Positions 1 through 64,000 of a DNA stretch of 64,000 nucleotides are shown in pieces. The first letter of the stretch is position 1. Each line of letters begins with the position of its first letter. The DNA comes from Stegostoma tigrinum (taxonomy: Eukaryota), in the NCBI RefSeq assembly GCF_030684315.1, contig NC_081387.1, positions 6,676,497-6,740,496 of the forward strand. The letters run 5' to 3'. The notes under the pieces were generated by a model. The model saw only the letters and a program-made list of their open reading frames with translations, ran no database searches and was not told the origin of the DNA. Made by a program: the position numbers and the translations under genes.

Positions 1-164
1 TACCAGAAGCAGGAAGGTGGGCAGCCGCAGGCTGTCCCACTTGTACGTGACGTCCAACAGCAGCACCTCGGGATACCTCTCGAAGGTCTGCTTCATGCTG
101 CTATCCTGGAAGTAGATGGCCTGCAGCACGTTTGCCTTGCTGACCACCACAACCACAGTGGCAT
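1..164 (-). CDS. MULE-transposase-derived (ZSWIM3-like) gene, exon 5 (continues beyond window start); start of RNase H-like/MULE domain
   Basis: Acceptor ttacag|AT at 166/165. Translation (D)ATVVVVVSKANVLQAIYFQDSSMKQTFERYPEVLLLDVTYKWDSLRLPTFLLLV matches the MULE motif 'IFFQ..MK..F..FPEVL.iDaTYK'. Phase 1 matches the preceding exon. Confidence 0.9.
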
Positions 165-373
165 CTGTAACAAACAGCAGAGGCCGCAACATCAGACAGC
201 AGGAAGGAAGCACAGGATATTCAATCCATTGAGACAGACATGCGGGTTACTCAGCCCGTTGAGATTAACACACAAGTTGGTCAGCACAACCAGCTAGATA
301 CAGAGGCCATTTACCTGTCATAGAGTCATATAGCGAAGGGTGGGGAGTGGACTAAGATGGTGTGGTAGCAGTA

Positions 374-740
374 TGCTGTCCCTGGGCTGGGACAGTGTGG
401 AGCAGTGAGGGGTCAGTGAGAAAGCCTGTGCTGTCCCTGGGCTGGGACAGTGTGGAGCAGTGAGGGGTCAGTGAGAAAGCCTGTGCTGTCCCTGGGCTGG
501 GATAGTGTGGAGCAGAGAGGGGTCAGTGAGAAAGCACTGTGCTGTCCCTGGGCTGGGACAGTGTGGAGCAGTGAGGGGTCAGTGAGAAAGCACTGTGCTG
601 TCCCTGGGCTGGGACAGTGTGGAGCAGTGAGGGGTCAGTGAGAAAGCACTGTGCTGTCCCTGGGCTGGGAGTGTGGAGCAGTGAGGGGTCAGTGAGGAAG
701 CACTGTGCTGTCCCAGGGTTGGGACAATGTGGAGCAGTGT
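374..740 (+). repeat. 55-56 bp minisatellite, ~6.5 copies, in intron 4 of the MULE-derived gene
   Basis: tgctgtccctgggctgggacagtgtggagcagtgaggggtcagtgagaaagc(a)ctg recurs at 374, 429, 484, 540, 596, 652 and 706. Confidence 0.95.
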
Positions 741-783
741 GGATCCGCAATGGGGTGTGAGCATAAAGCACTTTAACACCTAC

Positions 784-982
784 CCTTGGCAGCTGCTAGT
801 GGGGGCACCATCTTTTCCAGGTCAGTCCGGTTTGTCTTGCACACACTCCATTTGTCTCTGCAGCTATCATCGCGGTGGATTCCCTGATCTGCTGTGACCC
901 CCAGGTTCTCCTTAATATCTGCTCTATTCCTCTGTACTGCACTGTCAAAGCGCCTTTGTCGTGGGAAGCGTTCCCTCTCAGC
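784..982 (-). CDS. MULE-derived gene, exon 4 (linker region)
   Basis: Acceptor tttcag|GCT, donor G|gtaggt. 199 nt open frame AERERFPRQRRFDSAVQRN...LAAAK. Phase 0 to phase 1 fits both neighbours. Confidence 0.85.
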
Positions 983-1804
983 CTGAAAGTTGGGAAAAGT
1001 TATAACTTTACTTCAATATTCCAAAAACAGTACTTGCATCCGTTCAATATAACACACTGCAGGAATATTACACAACGGAAAGTCACTGACAGTGCTAGAG
1101 GCGAAGAAAACCGTGAAAGCGGTATATTTTAAAGTAATCTCAAAGAGGAAAGCTAGACGCTGAGATGGTGGTGGGGCGGGGGAATTGTGACATTGGGTCT
1201 TATAGGACTTGGTGCTTTCATTAAAATTGGAGATCTTCCGCAGGTCACAATTAGTGGAGAGCAGACATATCGGAGGTTTGTGGGGCTGGTGAAGTTTGCA
1301 AAGGTCGGGAGGGTTTTTTTTTGTAAACGTATTATGTTTCAGAAAGTGGCGTGCTGTGTCACATGCAGAAATTTCATGGAAGGTACACCTGCAACTGTGC
1401 CTGAAGCTGACTAACCCGCGTGTCTGTCTCAATGGATTGAATATCCTGTGCTTCCTTCCTGTTGATGTGTGCTGGCATGAGGAAGGTACAAGTGCCAGTG
1501 ACCCTGTGTATCTGACTCTACACACAGGCAACTGCACATCTGTGTCCCTGCGGGTTGAACTGCGCACACTGCTAATTGTCTGTGCCCCTTGTATGTCGAG
1601 GTCTGTTAAGGAAGCCCTCTGCAGGGGTAACTGGGCAGTTGCGACCTTGTATGTCACTGACTGTGCGCTTGGAACTGCATCCCAGCACCCGTGGCAAGAA
1701 AACATGAAATGCAGGGTCCTCAAACTCTGTCAGCTGTTCATCTGGGACAACTTAAAATCTGTACCTGCGTGTCCAGGACTGCCCTGCATGTCCAGGATAC
1801 CCGC

Positions 1805-1985
1805 GTGTGTGTCACTAACAGCATGTCCAGTAGACCCGCCCCCCCACCCCGCCCACTCCCCACCCCACCCTACACCCACCCCCACCCCTTTGTGTGTCAG
1901 TAACTGCATGTCCAGTAGCCCCGCCACTGGGTGTGTCAGTAACTGCATGTTGGGGATCCCACATGTCAGTAACTGCACATCCAAA
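1805..1985 (+). repeat. Degenerate repeat gtgtgtcagtaactgcatgtcc with an embedded C-rich tract
   Basis: Motif at ~1805, 1891, 1930 and 1962. Poly-C/CCCCA tract at 1836-1888. Confidence 0.6.
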
Positions 1986-2024
1986 ATCCCCCAATGCACA
2001 TGTCCCTGCACACTTTGCACGTAC

Positions 2025-3080
2025 AGTCATTGAAACAGACCCTTCGGTCCAACTTGTCCAGGCTGACCAGATAACCTAAGTTAATCTAGGCCATTTGCCA
2101 GTATTTGGCCCATATCCTTCTAAACTGCTCCTATTCATACACTCAGTCAATGCCTTTTAAATGTCATAATTGTACCAGCCTCCACCACTTCCTCTGGCAG
2201 CTCATTCTATACTTACACCACCTTGTGTGTGAGAAAGTTGCTCCTTAGGTCCCTTTTAGATGTTTTCCCTCTCAACTTAAATCTGTGCCCTTTAGTTTTG
2301 GACTCCCCTATGCTGGGAAAAAGACCTTGGCTATTCACCCTATCAATGTCCCTCACGATTTTATGAACCCCCTACAGGGTTGGATGGGGAGGTGATGGCC
2401 TAGTGGTATTATCGCTGGGCTGTTAAGATCCAGGCAGGGGCCCAATCAAATGTTCTGGTGACCAGGGTTCAAATCCTGCCACGGCAGATGGTGGAATTTG
2501 AACTTAATAAATATCTGGACTTAACAGTCGAATGAAAACCACGAATCCTTTGTTGGGAAAAACCCATCTGGTTCACTTATGTCTTTTCGGGAAGGAAGCT
2601 GCCATTCTTGCCTGGTCTGGCCCATATGTAACTCCAAACCCACAGCAATGTGGTTGACTCTTAAGCCGCCCTGTGGGTAATTAGGGATGGGCAATAAATG
2701 TTGCCTGGTCAGCGACACCCTCACCCCATGAATGAGTAGACCAAAACAAAAACCCTCAGCCTCTGAAGCTCCAATGAAAATAGACACCGTTTTTCGTGCC
2801 TCCCTATAGCTCAAACCCTCTAACCCCAGCAACATCCTTGTAAATCTTTTTTGAACTCTTTCAAGTTTAACAACATCGTTCCTATTGGTGGGAGATCAGA
2901 ATTGAATCCAGGATCCCGAAAGTGGCCTAACCCATGTGTACAACCACAACATGATCTCCCAACTCTCACACAAGGCACTGACCAATAAAGGCAGGTGTGC
3001 CAGACACCTTCTTCACTATCCTGCCTACCTGCACTCCACCCTCAAGGAACTAGGTACCTGCACCTCTAGGTCTTTGCTCT
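2025..3080 (-). mobile_element. CR1-type LINE 3' fragment, interrupted by a SINE
   Basis: Minus strand encodes a degenerate CR1 ORF2 C-terminus (MLLGLEGLSYRE...) and the typical CR1 3' UTR. Confidence 0.8.
2385..2745 (+). mobile_element. tRNA-derived SINE (gatggcctagtgg... family)
   Basis: A-box tggcctagtgg and B-box gggttcaaatcc. Same body as the copies at ~44845-45195 and (minus) ~50480-50700. Confidence 0.75.
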
Positions 3081-3559
3081 CCACATCCACATCTAAGATG
3101 AAACTACTCTCAGCAAACGAGCAAAGCTCAAAATTCTAGTGATCCCACAAGCTTGCTGGAGAGCATCAGCTTCAACTATAAGCAACCCAGTATTCAACAT
3201 AACGACATCTTCAAGTTGAAAACCTGATTTGATGTTGAAACAAGAGGTGGTCTGACCCAATGCTGCAGACAGCACTTTTTAAAAAAAATAGCATATTCAA
3301 AAAGTGATCTAGTGTGGAAAGAGGACATTCAGCCCACTCTGCCTGTCACGGCTCTCTGAAAAAGATGCCCAATCAGTTCTACTCTTCCACTCATTCTCCA
3401 CAACCCTTCAAATCTCTACCTTCAAGTATTTATACAATTCTCTTTTGAACTGTATAACTGAATCTCCCAGTACCTTTTAAGCAGCACTTTCTCAGCTCAT
3501 AACAACTTGCTGTGCAAAAATAATTTCCATCTCCCCTTCTGATTAAATCTCTTGCCTCT

Positions 3560-3950
3560 CTCCCATGTCCCAGCCACGACCCCAAACACCAGGCCTTGTT
3601 ACCACATAGCTGCCATTACACACCTCCTGTTGTTAGTCACTAACAGTCCCCATTAAAAACCACTCACCCTCCCAGCCTGATCGTTAGCAGCTCCTTTGTC
3701 TGTTCAACTGTCTTTCTCTTTCTTTGGGCTCTATCCTACCGTTTACTCCCTACCCCACCCACCCCCCTATTTTCTGCATATAAACTGACGTTTTCTCAGC
3801 TACCATCAGTTCTGAAGAAGGGTCACCAGACCTGAAACATTAACTCCGTTTTCTCCTCCACAGGTGCTACCAGACCTGCTGAGCTTTTCCAGAAACTTTG
3901 TTTTTGTTCCTGATTTACAGCATCCCCAGTTCTTTTGGTTTTTATTTCGC
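3560..3950 (+). mobile_element. Penelope-like element 3' end (family with CTGAAGA hammerhead-like core)
   Basis: ctgaagaagggtcaccagacctgaaacattaact at 3812-3845, followed by the ...cagcatc...cagttct tail shared with 48265-48390; the core also recurs at 62520-62620. Confidence 0.65.
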
Positions 3951-4287
3951 AAACAATGAGATGTTGTTTCCAAAGTGGAAGGATCAGGAATCAGAGGAAG
4001 CTAATTTAATGTGATTGGTGACAGGAGCAATGGTGACATGAGGCAATGCTTTTACTCAGCAGGGGTTAAGACCTGGAATTCATTGCCTGAGAGTGCAGCC
4101 CAGGCAAACCGATTTATGATCTTCGAAAAGGGAATTTGTTCATCTTCTGAAAAGAAAAGAATTGGAAGGAAAAGGTGGTAGGGTCGGGACTGACGTGCTC
4201 TTGCAGAGAGCAAACAGAGTCCCAAAGTGTTAAATGGCCTCCTTCTGTGAATCTTCTCCAATCTGTCTACTTGACTTAAGTTAAAGA

Positions 4288-4599
4288 GGCACGGTGGCTG
4301 AGTAGTTAGCACTGCTGCCTCACAACACCAGGGACCTGGTTTGATTCCACCCTTGGGTGATTATCTGTGTGGAGTTTGCACCTTCTTCCCGTGGCTGTGT
4401 GGGCTTGATCCAGTTTCTTCCCTCAGTCCAAAGATACGCAGGTTATGTGGCTTACTAATGGTAAAATTGCCCATGGAGTCCGGGAATGTACACTAGCCAT
4501 GGGTAGTGCGAGATACAGGGATAGGGTAGGGTGGGATGCTCTTCAGTGTTGGTGACTCAATGGGCCGAATGGTCTGCTTCCACACTCTAGGGATTCTAC
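4288..4599 (+). mobile_element. HE1-type tRNA-derived shark SINE
   Basis: Head ggcacggtggctgagtagttagcactgctgcctcac, central tgtgtggagtttgca domain, CR1-like tail ending agggattcta. Confidence 0.8.
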
Positions 4600-4985
4600 G
4601 TAGCCCTTCATCCCTGGTGTGAATCCAGTCAATCTCTTCTGTGCCCACCACAATTCATGGCATCTTTCTTGGTGCCCAGGATTGAACATAATATTCCAGC
4701 TAAGGCCCGAATAGTGAATTAGAAACATTTAGTAGAACTTTATTTTTGTACACTTTCTGTATTTATGATGTCCACAATCTTGTGTACCTTTTTGAAACAG
4801 CCTTAACCTGGGAGAGGGACAGACAGAAACTAGGAGCTTTCCTGCTGCTCTGATGTTGATCGGCCTGCCGTGTTCATCCAGCTTCGCACCATGTTAACTT
4901 ATATTGAAGGGGATTACTGAATGTGCTTCAATGTTAGTGTCAGGATTTCCACACCGGCAGGAATCTGCTTGCTGGTTTTACTTAC

Positions 4986-5094
4986 CTCTTGTACTGTGTG
5001 GTTATGTGATTCAATCATCTCTTTCACCACAAACTTATCTCCATCCGGAGACAGGCGAACTTTAATAACGCAGGGACACTTGGTCTTGTTGGTT
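4986..5094 (-). CDS. MULE-derived gene, exon 3 (C-terminal half of the FAR1/WRKY-like zinc-binding domain)
   Basis: Acceptor ttgcag|A, donor GAG|gtaag. 109 nt encoding TNKTKCPCVIKVRLSPDGDKFVVKEMIESHNHTVQE (CP...HNH motif). Phase 2 to phase 0. Confidence 0.92.
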
Positions 5095-5399
5095 CTGCAA
5101 CAGACAATTGCAGCATTGTGTCAGGAGCTAGAGGGGGATTGCTTTTTGAATCTCCTTTCGCATCAGCATGTGGCACCAAAGAAAGATTATTAAATTCCTG
5201 TTTACAGCCCGCACAAGAGTCAAAAACTGAATAACAATATGGAATGCTCAGGAACTGCCAGTTTACATGTTTGCAATCCAGACTTATTCAAATATATAAG
5301 CATCTTTTTGTTAAAATTTTACCTCGAATGAACAGACTGTAGGTGGGCATGAGGTTTAAAAATGCTAATGTTGGTGAACACAGATAAGATTCCAGGTGA

Positions 5400-5895
5400 A
5401 GGAGGACTGGAGAGGGTTCAGACGAGATTTACCAGTTTGTTACCAGGAATAGAGCGTTTGAGCTATCAGGGCTGGCTGAGATATTGTTCCCTACAGCGTA
5501 GGAGGTTGAGGGGTGATCTTATAGATGTTTACAAAAATATGAGGGGCACACATACAATGAATGGCAAGTATCCTTTCCCGAAGGTGGGGGATTTCAAGAC
5601 TACTGGGTATATTTTTAAGGTGAGAGGGGGAAGTTTTTAAAAAAAAAAAGACACGAGGGGAAAGTTTTTTCTTTACACAGAGTGTGGTTTGCGTGTTGAA
5701 TGACCTTCCAGAGAAAGTGGTGGATGCAGGTAAAGTTACAGCACTCAAAAGACATTTGGATAAATACATGAATAAAGAATATTTGGAGGGATATGGGCCA
5801 AGCGCAGGCAGGTGGGATGAGTTTACTTTGGGATTATGGTCAGCATTGATTTGTTGGACTGAAAGGGCTGTTTCCATGCTGTGTGGCTCTATGCC
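5400..5895 (+). mobile_element. CR1 LINE 3' fragment
   Basis: LERVQTRFTSLLPG...RRRLRGDLIDVYK CR1 ORF2 tail plus 3' UTR. Confidence 0.85.
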
Positions 5896-6574
5896 TTCAG
5901 TAACGTGCCTACATTGCAAAAGCCAGGGTCTGAAGGAGCAGAGGAGATTCAGTGGGGGAGGTTGCAATTCATGAAGGATCTGTGTGAATGGATGGGAAGA
6001 AACTGTTTCTACTGGCTGAAGATTTGAGAATGAGATAGCACAGATTTACAATGATTGACCAAAGAATCAAAAGGGGACACAGGGTTAATCTTTTTGTTAT
6101 ATAGCAAGTGCTTAGGACACTGAATGCACTGCCCAAGAGTGAGGTCAAAGCTGACGTCATTGTGGTCTTTAAAAGAGGATTGGATAATTGAAGAGAACAT
6201 TTTTTGCGGGGCCACAAAGAAAGGGAGTTGGACTGGGTGAGTTACTCCCGCAGACAGCCAGCACAACCACAGCAAGCTAAAGAATCTCCTTCTATGTGAT
6301 AAACACCATACACTCTGCCAACAGGATCACGACCAAATAAAGTGTAGTATCTGTGCAGACATGGACACGATTTAGCTGGACAGCTAGAATCAGTTTATAC
6401 AGCCCTTTTCTGGACTTCTGAAAGCACTGTGTGGTTATTCTTCTTTGAAGCGTGGTCAGTTGTGTAATGTTGACATTGCCGACTTTTGGAGGTAGCTCCC
6501 TCAAATAGGAACGCAATAATGGCCATTATTTAGTTCAGCCGGGCTGGCTAGGGGATAACTTGTGCCCAGAAAAC

Positions 6575-6805
6575 TGGGGCTAATTCTCTCGCTTGTTGAA
6601 ATAATTGTGTTTTGCAACTATCTTGCAGGGCAATGGGGCCTCTGTTTCTCACCTTATCTAAAAGATGGAGCCTTCAACAGAGTAGCACACCTTTAGAAGG
6701 CTCTGGAGTTGAATTTTCAGCTAAGATTTTGGTCCATATCTCTGCAGTGGGGACTTAAACCCGTGAACTTCTGACTCAGAGGCGAACATACCATATACTG
6801 AACTA
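6575..6805 (-). mobile_element. Deu-domain (SacSINE1/AmnSINE1-like) SINE fragment
   Basis: Reverse complement resembles the Deu-type SINE at 51750-52740, with a tRNA-like head (gggtttaagtcccc). Confidence 0.5.
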
Positions 6806-7253
6806 ATGTCAACCTGCAACGGACATTTGGGTCCTCCATGTCTTGCATGGCTGTAAGTTAGCAGGTGGGTGGAAATGGACGTGGGTATTGCTTGTCGAGG
6901 TAAGGTAGAGAACAGTGTCACTTACTTCACTTACAGAACAAGACAGTACAGAGGAGGCCATTCAGCTCATTAAACCGGTACTTCTGATAGTTCTATCCAA
7001 TCAATTCCACTGCACAACTCCTTCCTCATGATCCCAAACTCTTTCTTTACTTTTAAATTGCTATCCATGTTCCTTTAGAAAGTGGCCAATTCTTTCTGCT
7101 TCCAGTGCCCTTCCAGGAAATCTAGCCCAAATTGGAACATATCGAAGTATTATAAACACTCCATATGGGCTCTGCTTTGGAATATGGGGTTACACAGTGA
7201 CAGCACGAGAACCAACTCAGACAGAGTGAGCCAACAGCCCCCGCACCCCTCAC

Positions 7254-7557
7254 CTTTGGTTTGTCCGCTTTCCGGTCCCTTTGGCCCTGAAGAGTTTGCC
7301 CCCGTGGATGCAAGCATAGTCGATCTCGGCAAACTTGAGTGCGTCGTTCATGGGCCGTTTGGGTGCCCTCCGCCTCTGGGCCTCGATGGTGCGAGAATGC
7401 CTGGTCCACAGCTGCACGGCACAGTCCCTCTGGTAGCGCCGGAACTCACGGTGCAGTTCGCTGTACGACGAGAATTCCGCACCCACTCGAAAGCCCACCG
7501 CCTGGGACATAACTGTACGTCTCCCACAACTGGGACGACCCAAGTGGGGAGTAGGAC
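7254..7557 (-). CDS. MULE-derived gene, exon 2 (ZSWIM3-N/FAR1-like DNA-binding domain, N-terminal half)
   Basis: Acceptor ttcacag|GT, donor AG|gtgag. 304 nt open frame: ...FRVGAEFSSYSELHREFRRYQRDCAVQLWTRHSRTIEAQRRRAPKRPMNDALKFAEIDYACIHGGKLFRAKGTGKRTNQR. Confidence 0.92.
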
Positions 7558-10169
7558 CTGTGAAGAAAACACATGGGGCAACAGGTCAGGGACCAGAACC
7601 CTGGAAAATGTGGGTGTGCAGGGGAAAGCGTTGGGGGGGTGTGTGCTCTGTGACGGACCTCTGGGCTGTACGTGTTAACTCCATACCCCATATGCCTCCA
7701 AAGTCATCCAATCGTAGTGGGTTTTCAGGCCAGCTGAGATGCTGACCCTTGGCAACAGGCAAGAGATTAGCAACCCTCTTAAATTGTTCTGATGTCTCAT
7801 TGAAGATTCACCTCAAGAAAACAACAGCAGTGAAAGTGTAAGCAGGAGGATGTACAGCATAATTGTGGGGTTTTGAAAATGATTCTCCTTGTTACTCATT
7901 ACTGATAGAAACTGAAGTGTGTGAGAAGTTACCTGGGGTAACTAGGACTGTGGGGTCATTAGATCACCCTGATCCAAATGAGTGGCACAGCACGGTCAGG
8001 GGGCCAAGTGCCTCATTGCTGCTTTTAAAGTATTTGGTTACATGACCAACAGCAAGGGCCTGGGCTGATGAAAGACAGGCAGAAATGAGGCAAAACCTCC
8101 GGTAACAACTGTACACAAACAGGGCCTTGAATGTTCCTGCTTTGACTATGCTCTATCTTGGTTACTCTCAGGGTTGCTAATGTTGAAGGTGGAGTTTCAA
8201 ATCGCTTGGGACTATCTAAAAACTGTTTACGCATAGTTTTAGGATCCAAATGCCAACCAATAGCTCCAAACAATGGATGCACAGCTAGGCTGAGGAGACA
8301 GCGACATGAAACAAGTTACCTTATCAACGTAGCAGCTGCAAGTAGGTTTGGTTGGTCTTTCAGGCAGTCAGTGGCCTTTGCCACATAATTCAACAGCCAT
8401 CAGCGCTAAAGATGCACCAAGTGAGATTTCTGTTGAAAAACAGTGGGAAGCATTAAAGATCCATTTGTACTATGGAGTGAAGTTTACACTGAATTACATC
8501 AGGCCTGCAGCACAGGAAGAAGCCGTGGATGATACCACTAGGATATCTCCTCCTGATGCCACATGCTAACCTCTCCCTGGTGTAAAGAGGTTTCTTTTGA
8601 GCACCCAGTTGGATTTCTTGCTGATTATTTAATGGCCCCTAGTTTTGGACTCCACCACTTCCCAACCCACCTCCCAACATACCCCCTTCCAGTAGACACA
8701 TCCGCTGATTGATGAAGCAGGTATATCCTAAATTCAGACATTAGTTGATCAGAATTACCCCAACAAGAGGCTGGAAAGGTTTCAGCACTGGCTGCAAAGC
8801 CTGCAAAAAGTTCCAGTCCTGACTCATATGAAGAAATCTCTCCGTCTATGTATAAATGGTGGCTCTGGGAGAATGGCTGAATTCAAAGCATAGCAACAGG
8901 CCATTCCCAATCGGTCCATGCCAATGCTCATGGGATTTACCAGCCAGCATATCAGTTCATTCCTTTCCCACCCACATCTCATTAACTGGTAATGTTAGGA
9001 CGTGATATAACTAATTTGTCACTTGGGAAACAAAGTTATAGTGTCACAGAGCATAGAAACAAGCCCTTTGGCCCATCATATCTATGTCAATCAGCAAACA
9101 TTGAACTATACTAATCTCATTTCCCTGCACTTAGTCTGTAGCCTACACATTGGCTCAGTTCTAAGATTTCCTCAGGTGTAGAATCTAGTCCCACAGAAAC
9201 AGACTATTTGTTCCTTCAGGCATGTAGAGTCCCTGGAAAGTGCTGTCCCATGTAGTCCAATGCTCCAGCTTCTTTCCACCTCCGTCTTCTCTGCTTAAAA
9301 GCTGGTCTAGCCAACTGGTCATCCTCAAGGAATCTGAGTTTCTCTGGCAAAACACACTTTCCACAGGCATGTTGTACACTGCAGCTATGAACGCTAATAA
9401 TAGAGGCTTCAATATTCTTCTATCACATGGCTGACCAGGAATCTCTCCAACTCTTAAACTCCTACCATCGGCCTTTGTAACAGGCATTTGCAGGTTGATA
9501 TTCAACCTGCTTGGCCACATTATGAATTTTTCTTGGCCATCAGGTCCTGGCCTGGCCCTAAAATTGAGTTTCTAGTTCCAAAGAAGGGATGCTACTCACC
9601 GCCCCACAAGACTTCCTCTTTTTCCATTGCAATTCAGCTAATTATTTTTCTTTAAGTACGTGTCCCACTGCCTTTAGAACTCCTTGCAGTATCTGCTACC
9701 ATCACACCTGCAGTTAGGACATTTCAGATCTCAGCAAACTTCTCTTGTCATCCATATCCCATTTTCTCTTAGTAATTTACGAACTACTTTCAAGCTAGGA
9801 CCTCCAGTTACTAGTCCACTTAACAGAAGGAATTGTTTCTCCTGTTTTGCTCTGTGCAAATACCTCAGAATTCTGATTGTCTCCATCAAGTCTCTGCTTA
9901 AATCTATCTATTTAAGGAGAGCGTACAAATCAGGAACAAGCCATTCAGCTCCAATGATAAATTTGTGAATGATGTGCTTCCGGCTTTGCTTCAACTCTCC
10001 TGTCTACCCCATACTTGTTAATTAAACATCATCTAACTTGGCCTTACAAATATTTAATGACTCAGCCTCCTCTGCACTCTGCGGAAGACAACTGCACAGA
10101 ACAACGACCCTCTGAGTTAAATATTTAAATAAGTAAATAAATATTTCACCTCATTTCTGTATTAAATAA

Positions 10170-10520
10170 AGTGTATAAAATCATGGAGGCTATAGATAAG
10201 CGAATGGCATACATCTTTTCCCTAGGCTGGAGGATTTCCAGACCCTGAAGCCTATTTTTAAGGTGAAAGGAGAAAGATTTAAAAAAGACATGGGGGCAAT
10301 TTTTTTAAACAGAGTGTGGTTCACGTGTGGAATTAACTGCTGGAGGAACTGGTGGATGTGGGTACAGCAACAATATTTAAAAGACTTTTAGATAAGTTAA
10401 TGAATAAGAAAGGTGTAAGGGATATGGGGCAGCAGCAGGCAGGTGGGACTGGTTTAGTTTTGGATTACAGTTGGCAGGGACTTGTTGGACCAAACAGTCC
10501 ATTTCCATTTTGATGACTCT
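10170..10520 (+). mobile_element. CR1 LINE 3' fragment
   Basis: Near-identical to the CR1 tails at 5520-5895, 11005-11370 and 46150-46470. Confidence 0.8.
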
Positions 10521-11004
10521 ATCCCTAATTTTTAAACTGTGTCCCTTCGTTCTACTTCTCAAAAGGAGAACATTCCCTGAGTAACTACATCGTCAATTTC
10601 CCTCAGGATGTTACGTGTTTCAATAAAATCTCTTCTCATACTGCGCAACTCCGAGAGGGCAGAAGAGAACTAGCTTCTCCATTATCTCCACACAACTCAT
10701 GCCCCCATTTTTGCATCATCCTTGGAAATCTCTTGTCTGCCCATTTGATCACATTGCTATCCTTTGTAAAGTACAGCTCCCAAAACTGCACACAACGACA
10801 AGACAATTTGCATTGACGTGCATTTACAAAACAAAAAATACGTCAAAGATGGGGGCCTCAGGAACTGTGACTTGGAGGAAAAAGAATACTAGAGCTGGTA
10901 AAATTAGATGGGGTTTATTTGAAAACAATTTGCATTCATAAAGCACCTTCAATGCAGTTAGTTATCCTCAAGACATTTTTCACTGGAGCTTGGGAGATTG
11001 ACAG

Positions 11005-11370
11005 GTGACCTTATAAAGGTTGAGAAAACCATGAGGGGTATAGGTTAAGTGAATGACAGGGAAAAGTGGGATATTTCGAGACTTGGGGGCATATTTTTAA
11101 GGTGACAGAAGAAAGGTTTTAAAAAGACATGAGGGGCAATTTTTTTACACAAAGTGTGGTTTGAGTGTGCAATGAACTTCCAGAGGAAGTGCTGGATGCA
11201 GACACAACTACAATGTTTAAAAGACATTTAGATAAGTACATGAATAAGAAATATTTGGAGGGATATGGGCATGTGCAGCCAGGTGGGGCTAGTTTATTTT
11301 GGGATTGTGATCAGCATGGATTGGTTAGATTGTAGGGTCTATTTCTGTGCTGTATGACTCTATGACTATT
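11005..11370 (+). mobile_element. CR1 LINE 3' fragment
   Basis: CR1 3' end with a ctatgactctatgacta tail. Confidence 0.8.
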
Positions 11371-11759
11371 AGTGCTTCAGGAATTCAAATCTGCCAAATA
11401 AGGAGAGATTAGGTCAGGTAACTAAAAGCTTAGACAAAGGGGAAGACTTGAAGTGTCATCTTAGAGGAGGAGTAAGACACGTTTTGGATGGAATTCAAGG
11501 TATTTACAGCCTTGTCAGCTAAAGCATGTCCCACTATGGGGAAAGTGATTAAAGGTCGAGGGTGTGGTTAAAGCCACAAATAACAACTCAGATATTGCTA
11601 GGATAGAGCATTAAAAGGATGGAGAGAGGCCATGGATGGGTCTCAAAACAAAGATGAGAATTTAAAAATCAAAGCATTGCTTAACCAAAATTGAAGGATG
11701 GGATGGCAAGCAAAGGGATGATAGGGGAACATAACTTGGTGCAAGGGTTAAAGAGGCGT

Positions 11760-12050
11760 AGAAATGCACAGCACAGAAACAGACTCTTCATTCCAACCCG
11801 TCCATTCTGGCCAAATATTCCAAATTAATCTAGTCCCATTTACCAACATTTGGCCCACATCACTCTAAAGCCTTCCTATTCATGTACTCATCCAGATGCC
11901 TTTTAAATGTTGTAATTATACCAGCCTCCACCACTTCCTCTGGCAGTTCATGCCATATATGCGTGAAAAAGTTGCTTCTTAGGTTCCTTTTAAATTTTTC
12001 CCCTCTCAGCATCAACCTATGCTCTCTAGCATTGGACTCGGTTACCCTGA
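11760..12050 (-). mobile_element. CR1 LINE 3' fragment
   Basis: Homologous to 2025-2310. Confidence 0.75.
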
Positions 12051-12203
12051 GATGTTCTGAAGTTTATGAAGGGTGGAATGAGGGAGGCCGGCCGGGGTAA
12101 CACTGCATAAGAAACAACGAATGTGTAAAGAAGTGTAAAGGATATTAGCATTTGTTGCAAATCAGTTGACTCTTAACTGCTTTCCAAACTCAATCGCAGG
12201 TTA

Positions 12204-12284
12204 ATAAAATGTGAGGCTGGATGAACACAGCAGGGCAAGCAGCATCTCAGGAGCACAAAAGCTGACGTTTCGGGCCTAGACCCT
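12204..12284 (-). mobile_element. Short Penelope-end fragment flanked by a 10-bp direct repeat
   Basis: Reverse complement of 17587-17668. tcgcaggtta at 12194-12203 and 12285-12294. Confidence 0.8.
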
Positions 12285-13879
12285 TCGCAGGTTACCCAGT
12301 TCTGGGCACTTTAGGTCAAATGTTGTACTTGCCAGCAATGCACACAGCCCTTGAAAAAGAATTGAACAGAAAATTGTAATTATGTTACTGGACTAGCAAT
12401 ATGTCCTGTTTTCACATTAAGCACACCTTTCCACTGTGTTGTGGAGCACTAACACCATGCCAAATCATCCAGAGCACTAATGACACTCAAAACAGGGAAT
12501 CCATGAGGTATGGTGGACCATCAGCAGCATTACAATTATATTCAACACTCTGCAACCTCATGACCCAACAGAACCCACAGTCACGCATTACACTATTATG
12601 AGAAACTCCTGCAGTCATGTCCTGTGGCTGGATGAATTGGACTTCAACATTTTCCACCTTTGTGCTTGGCATGACTCTCTACTTTTTCCTTCTGATTCCT
12701 ACTGATGTCAGCAAAGACATTTTTAACTAACCTGTTCAGAAATGTTATAGGGCACATCAGGTGGGATTGAACCCAGGCTTCATGGTTCAGAAGTAGGGAC
12801 ACTATTACAGCGCCACAACAGCCCTAAGCATTCACATCAGGTTAAGCCTTGTTGCAAGGCAGAAGTCAAACCACATTGGAGTACTGTGGGAAGTTCTGAT
12901 CTCATTACCTAAAGGAGGGATATTGATTTTCTTATCAACCCACTCAGAGAGATGTTATTACAAAATTCTGGAGCAGGTGTAAGTTGGATCAGGCCTCCCG
13001 GCTCAGAGGCAGAGACACTACCGTTGCGCCACAGCACCCTAAGTACTGATATCAGGGTAGCGTCCAAGGTCAAACCATTTTCAGCCACTTCATTAATGAC
13101 TCCCAAAGCCTGTTCATCATCTGCAGAGACAAGTCAGGAGTGTGATAGAACATTCCCCAATTGTTTGAATGACTGCAGCTCCGGGAACACTCAAAAAGCT
13201 CAGCAACATTCAGCACAAAACTGCCTCCTTGATTGGCACCCCATCCATTATCTTCGACATTCAGTGTCTTTATCATTGATGCACGATGACAGCAACGTAT
13301 ACCATCTACAGAATGCACCGCAGCAAGACTTGTTCAAAAGCATTTTCGAAACGACAGCATCACATCCTTGAAAGGATAAGTGCAATAAATGCACAGGACA
13401 TGCTTCAAGCCTCAAACCATCCTGATTTGAACAATATCATTGTTTCTTTAAACTTCTAATATACCCTTCTACATTTCCTCACATTTCTCCAGCTGCTGCG
13501 CTGACCTCCAGGTCTCTGCCAGCTGCAGTTGCAGAAACTGTAAATGAGTGAGTAGGGGTTTACAAGTGTGGACTCCTTCCCCTCGGCACTGTCCGTACAT
13601 CTGCACTCCAAGGATGGGGTGGGGTGGGCGCTTACCACTAACTTATGAAGGGCAATCACAGACAGACAGTAAGTACTGGTATTGCCATCAGTACCCCTAT
13701 CCACTCCCCAGGGTCATCAGAATAAAAGCCCTCATTTCTGTGTCAGCTCTTTGCTAAAGTTATTCAGGAACCTCACTCCCCTTCTCATTATACATAACCT
13801 TTCAATTCTTTCCTTCCCAAGTATTTATTTCACTCTCTTTTGAAAGTTATAACTGAATGTACTTTGAAATCCCTCTAGT

Positions 13880-14520
13880 ATTGGGATGGAATGGAAGTCT
13901 CTGGGATTGTGAAAGGAAAGAGGCAAACATCTGGAATCGGGAAACTTTTGGGAAGAGGTAGGGACAATCTCGAGAAATGGGAGAGGCAGAGTGGAGCATT
14001 TCTGTTATTGGAAGGCAGGGTACAATCTGTAGATTTTGGATTAGGGAAATCCTTGGAACCTGGATCAGGAGAAATCTATGTGTTTAGAACCAGGAGGAAT
14101 AGCTGTGATTGTAATCAGGAGCAAACGCTGGAACTGCGATCAGGAAAATTCTTTGGGATTGGGTTTGGGATGGATTTGGATCAGGAGGGATCTCTGGTTA
14201 GGATCGAGATGGAATTGGGATCCGGATGGTACTCCGATCAGGAGGGACCTCCGGGATTGAAATCAGGAACGAATTGCAGATTATGAGAGACATCTGAAGT
14301 TGGTCTCAGGAGGAGATGGGATTGGGATCAGGAATGTTCACCGTGTTGAGCAAGGATCTGTGCTTTTAAAACCAGAAGGGATCTGGGATTAGGAGGGATC
14401 CTGTGGATTAGAATCAGGAAGAATCCAAAGGATTGCGATCAGGAGGAATCTAAGGGATTGTGGTCAAGGCGGGTCCGGGATTGGGATATGAACAGATCCC
14501 TGGGTTTGGGACTGTCTGTT
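13880..14520 (+). repeat. Degenerate purine-rich repeat (gggatctgggattgggatcaggag-like) in intron 1 of the MULE-derived gene
   Basis: Many gatcaggag / gggatt / gggatc motifs and strong G+A strand bias. Confidence 0.7.
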
Positions 14521-15110
14521 TTCCGGATGCGGGCAGCCTCTGCGCTCCGAGGCGGGAGATGAGCCGCCGCCTCTTTACCCGGCCCCAAGAGCTGACGGCG
14601 GGTCTGTTAGCGGATCCGCCTTCCACCTGATCGGCCAGCCCGCCTACCCAACTACTTACCGCCCTTGGGCTCTCTTTCTTCCATATGGGGTCTGGGGGGA
14701 GGCCTCCCGCTCCCCAGCAATAATTTAAACACCCTCCACCACTGCCGGCCGCCGGCACCTCCCACGCATGCGCTATTCGTTACCGCCAGCCGCCGGCATC
14801 TCTCGCACATGCGCCCTTCCCCACTTTCGGCCACCGGCGCCACAAACGCATGCGCTCGCGTCCACTGCCGGCTCATTGCACTTCCCGCACATGCGCCTTC
14901 CGTCAACCCATGCAGACGGTTCCTTGCGCACATGCGTTCTAGTATACTACCGGCCGCCGGCATCTCCCGCGTTTGCGCACTGTTCATCTCCGCCCGAGGA
15001 GGAGGCGGTTTCAACGGCGCGGCCACTTCTGGGACATCAAGCCGCCATGACTGAGGCATCACCACCGTCTTCAGCGCCACAGAATTAGCAGACACTACGG
15101 CGCTGGGAGT
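14520..15110. promoter_or_regulatory. CpG-island promoter with six 41-bp-spaced NRF1-like motifs
   Basis: High CpG density. CATGCG core starts at 14767, 14808, 14849, 14890 and 14931, with degenerate TTTGCG at 14972. Confidence 0.85.
14660..14684 (-). CDS. MULE-derived gene, probable exon 1 coding part (MEEREPKG)
   Basis: ATG at 14684 and strong donor G|gtaagt at 14660/14659. Phase 1 joins exon 2 in frame (G+GT). Lies in a CpG island. Confidence 0.7.
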
Positions 15111-16080
15111 AAACAAAAATTGTTGGAGGTAACTGTCTGAAGTTCATTTCCTAGATTTCAAACACAAAAAGGAAAATGAGTCGGCTCTTGTAGCATATGA
15201 ACTCGCGGGGTCTCATGTACCAAAGCGTGGAAGCAGAAGAGTTGACAAGATATAAACGGACCGAATGGCGCCTGCTGTACTGCAGAGACTCAGCGAAGCA
15301 GTCCTAAGCCAGATGGTGTGTGACTCGGAATTGTTCTTCTTCGCCATGCATCTGCTGATCCTAACCTTTTGGGTTGTCTATATCCTCATCAGTCTAAGTT
15401 CTATTACTCTTCGTTTCATTCAGCTATATCCACCTGAGTTTCTACCTGTACCTCTGTATTTCTGTTACCCCGTTTTATTAAGCTATCACTATGTGAGTTT
15501 CTGTCCATACTTCTGTCTCAAAACAACTTTCGCTCTCTGTTAAAGCTTTCTTACATTTTTTTTTCAAAATGCTACTTTTCATTATGTGAGCATTTGTCCG
15601 CATTTGTTGCTCATTGCCTATTGCCCTTGAAATGAGGATAGTGAGTAATCTTCTTGAACGGAAACAATCCATACCATGTGGACACACACATACTGCTATC
15701 GGGAAGGAAATTCCAGCACTTTGATTGTACATAGTGAAGAAAAAAGCAATGTACTTCCAAGTCATGATAAAGGGAATGCAGTGTTTCAATGCACTTCTTT
15801 CCCGATTTTTACGAGTATGTTGGACCAAATGGACGAAGGGTCAGGAAGCGAACATTAAGGAGACAGTAATCATTGCAAAGTGTTCATTTGGCATCTCAAC
15901 CACATCCCCGACTTAATGCAAGACTTGTCTTTTAGGACTATAATCCGCATGATTCCTCTTTTATTATCCCTTTACGTCAGTTGCGAGTTCCTCTTTCATT
16001 ACTTCTCTTATTTGATGTTTTTCAATTCCCCTTTGCACCTTCTGTATTGAACTCGTGCTTAAGTGTATTATCTACCTGAC

Positions 16081-17712
16081 ATATGCCTGCCTCTTTGTAG
16101 GTTACGTGGAACAGTCCATCTTCCGCACCTACACAGGCCCCAAACCCCACCTCTTCCTCCGGTACATTGATGACTGTATCGGCGCCGCCTCTTGCTCCCC
16201 AGAGGAGCTCGAACAGTTCATCCACTTCACCAACACCTTCCACCCCAACCTTCAGTTCACCTGGGCCATCTCCAGCACATCCCTCACCTTCCTGGACCTC
16301 TCAGTCTCCATCTCAGGCAACCAGCTTGTAACTGATGTCCATTTCAAGCCCACCGACTCCCACAGCTACCTAGAATACACCTCCTCCCACCCACCCTCCT
16401 GCAAAAATTCCATCCCCTATTCCCAATTCCTCCGCCTCCGCCGCATCTGCTCCCACGATAAGACATTCCACTCCCGCACATCCCAGATGTCCAAGTTCTT
16501 TAAGGACCGCAACTTCCCCCCCACGGTGATTGAGAACGCCCTTGACCGCGTCTCCCGCATTTCCCGCGACACATCCCTCACACCCCGCCCCCGCCACAAC
16601 CGCCCCAAGAGGATCCCCCTCGTTCTCACACACCACCCTACCAACCTCCGGATACAACGCATTATCCTCCGACACTTCCGCCATTTACAATCCGACCCCA
16701 CCACCCAAGACATTTTTCCATCCCCACCCCTGTCTGCTTTCCGGAGAGACCACTCTCTCCGTGACTCCCTTGTTCGCTCCACACTGCCCTCCAACCCCAC
16801 CACACCCGGCACCTTCCCCTGCAACCGCAGGAAATGCTACACTCGTCCCCACACCTCCTCCCTCACCCCCATCCCAGGCCCCAAGATGACATTCCACATT
16901 AAGCAGAGGTTCACCTGCACATCTGCCAATGTGGTATACTGCATCCACTGTACCCGGTGCGGCTTTCTCTACATTGGGGAAACCAAGCGGAGGCTTGGGG
17001 ACCGCTTTGCAGAACACCTCCGCTCAGTTCGCAACAAACAACTGCACCTCCCAGTCGCAAACCATTTCCACTCCCCCTCCCATTCTCTTGATGACATGTC
17101 CATCATGGGCCTCCTGCACTGCCACAATGATGCCACCCGAAGGTTGCAGGAACAGCAACTCATATTCCGCCTGGGAACCCTGCAGCCATATGGTATCAAT
17201 GTGGACTTCACCAGTTTCAAAATCTCCCCTTCCCCCACTGCATCCCTAAACCAGCCCAGTTCATCCCCTCCCCCCACTGCACCACACAACCAGCCCAGCT
17301 CTTCCCCCCCACCCACTACATCCCAAAACCAGTCCAACCTGTCTCTGCCTCCCTAACCGGTTCTTCCTCTCACCCATCCCTTCCTCCCACCCCTAGCCGC
17401 ACCCCCAGCTACCTACTAACCTCATCCCACCTCCTTGACCTGTCCGTCTTCCCTGGACTGACCTATCCCCTCCCTACCTCCCCACCTACACCCTCTCCAC
17501 CTATCTTCTTTACTCTCCATCTTCGGTCCGCCTCCCCCTCTCTCCCTATTTATTCCAGTTCCCTCCCCCCATCCCCCTCTCTGATGAAGGGTCTAGGCCC
17601 GAAACGTCAGCTTTTGTGCTCCTGAGATGCTGCTTGGCCTGCTGTGTTCATCCAGCCTCACATTTTATTATCTTGGAATCTCCAGCATCTGCAGTTCCCA
17701 TTATCTCTGATA
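16081..17712 (+). mobile_element. Young 5'-truncated Penelope-like retroelement (RT C-terminal half + GIY-YIG endonuclease)
   Basis: Uninterrupted ORF (track 16055-17356): YACLFVG, RYIDD, FLD, KPTDSHSYL, CxxxxC, and NVVYCIHC...LYIGETKRRLGDRFAEH. C-rich 3' UTR and terminal repeat. Confidence 0.92.
17581..17608 (+). ncRNA. Minimal hammerhead ribozyme motif in the Penelope terminal repeat
   Basis: CUGAUGA-A-GGGU(CUAG)GCCC-GAAA-C-GUC: intact core, helix II, palindromic ACGU helix III and a GUC cleavage triplet. Helix I is weak. Confidence 0.7.
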
Positions 17713-18171
17713 TTTTATATGCACCTTTTTTTCAGCTTCAGCTTACCTTCTATCCATTTCAACATTCAGGGAGATTTAGTTTTGTTTGCTCCACCTTATC
17801 TCCTCCCGTGAATTTACATTAACTGTATCCAAACACTGGCTTGCTTTTGAAGGCAGCTCATTGTCCAATGACAGTTTTACCTGGCAGTCTTTGATTCCAG
17901 CTCATGTGGATCAAATTTGTTCTCAACTCACGGAAGTTGTCCTTCCCCTAATTACATTCTTATTCTGAATTGTTCCTTGTCATTTTCAGTAGCCAATCAA
18001 TTTTTCATTGCAATGATCACTGTCCCCTTAAGGTTTCCTCCATTTGGTCCGTCATAATATCAAAAAAAAACAGATTTTCACACATTGGAAACACAGAACA
18101 TTCTCCTCACCATACACTGAGAATTCTTTCCCCTCCCAGCTCTTTAAACTATTATTAACTCAGTCTACATT

Positions 18172-18487
18172 GGCAGCACGGTGGCTCGGTGGTTAGCACT
18201 GCAGCCTCACAGCGCCAGGGACCCGGGTTCAATTCCCACCTCAGGCAACTGTCTCTGCAGAGTTTGCAAGTTCTTCCCGTGTCTGTGTGGGTTTCCTCCA
18301 GGTGCTCCGGTTTCCTTCCACAGTCCAAAGATGTCCAGGTTAGGTGGATTGGCCATGCTAAATTACCCATAGTGTTCAGGGGTGTGTGGCTTATAGGGGG
18401 ATGGGTCTGGGTGGGATGCTTCAAGGGGCAGTGTGGATTTGTTGTTCCGAAGGGCCTGTTTCCACACTGTAGGGAATCTATTCTATG
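18172..18487 (+). mobile_element. HE1-type tRNA-derived shark SINE (well preserved)
   Basis: ggcagcacggtggctcggtggttagcactgc...gggttcaattccc (A/B boxes), V-like central domain, CR1-type tail. Confidence 0.88.
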
Positions 18488-18943
18488 CTAGAATCATTAA
18501 ATTTCACTATTATAGCTGCTCTATAGGTTTTTCATTTCTCTGAACAAATTTATTCCTTTATAGCTTTCCCATTAGGTGATAGCCTACAGAATATACAAGC
18601 AATTTCATAGAATGCCTATTGTTGCTTAGCTCCAGCAAAATTGTGTAATCAGAGAGAAACTACTTCTGCGTGTTTCTTATCTGGAGAGATGATTTGTTTC
18701 ATTCATTTTCACACTGTGCAGAGTAATGTGCCTGGAAATCCTGCGCACTCCCCTCTTGGAAACAGACATATCTCTTTATCTTCACCACTCTTTTTGCCTT
18801 CCTCTTCCTACCCTCTGTCCAGGTACATGTTTAAATGGGATTGATCTAATCACTCACTTCTAGATATAAACTGTGTGAGCGTTTGGATTAAGTACTCACC
18901 TTTCTCTCAATCTTTTCAGTTCCTGCAGGACACAGAGTCAGAA

Positions 18944-19333
18944 GCAATTTTAGAAATATGTAGTGCTGTTCAGATTACTCATCATTAAATAATACACTTA
19001 ATGCTTTTAGTAAAATATGAATGGATTTATATGGAGTTTTCACTGAAGATATAAGCGATAGCATTTCAATTACTACATCCACAGCTTCCCTTCCCTCCAA
19101 CATATTCAAACAAGATTCCTCCACTGCTGAATCCCTTGAAGCTTTGCTGATCAGTTAATTTTATTTCTGGTTTCTATTTTATGAGTAACATAGAGCCTGC
19201 CTCTGTGGATCTAAGCTGGTGACAGTGATGTTGCATCTAACCCCATATAAATCCATGCATATTTTACTAAAAACGTTAAGTGTATTATTTAAAAATGAGT
19301 AATCTGAACAGCACTACATATTTCTAAATTCGC
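18944..19333. repeat. ~95-bp inverted repeat with a 200-bp spacer
   Basis: 18944-19038 is the reverse complement of 19239-19333 with a handful of mismatches. Confidence 0.9.
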
Positions 19334-21800
19334 TCAAGAGTGAAATACTCGCTGTTCTATCTCTTGAATATCTCTAGGTAGCTCTAACATATTCAGTACC
19401 TGTGAACACAACAGATGAGAACAAGGAGAGTAAATTCATTTTAATGCATATACAGTCAAACATCTTGCTATGTTTGCTGCATTGGGAGTCTAGGACAAGG
19501 GATCTTTTTATACAACTGAGCCAGACTCCCCACGAGTCAATTTGGGAATTCCTTTATGGAAAATGCTAATAGATGTTTGGACTCTGATTCAACTGTCATA
19601 AGAGATGCGAGATAAATGTTTAAATCTGAAGTCAAGATTTTTTTCATTAACAACAAGATTAGGTGGCTTGAGGAGAATGTCAACATGTGCAGCTAATCGT
19701 AGTTGGCTACTAATCTACTCTAAAACCTTAATGTGCAGCTAGGTCACAGATCAGCCACAATGTCAAAGAATGGTGAATCAGCAGTCCTCTATGTTGAACA
19801 CTAATGAGAAGCTTTCAGGAGACCGTGGGCACAGAATGTGCGCTGTATGGGAGAATTCAATGTCCAATAAAAAGAATTCCACAGTAGCGCCACCAATTGA
19901 GTGAGCTGACTCAATTCTGTATGGCATCTTTGCCAGGCTGGATAGTGGCAAATAGGGAGATAACCACCTAGATGTTAAAAATGACTTCAACAAATCTTCA
20001 TAAATTTACTGTTGCTAATGCACCTGTCCATGACAGTATATTACAGGTAAAGAAGCATGCCCTTTTCTACTTCAGCCAGAATGGAAATCAAACCTTATAA
20101 TTTTGGCACTAACCTGAGCTGCATGGCAGCAGTCTCGCCAACTGAGATAAACCCTCCCTCTACCTTGTCATGTCACAGAGGTAGAAATCAGTTATATCAA
20201 TGATGATACATAGAAGGAGTTGGAAGCACATCTTGGGGTCAAATATGACACCAAATTTGTAAAAGGTCTGGTTCAGGAGCTGAAAGAGAAGTCATTGATG
20301 GTGATTTCCTGGCTGCAATTAGCTAGATACGACTGGAACCAGGCATGTACTGTCCCACCATGCTGGAGAGGCATTCAAGAGAGTGAGCATTACTAGCCAC
20401 CTCAAAAACAATGGAACTTTGGAATAAAATGAGGAAGGATAGTTTACTGTTTCCACAGAAACACAAAATGCTATATGCCACTATGAAAATAAATATATCT
20501 CTAATGTGACTGGGACAGAAATTTGGTTGTAGTGATTCAAACATCCAATCCCAGGAGACATAGCCATAGATTTGTGAATGACAATATGTCTGTGGACTTT
20601 TGAGAAGAACTGAAGAAGTTCAAGTTGGAGTAACCTGCAAGGACAGAAGGTCAAGGGCATTTTAGTTTTGGAATAGAATGAAATTGGGACATTTCAAAAC
20701 AGGGAGTTCAAATTTGAAGAGACAGAAACATTAACAACATGGGGAAATTGGGTGGTCAGCAGTTTAATAGGAATATGCTTTAACAAGGAAGGGCTGGGTC
20801 TCATGAACAAAATTAGCTCAGAAAGGATTAACTAGAAATAAAAGAAAATCTAAAGGAAAATCTGTATTGCAAGGTTATGGTAAGGGGAAGACTTAGAGGA
20901 ATTTTAACCAGGTGGGCTAAGAGAGGGAGGGACATGGTGAAAGCAACCGAGCAGATAATATTGTCTTGGTCACAAAGAAATCCATGAATTCTTTATATTT
21001 GTTGGAAATGAGGGATCTGTAGATGGTTTAAAGTGCAGTGCATCTTTACTCTGCCACTCTGGTTCCAGTTACAGTGCAGCCACTGTCAGATTTTTACAGT
21101 GTGAGACAATCCCTTTGACTTTCAAAGCCCTTGGCTGATTCCTGTTTGCCTTCTGTTACACTTTACATTGTGCATTGTGGTGACAGGGTTTGAGACCTAT
21201 TGCAAAGTACACTTAGTCAAACAGCTTGAGGATTAGATTGTAAACGGTCACATTGAAAAAAGATACTGACTTGCTACTTGATATTCATATAAAGGTTCAA
21301 CATGTTCTCTTCAAGTAAAGGAAATTTTTCCTCAATCCTCAGGTTCTCCTTCATTGGTCACAAATCTTTCTTTTGTCTCCTCAGCCCTTCAATTACATGT
21401 TTCTCTACAACTTCAAAGTATGGATACATTTTGGAAAATTGTGCAGATGTGTATTGCTCTTGAGATTCAGCATAAGATGCTGATAGAAATCACGTAAACT
21501 TTAGGTTGTTTAAGGGCTATAAGTTGTTTAAAGGGAACAGAAATCATACATACAATTCTGAAATCTTATTCTGCTGCTGTTTTAATTTATGTTTGCTTTT
21601 CTTTTCCATGTCAGAGATCATGTTCAGTCTGACAGTTGTCTCTGATGCAGGATCAAATGTCAAAACGTTTCCATGTGTAAATAAAGATGGCTTAGTGATG
21701 TGATCCCAGCTTTTTTCAATTATGATGAGAGAAAAACATGCTCCTGCAGAAATTTACTTGTAACAGTTGCCTTTGAATTGGGATAAACATTTCTGGGACT

Positions 21801-22140
21801 ATGCCATGACTTAGGAAGCTTGACTCATTCAATCCTGCCTTTGAATACTGGATCAGTATGTGGAAAGAATGCATTTTTTTTTACCGGCCAAATGACAGAT
21901 GAAATGCTTCATGACTGGTTTTAGACCTGTAGCATTTTCGGTTATTAAGGGCCTAAATTTCCTTGAGGCACCAGATACTAACCCCTTTCAAGAGTTGGTG
22001 GATTTATTTAAGGAATATTACAACCCCAAGCCTTCTCTCATTCTGAAATGCTATTGGTTTTACTTGGCCATTTGAGAACCAGGGGAATCAAGATCATGAT
22101 TTTTGACTTGGTTAAGATGACTGGCAGCGAACTGCGAGAT
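21801..22140 (+). mobile_element. Degenerate Gypsy-type LTR retrotransposon gag fragment
   Basis: Across frameshifts: KLDSFNP..EYW.QYVERM.FF, and PFQELVDLFKEYYNPKPSLILKCYWFY...EPGES...LR*LAANCE. Confidence 0.7.
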
Positions 22141-24599
22141 GATTCATTTTGGGCAGGGACAGGTAATGTAAAATAAAGGATAGAATTCTGAAGGATGGTG
22201 CAGGAACATAAGGATGTTTATATACATGTGCACAAATCATTGAACTGACAGAGAAGATTTGGAGAATAGTTGAAAATGCATACGGGATGCTTAGTTTTAT
22301 GACCAGGGGCAAAACTGCAAAGATTTCCGGTGCTGTAACCATTCTTTGATACAATGATTTATTTGCCGGTTTTGCATTATATTTTATAATATTTTGTTTG
22401 GCCCACATGAACCAACTTAAACACTATTTGTTATTTGGATTCTTTAATTCTAATATGGAGGAAGTGGTGGATACTGTGGTCATCAAGACTATTACTAAGT
22501 TCAAATCCTAATTTTTATCATTTGTTGCTCCATGTATTTGTGAAAATAACTTTAAAATAACAATTTACTTGTTCCAGTCTCCTCAGTGATGGTTTTTAAT
22601 GTGCACTGTATTGTATCCTCAAAGAACTCATACAGTTCCTTATGCGTCTTGCAGTAAAACAGGAACCACAGCAAAGGCCAATTTCCTTTGGCAAACCTGA
22701 CTGAGTGGTCAATTGTGCAATCTGAGAGTTAACAATTTGAATAGCTTCTACCAGTTTTGAAAATTGTTACTCAATTGATAATTGAGTATTTTCCTTTGGC
22801 GACAGTGATTTGTAATTTATACCATGGTCTCTGCTAGTCAATGGTGGGGGGAGACTTCTAATTGCCAGCTCCCTTTAGGTAGTTTAGCTTTCATACCCTC
22901 CTAATTGTCCTGTATGTCAATACGTCAGGGTCTAAAAATCAAATGATACCCCTGATTACACAGGTTTTGTGGGATTATTCAATAGTCATCTAACTATAGA
23001 CAAATCTTTAAAATGTGATCATTAGGAACCCTTGATATCACAAACACTGAGAGGTGGAAGTCCACTATTGATATGGCCAATGTAGGTACCTAGGAGAAGC
23101 AACAACAAATAGCACAGTCAGCTTTACTAACCATGACTGAACGTCAAAAATTCCAGTTGTGTTCAAATGAATACAAGAGGAAACAAAAGGGTCATACACA
23201 ATTCTACCTCATGACCACATTACTTATGCTGGAAACACAGCTATCTTGTCTGACATGATGTGAAGAATCCTCCAAAGGAAACAAATGTTCAGCAGTGACA
23301 TTGATGCCAAAGAATGACAATGTGCAATCAAAGGTCTACCACGATTCCAGTACAGCAACAATTTGAATCTGAATGTTTCATTGTCGGACAGTAGACTTTT
23401 AACCCAACTAAGTTGTCATTCACTTAAAAGGTCACTGACTTGGAGGGAGATGGCTTAGTGGTAAACCTACTTTACTGTTGCTAATCAATTATATGAACAA
23501 CTTAATGACCAGAATAAAGCCCCCTGCAGTCTCTCCTCACCATCGGGCCAAGACACGTCCTGTCGCAGTCTGCATCCCATCCCTTACAATACACCTACAG
23601 ATCCATAACTCCCCAAACCATAACCACCCCTTAGATATTTTGTTCTATATTCACTGTAGAGAAAATTGATGCAGGTAGGAATAAGAGAGGGGTCTGTGAT
23701 ATATCTGAACAGATTAGCATTGAAAGGGAGAGGATGTATTAGCAGGTTTCAAAGTGAATAAATCCCAGGCCTAGATGTGCTATATCTCTGTCTGGGAGGA
23801 ACAGGAGGACATTTCAGTGGCTCTGACATTCCAAACCTGCTCTGGCCCCAGGGAGGGAGTCTGAAGTGCAGATGTTGGAGTTTGGGATCATCATTAAAAC
23901 TATGTCACTCAGCATTCTGTTACTGGTAATTCCTGTACAGCATGAAACCTCATTAACTGTGTTATAGTAGTAGCTAGCCCTCCACAAGCATTAAAAAAAA
24001 TGTTGTTGAACACATTTCATTCAATTATGAGTGCAATGTTTTTGGAAATAAGTAGGTTTTGTTCTTGGAATGTAAACTAACCATCAGATGAAGATGGACA
24101 AGGGGCAATGGTCACTGGACATCATGAGAAGCTGCCAAACTGATTCAGAAAATTGACTGAGACAATGTACATTACCTGCACCTCTAACTCAGGGCAAACA
24201 ATGGGAGCTAAAGGGAAAAGAGGGCTGTCATTTGGTGGCCTCCGCAGGCAGCAGTACTCATCAGGCAATCTACAGAGAGCTGTCTTCTCCAATTAGAAGA
24301 TGATTAAGAGAAGGAAGACACAGGGAAGAGTTCCCTAACACCTCAGCTTGAGAGTTTCATAACTTTAATGAGACCAAAACAATCAACAACGTCAGCCTGT
24401 TTGTCCTCTAATAGCGGCGAACCATCCCCAGTTGTCACATTGTATACATACTTTTTATTGTAATTAACCAATGTATCAGATCTAAAAAGCTGCTTCTTAA
24501 CAAATACAATAAATGACAGAAAATTATTTGCAAATCATCAACTGTCTATATCAGGTAACTGTGATGACAAACCCTCAAAACTCATCATTGAGGACAGTG

Positions 24600-26550
24600 A
24601 ATATGGTACCATTATTCAAGAGGGGTAGAAGGGATAATGCAGGAAGATACAGACCACTGAGCCTAATATAGAGTCATAGACTGTACAGCATGGAAACAAA
24701 CCCTTTGGTCCAACTCATGCATGCCCACCTGATATCCTAAACAAATCTAGACCCATTTGCCAGCATTTGGCCCATTTCCCTCTCAACCTTACTACTCATA
24801 TACACATCCAGGTGCCTTTTAGATATTGTAATTGTACCTACCTTCACCACTCCCTCTGGCAGCTCATTCCATACAGGTAGCACTCTCTGAGTGAAAAATG
24901 TGTCCCTTAGATCCATTTTAAATCTTTTTCCTCTCACCTCAAATGCATACCCTCTATTTTTGGACTCCCCACCCTGGGGAAAAGGCCTTGCCTATTTGCC
25001 CTATCATTGCCCCTCATGATTTTGTAAACATCCATAAGGTCACTGCTCAGCCTCTGACACGCCAGGGAAAATAGCCTCAGCATATTCAGCCTCTCCCTGT
25101 AACTCAAATCCTAGCAACTTCCTTGTAAATATTTTCTGAACCCTTTCAAGTTTAACAAAATCCTTTCTATAGCAGGGAAATCAGAATAGCATCCAGTATT
25201 CCAAAAGTGGCCTAACCAATGTCCTGTACAGCCATAACATGACCTGTCTGGAACGGATACTGTTGAAACATTTCTGAGCGACAGAGTTAATTTAAGAGCC
25301 AAGAATCAATTAAGGATTGTCAGCATGGCTTTGTAAGGTGGAACTCCTGTCTAACAAATTTCATTGAAGTTTTGAAGAGGTAACTAGGTGTGTAGATGAG
25401 AGTAATGCATTGATAAGTCCACATGGACCTCAGTAAGACTTTTGACAATGTTTTGCATGGCAGACTAATTAATAAACTAAGAGTCTATGAGATCCTGGAC
25501 AACTTGGCAAATTGGAATTGGCTTAGTAGCAAGTTGTGGATAGTAAAAGCTGAAGGGTCTTCTTGTGACTGGAAGCCTGCGTCCAGTGCAAACAATAGGT
25601 TTTAGTTCTTGTCCCTTGCGTTTTCAGCCTACATTAATGATATAAACATAAAGGTAGGAGATATGATCCGTAAATTTGCAGATCACATGAAAATTGGTGG
25701 TGTGGTAGGTAGCTACAGAGCAATATAGACCAGCTAGTCAGATGGGCTGAAGAGTGGCAAATGAGATCTAATTCTGAAATGTGTGAGATGATACATTTTT
25801 GGAGAACAACCAAGGGAAGGAAGTACAGGAACCTGGACTATGAACCATAGGAAATACAAAAGATGGAAGGGGCCTTCATGTGCATGTTGACAGATCTTTG
25901 AAGGCCACAGGACAGGTCAATAAATTGGATAAGAAAGCATACGGGATACTTGCCTTATATTAAACATAAGAGCAGGGATGTTATGATGGAACTGTTAAAG
26001 ATATTGGTCCATAGGTGGAGGACTGCATGCAGTTCTGTTGCCACAATATGAGAAGGATGTAATTGCATAATGGAGGAAGCAGAGGAGATTCACCAGGAAG
26101 TTGCCTGGTCTGGAGTGATCCAACAATGATGAATGACTAGATAGGCTGAGATTGTTCTCCTAAAAACACAGAAGGCTGAGGTGGCACATGATTGTGGTGT
26201 ACAAATTATGAGGGGCATAGATAGGGAGAAACTCTTTCCATTAGTAGAGGGGTCAATAACAATGGGGCGCATATTTAAACTAAGGAGCAGAAGGCTAGAG
26301 GAGATTTAGAGCAATATGTTTTTCAGCCAGAACATTGTGGGTATCTGGAACTCACTGCCTAAAAGGGTGGCAGAGGTGGGAATCCACAAGACTTTGAAGA
26401 AGCCATCAAATGAGCATTTGAAATGCCATGTTATAGAAGGTCATGAACCAAGTGCTGGGAAATGGAATTAGAATGAAACCTGATGATCATTGTGGAAATG
26501 ATGGCCTGATTGGCCATTTCCCGGGCTGTAAAAGTCTCCATATTTCTATG
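24600..26550 (+). mobile_element. Old CR1 LINE (RT to 3' end) with a nested opposite-strand CR1 3' fragment at ~24670-25245
   Basis: cagcatggcttt (QHGF), MDLSKTFDNVLHGRLI, aaatttgcagat (KFAD). The minus-strand insert encodes MRGKRFKMDLRDTFFTQRV. Confidence 0.8.
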
Positions 26551-29093
26551 ATTGTGTGCTATTAGGACACAACATGGACTTTTTGACACAAAAGAGACCC
26601 AACGTGTCAATCCTTTCATGTTATGTATGCTTGTGCAATATTATTGTTGAAGATATTCCCTGTTCCCTTTCCATATCCTTTGTACTTATCCTTATATAAT
26701 GACTACAACTGTAAACAATACTAGACTCATAAATTTATTGAGTTAGATGTATCTTTGTCACAATCCACACATTTGTATTATTGTGTTTGAATTGCTATAT
26801 GTTTATGAACCATATTGTCTAAATTTGAATTTCTGTGAAGTTTTTTGGACAGGAAGGTGTTAAAGAGCCATAATAGTTGAAACATGGATATGTTTGCAGA
26901 GAGTGGGGGTTGCAGTTGTGATGATTCGAGGATGAAAATAAGTAACCAGTAAACTGCAGTAAGTAAGTTATTGAGGATAGTTCAAGCCAAGGTATAAGAG
27001 CCCTAAAGATGGCTCAAAGATGCAAAAAGGCAGCTTGGAGGAATGGAAAAAGGTATTAAGAGTATTGAGGATTAAAATAACTAGCAAACAAAACAGCCAT
27101 AATGGTAGCAATTGAGCTGAGAGTTGTCATGGCTGAGAAGAGGCAGAAGTATGGGCTCTCTCACTGGAGAGTGAGAAGGAGAATGGATATAATGTGCAGC
27201 TTAATGCAGAAGTGAAAGAAATTAGCTTGTGCCTTCTTTCTCCCTGTGTCCCAGTGAAGTCAGAAGTAGTTACACAGAAGTGACGAAAGCGGCCTGTGAC
27301 AGGTTTATGTGTAGAAATTGTTGCCTCTATAGCAGTCAATTAATCTGATTGCACAACTTTCAGAGCTGGGCCTCCAGAGGTGACAAAAATTACAGAATGG
27401 TGATAAATTACACAAGAATACCATGACGAGCTCACCTGTACAAGAAATAAGTAAATTTTACAGAGTGTTTCATTCATTGTGAGTTTATAAAAATGGCAAA
27501 TTCGAGACAGACACAATTTAATTTGTAACTTTAGATGTCTAACCATAAAATTTGAGAGGTACATATGGCAAAATCATTTTGCAAAATCATCCCAATGTTT
27601 CACTCAATTTCCATGCTTCAGTGATATTCCTGCTTTCGCGCCTTTGCTTTGAGTCAGTTTTAGGCTACTCCCACTGCGCTATTCTCTCCCCACAGTCCTC
27701 TAATAATCCCAAATACATCCCATTTGATTCAAAAGAACTTACTGCCATACTGTCTTGCCACATCCCTGTCTGTCCCAATCTAATCCCAGTCTAATTTGTC
27801 TGCCTTGTTTCATCCTTTTAGCCCCGTATCCAAACCAATTTAATCATTGCTCCACTCTCACCATTGCATGCAGCATCTTCCTTCAATCTACTCACTCACT
27901 CACTCAGGCAACCTCAAAACATTTCTTGTCTGACAACTCCTGATCATAGACCCCCTTGACTGTTCATTGTTACTGAACATACAAGCCACGTGGCTACCTG
28001 CCTGCCCTAAAAAGTGAGACAAAGCAATGCAGAGAAGAAGTGCTGTGTAATTCAAGTAAGCACAACGTGAGGGTGTGTTAAGAAAATTAGCTCAGAGACC
28101 TGAGATGTCTCCTGCTCCTGGCAGCAACACTGCAATGTCACGATGTCAGTCATTCCAGAGTGCTGGACTGTTTCGTAAATGAGTCCCATATGTGCTATGA
28201 TGAGGTGATGAAGCTGTTGCTTTGCAAATGCTATTGATGGTGGGTGCAGGTGGTCTTGGGGCATGGAGTGTGCCCCGGGTTGTTGCTGGCCAAGACAGAG
28301 GCTTGGAGAAGATGCCAGAGAGGTGCAGCCACCAAGTGCCTATTCCGAATTTCACATTGAGAATTATCACCACCTGGTTTCTCCACATGAACTGGAAAGA
28401 AGCAATTTTAAACAAGGCAAGGTTAAATAATAATGACATGTTAATTTATGAGAATAGGCCTCTCACCGTTCACCAGCAACAGTTTCATTGAGACATTAAA
28501 GCCTTCCGTGGAAAATGGGATTTCGCATTTCTGAACATTGTGAATCTTGTTTTTTTCCACTTTTACTATTCTTTCTTAATTGACTCACATATGCTCACCT
28601 CATTCAGGGGCAGGGAAGATTCTGTTACCATTCAACGTAACCCTCCTTTTTTAAAATTAATCCTGTTGTTTTCCCTATGCCTGCAATTGCTTACAAGATA
28701 TTTCATGCAGCAACTTCCAGGTGTAATAAAAGATCATTTATCAGAAACGTTCGTCTGAATCTTAGGTTTCTCACTAACTGAGCATCAATTTAATTGAATT
28801 TCACAGAGGAATTCTCTCCACAAGGCCGATTGAGTTTCCTCATTCAATCATCAAAACCAAATTCATTAGCTATCAAGCCCGCCCCTTTGGTGCATGTCTC
28901 ATCCAACACTAGACCGCTTTTGCCACGCTGCTCCTAATTTGCAGCTTGTATCACTAAAGCAGATGATCTCGTGTCTTTTCACATGCTTGTTTGTGGTAGT
29001 TTGCTGTGCATAAATGGTTTCCCAATTTCTTTCATTGAAAGAATGTTTAGCAGACTAGAGTGTATACTTCTACTGCAAAGGGCAAACTCCACG

Positions 29094-29143
29094 CCATGGT
29101 AACTAATGACCGAACAATCTTTTCAGCCTCACTGGATTTGGTT
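29094..29143 (+). promoter_or_regulatory. Candidate X1/X2-Y (SXY-like) MHC promoter module
   Basis: CCATGGTAACTAATGAC (RFX X1-like plus X2-like) at 29094-29110, then CTGGATTTGGTT (imperfect Y box) at 29132-29143, ~170 bp upstream of the leader ATG. CCAAT at ~29166. Confidence 0.5.
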
Positions 29144-29264
29144 ATCAGATTTGCCGTGCATGAGCACCAATAGATAGCTTTAGTGCAGCGTGGTGTTTAA
29201 TTGCACACAAGATTTTGTTACTTACAGAAGCTGCTCTGCTGGTTAAACAGTTCGCCTTTACAAC

Positions 29265-29316
29265 ATGCTGCTTCTTACTTTGCTGCACGTTTATTGTATG
29301 TTCATAGTGTCCTCAG
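29265..29316 (+). CDS. Non-classical MHC class I gene, leader exon
   Basis: caacATG; MLLLTLLHVYCMFIVSS + G|gtaagc. Hydrophobic signal peptide. Phase 1 gives Asp (G+AT) at the start of alpha1. Confidence 0.8.
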
Positions 29317-30811
29317 GTAAGCAATTCAAACAGCTGACATATGTCGATAGAATTGAAAGGTACCCGGAGATTTCAGTGTCACAGATTCAGGCTTTGAGTG
29401 TTTGATTGTCTTGGGTGTGTCAGTAATCTAGGGTAAGGATTCTCTTTGTACCAGGAGAGAGAATTGCACCTTGAAGTCATGGTAAAGATTTGTTTTCCAA
29501 GCTCGTGATCCATACAGTTATTTATGGAGATACATCTATTGTCAAAATGCACACGCAAATAATGATCATTGAGTAATGAAGTCTTACAGCTGTAACTTAG
29601 AACTAGAATGAAAAGTACGTAGGGTGAGGGGAGGGGAAAGTGATTGGGAATGCTAATAGAATTTAAAGAGGAGAATGACATTGGGAAGTAAATGGAGAGA
29701 AAGTATTAAATGGTAGGGCCCGGGAAAGAAATTTTGCACCACAATTAAGTGGTTATTTAAGTATTTTTTTCATGTAAAGGGCAAGATCAGCATCTGAATC
29801 TGAACTGAGAAAGAGAAGTGAAACCTACCCACAATGTGGTGTTGAAGTGGGCATTGCAGGAAGGTGTGGGGGGTGGAATTAGAGGTGTGGGACATTTAGG
29901 CCGAAGGGAGGGGGAAAGGGGTGCATTGCATTTCAGTAGCAAGTAAAGTGCAGCAAATTCTTTTTATGCGTGAATTTTATTGTTTTGGCTTTAACTACAC
30001 TGAGAACTGTGGATGTTCAGTCATTTAGTATGTTGAAGGCAAAACTCAACAGATTTCTAGTTATACATGTCATCAAAGGATAGTCCTGGGTAATGGTGTC
30101 TAAGTAGGTGATCAGCCATAATCTGAATGGTGGAGTAGCATTGGCGAGCTGGTTGGTCTACTCCTGCACCCAAGCCTCTCCCTCTGTTTTCCACTCCACA
30201 TTTTGTTTTCTACCAATTTGCTGTTTGTGGTGGTGAGGCTAGAAATCTGCCACAGATGTTAGTGATTGTGTAACAATGCATACATATAATGCATAAATGG
30301 AACTTCATCTGATTTACAGGAGGTGATGAATGGAGGCCCACAATGCTCTGTGCTGGAGCTTTGACCTTTCACTTTTGACTTAGATGAAGGGAATGAAATT
30401 GTGGTGGCTAAACTTGCAAGTGACACAAAGCTAGGAAAGTATGATGTGAAGAAAGTATAAGGAGTGGACTCTTCCCAGCCCCTGAACAATGTGGCCCATG
30501 GTGGGGAGGCAAGGAAAATTGCATGAGATGGCTAGCAAGGAGCTTCTCAATGGCAAGAACAACTAGTCCCACTTTCAATCCAAGTGTTGAAGATTGAATG
30601 GTGAGAGGCCTACCCACTACTATCGTATTATTAGTTTATTTCACTTCATTATTATGCAGTTTCACACTCTCCCTTTTGATGGATAGAAACTCAATAATGA
30701 CAATGATTTATAACTGATTTGATTTATTGTAGTCACATGTACTGAAGCACAGTGCAAAGTTTTGTTTTGTTAGCAGCTCAGGCAGATCATAGCAAACAAG
30801 GACATACAGAT

Positions 30812-31011
30812 AGCAAGGTGTAGAGCTGGATGAACGCAGCAGGCCAAGCAGCATCAGAGGAGCAGGAAGGCTGACGTACCGGGCCTAGACACTTCTTCAG
30901 AAGCCAAAACATCAGCCTTCCTGCTCCTCTGATGCTGATTGGCCTGCTGTGTTCACCCAGCTCTACACGTTGCTATCTCAGATTCTCCAGCATCTGCAGT
31001 TCCTACTTTCT
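30812..31011. mobile_element. Palindromic Penelope-end mini-insertion with 15-bp TSD
   Basis: Inverted arms at ~30809-30875 and ~30908-30976. TSD caaggaca(t/c)acagat at 30797-30811 and 31012-31026. Confidence 0.8.
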
Positions 31012-33078
31012 CAAGGACACACAGATCATGGGTTTTTAGTAAGAGTGAAACATACAGATTCCAACTTCACAGGAGGTGCACAATTCCCAACACAAAGGAC
31101 AGAAGAGATATCTAGCAGCTCCAGCTTGCTGCCAGCTCCTATAAATGTTTGCCTTGGACTCACTTAATAGGCATCAAATGCACAGGCCCCCATCTGCTGA
31201 GTTTGATATCAAACTAGTATGATCCTCACTGGACCCTGATGGTTCATTTCTGCACTTTCTGCACTTTAATGTTGCATTTAGAATGCACCAACACCTTTCT
31301 TTGGAAGGCTACTGCAAGGACACATTTTGTGTAGGGATAGCGCCCATCACATGGACTGGATCTGGCCACATCTGAGGGCCTGCTCACTTGTTCTGTTAGC
31401 AGTCATTCACTTTGTGTCTGCTTTGATGTTGTTGCCTTGCATTTCTGCACTTCACCCTTCAGCTGCACTTTTGAATGGCCCAATTCTACTCCTATGTCTT
31501 ATGGCCTTATGGGGTGCACATGTTACTGCATGGCACTATGCTATGTCAATTTCACAGCTATAGCATGGATCAGCAGACTGCACAGCAAACACACTATGAG
31601 TGCTTTAGCCAAATAGTTATGTCTGCAAGTTTAAGGGGAGTGGTCCTTAGATACTCTTATGTGGTTCAGGAGAAGCTGTCTATTCACAGTTCAAGTACTT
31701 GGGCATGGTCAGTCATCCACTTGGAGTAGTCAGGGTCAGGGGCTCTGAATTGCTACAGTTTGGAAAGTGGCCCATTATCAGTCCAACAGATTCATGTCTG
31801 TGGATTCACTGTAAAACATTTGGGGAACATCATGGAGATCATTCAGAGCCTGGTCAGTAATCATTGGGGGCTGTTCCTTCATATCAGTAAGGGGAATAGG
31901 CCATAGTCAGTCTTTGTGTTCAGTATAATGAAAATGATGTGGCAGGGGGAAGCTATCAGGGGACCCGACTTTGGAGGGAAATGGGAAAAGTTAATTCTGA
32001 GGATTGGAACCAAGGGGACAAGGAGGATGAAGGGAAGAAATGGGACACATGAGGAGGGGAGAACTATCTTGCAGAGGAGGTCATGGAATATTGTGGGAGA
32101 CGTATTATCCAACAGTTGCTACCAATATGGCCTTGCTGAGAGGACTGTGGAGTGTGATGGGGGCTGGCCTAAACTGTAGGGACTTGGTTTAAGCAGTAAG
32201 GATGACAGTAGCAGACATATTTCCAGGCAGTAGATGGAAACAAAGGGAGAGTGAGGGTTCAAGGGGCTGTCTAGGAAGTGCCAGGAAGAAAGCAATAGAG
32301 TTGGGGGAGTGGGCACGGGGTAGGCCTCTCTTTATTCCAATATTGACCCTGCAACTCACTGTGCCTAGCTGTTCCGCATTCACTTAATTCCTAATGTGAA
32401 TGGCAAATGGAAAATGGCTGCAACCATAGCCAGAGTGGGTGGAATCAGTGTTTTGGTTCTGTTCTAACACACAATGGTCCATTTCTGAGCAATGGGTGGC
32501 CTTTCAAGGGTAATTGTGTTAATCATGCACTTGCAGAGTACAGGTATAACTGTATTCACAGCATCAAACATGTGAAATGCAAGCAAAGTCCAATTGCGGG
32601 GTTCAAATCCCAGTCACAAGCAATCCTGGTCATGTCATTTCTGACTGAATATAGCCATCTTTATGAAACAGAAGTAAGCAAGGGGAAATTAAAGGTGGTA
32701 CCTACAGATGACAAGCTTGAAGCTAATGTATGATTTAATAGGCTACACAACGGCAGCAGCTAGCACCCTCTCACCCTGAATTGTAAGTACACTCCAGTAT
32801 GATCATACATGCAATTTGCCCTTTCCCAGATGATGTAGGGTTGGGAGCACAATGTATCAGTACTCATATAGAATTTATAATCTCCTACTATCTCTTTGCT
32901 TCATTCATCTGAATAAGGTTCCATGTCAAAGTTTAATATACAGGTATTCTATGATTTTCCTTGTTGTAGTCCTCCATGCCTCCCTCTATGAAGCTAAAGC
33001 ATCATTTAATAGTGACTCACGTCACTTAAGGACCTGTTCTGTTTCAGATATTGTCCCGTTTTATTAAAACTGTAGCCG

Positions 33079-34170
33079 ATGGATCAGGCTAGAGCAGGTG
33101 TTATTGTCGCTATTGCTGAGGTGTCACTGTGGAGCAGAGAAATGGAGGAGGAACAGATACACCAGCAAGCCCAGGACAAGCAAGAACCTCCAGGGGCTGC
33201 TGAACAGCTTCCAGATGAGCAGTCCCAATACGCAGGAGATAGAGGAGGGCCAGAATTATTTGTCCTTGTTTCTATTTGCTGCAAAATGTAGAAGGTGTAG
33301 TGTTGCCACAAGGATGAAGCAGTCCCTTGAAGCTCTCATAGAACATTTCCAACTAATGGAGCAGGACCTGGAGGAGGGCTGGGCGGTCATCCATCTGGCC
33401 TCCTTTGAAGCTCCATTGAATGTTGATATAGCTGGTTCCTTCCAAGGAGTACTGGTCCCGATTTGGAGCCTTTCATTCCTCAATCCACAAATGGATGAAG
33501 GCCATTCCTGTCCAATTTGTACCAGATAAAACTCTTTCATCTTATTTCTCCATGACTAAATCAATTCCGCAGCCTACACAATGGGCCTTCCTAAAGTGCA
33601 ACACACAATAGGCTGTACATATGTCATGACTGTGTTAATCAATTGAAAAGGCTTCCGATTCATTGAAATACAAATCATCTGTAGTTCAAATAAGCTGGAA
33701 GCAGCTGTGGTGCCTTGAATACTTTCATGTTCCTGCTGCATTTCAATAGCCAGAAGCCTGGCAAGAATGTTTACCCAGAGACAAGGGCAACCTGCTGTGA
33801 CCATGACTCATGTCTCCATTAAACAAACTTCTGACTGATGTGAGGACAAGATATGATACAGCACACTCTTCAAAAAGGGCAATGATGGAGCACACGATAG
33901 GCCTGCTGAAGATGAGGTTCCATTTATAGGATCAGTCTGGGGAAGCCTTGAGGTAGCTCTGTGCAGCATACGTTGCTTAATCCTGCCATGGTGTGGACTG
34001 CAGAGCTGGAGCATGCTAAAAGGAGATGTGTTGGAGGCTGGAGATCTGGAAGGATGGCAATTGTCTTCTAAGACGGAAGATGTGGACTTTGAACAGGAGG
34101 AAAATCACTAACTGCAGTGGTCGAGGAGTATTGGGTGCTACCAGCCAAACAGGATTTAAATGACACCCAG
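33079..34170 (+). mobile_element. Fossil PIF/Harbinger (HARBI1-like) transposase in MHC intron 1
   Basis: GLPKVQHTIGCTYV (cf. GFPxVxGAIDCTHV) at 33581, IN*KGF..IQIIC (cf. NRKGFHSINVQ.VC), and EHTIGLLKMRF..DQSG at ~33890-33930. Many stops and frameshifts. Confidence 0.75.
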
Positions 34171-34494
34171 TTCCAATCGATGTGAGCTGGGTGCAGTGAT
34201 CAATCAATGACTGTAAATTTGTTGAAGCTCAAAAGGCAAGCAATTCCTATCTCTTCCAGGAGTCAAATGCAGCTTCTGCTTGTTTGATTTCTGTTTGTTT
34301 TTGCTATTACTGAAAAAAGTGAAATGTCTGAAGCATTGAAATCTTTTCCTTAATTGTCCCACATTCAACAATATAAAATATTGGGCAACACTGGGGATTG
34401 GGAGATGATATTAGAAAGGGCATTAAGATGGGATGTGGTAAAGACAGAGAAGCTGTAGCTGGTTAAACAGTGGTAGATATACAAATGTACACTT

Positions 34495-34790
34495 CGAGTC
34501 ATAGAGATGTACAGCCCAGAAACAGAACCTTTGGTCCAACTCGTCCATGTCAACCTGATATCCCAAATTAATCTAGTTCCATTTATCTGCAGTTGGTCTA
34601 TATCCCTCTAAACCCTTCCTACTATTATACCAACCTGATGCTTTTTAAATATTCTAATTGTACCCGCCTCGACCACCTCCTCTGGCAGCTCCTTCCATAC
34701 ATGGAGGTTCCTCTGTGTGTAAAAGTTGCTCTTAAGTCCCTTTTAAATCTTTCCTCTTCCACTTGAAACCCTGCATATTAGTTGTGTACT
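34495..34790 (-). mobile_element. CR1 LINE 3' fragment
   Basis: Homologous to 24670-24960 and 2025-2310. Confidence 0.75.
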
Positions 34791-36119
34791 CCATTTGGCC
34801 TGAGCAGTTTATTAGTTGCTATTCTGCAACGTACAAGGTAAAGGGAACTCTAGACTGCCAGCAATTGACCCGTTGGGCTACAAAGATGTCAAATGCCATG
34901 GACCATGAGATGTCCTGGCAGTGGCAAATACATCTGCTTATGGTGAGTGAGAGAATAGAATGAGCTGGTTGCCGCAAGGATGTGGTGTATAGCTAAAGAG
35001 GTGAGTTTGGGACAAAAGCTGTATAGCATGCAAAACAATAATTTCACTGTATACATTTGACAATAGAATATCAAATCAAATAAAAACCTGCTAGGCTTCG
35101 TGGGCATATAGCTAAAATGCCACTGAGCCAATTTCGGGTAATTTCCAGCTCAAGGAGTTTGTAGAAGGATGTAAATTGATTGATTGAGTGGGTAAGAATC
35201 TGGCACAAGAAGTATGTCATTAGAAAATGCGAAATTGTTCACTTTGACGGGAAAAAACAAAATAGGAGGGAATCACTAAGATACAGAGTGACTACAGAAT
35301 TCTGAAGCATGCAGTGACTTTGATGCTCTTATGTATGACTGACAGAAAGTTAACATGCAGGTACAACACGTAATTTAGAAGATTAATGGTCATGATTACA
35401 TGACAAACTAAATATATATGTTGTGCTTCAGGTGTACAGAGCTTTGGTGAGACCACATCTCAAATACTGTGTGTTGTCCATTTAAGGAAGCATGCAAATA
35501 CATTGGAGAGAGTTCAGAGGAGGTTTACTACATTGATACCTTGAATGACCGGCTTGTCTAATGAGGCTAGATTGGACTTGGTGGGCTTGTTTTGACTGGA
35601 TATTTACATATATTGGAGAAAATGTTGTTCTTCCTTGTTCTCTACACCCCATTCCTTTACAAAACTCATTAACTCCTTTCAAGCCACATTTTAGGGTTGA
35701 TTTTCCTCACTTCTTTGAAGTACTCACTGGCCTCCTTGCTTGCCAGCTCTGCATCCAGTCCAGTCTCATGTCCCTACCTATTATTTCTACTGCTCCAACT
35801 CTGGGTTATACTCCGCATCCCTACTAACTCTGTTCTGGTGGATAAACCTCCATTATGTCATGTTCCAGCCCTCCTTCAATACATCTGTCCTGAGTCTTCC
35901 TTCCTCCAGAATACAAAATCATGGGCCATCTTCCATCTGACTGCCCTTTTGTGGTTTCCTTTCTGCACAGCATCTCTGTGTACACAAGAATGGTGTATTA
36001 ATGTGACCTGTTGCATACAATCAAAACATGTCTCCCTTGAGCCTTTTCCATGTTGCAGTTATATTGTGGCAGGACTTTAACTTAACTTCATGTACTCACC
36101 TTGGTTCCATAACACTCAA

Positions 36120-36750
36120 CAGGCACAGCAGGTGGTAAAGAAGGAAAATGTTATGTTGGCCTTCATGGCGAGAAGATACAGGAGCAGTGATGCATTTCTG
36201 CAATTGTAAAGGGTCGGCGAGACCACACCTGGAGAGTATTGTGAGCAGTTTTGATCACTTTATGTGAGGAAGGACGTTCTGGTTATGGAGGGTATGCAAC
36301 AAAGTTTTTCCAGCCTGATTCCTGGTATGGCAGGAGTGACGTTGAAGTGAGACTGGATCGGATAAGACCATATTCCTTGCAGTTTAGATGGTTGAGGGAG
36401 ATCTCTTAGAAAGTTATAAAATTCTAATAGGGTAAGGGTAAATACAGGAATGTTATCCTTGATGATTGGAGAATACAAAACTAGGGATCACAGTCTAAAA
36501 ATATGGAGTAGGCCATTTAGGACTGAGATGGGGAGAAATGTCTTCACCTAAAAAGTGATGAGCCCGTGGAATTTTCCGCTACAGAAAGTGCTTGAGACCA
36601 AGATAATGGATGTTTCTAAGAAGGAGTTAGATGTATTTCTTAGGGCGAAAAGGAGAAAGCAAGAACAGAGTACTGGAGTTGATGATCAGCCATAATCATA
36701 TTGAATAGCAACACAGACTCAACGGGCCGAATGACCTACTCCTGGTCCTT
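36120..36750 (+). mobile_element. CR1 LINE 3' fragment
   Basis: gagaccacacctggag, ttgagggagatct, tttaggactgagatg...gaaatgtcttcacc, and tail gggccgaatgacctactcctg. Confidence 0.75.
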
Positions 36751-38146
36751 TTTATACAAACTTTTTGTGTAACAGAATGCCCTCAATCTGTTCTCAAACA
36801 AGTAACCGACCCTCCAGCTTCAATTGTTTTTTGCAGAGAATGTGTTGCAGCATTCTAGTCTCCTTAGCGTGAGAAAATGCTTTCTAAAATCATTAGTGCC
36901 TTATTCAGGCTTCACCCTCTTGAGAAATTTCTTTAAATTTGTTAACAGGATGTCAACTTCACTGGAAAATAAACAGCATTTATTACCCACTGCTATAATT
37001 TTCTCTCTATCATTTGTACCAAATTCTTAATCACCTAATTTACAGATCCTGTCACACTTCACTCCTGAAGGGAGCATTACTCTAATCTGTACAACCTTGT
37101 CTCATCTCATATTTTAATGCTCGGGAATCAAATCACTTCAACACAGGAATGAGGTTTCTCACAAGACACCTGTGATCAGACAGCAAACATATATCACTGG
37201 CTCTGGGGCCTTTCTTGAGAGGATGTGACAGGTTCCATTTAAATGTGAATTATTTCTGAACCTCCTCCTGTTACACTAGCAGGGTGACTCTGAAATTTGG
37301 TATAGATTCTAATCTTGTCCTCTATTTCCTTCTTGAGCTCACAGAAACACAATGAACTTTAACACCGTCTAATCTGTTGGTTAGGCCCGAGAATTTTTTT
37401 TGTTTCTGAGCAATTATTGTCGTTTATTACAGTTTCTGAATGAGTCAAGGCCAGAGTGAACTTGTGTTTCTGCTTATGGAGAGAATTAGCTGCTGAACTG
37501 ACAATACTTCAAGCTGTTTCAGAGATAATTATCACAATATGTATTTTTAATAAATGGGCATATATTGGACAATGTCACACTGCAATTTGAGTTTGGAATT
37601 TTGCGTGCTACTAATTAACTTGCATTTCTGTAGCCACGTTGTGAGCTATGTAGGCAGACTAAATGCTTTCTATTTACTTTAGGAACTTACAACCTATTAA
37701 GATCGGCAATTGTACCTCAAAGCTCATGAAATACATAAAGGTCAGGTTTTTTTTAAGGGGATCAGAGACTTAACTTAGAGGGAGACTTATGGTCTCAGTT
37801 CTATTTGGAATCGGGTGGTTATTTGATGGAGATGGTTGCAAACAGCAGTGCTCCTTCAAAAGGGGGAGTATAATGAAGCCAGGTTATCATACAGTAACGA
37901 GTTAGTGATAATCCCAAACAAATATGCCGGGATAAAACACTCAAGAGGCTTCTTGAAGCTGAATATGTTTAAGGTCAGGTGTATGTTAGCTATGAGCTCC
38001 AGAAAGAAGCTATCAATGTCTCTAGTTGAGGAATTAAGTCAGTTACCTTAAATCTATGTAAGTATTAGTGAAACAGATTCTGGTTTGTGTACTGTACAAG
38101 AGTTGCTGTTCAGCACTTCAAATGGTGTTGTTTGTTTTGTGAAACT

Positions 38147-38501
38147 TAGAATCCCTACAATGTGGAAACAGGCTATTCAGCCCAAGATGTCCACACTGAT
38201 TTGCTGAAGAGCGTCCCACTCAGAATCACCCCACATCCTATCCCTGTAACCCTGCATTCCCCATGGCCAATCCACCTAACTTACACATCCCTGAACACTA
38301 TATGGGCAATTTAGCATGGCCAATCCACCTAACCTGCACATCCTTGCACTGTGGGAGGAAACCAGAGCACCTGGAGGAAACTCACGCAGATGCAGGAAGA
38401 ACGTACAAACTCCACACAAATGGTCGCCTGAGAATGGAATCAAACCCGAGTCTTTGGCATTGTGAGACAGCAGTGCTAACCACTGAGCTACCGCGAAAGC
38501 C
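38147..38501 (-). mobile_element. HE1-type SINE
   Basis: Reverse complement of the 18172-18487 family. Confidence 0.85.
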
Positions 38502-38719
38502 ACCCTGAAAGAAGCATTAATGGGGTTATAGTTTTACAGTGTGTTAAAAACTCTGAATTTGTTTTATAAATAAATAGATTTATTGGTTTATTCTATTTTT
38601 CCACTGTTTAATTTTGCATAATAAACTTCTGTTGTTTTGCTATATCAAAGTATGCAACATTTCATATTTCTGTATTTGTGAGATACCACCTCAATTACCT
38701 AGAATGAAAAAAAATCTAT

Positions 38720-38762
38720 CAAGTCAGATCCCAGTCCATGATCTCAACTGGGATCTGACTTG
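38720..38762. repeat. Perfect 16-bp hairpin (11-nt loop), probably within an LTR-like relic (~37560-38790)
   Basis: CAAGTCAGATCCCAGT-ccatgatctca-ACTGGGATCTGACTTG. Confidence 0.9.
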
Positions 38763-39422
38763 TCCAATAATAACATCAGCTGGGATCATCCGTACCAACC
38801 TGTGGTGTAGAATCATGCAAGTGGAATTTTTTAACATGACTGTATGGTTTCCATTGCAAGAGAAGACAGGAAATCCTGGTTTCTGTATCCCTCACTGTCA
38901 ATATAAGTAATCCAAATCCCACCCTATGTTTGTTTTAATGATGGCTAGTTTCTGCTCTCACTGAGAGTTCAGACATTTCCATCAGAGCCCTTGAACTATC
39001 TCAGTTTCACTGAAAAGAATCTCCATCTGCCCTCCTTGCTCAGGCCCACCATGCTCAGGAATGACCTGGCCAAAAAATCCATCACTTGCTTTCTGTCACC
39101 TTGATATCCTCCTTAACAAGGTACAAAATGATCAAATATTCAAACTATGCTCTTTGGAAATCTTTATAAGAATGTTGTGGAGTAGATTTAACGTGGACTT
39201 AAACTGATTCTTAAATAGGAAGGAACACACACGAGGCAGGGTTTAGACAGGAAAATGGAATCAAGTCATGATGTTATTGATTAGGAGGCAGTTGGAGGAG
39301 CAACCTGGCTTATTCCTGCTTTTATTTCTTATATTCAAGTTGAACATCAATGTGTGCCATACTCTCAGTTATTTTACAATCAATGATGTTTATAAGACTG
39401 TTTCCTCTTTGTAATCCTTCAG

Positions 39423-39683
39423 ATTTTCACGTCCTCACATTTTACTACTTACTGAACCTTGGCCAGGCTGAACTGCCTGAGTACAGTTTGTTGGCGATGC
39501 TAGATGACTACCACATAATTTATTTCGACAGCACACTGGAGTTGTGCGTACCCAGACAACACTGGTTGGCACAATCCTTCCCAAAGGATCACTGGGTCAT
39601 GATGACTATCACAATGGCGGGATTACACGGTCTTGTGAAAGGAAACATTGAGATATTTTATCAACAACACCATGGAGGTTCTG
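39423..39683 (+). CDS. Non-classical MHC class I gene, alpha1 exon
   Basis: ccttcag|AT ... TCT G|gtaggt, 261 nt, phase 1-1. DFHVLTFYY...LPEYSLLAMLDD...YFDS...VPRQHWL...HW has the class I alpha1 landmarks (H3, D29, FDS, PR..W, W60). Confidence 0.92.
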
Positions 39684-40124
39684 GTAGGTGTTTTCACAAC
39701 AATGGCAAAGTAACTAATTTGTATTGGGACAGTGTCATAGTAACATCCTGAACTGTTTCACGCATGGTACAAGACATGGAATTAGCTGGATGAAGTCACT
39801 TTCTGGGAATAATGCAGAAGACATTAGTGCACAGCAAAATTGGTGAGGTGATTCACTTGCTTTTGCATGTGTACAAGAAGTGAAAACACCAGCATCTCAG
39901 TAGCCTGATTGAACAGGGAGAAACTTGTTTTAAATAATCTATATGATGGCATTTTTGACAAGGCAGCATTCTGTATTGCCTTTCAGACAGTGAAGTTCTC
40001 TTCAGTAATCCACCTCGAAAAGTGCAACACTCATTCAGTTCTTTACTGTAATTCTGAAATTGCAGCACTCCTGAGCATTGTTCATTTCACAATATAGTAT
40101 TCCATCACTACTGATCTACAGACA

Positions 40125-40330
40125 GTGCAGCACTCCCTCAGTTCTAATCTTCTGTCAGAGCAGCACAGCTTCAGTTCTAATCTTCTGTCAGAGCAGCACA
40201 GCTTCAGTTCTAATCCTCTGTCAGTGCAGCACTTACTCAGCACATTTAGCCTGATAGTGCAGTTCTCTCTCAGTGCTGATGCTCCAAGGGGCAGTACCCA
40301 TCAGGACTGACCTGCTGATGATGCAGTGCT
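40125..40330 (+). repeat. 33-bp tandem repeat, ~6 decaying copies
   Basis: cagttctaat(c)...gtcagagcagcac at 40139, 40172 and 40205, then degenerate copies. Confidence 0.85.
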
Positions 40331-41625
40331 CAAAATACCACCAAGCTGACATACCACTTTGGTGTGCTGACAACATCAGCTTAATGTCGTTGCAGATTTA
40401 CGTAATGATCACCAAATAATTTTGGCATGATTTCAAATGTGTAGGAAGTGAAACCTTGAGGAACTTCTTCTGTCACTGTCATAAAGATTTGCAGAAGTTG
40501 CCTTTGAGATATGCCAGATCCTTTTTTAACATTTCAATTCATAAACATTGAGTATCTCAGTAGCTTATTCTGGAGATCAATCATGCTTTGTGCTCAGATG
40601 TATGTTGGATCTGTTGGATAAAATAGCCTGTTTTGTTGATGTAAATACTAAGTCACTTACAGCTACGATAAAAGTTGAGGATCACAGAATATTTTAAAAC
40701 TTGTTCTTGGGATGGATATTGGCATTTATTGCACATCTCTGCCAATCATTAATGCCTGTGAGAAGGCAATAAAACATGTGCATGCAATCTCAAATTAAAA
40801 CTGTTTTGAAATATAAGAACTAAATAAAGTCTTCCAGCTCTTCATATCTTATCTGCCACTCATGTAGATCCATGCTTAACCTGTTTTTAACACTCATTGA
40901 CTTGACTTCACTTTCTACTGTTTGATACCTTCACCGAACACAATTGTTCCTTTCTCAGAATTTGAGTATCTGATTGATCTTCAATGGGAGAAGCCATTTG
41001 GCTCATCTGGGTTTAAGTAAACATTTATGTCCCAGGTTAGTTTGCTCTGACTCAATTTCATCTCACCTGATCAGCATATCCACAGATTCCTTCCTCTCTG
41101 TTGTGTTTCTCTAATACTATATACCCCTACTAGTCATCTCAACCACTTTCAATCATCATGAACTCCAGCTTCTAAATCACAATTGGATTTAATAAATACT
41201 ATCTTAATTGGAGAGAAAACAAGATCTCCACCTTAGGATGTACTGCTTTTGTGAAAAAATGCATCCCGGTTTCAGGCCTCAATGACTTAGTTTGAATTTA
41301 TATCTGACGCCTCTTATCCTTGAGTCTGCCACCAGAGGAATGCAGCTTCTCTGGAATTGCTTGCATGAAGCTTTCCACCTTGGTCAGTCTTCACCTCTGT
41401 CTCCTCCTTTAAGGCCCCACTGAAAACTGACTTCTTTATAACAGGGGCCCGGTATCCTCTGTGGAGTTTGGGAGTGTTGGGGAGGGAATTTCGATAAATC
41501 ATACTCCTGAAGTACCTTGGGACATTTTGTATTGAAATGGCCAAAGAAATATAAGCTGTTTTGTATCTAGCTGACTGAACCTTTTTCACATTGTGAATTG
41601 TTTTGAATGTTAATGCTCTCTCCAG

Positions 41626-41901
41626 GCCTTTTCTTTGTCCAAGGAATGTGTGGCTGTGAATTGCACACTGATAATTCCACTGATGGGTTTATAAAGCTTG
41701 GATATGATGGGCAGGACGCATTTGCTTTCAATAAGGATAGAATGAGTTGGATTGCGTTCAATCCAGAGTTCCAAGCGTTAGCGGACCGGTTGAATTTCCA
41801 CACCTTCCTGAACAAATACTTCAAGACCCTGTTGGAAAAGGACTGCGTGAAACAGCTGCTGACATACCTTAAATGTGGGCAAGCAGCACTACAGAGGACA
41901 G
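41626..41901 (+). CDS. Non-classical MHC class I gene, alpha2 exon
   Basis: ctctccag|GC ... ACA G|gtatgg, 276 nt, phase 1-1. VQGMCGCE...GYDGQD...W...DCVKQLLTYL has C101/C164 and YDG.D. Confidence 0.95.
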
Positions 41902-43388
41902 GTATGGTTCAGGATCAGGCCTTAGATGAAAACTGTGCCAGTGCCATGTGTAATTCATAGATGACCTTTTCTATCAATTTTGTTCATTGCAGATTTTTCA
42001 ACTTTCATCAATGTCCAATTATTGAGCCCCTAACTCCAAGAATTCTTTATATCTGTTCTTTAATAGATGGCAGCAGTGCATGGGCCATGCCTTGATTTTC
42101 CTCGGTTAAGTCACAATCCACGTCAGCATTTTTCCTTCGATTCACAATAAAAACTTGCAGAAGTCATGCCCTTTCACTTGGTATTTAGTTTCAATTATTC
42201 CTTTCCAAAGCAACTCCAATCTGAAAAGAAGGATTTAGTGGACTTCTTCCACATAATCGGTTCCATTGCTAAAATTTTGTTTGTGTAACTGAACTCAAAT
42301 TCCACCATCTGTCATTGGTGGGTTGCAAACCTACCATCTCTAGAACATCAGCCTCTAAGTCTGGACTACTAGTTTAGTGATATTACTGGTGTGCCACCTC
42401 TCCCCTTAAGGAAAACGGCTGTAGTCATTAAAGGTAAACTCATTGCCAGGCTGTCTCTGCAGGAGTTCCTCAGGGGAGATAGATTCCTGATCAACATCCT
42501 CAGGGATGCTAATTCCACACCCCTGGAGCGGGGTGGGGGAAGGGACGTGAAATTAGACCTCCTGACTCCTGTCACAGCAACACAACGACCCTCTTGTCAG
42601 TCCTTTCTATCCCAACTTGTTAAGAGATGTTATTACACTCTACTTGCATAGGTGGACCTTGAATTGAGGATCTCTGACTCAAAGATAGGCACATTATCTG
42701 CACGCAAGAGCCCCTTTGTCCCTCCTTCATTTATTTTATTCTGATATTCCTTCATTCAGAAGTGCTGAACTTATATTTTCCCATCAACATATTGTCCATG
42801 GTATCTTTTTGTCATTTATGAAACACTAGCAGAAAATCACCTGTTTTCCAATTAAGTAATTTACACGGCAAGTTCATTAAGGGCAATGCAAAGTCAATGC
42901 TGAGGGAGAGATTGTGGGAGGGAGTGGTGGGCTAAATCAAAACCGACATGGAGGGGAAAATATAGCATCGCACCATTTTCCGTGCCTACTTCTCTCTAAA
43001 GGCATCAAGATGGACACTGTGTGCTGTCTCTCCAATGACACCCAGGCTTGAACGTAATGGTGGAATAGGAGCAGGCAGTCAGCAGAGTTGACCCTTCCAC
43101 AGCCCACTGCCTACATATGTTTATAGACAGCCTGGCCAAGCCCACAAGTAGACCCACAAAGAGGTCCTCCGTTCTGCCAACTGACCAAAGATTAGGAGTG
43201 TATGTCTCTCCTTTATATCTTCAGCCTATTAATGAAGCAATTAACATAAATCTCCTCCTTACCTTCTTGTTATATTAACAATGATGATAATAGGGCTGTT
43301 GTGGTGTCATGTTTGCATCTCTACATCAGGGGCCTAAGGCTTGGGATCACATCCCATCTGCTCCAAAAGTGTGCTTTAAAATCTCTGA

Positions 43389-43624
43389 TAACAAAGTGTG
43401 AAGATGGATGAACACAGCAGACTAAGCAGCACCTCAGGAGCACAAAAGCTGATGTTTCAGGCCTAGACCCTTCATCAGAGATGATGAAGGGTGTAGGCCC
43501 GAAACGTCAGCTTTTGTGCTCCTGAGATGCTGCTTGGCCTGCTGTGTTCATCCATCTTCACACTTTGTTATCTTGGATTCTCCAGCATCTGCAGTTCCCA
43601 TTATCTCTGATACAATTTTAACCC
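43389..43624. mobile_element. Palindromic Penelope-end mini-insertion with perfect 15-bp TSD and two hammerhead-like cores
   Basis: Arms 43387-43477 and 43482-43572 (4-nt loop). TSD ctttaaaatctctga at 43374-43388 and 43625-43639. Confidence 0.9.
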
Positions 43625-43951
43625 CTTTAAAATCTCTGAATAGATTGACGAGAAGATATCTGTGATGTGGTGATGGTTGCTTTATCCTACTGTAATGAAG
43701 ATAACACTGTTTTTCTCTCCTTTTCAAAACTTAAAAGGAGGTGGACAGCTCAGATCAATTGTATAATAGAACGAGTGGTGTATTAACAGAGTCAATTGAT
43801 TCTTAATTTGTATGTGGTGGGCAGGCTTCTAATTTTAGCACCAGTACAAACATTGTGCTATGGGGATGAAGGAAGGTGGTAGGATGGATACTCGTCCCCT
43901 TTATGTGTCCTCCTAGCCCAGTGACACTCGCCCCCTTATATGTGCCCTCCT

Positions 43952-44287
43952 AGCCCAGTGGTTAGCACTACCGCCCCACAGCACCAAGGACGTAGGTTTG
44001 ATTCTCGCCTTGGGCAACGGCCTGTGTGGAGGCTGTACATTCTCCCTGTGTTCCTCCGAGTGCTCTGATTTGCTCCCACAGTTTAAAGATGTACAGGTTA
44101 GTTGGATTGCCTATGGTAATTTGTCCATAGAATCCAGGGATGTGCAGGCCAGTTGGCGTAGCTACGGTAAATGCAGGTATTCAGGGATAGGGTAGGGGAT
44201 GAGTCTGATAAGATTCTCTTTGGAGCCTCGGTGTGGACTCAGTGGGCTGAATAGTCTGTTTCCACGCAATGCAGATTCTGTTCTGTG
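43952..44287 (+). mobile_element. HE1-type SINE
   Basis: cagtggttagcactaccgccccacagcacc head and the family body. Confidence 0.75.
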
Positions 44288-44844
44288 ACTGGATGACATT
44301 ACACCCAGGAGTGGCATGTATAATGTTGCCCAGCTTGTTGATGACTACATGTCAAGCCTCTTCATAATTCTGAAACCCTCTAGATTATCCTCTCACCTTT
44401 CTTTTTCATTTGTCAGCATCAGTCCAAAGCCTTCATAGAGGCATAGAAACAGAAAATAAGAAATCAGGATTGGGCAATTTGACTCTTTAAGGCTGCTCCA
44501 CCATTCAGTATAATCATGGCTGATCACCAACTTAGCACCCTTCATACGCCCAAAATATTTTGATCCTTTTCTCCCTAAGAAATTTAACTAACTCCTTCTT
44601 GAAAACATTCAATGACTTGACCTCAAATGCTTGCTGTGGCAGAGAATTTCACAAGCTCACCAATTTTTGAGCAAAGACATTTCTCCTCACCTCATTCCTG
44701 GAAGGCCCATCCCGCATCTTTGAACTGTGACCTGTGTGAGCTGAGGATTTTGATAATAAATAGGGAAATTTAAAAAAAAAGAGAATTTTCCACAAATATG
44801 CAAATGAAATCTTGTAGATGCCAGGACTCTTGTGGTGGGTTAGT

Positions 44845-45195
44845 GAGAAATGATGGCCTTCTGTTACTATCACTGGATTATTAATTCAGTGACCTAGATA
44901 ATGTTCTGGGTACCTGGATTCAAATCTTGCAATGGTAGAATTTGAATTCCATTATAAAAAAAAACTGGGATTAAGAATCCAATGATGACCATTGTCAATT
45001 GTTGGAAAAACCCATCTTGTTCACTAATGTCCTTTAGGGAAGGAAACTGACATCCTTACCTGATCTGGCCTATGCATGACTTCAGGCTCACAGCAATACA
45101 GTTGTCTCTTAACTTCCTTGGGGACAATTAGAGATGGACAACAAATTCAGCCTAGCCAGGGATGCCCTCATCATGTGAATGTACAAAGAAAGAAA
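44845..45195 (+). mobile_element. tRNA-derived SINE (same family as 2385-2745)
   Basis: aaaacccatcttgttcactaatgtcctttagggaagga...ctggcctatg shared body. Confidence 0.75.
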
Positions 45196-45311
45196 ATGTC
45201 TGAACTAAAAGGTGAAGGGCCTGGCAATTCTGCTGTGTAAATTTGGAGAGAGCAAACCACGTTGGTGACTTTTTTTTATCAGTGATTTGAGTCTTTGGTT
45301 AACTCTCTCAG

Positions 45312-45584
45312 TCAGCCCCGAGGTGTTCATTGGGAGCAGGACTGATGGTGAGCGAGCCCTGAGTCTCTCCTGCCTTGTGATGGGCTTTTATCCTGGGGAT
45401 ATCGAGGTGACATGGCTGAGGAATGGACTGGTGGTCCTTGACGTTGAATCCACTGACCTGCTCCCCTATCAAGATACAACGTACTGGGTGATGAAGACGT
45501 TCAAACTCAGTCAAGATGATGGGGAGAGGTACTCCTGTCATATTGAGCATACCAGCCTCATACAGGAGCTCGATGTACCCTGGG
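45312..45584 (+). CDS. Non-classical MHC class I gene, alpha3 (C1-set Ig) exon
   Basis: ctctcag|TC ... TGG G|gtaagt, 273 nt. PEV...LSCLVMGFYPGDIEVTWLRNG...YSCHIEHTSL...W. Confidence 0.95.
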
Positions 45585-45769
45585 GTAAGTATCAAATTGA
45601 CTGGTGCAGGGTTCTTCCTGTAGGCCTGGTGCTGAGCCCAGTTCGGAGAGAATTTGTCCCATCCATCATGGTCAGTGATGGTAAGACTATTTGCTAAAAG
45701 ATATGAGGCCAGTCAAATCAAGTCACTATAGTCTTACCAGATCAAAGAGTTGACTCTAATTACTGACTT

Positions 45770-46470
45770 GCAAGGTTTTGCATTTTGGTAAAACAAACAA
45801 GGGGAGGACTTATACAATTAAATGTAGGCATTGGGTTGTGTTCGAGAACAAAGAGGTCTGGAGGTTCAGTACATAATTCTTTGAAATTTGTGTCGCGCAT
45901 TGATAGGGTGATTAAAAAGGTGTTATAAGGAGTTAGGACGTCATGTTGAAGTTGTACAGGGCATTGGTGAGGCCTCTTCTGGAGTACTGTGTCCAGTTTT
46001 GGTTGGCCTGTTATAAGAAGGATATTGTTAAGCTGGAGAGGGTTCAGAAAAGATTTACCAGGATGTTGCTGGGAATGGGATGTATGAGTTATGCAGAGAG
46101 ACTGAATTACCCTGAAATTTTTTCACTGGACTGTAGGAGGTTGAGGGGTTACGTTGTAGAAGTTTATAAAATCATGAGGGGTATAGATAATGTGAAAAGA
46201 CTACGGGCAGATTTTTAAGGTGAGAGAACAATTAAAAAAATGAGGGGCAACTTTTTTACACAAAGAGTGGCTCGTGTGTGGAATGAGCTTCCAGAGGAAG
46301 TGGTGGATGTGGGTACAGTAACAACATTTAAAAGACATTTAGATAAGTACATGAATAAGAAATATTTGGAGGGATATGGGCCAAACACAGACAGGTAGGA
46401 CTAGCTTATTTTGCGATTATGGTCAGCATGGACTGGTTGGACTGAAGGGTTTGTTTCCATGCTGTATGAC
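45770..46470 (+). mobile_element. CR1 LINE 3' fragment
   Basis: MLKLYRALVRPLLEYCVQFW...LERVQKRFTRML. Confidence 0.88.
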
Positions 46471-46789
46471 TCTACAGGGGTAATTTAACTTGGGGGCCAC
46501 CATGCCTCAGGCTATGGGAAAGATTGAGAAGAAGCATTCTACTTGATAATCTCAGCTGGTGCGGGGATTGAACCCTCACTGTTAGTGTGACACTGCTTTG
46601 CAAATCAACTGCCCAGCTAATTGAGCTAAACCAATAGCCATGAGTCCAGGAAATGTTAGTATTCAGGGGCATTTCAGCATCTTTACTGATAGAGAGAACT
46701 AGCAATAGGGATATTGCGCTTGAGCCCACTTTTCTATTCAGTGAATGATCAGTGACCATTACTAGTAGGCACTTATTTCTTTTGAAATA

Positions 46790-47005
46790 ACTCCACAAAG
46801 GCTGGTATACCATCACCAATGCACCCTTTATTTACCCAAGGAAAGTCCTTGACCCTGATCCAGCTTCCTCAGAGGCGGCTCTCAGACTGAACACAACCTT
46901 TGGCACTCCTGTTTATACTCCTCAGCCAGGGCTCCCTGATTGGACCATGTTAACAGCCCCAATCAGGGAACTCAAATTCTATGAGGTCCATCTACCTGAC
47001 CTCCG
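46790..47005. mobile_element. Probable solo LTR relic
   Basis: Inverted CCAAT-containing pair ccctgattgg...ccaatcaggg and a tttata motif. Family assignment is by resemblance only. Confidence 0.35.
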
Positions 47006-48192
47006 ATAATTCCGATATCTTTGGATAACAAAAACCTGTCAGTGTTGTGTATTCAAATTGCAAATTATTGTGGCATTAATGGCCTTTTATAGAAGAGCCT
47101 TCCAAATTTCTCTTAGCTCTATATTACGGAAGGTAATTTGTTATGTGCAGTACAAGACTGCTATATACTTGCCCTTGTATGGTGCCCAGAATGTCATGGG
47201 TGGTCTCACCACTTCTCTCAGAATGTAGTCAGAGTGTGATATTCTCTTCTCCAGAAGCTAGCGGAGACTGGGTCTTTAAATTTATTCCAGGCTGAGTTAG
47301 ATAGATGTTTGGTTGACAAGGAAGCAGAATGGAAAGCAGAGATGAGACCACAGTCATGAGCTTATTGAATGCTTGAGTGGGCTTGAAGGACTAAATAGCC
47401 TACTCCTGTTCTTAGGTCCTATGTCTGTATATCCCTATGACTGATCAGATCATGGAACAGATACTTGGACCATTGTGATTGTATTATTTGCTAAATTAAT
47501 CTCACACTAATTCCACAGTCCCACTCTCTTCCCAAAGCTCTGCATTAATCCCAAGAAAATGCCACTCTCCTGTTCTCTCCTTATCACCCTGTATCAATCC
47601 CAAATATATTCAACTTGTGTGCTGTCTATTCATAGACCTGTATTAATTACAAACTCACCCCAATGTCCCACTCTCTGGCCCATAACTGGGTATCAATGAA
47701 ATTCCACTTTCCTGTGTTATGGTTGTAACTGTTGCAGGAATTTCCAGAGTCTGGTATTGGCCCTACTATCCTACAACTTTTACCTGCAGTGAGTGATCAG
47801 AGAGAGACCTATAGAATTTTGAAAATGGCCTTTATGACTTAGCCTTTGCAAGGGAACTCCAGTTGACCTAAAAATGAAATGCTGAAAACCCCAAACAAAA
47901 GATCACAGAAGCAGTTATAATTTTGGATTTGGTCACAAGAACATAACACATACCAATTAAGAGGTGTAGTTATTGAGGTTGAATAATTACTATTGATTAG
48001 GTTTACATCATATGCAGAATATGAGTGCAATTAATTTAGAACTACATAGCTATGCCTGCCTAATTGTAATATATGTTTAGTGTAAGGGTACATATCTATT
48101 ATCCGCCTCATGCAGACACTGTAGGCTCCAATTTGTCTTCACATAATCATTCATGCCTGACCTGCCTATATCAATTACCTTCCCCTGAGTCT

Positions 48193-48390
48193 GTCAGCAT
48201 CTGCGAAGAAAAAAATCAGAGTTAACATTTCGGGTCTGGTTACCCTTCCTCACAGTTCTGTTGGAGGGTCACCGGACTTGAAATGTTAACTCTGATTTTT
48301 TTCTTCACAGATGCTGCCAGACCTGCTGAACTTTTCCAGCAACTTTGTTTTTCTTGCTGATTTACAGCATCAGCAGTTCTTTCAGTTTTT
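48193..48390. mobile_element. Palindromic Penelope-end mini-insertion (second family) with imperfect TSD
   Basis: Arms ~48195-48247 and ~48265-48315. Flanks aattacct(t/c)cccc at ~48173 and ~48391. Confidence 0.75.
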
Positions 48391-50089
48391 AATTACCTCC
48401 CCCGACTGATCCCTCTGATGTTTTCATGACGTCCTTCTAGGCCCAGAGTTTCAATGAATAAACCACTCTTGGTTTGACTGTGGCACTATCAATATTATTC
48501 CTTTGCTATCTTGAAAGAAAAATTGGCTTCAAGAATAAATGGTCCCTTGTACTGTTTAACTAACAGTTTTGTCTCCTTGTGAATTACCTACAGCTAAACG
48601 TTTGAAACTGTGTTGCTCTGTAAGTTAAATTATTATTTCTTAATCCCTTTCAATAACCTTATGTCAAGCCCATTAGGCCAATGCCCCATTTTTTCCCATA
48701 GTCCTGTACCAAGACGAAAGTTAATCCTACATTCTTGAAAGGTGATACGTAAATTTAAATGCTCTTTCTGATGGTGCATGTAAAGCACTATTTTGCAGTT
48801 TATTGAAGTACACCATGAATTTAATTTTAAGTTACTATTTATTGATATTATTTTAATGTGAACAATATGTGTTAATAGAGCGCACATTACATGGAGCCAT
48901 TAAGTTGGGAACTATGACCGGAGCATCTGCCATCTCCCTCACTCTTCTCGGAATCATCACGGGAGTTGGTTTCTGGAGGAAGAGACAGATTGGTCAGTCT
49001 AACAGAGACCAGCAGATGTAGTCGGAGAGCAACAGAGACTGGAAGAGACTAACAAAGGTTAACAGAGAACAGAAGAGACAGACGAAGATCAACAGAGACC
49101 AGCAGAGTACATCAGAAATGTTCAGAGAATAACAGTGACCAGCAGGTGGCCAGCATTCTGTTCCCACATTTCCCTGAACCTCTGAACCCATGACTGGCAT
49201 GTTTGGTGTCAGAGAATGGTTGGAGTTCTGCTCCCCCCATAGAGCAGTCCAAACCTCTCATAGTGATCTTCACATTTAGATTGGTCTCTCCAGCTTGCCC
49301 CACCCTCCCAACAATCACCATTGCCCAGGTCCAGAGCTAGGTCCAGCTCCTGTTGCTAACTATAAAAATTAACAGAAGCAGCAGAATTGTGCCTAAAATA
49401 GAACAGAATAAGTAAGGTCCATAGAGCCTGCTGTCTCATTAAAAATGAACATGGCTGAAGTTTGATATCAGAGTATCTCATGTACCCTGTTTCTATATCG
49501 CTTGAATCATCTCATGCCCCATTAATATCCAGTTGAGTCCACACATCAATCGAACAACTTTGTGAGAAACAGTTCTAAAAAATAACAACCCACTGTGGAG
49601 GAATTTATCCTCATCTCATCATGAAAAGTTTGATCCATTATTCTAAGATTGTGACAGCCAGCTTTGGACAACCAGTCAGCTCCACAGCCTCTACTTTGTC
49701 CAACTTTTGACATTTCACTGCGGTCGCCTCTATTTTTCCAAACTTCAGACAGTATCAGCCCGTTTTACTCACATTTGCCTTGTAGGAGAGCCATTTCATC
49801 CAATAAACATTTGAACTGTCATTGGGTTCTCGTCCAGGTATGTCCTTCCTTAGGTAAAGAAACCCACACTGCACACAATAGTCCAGTTCTGATCTCATCA
49901 CAACTCTGCATAATCATATTTGACTTCTTCACTCTTTCAAGCCTTCTTGCCCTCTTAATTGTTTTTTGCGCTCTGCATGTCAGCATTCTGTGAGTTTTTT
50001 AAGAAAATTGATTTGTTTTGATTTACTATTGTCACATGTACTTAGATTATACCATAGAACGTGTATTAGGGTAATACAACAGTGCAAAG

Positions 50090-50470
50090 GATGCAAAGTT
50101 GTGGCTGCAGAGAAGGTGTACAAAGTGAAAGATCAACATTAAATTTATAATTTGAGAGGTCCATTCAAAAATCTAATAACAGCAGAGAATAAGCTGTTCT
50201 TGAGTCTGTTGGTCCGTGTTTAAGCTTTTGTATCTTTGGCCTGACAGAAGAGGTTGGAAGAGATTATAACCAAATTGGGAGAGGTCTTTGATCATGTTGA
50301 CTGCCTCTGTAAGGCAGCAAGAGGTATAGATGGAGTCAATGGATGGAAGACCGGCTTGCATGATGGACTAGACAGTGTTCACAATTGTCTGTAATTTCTT
50401 ACGGTCCTGGGTAGAGCCATATCAAGCTGAAATGCATCTGAATAGAACGCTTTCTATGGTGCATCTGTAA
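50090..50470 (-). mobile_element. Rex1/Babar-type LINE 3' fragment
   Basis: LPSIDSIYTSCC..A..MIKD.S...YNLFQPLLSGQRYKS. Confidence 0.7.
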
Positions 50471-51159
50471 AAAAAATTCCTTCATTCACTGGATGTGAGC
50501 ATTGTTCATTAGGCTAGCATTTATTACCCATCACTATTTACACACAGGGCATTTTAGACTCAAACACATTGTTGTAGATCTGGAGTCACACTTAGGTCAG
50601 ACCAGGTAAGGATGGTAGTTTCCTTTCCAAAAAGATATTAGTGAAGCTGATGAGTTTCTCCAACAATTGACAAAATTTTTCAGTCATCGTCAGACTCTTC
50701 CTGGACTCCAACACTTGTCCAATCTTCCTGGCTGTGCCCCTCATCCCCCTTAACACTACCCCGTTCAGCCATTCTTGTTAATGCTTTCAAGTGATCTGTC
50801 ATCACATCATTTATGATAGACTTCAGTATTTAACTTGCTGCTGTTTGACTAGTGGGTCCATAATTGTCCATTATTTTCTCTCCCTCCCTTTTTAAATAGT
50901 GGGATTAAACCCTCCCATCTGTAGAAACTGCTACAGAGTCTATTGAATTTTGAAACATGACCAGCAGTGCATTCAATCTTTTAAAGGCCACGTTCCTTCC
51001 TACTCTGGGATGTAGATTATCAGGTTCTGGTGACTTGTCAACCTTTAGCCTCATTAATTTTCCTGACACTAATGTGTTCTCTCACATTTGTTGATAGTTT
51101 TAGGTCAAATTACTGAAAGTGGATGAGTGTTTCAAGTGTTTTAAATAGCATCATTTATT

Positions 51160-51580
51160 AGAGTCATACAATATGGAAACAGACCCTTTGTTCCAACCAG
51201 TCTATGCTGAATATAATCCCAAACTAAACTAGTCCTGCTCTGAGCTCATATCCCTCAAAACTTTTCCTATTCATGTACACATTCAAATGTCTTTTAATCA
51301 TTGTTATTGTGCCCACATGCACCACTTCCTCAGGACGTTCATTCCACATGTGAACCATACTCTGTGCAAAAACTTTTTAATGTATTTTTTAAAATCTCTC
51401 TCCTCTCACCTTAAAAACATGCTCTCTTGTCCTGAAGCTCTTCCATTCTCAGGAAAATACAACTACCATTAATTCTGTCTCATTAGTTTGTAAACTTCTA
51501 TAAGGTTCCTCCCACCTTCCTTTGCTCCTCTGAAAAATGTCCCAGCCAATTTAGTCTTTCTTTATAACTCAAACCTTCTT
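51160..51580 (-). mobile_element. CR1 LINE 3' fragment
   Basis: Reverse complement of the 46130-46470 family. Confidence 0.75.
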
Positions 51581-51954
51581 TTTAAGATTATTTATTTTAA
51601 CTTGCATTTCCAACACCATTTTAGAAGCAGATATATGTGTTTTTACTCTTGTGAAGGGAACTCTAACAATCGATGGACACGCCACACTTTGTTAGTGAAA
51701 GGTGTAGTAGACACAGTTTACGGGTGGTCCAATCACTTCTGAAGGAAGAGGAAAAGTGACACTCCTCCAGCGTCAAAAATCAAGGCTGACATTTCCAGAG
51801 GAGTACTGCAGTGACCCAGCACTGTCAGAGGTGCTACCTTTCAGATCAGATGTTAAATTAAGGCCCTGTGTCTATGCTCAGGTGGATAGAAGGGATCTTG
51901 CACTGTAATTTGAAGAAAGGCAATGAAGCTATATTTGGTGCTCTGGCTGATATT

Positions 51955-52270
51955 GTCTCTCAAGCAGTATAAGAAAAAAAAGTGATAATTATCTGGTCAT
52001 CTCTCAAGCAGTGTCACAAAAAAAGGTGACGATTATCTGGTCATCTCTCAAGTAGCATCACAAAACGAAGCCATGATTATCTGATCATCTTTCGTGCACA
52101 TTTCAGAAAATAAATGATGATTATTCGATCATTTCTCAAGCAGTATCACAAAAAAGTGATTATTATCTGGTCATCTCTCAAGTAGTACCACAAAAAGAAT
52201 TGATTATCTGGTCATCTCTTCAGCAGTATCACACTCCCACACACAACATTGATTGCCTGGTCATTTTTAC
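51955..52270 (+). repeat. ~43-bp tandem repeat, ~7 copies
   Basis: tctctcaagcagtatcacaaaaaa..gtgatgattatctggtca unit repeated. Confidence 0.9.
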
Positions 52271-52355
52271 ATTGCCCTATGCGGAAATTTAACATGCTTT
52301 TCCTGCAATAATTATATTGGCTTCAAAAAGTACATCATGGCTGGAAGGAACTTGG

Positions 52356-52683
52356 GTCAGAGGTTACAAGGTGTAGAGCTAGATGAACACAGCAGGCCAA
52401 GCAGCATCAGAGGAGCGGGAGGGCTGACATTTTGGGCTTCGACCCTTCTTCAGAAATGGAATGGGTATGGGGTTGTTGACTTGATCGCCCAGCTGGCTTG
52501 TTTTCGTTCAGACGTTTCGTTACTGTGCCAGCTGACATCATCAGTGGAGCTTCATCGGAGGCCACCCAGATGATGTTACCTGGTATGGTGTTGAAACGTC
52601 TGACCAAAAACAAGCCCAGTTTGGCGAGCAAGTCAACAACCTCACGACAATCCGAGGTACAAATGTTGGCAAAAACCTGAAAC
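52356..52683. mobile_element. Composite Penelope-end insertion: minus-strand family-1 fragment plus a palindromic third-family element with hammerhead cores
   Basis: Arms 52471-52547 and 52566-52641. (C)TGATGA...GAAACGTC on both strands. gaacttgg at 52348-52355 and 52684-52691. Confidence 0.7.
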
Positions 52684-52871
52684 GAACTTGGACATATTCA
52701 GTAATCGTGAAAGTCTGTATATAAATGCAGATGTTTTAGTATTTAGCTGTCGGTAGCTCAGGAGCAAATTATCATCTGCTCCCATCAGATGACGATTTTC
52801 AGTTGCGCGTGTTTCAATTGTGAAAGGGAATCCAGGTTTTGGCTCATTGCAATTCGAACTGTCGTTGATGA

Positions 52872-52895
52872 GGAAACGAAAGTGAAATGAAAGTG
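52872..52895 (+). promoter_or_regulatory. Tandem ISRE/IRF-binding array upstream of the TRIM gene
   Basis: GGAAACGAAAGTGAAATGAAAGTG contains four GAAA cores including GAAAGTGAAA, ending 28 bp before the ATG. Confidence 0.8.
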
Positions 52896-52922
52896 CATCA
52901 ACAAGACAAGGGGACAGGCAAT

Positions 52923-53339
52923 ATGGCCACTGGCAAACATGTTTTAGTCTCGACTGAGGATTTAACCTGCTCCATCTGCCTGTCTCTGTTTGTGGAGCCG
53001 GTGCAATTGGGCTGCGGGCACATCTTTTGTAAATCCTGCATCCAGAAATGCTGGGAAAAACAGGGGGAAGTGGTGTCGTGCCCGGAATGTCGCGCAGTTT
53101 CCCAGCAGAATAGTTATGAGAAGGCCAGGGTGTTGGCTAATCTCTGTGAGAACGCTCGGAAGCTGGAGTTGAACCCGGGTGGGGAGGATAAGAGGGCCTC
53201 GCACTGTACGGAACACGACGAGAAGCTGAAACTGTTCTGCGAGGACGACCAGGCTCTGATCTGTGTCATTTGTCGCGAATCCCCCGCTCATTCAGGCCAC
53301 AGCTTCCTGCCTGTGGCAGATGCCGTGAAAAAGATGAAG
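52923..53339 (+). CDS. TRIM family E3 ligase (TRIM39/TRIM27/TRIM35-like), first coding exon: RING + B-box2
   Basis: aatATGG start. C3HC4 RING (CSIC..CGHIFCKSC..CPEC), B-box2 (CTEH..FCEDD..ICVICRES..HSGH). Phase-0 donor AAG|gtaaac. Downstream exons were not found in the window. Confidence 0.95.
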
Positions 53340-53825
53340 GTAAACGAGCACTAGAAATGGTTTATGGCATCAGAGTTAGCTTTTTACGCTGCTGTGGATG
53401 TTTACGTAATGCAGTAGTTACTAGTTATATTTTCTCTTTACCCGGAATTCTGTTTTCTCAGCAGCTGCAAGGTTTTAATGGTGCCAGATCCCTTTAAACC
53501 CCTTCCTATCCGGGTACGTGTCCAAATGTCTATCAATGTTGTCAGTGTACTCACCCCCACCACTTGCAGTGGTAGGATGAGTGCAGCTGAAGTGGAGTGG
53601 TGTACAACCAGGAAGAAGTTGTGCTGGCAGTCCTCAGAATTCAGCACCAGACCCTGAACAGGTGTAATATAGACAAAAGAAACTTGCTAATCCAGACCGT
53701 CCTGTCTCACTTGAGGAATCAGTTTTCCATGTTGGGCACCGCCTGCAGGAAGCACTAAGGTTGGCAAGGGTGCAGAACATATTCGGGTATTAGCACGGTG
53801 GGCAAAATTTTGTACTGGGTCGACC

Positions 53826-54545
53826 AGTCACAGAGCTATACAGCATGAAACAGACCCTTCAGTCCAACTCGTCCGTGCTGATCAAATATCTTAGATTAAT
53901 CTAGTACAATTTGCAAGCGTTTTCAGAAATTCCTCTAAACCTTCTATTCATATGTGCATCCAGATGCCTTTTAAATGTTATAATTGTTCCAGCCTCCATC
54001 ACTTTAACTGGCATCCCATTCCACACATGCACCACCCTCTGTGTGAAAAAGTTACCCTTCAGATTCTTTTGAAATCTTTCCCCTCTCACCTCAAGCCTAT
54101 GCCTTCTAGATTTGGAGTCCTGTAGCCTGGGAAAAGACTTTGGCTATTCAGCCTATCCATGCCCCTCATGATTTTCCAAACTTCTATAAGATAACACCTC
54201 AGCCTCTGACACTTGAGTGAAGGTAGCCCTCGCCTTTTCAGCCGGTCCCTGTAGTTTAAACTCTCCAACCCTGGCAACATCCTCATAAAACTTTTCTGAA
54301 CTGTTTCAAGTTTCACAATATTCTTCCAATAGTAGGGAGACCAGAATTGAACGCAGTATTCCAAGAGTGGCCTACTGATGCCCAGTGCAGCTGTAACATG
54401 ACTTTCCAACTCCTGTACTCAATGCACTGACCAGTAAAGGCAAACATAACAAACACCTTCTTCATTATACTGTCTACGTGCGTCTCCACTCCCCAAGACC
54501 TTACCATTAAGTGTATACCTTGATTTGCCTTTCCAAAATGCAGAC
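53826..54545 (-). mobile_element. CR1 LINE 3' fragment
   Basis: RPLLEYCVQFWSPY...LETVQK and RGERFQKNLKGNFFTQRVV. Confidence 0.88.
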
Positions 54546-55113
54546 TACTGGCCAGCTCATTTCAATTCTGTGTCTGAATGTTTAGAGTGGTATTTGATGT
54601 CCCGATCAGTTCAAATCAAATGATGAAAAGTCCCTGCTCCTCTGTAGTTTTGAGGTATGCAATGCAGGCACACCGTTACAAGTTGCAATCAATTTAATTG
54701 ATTTGAAACATCCAAACTACAATTTTTCAAAGCATTTTCAAACACCCCTTTAATTTGAGATTATTTTCCGTTCTATACTCCTTTATTGTCTCTTTTGGCA
54801 GTGGAGCAAATTTAGTTTACCTCTTTTGCAATGTTGATGAACTGTGTCTGTGTTCTGCCGAACCTCCTCAGTTGCTGTGAAAATTGCTTGAAACTGTTGG
54901 GTTTCTGCTCTTTTCCATGCATTGCTCATCCTACCTCAGGCACTGCACAACGCCTTCACCCCTTTCCAATGTGCTTCTATTCTTGTATTTGGGTCCTTAA
55001 ATTGGGACAAAATATAACAATTGCTGCACAAATTCAATGCCCTCCTATTGTTTTGTACTCTACCTCTGTCAATACTAAACCAAAGATAGATGTTGAGTTT
55101 TCTAATTTATTTG

Positions 55114-55350
55114 AGGCAGCATGATGGCTCACTGTTAGCAGTGCTGCCTCGCAGTGCCAGGGACCCGGGTTCGATTTCACCCTCAGGTGACTGTCTGTGT
55201 GGAGTATACACATTTTCCCCTCAGGTGATTTCGCCCTCAAGTGACCGTCTGTGTGGAGTGTACACATTTTCCCCTGTCTGCATGGGTTTCCTGTCACACT
55301 CTGAGGGTGTGCAGGTTAGGTGAATAGGCCATGCTAAATTGCCCATAGTG
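55114..55350 (+). mobile_element. HE1-type SINE with an internal ~54-bp duplication, truncated by CR1
   Basis: Head gcagtgccagggacccgggttcgatt; ccctca(g/a)gtgac..tctgtgtggagt.tacaca occurs twice. Confidence 0.8.
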
Positions 55351-57495
55351 TCCTTCTTGCTTTCAGCTGCAGGAGTGGTAAGGGTGTGATCCTGGGGGCA
55401 GCCAGGAAGGTAAGCTTTTCATTTTACTTACCTGGTGAACCAGGGGCCTTCTTGTTTTCAGCATGGGGAGTGGTGAGAGCGCGAGCCAGGAAGTGAACTA
55501 ACATATTTGGGCATTGGCTAAACCCAAAACACTACATGTGTAGTGTCTCCCACTCATCATCCTCATCTAGCCAAAAAAAAAAGACTGTGTGGGGGCGTGG
55601 GGAAAGTAAAGATTCCTTTTCTTTATTCTTTTAGAAATCTAGAATAGAGGGAATGGAAGCTCACACAGTTGTATGCTCTTCTTGTAGGATGTGGACGGGA
55701 AGAGCCAGTACTGGTGTCCCTTCTGGCTTCACCTGCGGGAAGTGCACCCAACTCCAGCTCCTCACAGACCACGTTAGGGAACTGGAGCTGGAGCTGGATG
55801 AACTCTGGATCATTCGGGACTCTGACGGGGTGATAAAGAGGAGTTATAGGGAGGTGGTCACACTGAAGGTTCAGGACAAAGGTAGCTGGGTGACTGTCAG
55901 GAGTGGGAAAGGGAACAGGCAGACAGTGCAGGGAATGTGGCCGTTCCCCTTAATGATAAGTATACCACTTTGGATACTATTGTGGGAGGTGGTGGGGGGG
56001 GTGGTGCTGAGAAACGACATACCGGGGAAAGCCATAGTGGCCAGGTGTCTGGCACTGAGCCTGACTCTGTGGCTCAGAAGGAAAGGGGGGAGAATAGGAG
56101 AGCGATAATGATAGGAGATTCACTGGTTAGGGGAACTGACAAGAGATTCTGTGGTACCGAGCAAGACTTTCGGATGGTATGTTGCCTCCCAGGTGCTGGG
56201 ATCAGGGGTGTCTCGGATTGCGTCTTCAGGATTCTTAAGGGGGAGGGAAAGCAGCCAGAAGTCGTGGTGCACATCGGTACCAAGACATAGCTAGGAGGAA
56301 CTGAAAAGTGATTACAGGGAGTGAGGATGGAAGCTGAAAGCTAGGACGAGTAGAGTAGTAATCTCAGGATTACTACTGGTCCCAAGGGTTAGTGAGGCTA
56401 GAAGCAGAAAGAGAGCACAGCTGAACACATGGCTACAGAGCTGGTGTGAGAGGGAGGGGTTCAGGCTTGTGGATCATTGGAATACTTCTGGGGAAGGTGG
56501 GACCTGGAGAGGAAGGACATGTTGCAACTGAACTGGAGGGGCAACTGAGCGGGAGGTTTACTAGAGCTCCTTGGGAGGGTTTAAAACTAGTTTGGCAGGG
56601 GGATAGGAACCAGAGCTAAAGATCAGAGGATGGTATACAGTATTCAGACAGATAGAGCAAGCAGAGAATCGACGAGGTGGGATAAACAGTTGACAAAGGG
56701 GCAGTCAGTGCGACAGGTCAAGGTGTGCCTACTTCAATGCATGAAGTGTCAGGAATAAAGGTGACAAAAGCATGGATCAGCACTTGAGACTATGATGTTG
56801 TGGCCATTACGGAGACTTGGATAACACAGGGGCAGGAATGGTTGTTGGATGTTCCAGGGTACAGACGTTTCAAAAGAAATAGGGAGGGAGGTAAAAGAGG
56901 TGGGGAAGTGGCATTGCTAATCAGGGATGGTATCACAGCTGCAAAATGGGAGGTTGTGGAGGAGAGTTTGTCCACTGAGTCAGTGTGGGTAGAAGTCAGA
57001 AACAGGAAAGGAGCAATCACTTTGCAGGGAGTTTTCTATAGACCCCCCAGTAGCAACAGAGACACTGAGGAACAGATTGGGAGATAGATTTTAGAAAGGT
57101 GCAGAAGTAAGTGCAAATAGTTTGGATGGAGCAGATTTTGTCAGGTGTGTCCAGGAAGGATTTCTCTCTCAATATTTCGATAGGCTGACTAGAGGGGAGG
57201 CTATATTGGATTTAATGCTTGGCAACGAACCAGGTCAGGTGTCAGATCTGTTGGTGGGAGAGCATTTTGGTGATAGTGATCACAACTCCCTGACTTTACT
57301 ATAGTCATGGAGAGGGAATAGGAGCAGATGGTATGGGAAAGTATTGTAGTGGGGGAGAGGGAATTACAATGCTGTTAGGCAAGACCTACGGAGCAGCAAC
57401 TGGGATCAGATGTTCACAGGGAAATGCGTGATAGAAATGTGGAGGTTGTTTAGGGAGCAGTTGCTGCGGATACTGGATGGGTTTGTCCAGCAGGG
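55351..57495 (+). mobile_element. CR1 LINE 5' half: ORF1 (zinc finger, leucine zipper, SGNH esterase) and ORF2 AP endonuclease, degenerate
   Basis: CSSC..CGKC..VRELELELDEL; IGDSLVRG..CLPGA..VVVHIGT; DVVAITETW, GVFYRPP, LDLML, GDSDH. Confidence 0.9.
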
Positions 57496-57499
57496 GACA

Positions 57500-59700
57500 G
57501 TAGCACCCAGCCCTGTTGAGTCTTCACCATCCCCAGACCTCCCCCTCACTGAAGACGAACGGTTAGTCCTCAGTAAAGGGCTCACCTTTGTCCCCCTTCA
57601 CCCACACATCACTGAATCCGGTCACATTTGGACATGAGCAGTTATTCCGCTGCCTGTGCCTCCGCACTTACTTCTTTAACCGTGAGCCTCACCCTCACTT
57701 GACTGACCCCTTCTCCTGCCTCCAACACACCCCCTCCTCCTGGACACCACCCCAAGGCCTTCTACCCTCCCTCGACCTCTTCTTCTCCAACTGCTGTCAT
57801 GACATCCATCGCCTCAACCTCTCCACCCCTCTCATCCGCTCTAACCTCTCCCCCGCAGAACGGGCAGCCCTCTGCTCCCTCCGCTCCAATCCCAACCTCA
57901 CCATCAAACCCGTGGACAAGGGAGGTGCAGTTGTAGTGTGGCACACTGACCTCATTATCGCCAAGAACAGATGCCAACTCTCCGACACCTCCTCCTAACG
58001 GCCTCTTGATCATGACCCCACCCCTGACCACCAAACCATCATCTCCCAAACCATCCACAACCTCATCACCTCAGGTGACCTCCTACCCACAGCCTCCAAC
58101 CTCATCTTTCCCCAACCCTGCACCGCCCGCTTCTATCTCCTTCCCAAAATCCACAAACCTTGGTCGACCCATTGTCTCTGCCTGCTGCTGCCCCACCAAA
58201 CTCATCTCCACTTATCTGGAATCCATTCTTTCCCCCTTGGTCCAGGAACTCCCTACCCACATCTGTGACACCACCCATGCCCTCCACCTCCTCCAGAACT
58301 TCCAATTCCCCGGTCCCCCAGCACTTCATTTTCACCATGGTCGTCCAGTCTGTATACACCTGCATTCCCCACGCAGGTGACCTAAAGACACTCTGCTTCT
58401 TCCTGTCCTGCAGGCCTGACCAGTCCCCCCCTACCGACACCCTCATCCGCCTAGCCGAACTTGTCCTCACCCTCAACAACTTCTCTTTCAATTCCTTCCA
58501 CTTCCTATAGACAAAGCGGGTGGCCATGGGTACCTGCATGGGCCCAAGCTATGCCTGCCTCTTTGTAGGTTACCTGGAACAATCCCTCTTCCGTACCTAC
58601 ACTGGCCCTAAACCCCACCTCTTCCTCCGTTCCATTGATGACTGTATGGGTGCCATCTCTTGCTCCCACGAGGAGCTAAAAAAGTTCACCCACTTCATCA
58701 ACACCTTCCAATCCCAACCTTAAGTTCACCTGGACTATCTCTAATACCTCTCTCTCTCCTTCCTGGACCTCTCTGTCTCCATCCTTGGCAACCACCTTGA
58801 AACGGATATCCATTTCAAGCCCACCGACTCCAACAGCTACCTAGAATACACCTCCTCCCACCCACCTTGCTACAAAAATGGAATCCCCTATTTCCAATTC
58901 CTTTGCATCTGCCGCATCTGCTCCCAGGATGAGGCATTCCACTCCCATACATCTCAGATGCCCTCATTTTTCAAGGATAGCAACTTCCCCACCTCAGTGG
59001 TCGAGAACGCCCTTGACCATGTCTCTGCATTTCACGCAAGTCATCCCTCACATCCCCTCCCTGCAATAACAACCAAAACAGAACCCCCCTCATCCTCATG
59101 TAACAACTCACCAACCTCCGTATCCAACGCATCATCCTCCGACACTTCTGCCATCTACAATCCGACCCCAACCCCAAAGACATTTTTCCCTCCCCATCCT
59201 TATCTGCCTTCCAGAGTGATCACTGTCTCCGTGACTCCCTTGTCTGTTCCACACTCTCCTCCAGCCCCACCACACCTGGCACTTTTCCCTGCAATCAAAA
59301 TCTCCCCTCCCCCTCTGCATCCCAAAACCAGCCCAGCTCATCCCCGCCTCCCTAACCTGTCCTTCCTCCCACCTATCCTCATCTCCCACCTCATGCCCCA
59401 CCCACATCTCCGACGTACTAACCTCATTCCGCCCCCTTGACCTGTCTGTCTTCCCTGGACTGACCTATCTCCTCCCTACCTCTCCGCCTACTGGCTCCAT
59501 CCCCACCTCTTTGACCTGTTTGTTTCCTCTCCACCTAACTTCTCCTCTATCCATCTTCTATCCACCTCCCCCTCTTTCCCTATTTATTTCAGAACCTCCT
59601 TCCTCTCCCCCATTTCTGAAGAAGGGTCTAGGCCCAAAACGTCAGCCTCCTTGCTCCTCCGATGCTGCTTGACCTGCTGTGTTCATCCACCTTGTTGTCT
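57500..59700 (+). mobile_element. Degenerate Penelope-like element
   Basis: LVLSKGLTF, TIKPVDKGGAVVV, GVAMGTCMGPSYACLFVG. Homologous to 16081-17712 but frameshifted and lacking the GIY-YIG block. Confidence 0.9.
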
Positions 59701-60105
59701 TAGCTAGATAAACTGAGATTTTTCTTCACTGCAGTGGAGGAGGTTGAGGGGTGATCTTGCTGAGGTTTATAAAATCAAGAAGGGCAGAGATTGGGTGAAT
59801 AGTAAAGATCTTTTCCCTGGGATTTGGGAGTTCAAAACCTGGGAGCATAATTTAGAGGTGAAAGGAGAAAGATTTAAAAAGCACGCATGGGACAACTTTT
59901 TAATATCTCATGTATGGAATGAACTGCTGGAGGAAGTGGCAGATGCGGGTAGTTACAAAATTAAAAGCCATTCAGACAGGTAAATGAATAGGAAAGGTTT
60001 GGATGAATATGGGCCTAATGCAGGCAAATGGGACTGGTTTAGTTTGGGTAATTGGTTGGCATGGATGAGTTGGGCTAAAAGGACAGTTTCTCTACTATGA
60101 CTCTA
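59700..60105 (+). mobile_element. CR1 LINE 3' end
   Basis: RRLRGDLAEVYKI...VWNELLEEV and a ctatgactcta tail. Confidence 0.85.
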
Positions 60106-60544
60106 ACTGTCTAATCGCCTAATAAATGGTGACCCTCATGTTAAACTACCAACAGTCATCCCTCTCTGGTAAGAGAGCAAATCTATGGTCCAGTAGAACT
60201 ACAATGACTTTCCCCTTTACAAGGACTCAACCGATTCCAGTCCACAGGCTTGGCCACACTGATAGTCTGCTGAGATTTCCCCAGGGTTTAGGCATAGTCC
60301 TGTATGCACATTGAATGCAATACAGCTTTTCTTGCCCCAGTGATCTAGTGACAACCTCGTGATACACACGAATGACAGTTTGTGAATGGCCTGCAGGGTT
60401 TTTGCCGACTGTATTCCAGATTAGCATGCAACCACAATCTCTTCGATTGTGCACGCAAGGAACTTACTCTGTCCCTTGAATGTTGCCTCAGCAAAATAAT
60501 ACATCGGCCTACACTTACTGAGGTCAAATATTTCACCTAGGACA

Positions 60545-62515
60545 TTGAACACAGAACAGTACAGCACAGTGCAGGCCCTTCGGCTCACGATGTTGTGCTG
60601 ACCTTTCACCCTACTAAGAACAATCTGCCTTGCATATCCTACATTTTAGTCTCCCGTATGTGCCTCTCCAAGAGTCGCTTAAAACTCTCTAAAGTATCTG
60701 ACTCCACTACCACTGCTGACATGCATTCCACACACCCACCACTCTCTGTGTGAAGAACTTTCCACTGACATCTCCCCTCGGCCTTCCCCCAATCACCTTA
60801 AAGTTATGCACCCTTGTCATTGCTGCCCTGGGAAAACATTTCTGACTATCCACTCTATCTATGCCTCTCATCATTTTGTAAGCCTCTATCCAGTCACCTC
60901 TTATCTTTCTTCGCTTCAATGGAAACAGCCCGAGCTCCCTCAACCTTTCCTCATAGGACCTGCCCTCCAGTCCAGGCAGCATCCTGGTAAACCTCCTGTG
61001 CACCCTCTCTAAAGCTTCCACATCTTTCCTGTGAAGAGGTGACCAGAACTGAACACAATATTCCAAGTGTATTCTCAGGGTTTTATCGAGCTGCAGCATA
61101 ACTGCCAATTTTTAAACTCAGTTCCCCTGCCAATGGAAGCTAACAAACCACACGCCTTCATTACAATCCTATCAACTTGGGCCACAACTTTGAGGGATCT
61201 ATGGACGTGGACCCTAAGATCCCTCTGTTCCTCCACACTGCCGAGAATCCCGCCATTAACCTGTATTCTGCATTCAAATTTGATCTTCCAAAATGAATCA
61301 CTCCACACCTGTCTGGGTTGGATTCCACCCGTTACTTCTTTGCCCAGTTCTGCAACCTGTCAATGTCCCATTGCGACCTATAACAGCCCTACACACTGTC
61401 CACAACTCCACCAACCCTTTTGTCATCGGCAAACTTACGAACCCACCTTCCACTTCCTCATCCAAGCCATTTATAAAGATCACAAAGAATAGAGGTCCCA
61501 GTGGCACACCACTGGTCACAGATTTCCAGGCTGAATACTTTCCATCTACCACCTCTGTCTTCTATTAGACAGCCAGTTTTGTGTCCGGACAGCCAAATTT
61601 CCCAGATTCCCATGCCTCCTTACTTTTTGAATGAGCCTACCATGTGGAACCTTAATGAATGCTTTGCTAAAATCCATATAGACCACATCCACTGCTCTAC
61701 CTTCATCAATGTGTTTCATTCACAAAGAATTCAATAAGGCTTGTGAGGCATGACCTGCCCCTCACAAAGCCATGTTGACTATTTCTAATCAAACTATGAT
61801 TTTCCAAATAATCATAAATACTATCTCTCAGAATCCTCTCCAATAATTTGCCCACCATAGAAGTAAGACTGGTCTGTAATTTCCAGGATTATCCCCATTC
61901 CCTTTCTTGAACAAGGCAATAATATTTGCCACCATCCAATCTTCTGGCACTATTTGAGTGGACTGTGAGGAAGCAAAGATCATTGCCAAAGGGGCAGCAA
62001 TCTCTTCCCTCACTTCCCATAGCAACCTTAGGTATATCCCACCTGGTCCAGGGGACTTACCTATCCTCATGTAATTCAAGATTTCCAGCACGTCCTCCTT
62101 CCTAACAACAACCTATTTGAGCATTTCTGCTTGTTATTTGCTGTCCTCACAAATGCCAAGGTCCCACTCACTGGTGAATACTGAAGCAAAGTGTTCATTG
62201 AGGACCTCCCCTACCTCCTCTGACTCCACACACAGGTTCCCTCCACTATCCCTGATTGGCTCTTCCCTCACTTTGGCCACTCTCTTGTTCCTCACATAAC
62301 TATAGAAAGTCTTGGGGTTTCCTTTGATCCTACCTGCCAAGGTTTTCTCATACCGTCTTCTAGCTCTCCTAAGTCCATTCTTCAGTTCCTTCCTGGTTGC
62401 CTTGTAGACCTCTAGAGCCCTGTCCGATCCTTGCTTCCAGAACTTTAAGTAAGCTTCCTTCTTCCTCTTGTCTAGGTGTTCATCATGCCGTGTCACCCAA
62501 GGTTCATTCACCTTG
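60545..62515 (-). mobile_element. CR1 LINE, ORF2 RT to 3' end, degenerate
   Basis: PWVT, KSPGPGGIY, LFKKG..DNPGNYRP, SGVPLGPLFFVIFIN, LEYCVQFWSP. Confidence 0.9.
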
Positions 62516-64000
62516 TGACTTGAGGAAGGGTCACCGGACCTGAAATGTTAACTCTGTTTTCTCCTTCACAGATGCTGCCAGACCTGCTGAGCTTTTCCAC
62601 CAACTTTGTTTTTGTTCTAACCTTTCTCACTGTCCACTATACCACCAATTTTGATGCCATCTGCAAACTTACAAAACCATTGCTTCCTCATGGTGATCTC
62701 AGATGATACAAGAATTGAACCTACACTAGTACAATCAATCTGTTGTGCAAACTAGCCCTTGACTGACTGTAGCAAAACTTTGTGAGTGATCGTTTGTGTC
62801 CCTTTAGCATATTAAGGGCGAGTCCCTTTTGGCTTCTGCACATGGCCATTTTGATGATACGTATGTTTGCCCGGTAAGCATTCTGTAGGAGTGATGTTGA
62901 TGTTGCAAAATGCCGTGTTGTTCAGTGCTCTGAACTGGGATAAGCTTCCACCTCCCACTATTTGCTTTAAAAAAAAGTGAGGAGATACTAAGAAATGATG
63001 CAAAAAGCCACATCCTGTGCAGATGCATGAAATGTAGGAACATGCAAACTAGAAATGTGTGCGTGTCTCTGTGTGTAAAACAACCTGACCGAAGGGTGGC
63101 TGGCCATGGATGTCCCTGAGCTCATAAAAGGATGCGCTAAAGTGCTGAAGTGATGTATCAGTTGGTCCAAAAGCAGACATGGTGAAGTGATGAAGCTGGT
63201 GGTTTGCTGTTAGTGACTTGCTTGGAGGAAGGCATTGTCCATGGAGCAGGTGACAGAGACAGAGTGGGATGAAGGCTCAGAGAAGTAATTGATGAGCTGG
63301 TAATTGCTGTGACTTTCATTTTGAGAACTAGTTTCTCACGGAAAGAGAGAAGAATTGGAAGCTGCACAGAACTGAAGTGGAGTGGGGTATTAATGAGATG
63401 TAAACATCCAGAAATAAAGTAAACAACACTCATTAGTGAGATTTTAAACTTGCCACTTTAAATCTTAAGAGGTGCTTCAGAATTTTATCTTTTGATATTG
63501 GTAATCTGATTTCTTTTCCATTTTTGACATATTTTCCCACGTTTTTCCCCTTCTCTTATGCTGCTCGAGGGAGTGAAAAATTTGCCCATTTTCCTTCCTA
63601 CGGCCTCACCTATTGCTTTAATAAGCTCCATAATCACATGATCCTGCACATCAACTCCCTTTTACTGGTGCATGTTAATTTCTAATCATCATTATCCTCA
63701 GTAGTCCCTTGCGTACGAGGATCACTCTCTTCCACTCTCAGGGTGAGTCTGTAGGTGGATATACAGGTCAAGACGGCTACCTCAGGCTATGCTACACTTG
63801 GGGCAGAAGGTGGTAATGGGTATGGATAGGCAGGGCATTGGTGTGGAAACATGCTCCTCACGCTATTTTCACCTGGCCTCTGCTTTTTCCCAATGGCATG
63901 TCTCACGGTGTTTGACGCCTCCCGGATGGATAAACATATGGATGATAATACAATAGTGTAGATTACATGGACCTCAGATTGGTTTCACAGGTCGGCGCAA

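Follow-up and report, generated by a model that had tools for sequence, protein, structure and literature searches.

A host gene of sharks and rays derived from a Mutator transposase and lying in the MHC class I cluster of Stegostoma tigrinum

The evidence gathered here supports a gene of Stegostoma tigrinum, lying partly within the 64,000-nucleotide stretch of DNA that was analysed (the window), as a real domesticated Mutator transposase retained by sharks and rays. Its domestication had been proposed from the letters of the window and held up on closer analysis, since the gene is single-copy here, has orthologs in 15 named elasmobranch species (8 sharks and 7 batoids), is represented by a spliced RNA contig in a relative and carries a broken catalytic triad. 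With moderate confidence, it is read as an elasmobranch host gene of Mutator-like element (MULE) origin that has lost the second catalytic Asp, was recruited probably independently of ZSWIM1/3/9 and likely encodes a nuclear, sequence-specific DNA-binding regulator acting through its zinc finger. A literature search found no paper on this gene, and to our knowledge only a handful of Mutator domestications are known in vertebrates, and these have received little study.

The five minus-strand segments put forward by the sequence-only reading are present at their claimed sizes, all four introns between them are of the GT-AG type, and the joined 801 nt give 267 codons without a stop, in which both CIHGGKLFRAKGTGKR and LLLDVTYK are found. 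Recovery of the 3' exons from the flanking DNA brought the gene to six coding exons and a 672-aa product, identical letter for letter to database protein P0180, with a span of 33 kb including the putative first exon (Table 1). Two of the five segments had to be reinterpreted: the 164-nt segment is not a whole exon but the first part of one of 436 nt, and the 25-nt exon 1, present together with its donor, is of doubtful coding role and probably belongs to the 5' UTR because P0180 and the orthologs begin at the ATG of exon 2. Another model, with six exons and 682 aa counted from the upstream ATG, read on past the donor of exon 6 and was dropped in favour of exon 7.

Table 1. Features of the gene and its surroundings (window positions unless prefixed with the contig, C44)
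Feature	Position	Strand	Remarks
Putative exon 1 (3' part), 25 nt	14660-14684	-	GTAAGT donor; in-frame upstream ATG
Exon 2, 304 nt	7254-7557	-	Start ATG 7510; aa 1-86; first half of C-C-H-H (FAR1/ZSWIM3_N-type) zinc finger
Exon 3, 109 nt	4986-5094	-	aa 86-122; second half of zinc finger (C92, H116, H118)
Exon 4, 199 nt	784-982	-	aa 123-189; fast-evolving linker, low model confidence
Exon 5, 5' part, 164 nt	1-164	-	Full exon 436 nt = G000:C44:6676225-6676660; RNase H-like core with D226, second Asp lost (S289), CxxH (C310, H313)
Exon 6 (outside window)	C44:6662264-6663207		W376, E403, SWIM C510/C512/C522/H524
Exon 7, coding part (outside window)	C44:6658160-6658233		
CpG island	14500-15100	.	Likely promoter
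MHC class I-like neighbour, divergent	39344-45694	+	Open frames and profile matches: 39344-39748 (weak MHC_I), 41607-41957 (MHC_I), 45269-45694 (C1-set)

None of the sequencing runs with matching sequence was recorded as RNA, and five were guessed to be RNA. A contig of run X1, from a relative and of guessed RNA type, joins exons 2, 3 and 4 at the predicted sites, its record 1 holding 110 letters between exons 2 and 4 and setting the exon 2 boundary at 7254. Spliced sequence thus exists for these junctions. No RNA evidence was found for the junction of exons 1 and 2: two of the four runs show a small depth across 14414-14900, which does not count as evidence for it. Twelve exon differences were listed, nine of them synonymous, and all three replacements fall in the linker. 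Composition bears out the CpG island, whose GC content is 0.64 and whose CpG o/e of 0.98 compares with 0.28 across the window. The island likely serves as the promoter of the gene; TATAAA is absent from 14685-15100. Six degenerate 41-bp units, each with a GCGCATGCG-like core, lie within the island at about 14754-14999, and they were not reported by Tandem Repeats Finder.

Pfam matches to the product comprise ZSWIM3_N (60.7 bits), MULE (46.1 bits against a cut-off of 27.6), the ZSWIM1/3 RNase H-like domain and FAR1, which narrowly exceeds its cut-off (28.2 bits against 28.1) and falls below it when exon 3 is taken by itself. The zinc finger residues C67, C92, H116 and H118 are present in 12/12 full-length elasmobranch rows, the RNase H-like core with its CxxH and a helical insertion is indicated by profile, predicted model and structural match alike, and the SWIM finger (CxCxnCxH; C510, C512, C522 and H524) persists in all 14 elasmobranch rows, its Pfam score of 13.3 lying under the cut-off of 19.6. 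The predicted fold is matched best by the transposase of ISCth4 (E 1.6e-7), which we take to belong with the IS256/Mutator kin. That likeness is one of predicted fold (PDB 6xgx, 6xg8, 6xgw), ISCth4 being an active bacterial transposase of 11-14% identity to the shark protein, and a search of solved structures by sequence gave 0 matches. Animal MULE transposases of the ZSWIM1/3-like clade, namely sea spider Nymphon P0015/P0017, teleost P0018/P0019 and limpet P0026 (~30-33% identity), share the shark domain order of C-C-H-H finger, RNase H-like core with CxxH, helical insertion, SWIM finger and C-terminal helices. These transposases are mostly D-D-E-intact (106 of the 131 alignable outside relatives) and some bear a C-terminal PHD, whereas the shark gene has neither the second Asp nor a PHD, and its orthologs make up a single conserved group. 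Amphioxus, a tunicate, a sea star and a knifefish showed apparent parallel domestications in the same search.

The elasmobranch orthologs form one clade (support 100/100) on a long stem, and the skates hold duplicated copies of the gene. In each of the 11 orthologs compared, the zinc-finger region (77-100% identical) is more conserved than the linker (44-94%). An ortholog from a chimaera or a bony vertebrate was not among the 12, 16 and 4 matches of three word searches; since chimaera assemblies have been described as data-deficient (PMC10751288), a lack of the gene in chimaeras is not thereby established.

It is hardly credible that the gene is a still-active recombinase or a young transposon. 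The first Asp, noted by the sequence-only reading and indeed retained in this shark, is kept in 10/13 elasmobranch rows and the Glu in 7/14, and the CxxH is kept; yet the second Asp is replaced in 14/14 rows covering the site, so that retention of the first does not imply activity. The triad reads D-S-E in sharks and D-S-Q or G-G-Q in batoids, which have additionally exchanged E for Q, with a further D to G in skates. The near-identical copies expected of an active MULE were not seen, exon 2, exon 6 and ZSWIM3_N each giving one genome match, and no inverted-repeat pair brackets the exons among 25 of the 27 pairs in window 1-20000, a range outside which the 3' end of the gene lies. The gene might also have been retained to defend the host against the transposon family from which it came, by occupying terminal repeats or by poisoning the oligomers of active transposase, instead of regulating host genes. 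The full transposase body (insertion domain, CxxH, W376 and SWIM finger) is preserved at full length with catalysis lost, which is just what a dominant-negative partner would retain. We nevertheless consider such a guard role quite improbable, as the RNase H family search of the genome adds just two weaker MULE fragments, a minimum number, on other contigs, leaving no active target evident, and a near-invariant zinc finger across sharks and rays is easier to reconcile with host targets that stay the same than with an arms race.

A weightier alternative, though still an unlikely one, makes the gene the shark ortholog or co-ortholog of ZSWIM1/3 or ZSWIM9, arising from a single jawed-vertebrate domestication that was later moved, slow to evolve in sharks and lost in zebrafish. 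ZSWIM1/3/9 are themselves of MULE ancestry, and their tetrapod forms have in common with the shark gene an identical domain order, the Pfam models ZSWIM3_N and ZSWIM1-3_RNaseH-like and the SWIM motif. NCBI names the gene automatically 'ZSWIM1-like' or 'ZSWIM3-like', but such names are not discriminating because the same names are applied to arthropod proteins and free transposases score equal or higher on the ZSWIM-named models (128 bits for sea spider P0015 against 102 for the whale shark ortholog); 'ZSWIM1-like' is probably misleading. The PF21600 ZSWIM1-3_helical cut-off (27.3 bits) was reached by none of five elasmobranch proteins (best 17.2), against its presence in 100% of the chordate ZSWIM1 cluster. 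Of the DUF5575 models, which we take to represent ZSWIM9, the core was missed by all five (19.3 against a cut-off of 24) and DUF5575_C also fell short (20.4 against 24.5), whereas DUF5575_N was passed marginally (27.4 against 24.1), as it was by the DDE-intact relative P0042 (25.1). A chordate DUF5575 cluster ranked second by language-model features in the atlas (0.96), which together with DUF5575_N speaks for orthology, and slow shark evolution could hold a true ortholog nearer to free transposases than its tetrapod counterpart.

Gene order argues against that orthology. In human, ZSWIM3/1 lie between ACOT8 and NEURL2 (PMC3635907). The corresponding shark block is on contig C23, not on the MHC contig, and does not hold the gene: no open frame exceeds 186 aa in the ACOT8-NEURL2 interval, and no MULE-like frame occurs in 200 kb of the block, the positive control recovering four exons of this gene. 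Peptidase_S10 matches, candidates for CTSA, lie on C19, C23, C2 and C26, none of them beside the NEURL2-type gene in the 200 kb read. LIG1, a neighbour of ZSWIM9, was not located, the ligase search giving only one long single-frame match, on C6. Genome profile searches with PF17738, PF21600 and PF00969 gave no match; with no other ZSWIM1/3/9 found in the shark genome, the gene could be their stand-in. Such blank searches are weak evidence, however, because MHC class II beta genes, which are expected in a shark, were missed and only one DNA ligase was found. The parts of PMC10236294 consulted place ZSWIM1/3/9 in group I, report zebrafish to lack them and ZSWIM1 to be intronless (the shark gene has five coding introns), and tie only the SWIM domain of ZSWIM to MuDR.

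Recruitment independent of tetrapod ZSWIM1/3/9 is therefore judged probable, with fairly good confidence. The sequence-only claim of distinctness stands in that the family cut-offs were failed, the human ZSWIM3/1 slot is empty in the shark and free transposases, mostly DDE-intact, are the nearest non-elasmobranch relatives; the support is indirect because the trees, built from the elasmobranch clade and non-elasmobranch relatives, contained no ZSWIM1/3/9 sequence, none identified as ZSWIM1/3 having come up in the searches. None of the 22 looked-up non-elasmobranch representatives of the top 150 (14 named, 8 without a species name) is a tetrapod protein. IQ-TREE (36 of 132 rows) gave no supported sister group for the shark clade, and a FastTree grouping with teleost and sea-spider transposases was unsupported in it.

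How an independently recruited transposase might have become a regulator can be outlined. In the elasmobranch ancestor, a MULE would have inserted into the MHC region, shed its ends and its catalytic function, then come under the control of a CpG-island promoter and been retained for its ability to bind DNA. Through its N-terminal zinc finger, which is highly conserved, the protein likely acts as a DNA-binding regulator. The RNase H/insertion domain, no longer catalytic, would together with the SWIM finger form a platform on which oligomers or partners assemble, on the pattern of plant FHY3/FAR1, and the most likely targets would be genomic copies of the ancestral terminal-repeat motif. According to the sections of PMC8616336 consulted, FHY3/FAR1 and MUSTANG are host genes that arose from MULE transposases and retain both the MULE domain and the SWIM finger, and FHY3/FAR1 work as transcription factors; these belong to a separate kingdom and to separate events, and the role in the shark is putative.

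The sequence-only reading placed the gene next to an MHC class I gene. The neighbour is real, but the description understates the setting: the gene sits inside a class I cluster, on the contig that carries all 36 MHC class I matches. In the portion consulted of the MHC paper's supplement, where the white shark and catshark sheets have no product names, 'SWIM' is absent, and an ortholog may appear there with nothing but a LOC number as its name. The gene seems to be a resident so far missing from the elasmobranch MHC map, and its location offers a speculative but testable link to immune gene control. A long shot is that it encodes an elasmobranch-specific transcription factor, domesticated from Mutator in the MHC before the shark-ray split, that regulates nearby nonclassical class I/TRIM genes via transposon-derived sites; if true, an adaptive-immunity locus would have recruited a transposase for a second time, independently of both RAG and ZSWIM1/3/9. 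A separate shark-ray event, taken with the apparent parallel cases, suggests that this transposase clade has been recruited repeatedly, and would help to date ZSWIM1/3/9.

The existence of a gene domesticated from a Mutator transposase, as put forward by the sequence-only reading, was upheld by a single genomic match, an elasmobranch clade, a spliced contig and a broken catalytic triad. All five segments joined in that reading were found in the expected places of the minus strand with GT-AG introns, and together they give the claimed 267 codons without a stop, but the 164-nt last segment turned out to be just part of exon 5 when 59 kb of flank was added to the window (G000:C44:6676497-6740496). 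Examination of this flank also recovered the 3' exons sought in adjacent DNA: the large exon 6 lies 13,017 nt beyond exon 5, with a donor near its end spotted from orthologs, and exon 7, likewise found via orthologs, has a 74-nt coding part 4,030 nt past exon 6. The model begun at the exon-2 ATG comprises 672 aa and is identical to database protein P0180; a gene prediction therefore exists in databases already. As 10 of 12 aligned orthologs begin at the equivalent Met (one of the others starts two residues longer and one has a duplicated N-terminal domain), the 25-nt exon 1, earlier counted as coding, is probably untranslated.

Features of the MULE-derived gene, its product and the syntenic block on contig C23
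Feature	Location	Strand	Basis or reading
Exon 1 (putative), 25 nt	window 14660-14684	-	sequence
Exon 2, start ATG at 7510	window 7254-7557	-	sequence, database protein
Exon 3	window 4986-5094	-	sequence
Exon 4	window 784-982	-	sequence
Exon 5, window part	window 1-164	-	exon total 436 nt with flank
C-C-H-H finger	residues 1-120 (C67, C92, H116, H118)		
Linker	between finger and RNase H-like core		
RNase H-like core	D226; CxxH at 310-313		
Helical insertion	W376, E403		
SWIM motif	C510, C512, C522, H524		
C-terminal helices	after SWIM motif		
Neuralized-domain gene	C23:51.682 Mb		read as NEURL2
4HBT_3 match, sole one in genome search	C23:51.692 Mb		read as ACOT8
PX-TPR exon	C23:51.713 Mb		read as SNX21

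The CpG island proved to be real (GC 0.64, CpG o/e 0.98 vs 0.28). Within it, window 14754-14999 holds six degenerate 41-bp units, each with a GCGCATGCG-like core that resembles the NRF1 site; the five exact pattern matches of this core, at 41-bp spacing, make up the entire whole-window rate of 0.08 per kb. Intron 4 carries a 56-bp minisatellite (window 367-739; 6.7 copies, 95% matches), and a 59-nt inverted pair on either side of exon 4 (window 197-255 and 1406-1464, 95% complementary) could affect its splicing. Two extra copies of exon 7, one with a different upstream flank, are found downstream at about 6657.0 kb and 6640.5 kb of G000:C44 (L003/L004 and L005), and belong to a local duplication also taking in TRIM-like sequence.

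The genome gave one match each for exon 2, exon 6 and the ZSWIM3_N model, in agreement with the single-copy status to be verified, all such match counts for exons and family models being lower bounds. The RNase H model detected two further, weaker fragments on contigs C3 and C35; an internal stop interrupts one of them. These MULE-type fragments (L009:1444-1878 and L010:1372-1683) displayed no sequence-level kinship to the gene in exon searches. Presence across sharks and rays was confirmed by orthologs in 15 named species (eight sharks and seven batoids), which come out as a single clade in a 132-sequence tree of the core (131 of 165 proteins past the coverage filter plus the studied gene, without any ZSWIM1/3/9 sequence). 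When IQ-TREE was applied to 36 of the 132, support for this clade was 100/100; carpet sharks grouped together, as did batoids. For 11 orthologs compared with P0180, identity ranges over 77-100% (finger), 63-99% (core) and 44-94% (linker). Run X1 of a relative, guessed to be RNA, yielded a 516-nt contig that covers window 784-981 and 7254-7456 with 110 letters between; together with a same-depth contig in which a difference falls within exon 3, it shows exons 2-3-4 joined as predicted. Among the 12 exon differences listed, nine are synonymous and the three replacements all lie in the linker. Skates break the strict single-copy rule with duplicates and isoforms carrying two zinc fingers; the skate records P0011, P0190, P0191, P0193, P0013, P0014 and P0059 show tandem or partial duplicates, two-finger isoforms and a replacement of the first catalytic Asp by Gly.

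The whale shark ortholog was modelled with AlphaFold2 from a 111-row alignment. Mean pLDDT was 85.1, most of the linker scored under 50, and the top five PDB matches of the model were ISCth4 transposase chains (best E 1.6e-7). The SWIM cysteines and histidine persist, but the D-D-E triad does not: the second Asp is missing in 14/14 elasmobranch rows that cover it, the triad being D-S-E in seven rows (six of them named sharks), whereas three batoids show D-S-Q and skates G-G-Q. D-D-E is intact in 106 of the 131 alignable outside relatives (of 150). Going by this comparison, catalysis appears to have been lost.

Judged from indirect tests, the domestication is likely to be separate from that of ZSWIM1/3/9. 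When 1.84 billion representatives were searched by profile with no word filter, the next-ranked relatives after the elasmobranch proteins were mostly DDE-intact transposases, and tetrapods were absent from the 22 non-elasmobranch representatives looked up (14 carrying species names, including a sea spider, three teleosts, amphioxus, a priapulid, a limpet, a sea star, two insects and a tunicate). The gene could instead be a ZSWIM1/3/9 ortholog, as slow evolution in sharks could produce the same relatedness pattern; no supported sister group of the elasmobranch clade emerged from the IQ-TREE run, and a chordate DUF5575 cluster ranks second in the atlas. Weighing against orthology, the cut-off of PF21600, which is carried by 100% of the atlas chordate ZSWIM1 cluster, was missed by 5/5 elasmobranch proteins, as was that of the DUF5575 core; DUF5575_N was passed marginally by three of the five. 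Automatic ZSWIM names are not diagnostic because free transposases score equally or higher on ZSWIM-named Pfam models, and the name given to this gene by the databases is probably misleading.

The accessible text of PMC10236294 lists ZSWIM1/3/9 for human, mouse and Xenopus, reports none from zebrafish and describes ZSWIM1 as intronless; the human order is SNX21, ACOT8, ZSWIM3, ZSWIM1, C20orf165, NEURL2, CTSA (PMC3635907, available portion). From domains and order, the trio on contig C23 is read as NEURL2, ACOT8 and SNX21. A profile built without elasmobranch rows, which recovers four exons of the studied gene as a positive control (E 7e-10 to 9e-75), gave no hit better than E 0.18 when run against the 5,046 open frames from 200 kb of this region, which also argues against orthology, although real genes can escape genome searches. 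The longest of 825 open frames in the NEURL2-SNX21 interval has 186 aa. Set against the human arrangement, shark NEURL2 appears to be inverted with respect to ACOT8. Beside NEURL2 lies a cluster of long frames (L014-L022, G000:C23:51.59-51.67 Mb), two being HSP20/alpha-crystallin domains; further frames of 452 and 1107 aa look like this pair.

The adjacency to MHC class I also held: contig C44 carries every one of the genome's 36 MHC_I matches, and 22 of these fall at 5.5-7.1 Mb, flanking the studied gene on either side. According to the available part of PMC10751288, elasmobranch class I genes map to the MHC only, and in its table for the MHC chromosome of the catshark the last position is 163,380,576; the catshark ortholog lies on a sequence of 163,470,629 bases, a likeness in length which suggests that MHC linkage is conserved there. 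The ortholog was not identified in the sawfish table of the same accessible part. TRIM genes occur on either side, at window 52872-53351 (+) with RING and B-box by Pfam, and downstream (L005, L006:4312-4866 and L007:8201-8668) as PRY-SPRY-like and coiled-coil frames recognised by eye. Two near-identical open frames of about 440 aa (window 16016-17353, +; L006:5990-7297, -) resemble, by eye, part of a young Penelope-like retroelement, namely its reverse-transcriptase end and GIY-YIG-type endonuclease. Location in the MHC alone is no demonstration of an immune role.

The product is most likely a nuclear DNA-binding regulator, as predicted from the best conservation being in the finger, the apparent loss of catalysis and the plant precedent of FHY3/FAR1, host regulators from a MULE transposase (PMC8616336, accessible text). 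A guard against the parent element would rank second, and residual recombinase activity is unlikely. P0020, P0035, P0067 and P0073, from amphioxus (two related records), sea star, knifefish and tunicate, fall in the same transposase clade with altered catalytic motifs and may be further domestications. No paper on the studied gene was found in the literature covered, most subscription journals lying outside it. Domesticated MULE transposases are already known as a kind, of which this elasmobranch gene is a new, probably independent member.

Follow-up and report, generated by a model that had tools for sequence, protein, structure and literature searches.

Several relatives of MHC class I have apolar or narrowed grooves, among them HFE and FcRn, which are cargo-free, and ZAG, which has a non-immune role. 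In peptide presenters, Y7, Y59, Y/R84, T143 and Y159 are the residues that hold both peptide termini, while Lys43 of MR1 is its Schiff-base residue. The shark lineages UFA and UGA have both been published as CD1-like; a review states that they bind lipids, citing a personal communication on crystal structures and mass spectrometry (PMC12562908). UFA was also reported to be linked to MHC-Ib. Here, we analyzed a window of 64,000 nucleotides from the zebra shark (Stegostoma tigrinum) and, judged by its sequence, the locus found there is an intact five-exon gene. The explanation we favour as a whole, with a probability of roughly 55%, is that of a five-exon non-classical MHC class I gene, sister of UGA, whose product would show a hydrophobic, non-peptide ligand at the cell surface.

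The first four exons are all open, GT/AG-bounded and in phase 1 throughout (Table 1). The initial annotation had already described them as open and in phase, and we recovered the same coordinates with consensus splice sites; it had however ended the gene at 45584, and we found that a fifth coding exon follows. Among hydrophobic ATG-to-GT candidates that have a consensus donor (here CAG/GTAAGC), the leader exon ranked top when 25-39.4 kb were scanned, and from residue 1 it aligns with the N-termini annotated for the orthologues of Heptranchias (P0064) and Pristiophorus (P0062), with 12 of 17 residues identical, so we assign it as a predicted signal peptide exon. Exon 5 follows an AG acceptor, likewise in phase 1, and is clearly homologous to the regions of orthologues that form the transmembrane segment and the tail; it also matches the C-terminus of the RefSeq protein XP_059495580.1 (P0066) at 100%, and in the model of that protein it encodes a predicted helix (348-371). 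Since a transmembrane segment, preceded by a connecting peptide and followed by a short tail (14 residues, basic and polar), is encoded here, we predict a type I membrane protein of 334 aa and not a secreted one.

Table 1. Coordinates of the gene, of the competing RefSeq exons and of neighbouring features, counted from the first nucleotide of the window
Feature	Position	Strand	Details
Exon 1, start codon and signal peptide	29265..29316	+	17 codons + 1 nt, phase 1 out
RefSeq-model first coding exon	34886..34942	+	100% tblastn match, P0066 residues 1-19; doubtful
RefSeq-model second 5' exon	36579..36680 (match range; exon end ~36670)	+	tblastn, P0066 residues 18-51; doubtful
Exon 2, alpha1 domain	39423..39683	+	261 nt, 87 aa; F7, H59, Q84, without N86 sequon
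Exon 3, alpha2 domain	41626..41901	+	276 nt, 92 aa; C101-C164, NST sequon
3' extension of exon 3 in RefSeq model	41902..41949	+	48 nt, downstream donor T/GTAATT
Exon 4, alpha3 Ig C1-set domain	45312..45584	+	273 nt, 91 aa
Exon 5, connecting peptide, transmembrane segment and tail	48879..49021	+	stop at 49019-49021
30-nt tandem repeat just 3' of stop	49026..49107	+	Tandem Repeats Finder
TRIM gene first exon (RING + B-box), neighbour	52887..53351	+	Pfam zf-B_box 2e-11, RING families

P0066 also matches the exons of alpha1, alpha2 and alpha3 at 100%, and because of this match and of orthologues in 11 other species, the exon calls are beyond chance. The RefSeq model departs from ours elsewhere. 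First, it reads through the 3' extension of exon 3, which adds a 16-residue insert that none of the 11 orthologues has and that is the lowest-confidence ectodomain part of its structural model (pLDDT <50 at residues 228-235 and 238-241); this stretch is probably intron. Second, its first coding exon provides no signal peptide (pLDDT 45-58) and has a counterpart in none of the orthologues compared. Third, its second 5' exon overlaps a repeated element, given the extreme summed contig depth of bin 36500-36699 (1,470-9,383 versus about 5-25 in unique bins).

Alpha2 matches Pfam MHC_I (4e-16) and alpha3 matches C1-set (7.5e-17), with PDB matches of alpha3 to class I and beta2m-type C1 domains. Alpha1 is strongly divergent and reached only 0.032 against MHC_I on its own; orthologue proteins scored 81-97 bits with the same family. 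Among solved structures, with lineage names taken from PDB titles, alpha1 best matched UGA (9CH4, 8e-21), then UFA (8GM8, 2e-9) and nurse-shark UAA (2e-7), while alpha2 matched UGA (2e-17), with MR1 next (5e-15) and HFE and ZAG directly after them.

The initial annotation had called the molecule non-classical without assigning a lineage. The call is borne out by the anchors and groove described below and by UGA as nearest solved relative, and our trees now place the gene in a separate clade, neither UFA nor UGA, which is an old sister of UGA. Orthologues occur in 12 sharks and rays (zebra shark included), mostly as one gene per species, and are 58-80% identical, with the next relatives at 35-40%. 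In two trees, this clade and the UGA clade each had 100% SH-aLRT support and their union 98 and 86, with UFA joining both at 86; P0002 (matching 9CH4 at 1e-138) and P0032 (matching 8GM8 at 2e-61) tie the clades to the structures. The two genes form separate orthologue groups and co-occur in every species tested (Stegostoma, Pristiophorus, Leucoraja and Pristis), in Stegostoma on one chromosome-sized contig. Since sharks as well as rays have the lineage, as they have its sister UGA, the trees date the duplication that separates them before the shark-ray split. RefSeq names the gene MR1-like, UGA genes "F10 alpha chain-like" (e.g. P0167 of Stegostoma) and UFA "CD1d-like" in stingrays (P0032); in the literature searched, we found no published name for the lineage.

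The HLA numbering was taken from a MAFFT alignment, in which Y7, Y59, R84, T143, K146, W147, Y159, Y171, W167 and N86 of bony-fish classical sequences fell in the expected columns, and HMMER alignments to nurse-shark UAA (6LUP) and to MR1 agreed with it. All residue calls of the initial annotation were reproduced, at the anchors (F7, H59, Q84, A123, L143, R146, L147, L159, Y171 and Q167, where the placement of a one-residue indel sets positions 143-147) as well as in the groove (L24, M63, M67, L70, L73, V74, I80, F81, I114, L116, L152, F156 and G97), together with the absence of the N86 glycan site and the NST of alpha2, at mature 104-106. Its claim that the peptide-terminus anchors are mostly lost holds for the zebra shark, which keeps only Y171, and less so for most other species of the lineage, which still have W147 and W167: W147L is restricted to three orectolobiform sequences, with W147 kept in the other 9 orthologues, and W167Q to the zebra shark.

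These residues bear on the possibility that the molecule presents specialised hydrophobic peptides or lipopeptides in a non-canonical binding mode, for which leader-peptide presenters and class I binders of N-myristoylated cargo are precedents. The retained Y171 (with both tryptophans in most orthologues), the conservative K146R change and an invariant groove fitting one conserved ligand set would suit such a molecule, and a solved structure of chicken YF1*7.1 presenting an N-myristoylated amino acid provides a precedent, although it was listed only for the unreliable P0032 model. However, Y7, Y59, Y/R84, T143 and Y159 are replaced in 12 of 12 orthologues by residues unable to make the same hydrogen bonds, and we consider this explanation distinctly unlikely.

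Then, we scored 43 groove positions borrowed from HLA numbering, from sequence and not from pocket coordinates. The lineage was 67% hydrophobic and 5% charged (mean Kyte-Doolittle +1.26), compared to 52% and 11% (+0.58) in UGA, 55% and 9% (+0.82) in UFA and 47% and 11% (+0.02) in bony-fish classical molecules. It is thereby the most hydrophobic and the least charged of eight lineages in one alignment, by a moderate hydrophobic margin over other shark lineages (67% versus 47-56%), while alpha1-alpha2 outside the groove is similar in all groups. UGA has the consensus residue in common at 22 of the 43 positions, including L5, Y9, Y22, G69, F70, G76, G97, A123, L116, M152, Y155, F156, L159, L160, D163 and Y171. 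In contrast to the lineage, UGA keeps Y7, Y59, K146 and the N86 sequon, lacks the NST at mature 104, has Phe instead of Cys at position 99 and is present in as many as three copies in certain species. UFA has likewise lost the peptide anchors, but it is only 27% identical to the zebra-shark gene (Z 19.4), has neither W133 nor Y171 and carries deletions near 84-86 and 146.

An AlphaFold2 model gave pLDDT >90 across most of alpha1-alpha2, and its closest fold match was UGA (Z 25.6, 40% identity). CD1-like, as the initial annotation had put it, describes the gene by analogy, through its groove chemistry: the groove is apolar and the anchors are lost. Like CD1, the gene also combines a class I fold with an Ig C1 alpha3, and its polymorphism is low or absent so far. 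A special kinship to CD1 is not supported. First, CD1 chains were absent among alpha1 hits to E = 10 and among the 60 best alpha2 hits. Second, the zebra-shark gene and its orthologues scored 25-30 bits with Pfam MHC_I_3, under its cut-off of 35. Third, fold scores are unspecific: chicken CD1-1 (Z 22.2) and human CD1d (20.6) rank no higher than HFE (23.2) or classical class I, with UGA, HFE, ZAG, chicken CD1-1 and classical molecules all within 21.7-25.6. We therefore rejected CD1 membership on sequence and fold scores. The lipid-binding proposal made along with it retains its other supports, namely the hydrophobic groove, the anchor loss and a UGA relative reported to bind lipids.

ZAG (22.8) and FcRn (21.0), along with HFE, fit the model at scores comparable to those of CD1, which also suits a cargo-free, non-presenting relative like HFE, FcRn, ZAG or NKG2D ligands; its conserved apolar surface would then mark either a narrowed groove or a site where another protein or a receptor binds. 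The rank of HFE and ZAG in the alpha2 search points the same way, as does a tail devoid of an endosomal sorting motif, and the invariant small residues of the lineage (G69, G76, G97, A26 and A123) could allow the helices to close up. Against this, mean column conservation is higher in the groove (0.90, with 25 of 43 positions invariant) than in the remaining alpha1-alpha2 (0.81), half of the groove is common to a reported lipid carrier (22 of 43 positions), and both helices and the platform are predicted with high confidence. A cargo-free molecule is thus possible but unlikely. With alpha3 at 0.77, the ligand-binding domains evolve more slowly than alpha3 when species are compared, opposite to what a classical gene shows. 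Regarding polymorphism, a check suggested in the initial annotation, zero variants were found in the alpha1 and alpha2 exons in four genomic runs.

Classical shark UAA (6LUP) has the same exon plan, two disulfides and fold (Foldseek E 1.3e-26, TM 0.74 target-normalised) but is 28% identical and carries the N86 glycan that the zebra-shark gene lacks; relative to its anchors, most orthologues keep W147 in addition to Y171. Like MR1, the zebra-shark gene is monomorphic so far and has a strongly conserved groove, and given the RefSeq name and the alpha2 ranking, an MR1-style presenter of small apolar metabolites could be envisaged, possibly with covalent capture by Cys99, a groove-floor residue of alpha2 invariant in the 12 orthologues; in two bamboo or epaulette sharks, as in the zebra shark, a second Cys aligns with MR1 Lys43. 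Across the lineage this position is C, T, I or A, hence no conserved Schiff-base residue, and the groove is apolar where that of MR1 is aromatic and basic, leaving the polar and basic residues of MR1 unmatched. The MR1 similarity is modest and chiefly outside the groove, so we regard this option as very unlikely. MR1 orthology itself was rejected, the resemblance being one of general class I sequence.

The cytoplasmic tail of the zebra shark ends at a premature stop relative to orthologues, which translate the adjacent tandem repeat as a Q/R/E/T-rich tail; by tblastn, the Pristiophorus and Heptranchias tails align to 49002-49146, across that stop. Together with W167Q, found in the zebra shark only, W147L, common only to close relatives, and a RefSeq model without signal peptide, this might indicate a zebra-shark copy drifting to loss of function in a lineage functional elsewhere; the runs found for this species were genomic DNA only, with no RNA run among them. 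Yet none of the five exons is interrupted and their splice sites fit the consensus, the gene has kept an intact leader, transmembrane segment and both disulfide pairs, basic stop-transfer residues remain in the shortened tail, and the terminal branch is ordinary (0.16 versus 0.03-0.19 for others), which makes drift highly improbable. Tails of the lineage lack the YxxPhi endosomal motif, a feature paralleled by CD1a, whereas UGA tails end in YNVI, YNVV, YQTI or YENI; the three UFA-lineage proteins examined have a hydrophobic C-terminal stretch and no cytoplasmic tail.

In the MHC-Ib cluster table of Pristis, a single gene bears the same RefSeq name; it lies between B2M/BRD2 and COL11A2/RXRB, with TRIM39-like genes upstream. 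The TRIM neighbour in the zebra shark provides context for MHC-Ib linkage.

Taken from the sequences compared here, the best reading would be that of hydrophobic, non-peptide ligand binding. The heavy chain would pair with beta2-microglobulin, and its groove may hold a lipid, a lipid tail or another apolar small molecule, conserved across elasmobranchs. Because the tail lacks the YxxPhi that UGA has, late endosomes are a less likely site of loading than the secretory pathway, the surface or early recycling endosomes, and innate-like T cells or NK-type receptors might be shown the ligand at the cell surface. Counting against the favoured reading, the lipid claim for both UFA and UGA is a personal communication in a review, and with UGA the zebra-shark gene shares only 38-40% identity; the loss of W147 and W167 and the premature tail stop could also mean relaxed constraint in the zebra shark. 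As an old sister of UGA that is neither UFA nor UGA, the gene suggests that sharks may have, besides these two, a third route for displaying lipids or other hydrophobic ligands.

The four exons of the initial annotation of the class I gene stood as drawn, with consensus GT/AG boundaries and phase 1 throughout, but the gene does not end after alpha3 as had been modelled. We found a fifth exon (see table) that is homologous to the orthologue transmembrane regions and aligns with them residue by residue. It gives the predicted protein its membrane anchor, contrary to a secreted product, and completes a CDS of 1005 nt (334 aa). The product follows the MHC class I plan, that is an alpha1-alpha2 platform followed by an Ig C1-set alpha3, on separate phase-1 exons. 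Searched alone, the alpha2 exon matched Pfam MHC_I at 4e-16 (orthologues 81-97 bits) and the alpha3 exon matched C1-set at 7.5e-17; the highly divergent alpha1 exon reached only E = 0.032. Both class I disulfides (C101-C164 and C203-C259, HLA numbering) are present, with Cys at mature positions 98 and 161, and 200 and 255. Three of these are invariant in 12/12 orthologues, as is mature 200 in the 11/11 that cover it.

Because the first intron spans 10 kb, the leader is the weakest part of the gene model. The exon retained was the top signal-peptide-like ATG-to-donor candidate within 25-39.4 kb, and it can be aligned from residue 1 to the N-termini annotated for the orthologues of Heptranchias and Pristiophorus. 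Upstream of the ATG, simple pattern scans found two CCAAT boxes and no canonical ISRE, kappaB, TATA or CRE site. At the other end, we dropped a candidate donor past the transmembrane segment, at 48992|48993, since the orthologues and RefSeq continue uninterrupted into the tail. The zebra-shark tail stops where the reading frames of other species continue, and a 30-nt tandem repeat directly past its stop corresponds, when translated in other species, to a long Q/R/E/T-rich tail.

Features of the window, with their positions, strands and characteristics
Feature	Position	Strand	Remark
Class I exon 1 (leader)	29265-29316	+
Class I exon 2 (alpha1)	39423-39683	+
Class I exon 3 (alpha2)	41626-41901	+
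Class I exon 4 (alpha3)	45312-45584	+
Class I exon 5	48879-49021	+	connecting peptide, transmembrane segment and 14-residue tail; AG acceptor, phase 1
Class I stop codon	49019-49021	+
RefSeq 5' exons	34886-34942; about 36579-36670
Very high-copy interspersed repeat	38147-38790		intron 1
44-nt tandem repeat	51956-52233		6.4 copies
TRIM gene, first exon	52887-53351	+	RING and B-box; starts 3.9 kb past the end of the class I coding sequence
ORF	16055-17356	+	motifs such as LEYCVQFW
ORF	45943-46218	+	motifs such as LEYCVQFW; no Pfam match at E 0.01
ORF	54086-54409	-	motifs such as LEYCVQFW
ORF	55653-56108		no Pfam match at E 0.01
ORF	60707-61108	-	motifs such as LEYCVQFW; no Pfam match at E 0.01

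The gene is already annotated automatically in RefSeq, under the name MR1-like (XP_059495580.1, hereafter P0066), with a model that looks wrong in two places. First, its 5' exons encode no signal peptide, and one of them overlaps a repeated element. Second, it uses a downstream exon-3 donor at 41949, thereby taking in 48 nt of intron and adding 16 residues that are absent from every orthologue and largely disordered in an AlphaFold2 model (residues 228-235 and 238-241 below pLDDT 50). It also carries a read-through tail. The zebra-shark RefSeq protein thus lacks its signal peptide and includes an intron-derived insert.

We compared the genomic setting with the gene table published for the MHC chromosome of Pristis. 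The sole gene of this RefSeq name there is flagged MHC-Ib and has B2M/BRD2 on one side and COL11A2/RXRB on the other; TRIM39-like genes lie upstream of it, and three "F10-like" MHC-Ib genes follow immediately. The class I gene of the window is followed by a TRIM gene on the same strand, with a 44-nt tandem repeat just upstream of the first TRIM exon. Intron 1 of the class I gene holds an interspersed repeat whose summed contig depth reaches about 1,000,000, against about 20 for unique sequence, and whose many internal joints are typical of a SINE-like family. Several ORFs share common motifs and resemble pieces of a single retroelement family. A weak class I alpha1-like tblastn match at 28073-28318 (-), with 28-31% identity and E 0.002-0.008 in the 64-kb search, was judged spurious and is probably due to chance.

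Public collections were searched exon by exon, and the spliced protein was joined only for alignments, trees and local blastp with fetched proteins. The alpha1 exon, compared with 1.84 billion protein representatives, found one close cluster, represented by a skate protein (P0001, 71% identity), followed by a gap. P0001 and P0002, a protein of the UGA lineage, then served as full-length queries. With P0001 we recovered orthologues in 12 elasmobranch species, mostly one each and all named MR1-like in RefSeq (Leucoraja, Pristis, Mobula, Hypanus, Pristiophorus, Heptranchias, Scyliorhinus, Mustelus, Cetorhinus, Stegostoma, Hemiscyllium and Chiloscyllium). Their identity to the window protein is 58-80%, and no other protein exceeds 40%. 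The window gene and its orthologues (the window lineage) form a clade with 100% support in two trees, and its branching is in broad agreement with the species tree. The sister group is the UGA clade, likewise with 100% support, the union being supported at 98 and 86; P0002, which falls in the UGA clade, matches the shark structure 9CH4 (titled "shark nonclassical MHC class I, UGA") at 1e-138. A third clade, which has a long branch and whose stingray members RefSeq calls "CD1d-like", joins at 86 and contains 8GM8 ("shark nonclassical MHC class I, UFA"), which the UFA-lineage protein P0032 matches at 2e-61.

These two trees therefore place the window gene in its own clade, sister to UGA and outside UFA. 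We rejected its assignment to UGA itself, given the separate fully supported clades, the 38-40% identity to 9CH4 and the presence of both genes in the same species (each of Stegostoma, Pristiophorus, Leucoraja and Pristis). It is not UFA either, as it falls in a separate clade with 27% identity, and its alpha1 matches 8GM8 only at 2e-9. Since sharks and rays occur in both the window and the UGA clades, the duplication that separated them is older than the shark-ray split. UDA, UEA and UBA were set apart by features rather than by a tree, the window lineage having lost its anchors and being present as one gene per species in most genomes. UDA is reported, in a 2020 abstract, to keep 8 of 9 peptide anchors. 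UEA and UBA are multicopy (PMC10751288). No Squalus protein occurred among the matches to the window lineage, which argues weakly against orthology with UCA (Squalus acanthias NC1). We found no published name for the window lineage in the literature searched, which did not extend to the primary UFA/UGA paper. Together, the gene model, the non-classical nature of the gene and its lineage placement are well supported, and calling this lineage "MR1-like", as the automatic annotation does throughout, is misleading.

To number the groove, HLA positions were placed from landmarks and then verified on a MAFFT alignment with bony-fish classical sequences, in which the control columns (Y7, Y59, R84, T143, K146, W147, Y159, Y171, W167 and N86) were as expected. 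All residues read by eye in the initial annotation were reproduced, including the loss of most peptide-terminus anchors (F7, H59, Q84, L143, R146, L147 and L159, with Y171 kept). Across the lineage, F7, H59, Q84, A123, L143, R146, L159 and Y171 occur in 12/12 orthologues. The W147L replacement, true of the window gene, does not extend to the lineage, W147 being lost only in the three orectolobiform sharks; the lineage consensus retains W147 and Y171 alone from the classical set (Y7, Y59, Y/R84, T143, K146, W147, Y159, Y171). Likewise, Q at position 167 is real in zebra shark and restricted to it, all other orthologues having W167. The N86 glycan site is absent, as first read, and the NST in alpha2 is present; it lies at mature 104-106 in 11/12 orthologues, is NTT in the remaining one, and is missing from UGA.

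We then scored 43 groove positions for hydrophobicity at the sequence level in eight lineages. The hydrophobic groove claimed earlier was borne out, the window lineage scoring highest (see table); four further lineages had 47-56% hydrophobic residues, and alpha1-alpha2 outside the groove was similar in every group. By this score, none of the other seven lineages has a groove as apolar as that of the window lineage, although the margin is moderate.

Composition of 43 groove positions in four class I lineages
Lineage	Hydrophobic	Charged	Mean Kyte-Doolittle
Window lineage	67%	5%	+1.26
UGA	52%	11%	+0.58
UFA	55%	9%	+0.82
Bony-fish classical	47%	11%	+0.02

Conservation within the protein, too, is highest in the groove, with 25/43 positions invariant and a mean column conservation of 0.90, compared with 0.81 in the rest of alpha1-alpha2 and 0.77 in alpha3. 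Compared with the sawfish orthologue, alpha1 is 63%, alpha2 73% and alpha3 56% identical, so that, contrary to a classical gene, alpha1-alpha2 is more conserved than alpha3. Small residues occupy positions 26, 69, 76, 97 and 123 in all or nearly all orthologues (one has V26), and Cys99, on the groove floor next to the disulfide residue C101, is invariant in the window lineage, whereas UGA has Phe.

For variation within the species, four public runs (X1-X4) considered as possible RNA proved to be genomic contigs with even coverage of introns. In these four runs, from at most two samples, no variant was found in the alpha1 and alpha2 exons, and three intronic differences were found in 6 kb, a pattern compatible, in so small a sample, with a gene that is not polymorphic. 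At 40767 (intron 2), T is present in 4/4 runs against C in the window; the differences at 39012 and 42279 each occur in a single run.

The cytoplasmic tails differ between the sister lineages. Among 16 UGA-lineage tails, a set that includes proteins P0164-P0174, eleven are short and end in a conserved YxxPhi after a basic run, with the variants YNVI, YNVV, YNTV, YNAV, YQTI, YENI and YESI. A YxxPhi motif of this kind directs CD1b, c and d to endosomes. The UGA motif is similar to the tyrosine-based sorting motif of these CD1 molecules, whereas none was found in the 12 window-lineage tails: ten lack Tyr altogether, and two, from rays, have NYSKP, which is not YxxPhi. In UFA-lineage proteins P0031, P0032 and P0150, the C-terminus is a hydrophobic stretch with no cytoplasmic tail, and could point to GPI anchoring or to a minimal transmembrane segment.

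The groove had been called CD1-like. CD1 binds alkyl chains in deep hydrophobic A' and F' pockets, and for the window lineage the comparison covered the hydrophobicity of groove positions in the sequence. Kinship to CD1 was not found at the sequence or profile level. First, no CD1 chain occurred among alpha1 matches up to E = 10 or among the best 60 alpha2 matches listed. Second, the Pfam MHC_I_3 score was below its cut-off. Third, CD1 fold Z-scores were not above those of HFE or classical class I. "CD1-like" should therefore be read as an analogy only. The name MR1-like fares no better, as sequence and profile comparisons found no special kinship to MR1. HMMER aligns the Schiff-base Lys43 of MR1 (K43A in 4LCW) with a Cys in the window protein (mature residue 42, 39545-39547), found only in zebra shark, Hemiscyllium and Chiloscyllium; the other orthologues have T, I or A.

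We also ran AlphaFold2 on P0066 with a 52-sequence alignment, and pLDDT was above 90 over most of alpha1-alpha2. The best fold match was UGA (Z 25.6, 267 residues aligned, 40% identity), followed by HFE (23.2), ZAG (22.8), chicken CD1-1 (22.2), classical class I (about 21.8), FcRn (21.0), human CD1d (20.6), UFA (19.4) and EPCR (19.0), the gaps between these being uninformative. P0032 folded from its single sequence at pLDDT 39, which makes its structural matches meaningless. The predicted fold confirms the family and gives no pointer to function. In the whole-chain ranking, MR1, classical class I, HFE, ZAG and CD1 are not told apart.

The main rival to a ligand-binding role is a cargo-free, receptor-type role like that of HFE, FcRn or ZAG. 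The cargo of the window-gene product would most likely be a hydrophobic, non-peptide ligand, given the lost terminal anchors, a groove that is apolar and strongly conserved, and the lipids reportedly held by the sister and cousin lineages. For UGA and UFA, lipid binding is reported in a review (PMC12562908), from personal communication on crystal structures and mass spectrometry.

Taking these observations together, we propose that elasmobranchs may have a third ancient, so far unnamed class I lineage with a hydrophobic groove beside UFA and UGA, mostly single-gene and arisen with UGA before the shark-ray split. Its groove would be the most apolar and most conserved of the three, with an invariant floor thiol, and it would lack an endosomal sorting motif where UGA has a YxxPhi of CD1 type; this would imply a division of labour between compartments and, possibly, thiol-dependent ligand capture. 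We regard this proposal, taken as a whole, as tentative, with a probability of roughly 30%. If it is true, division of labour between compartments would already exist in cartilaginous fish, like that of CD1a versus CD1b/d in mammals. UFA and UGA had been advanced to argue that the presentation of lipids goes back as far as classical MHC, and a third related lineage indicates that their branch of the family was already diverse before the shark-ray split. Kept in sharks and rays, with a groove chemistry of its own and a distinct tail, the window lineage lends itself naturally to comparisons of which features match which ligands and cell compartments.
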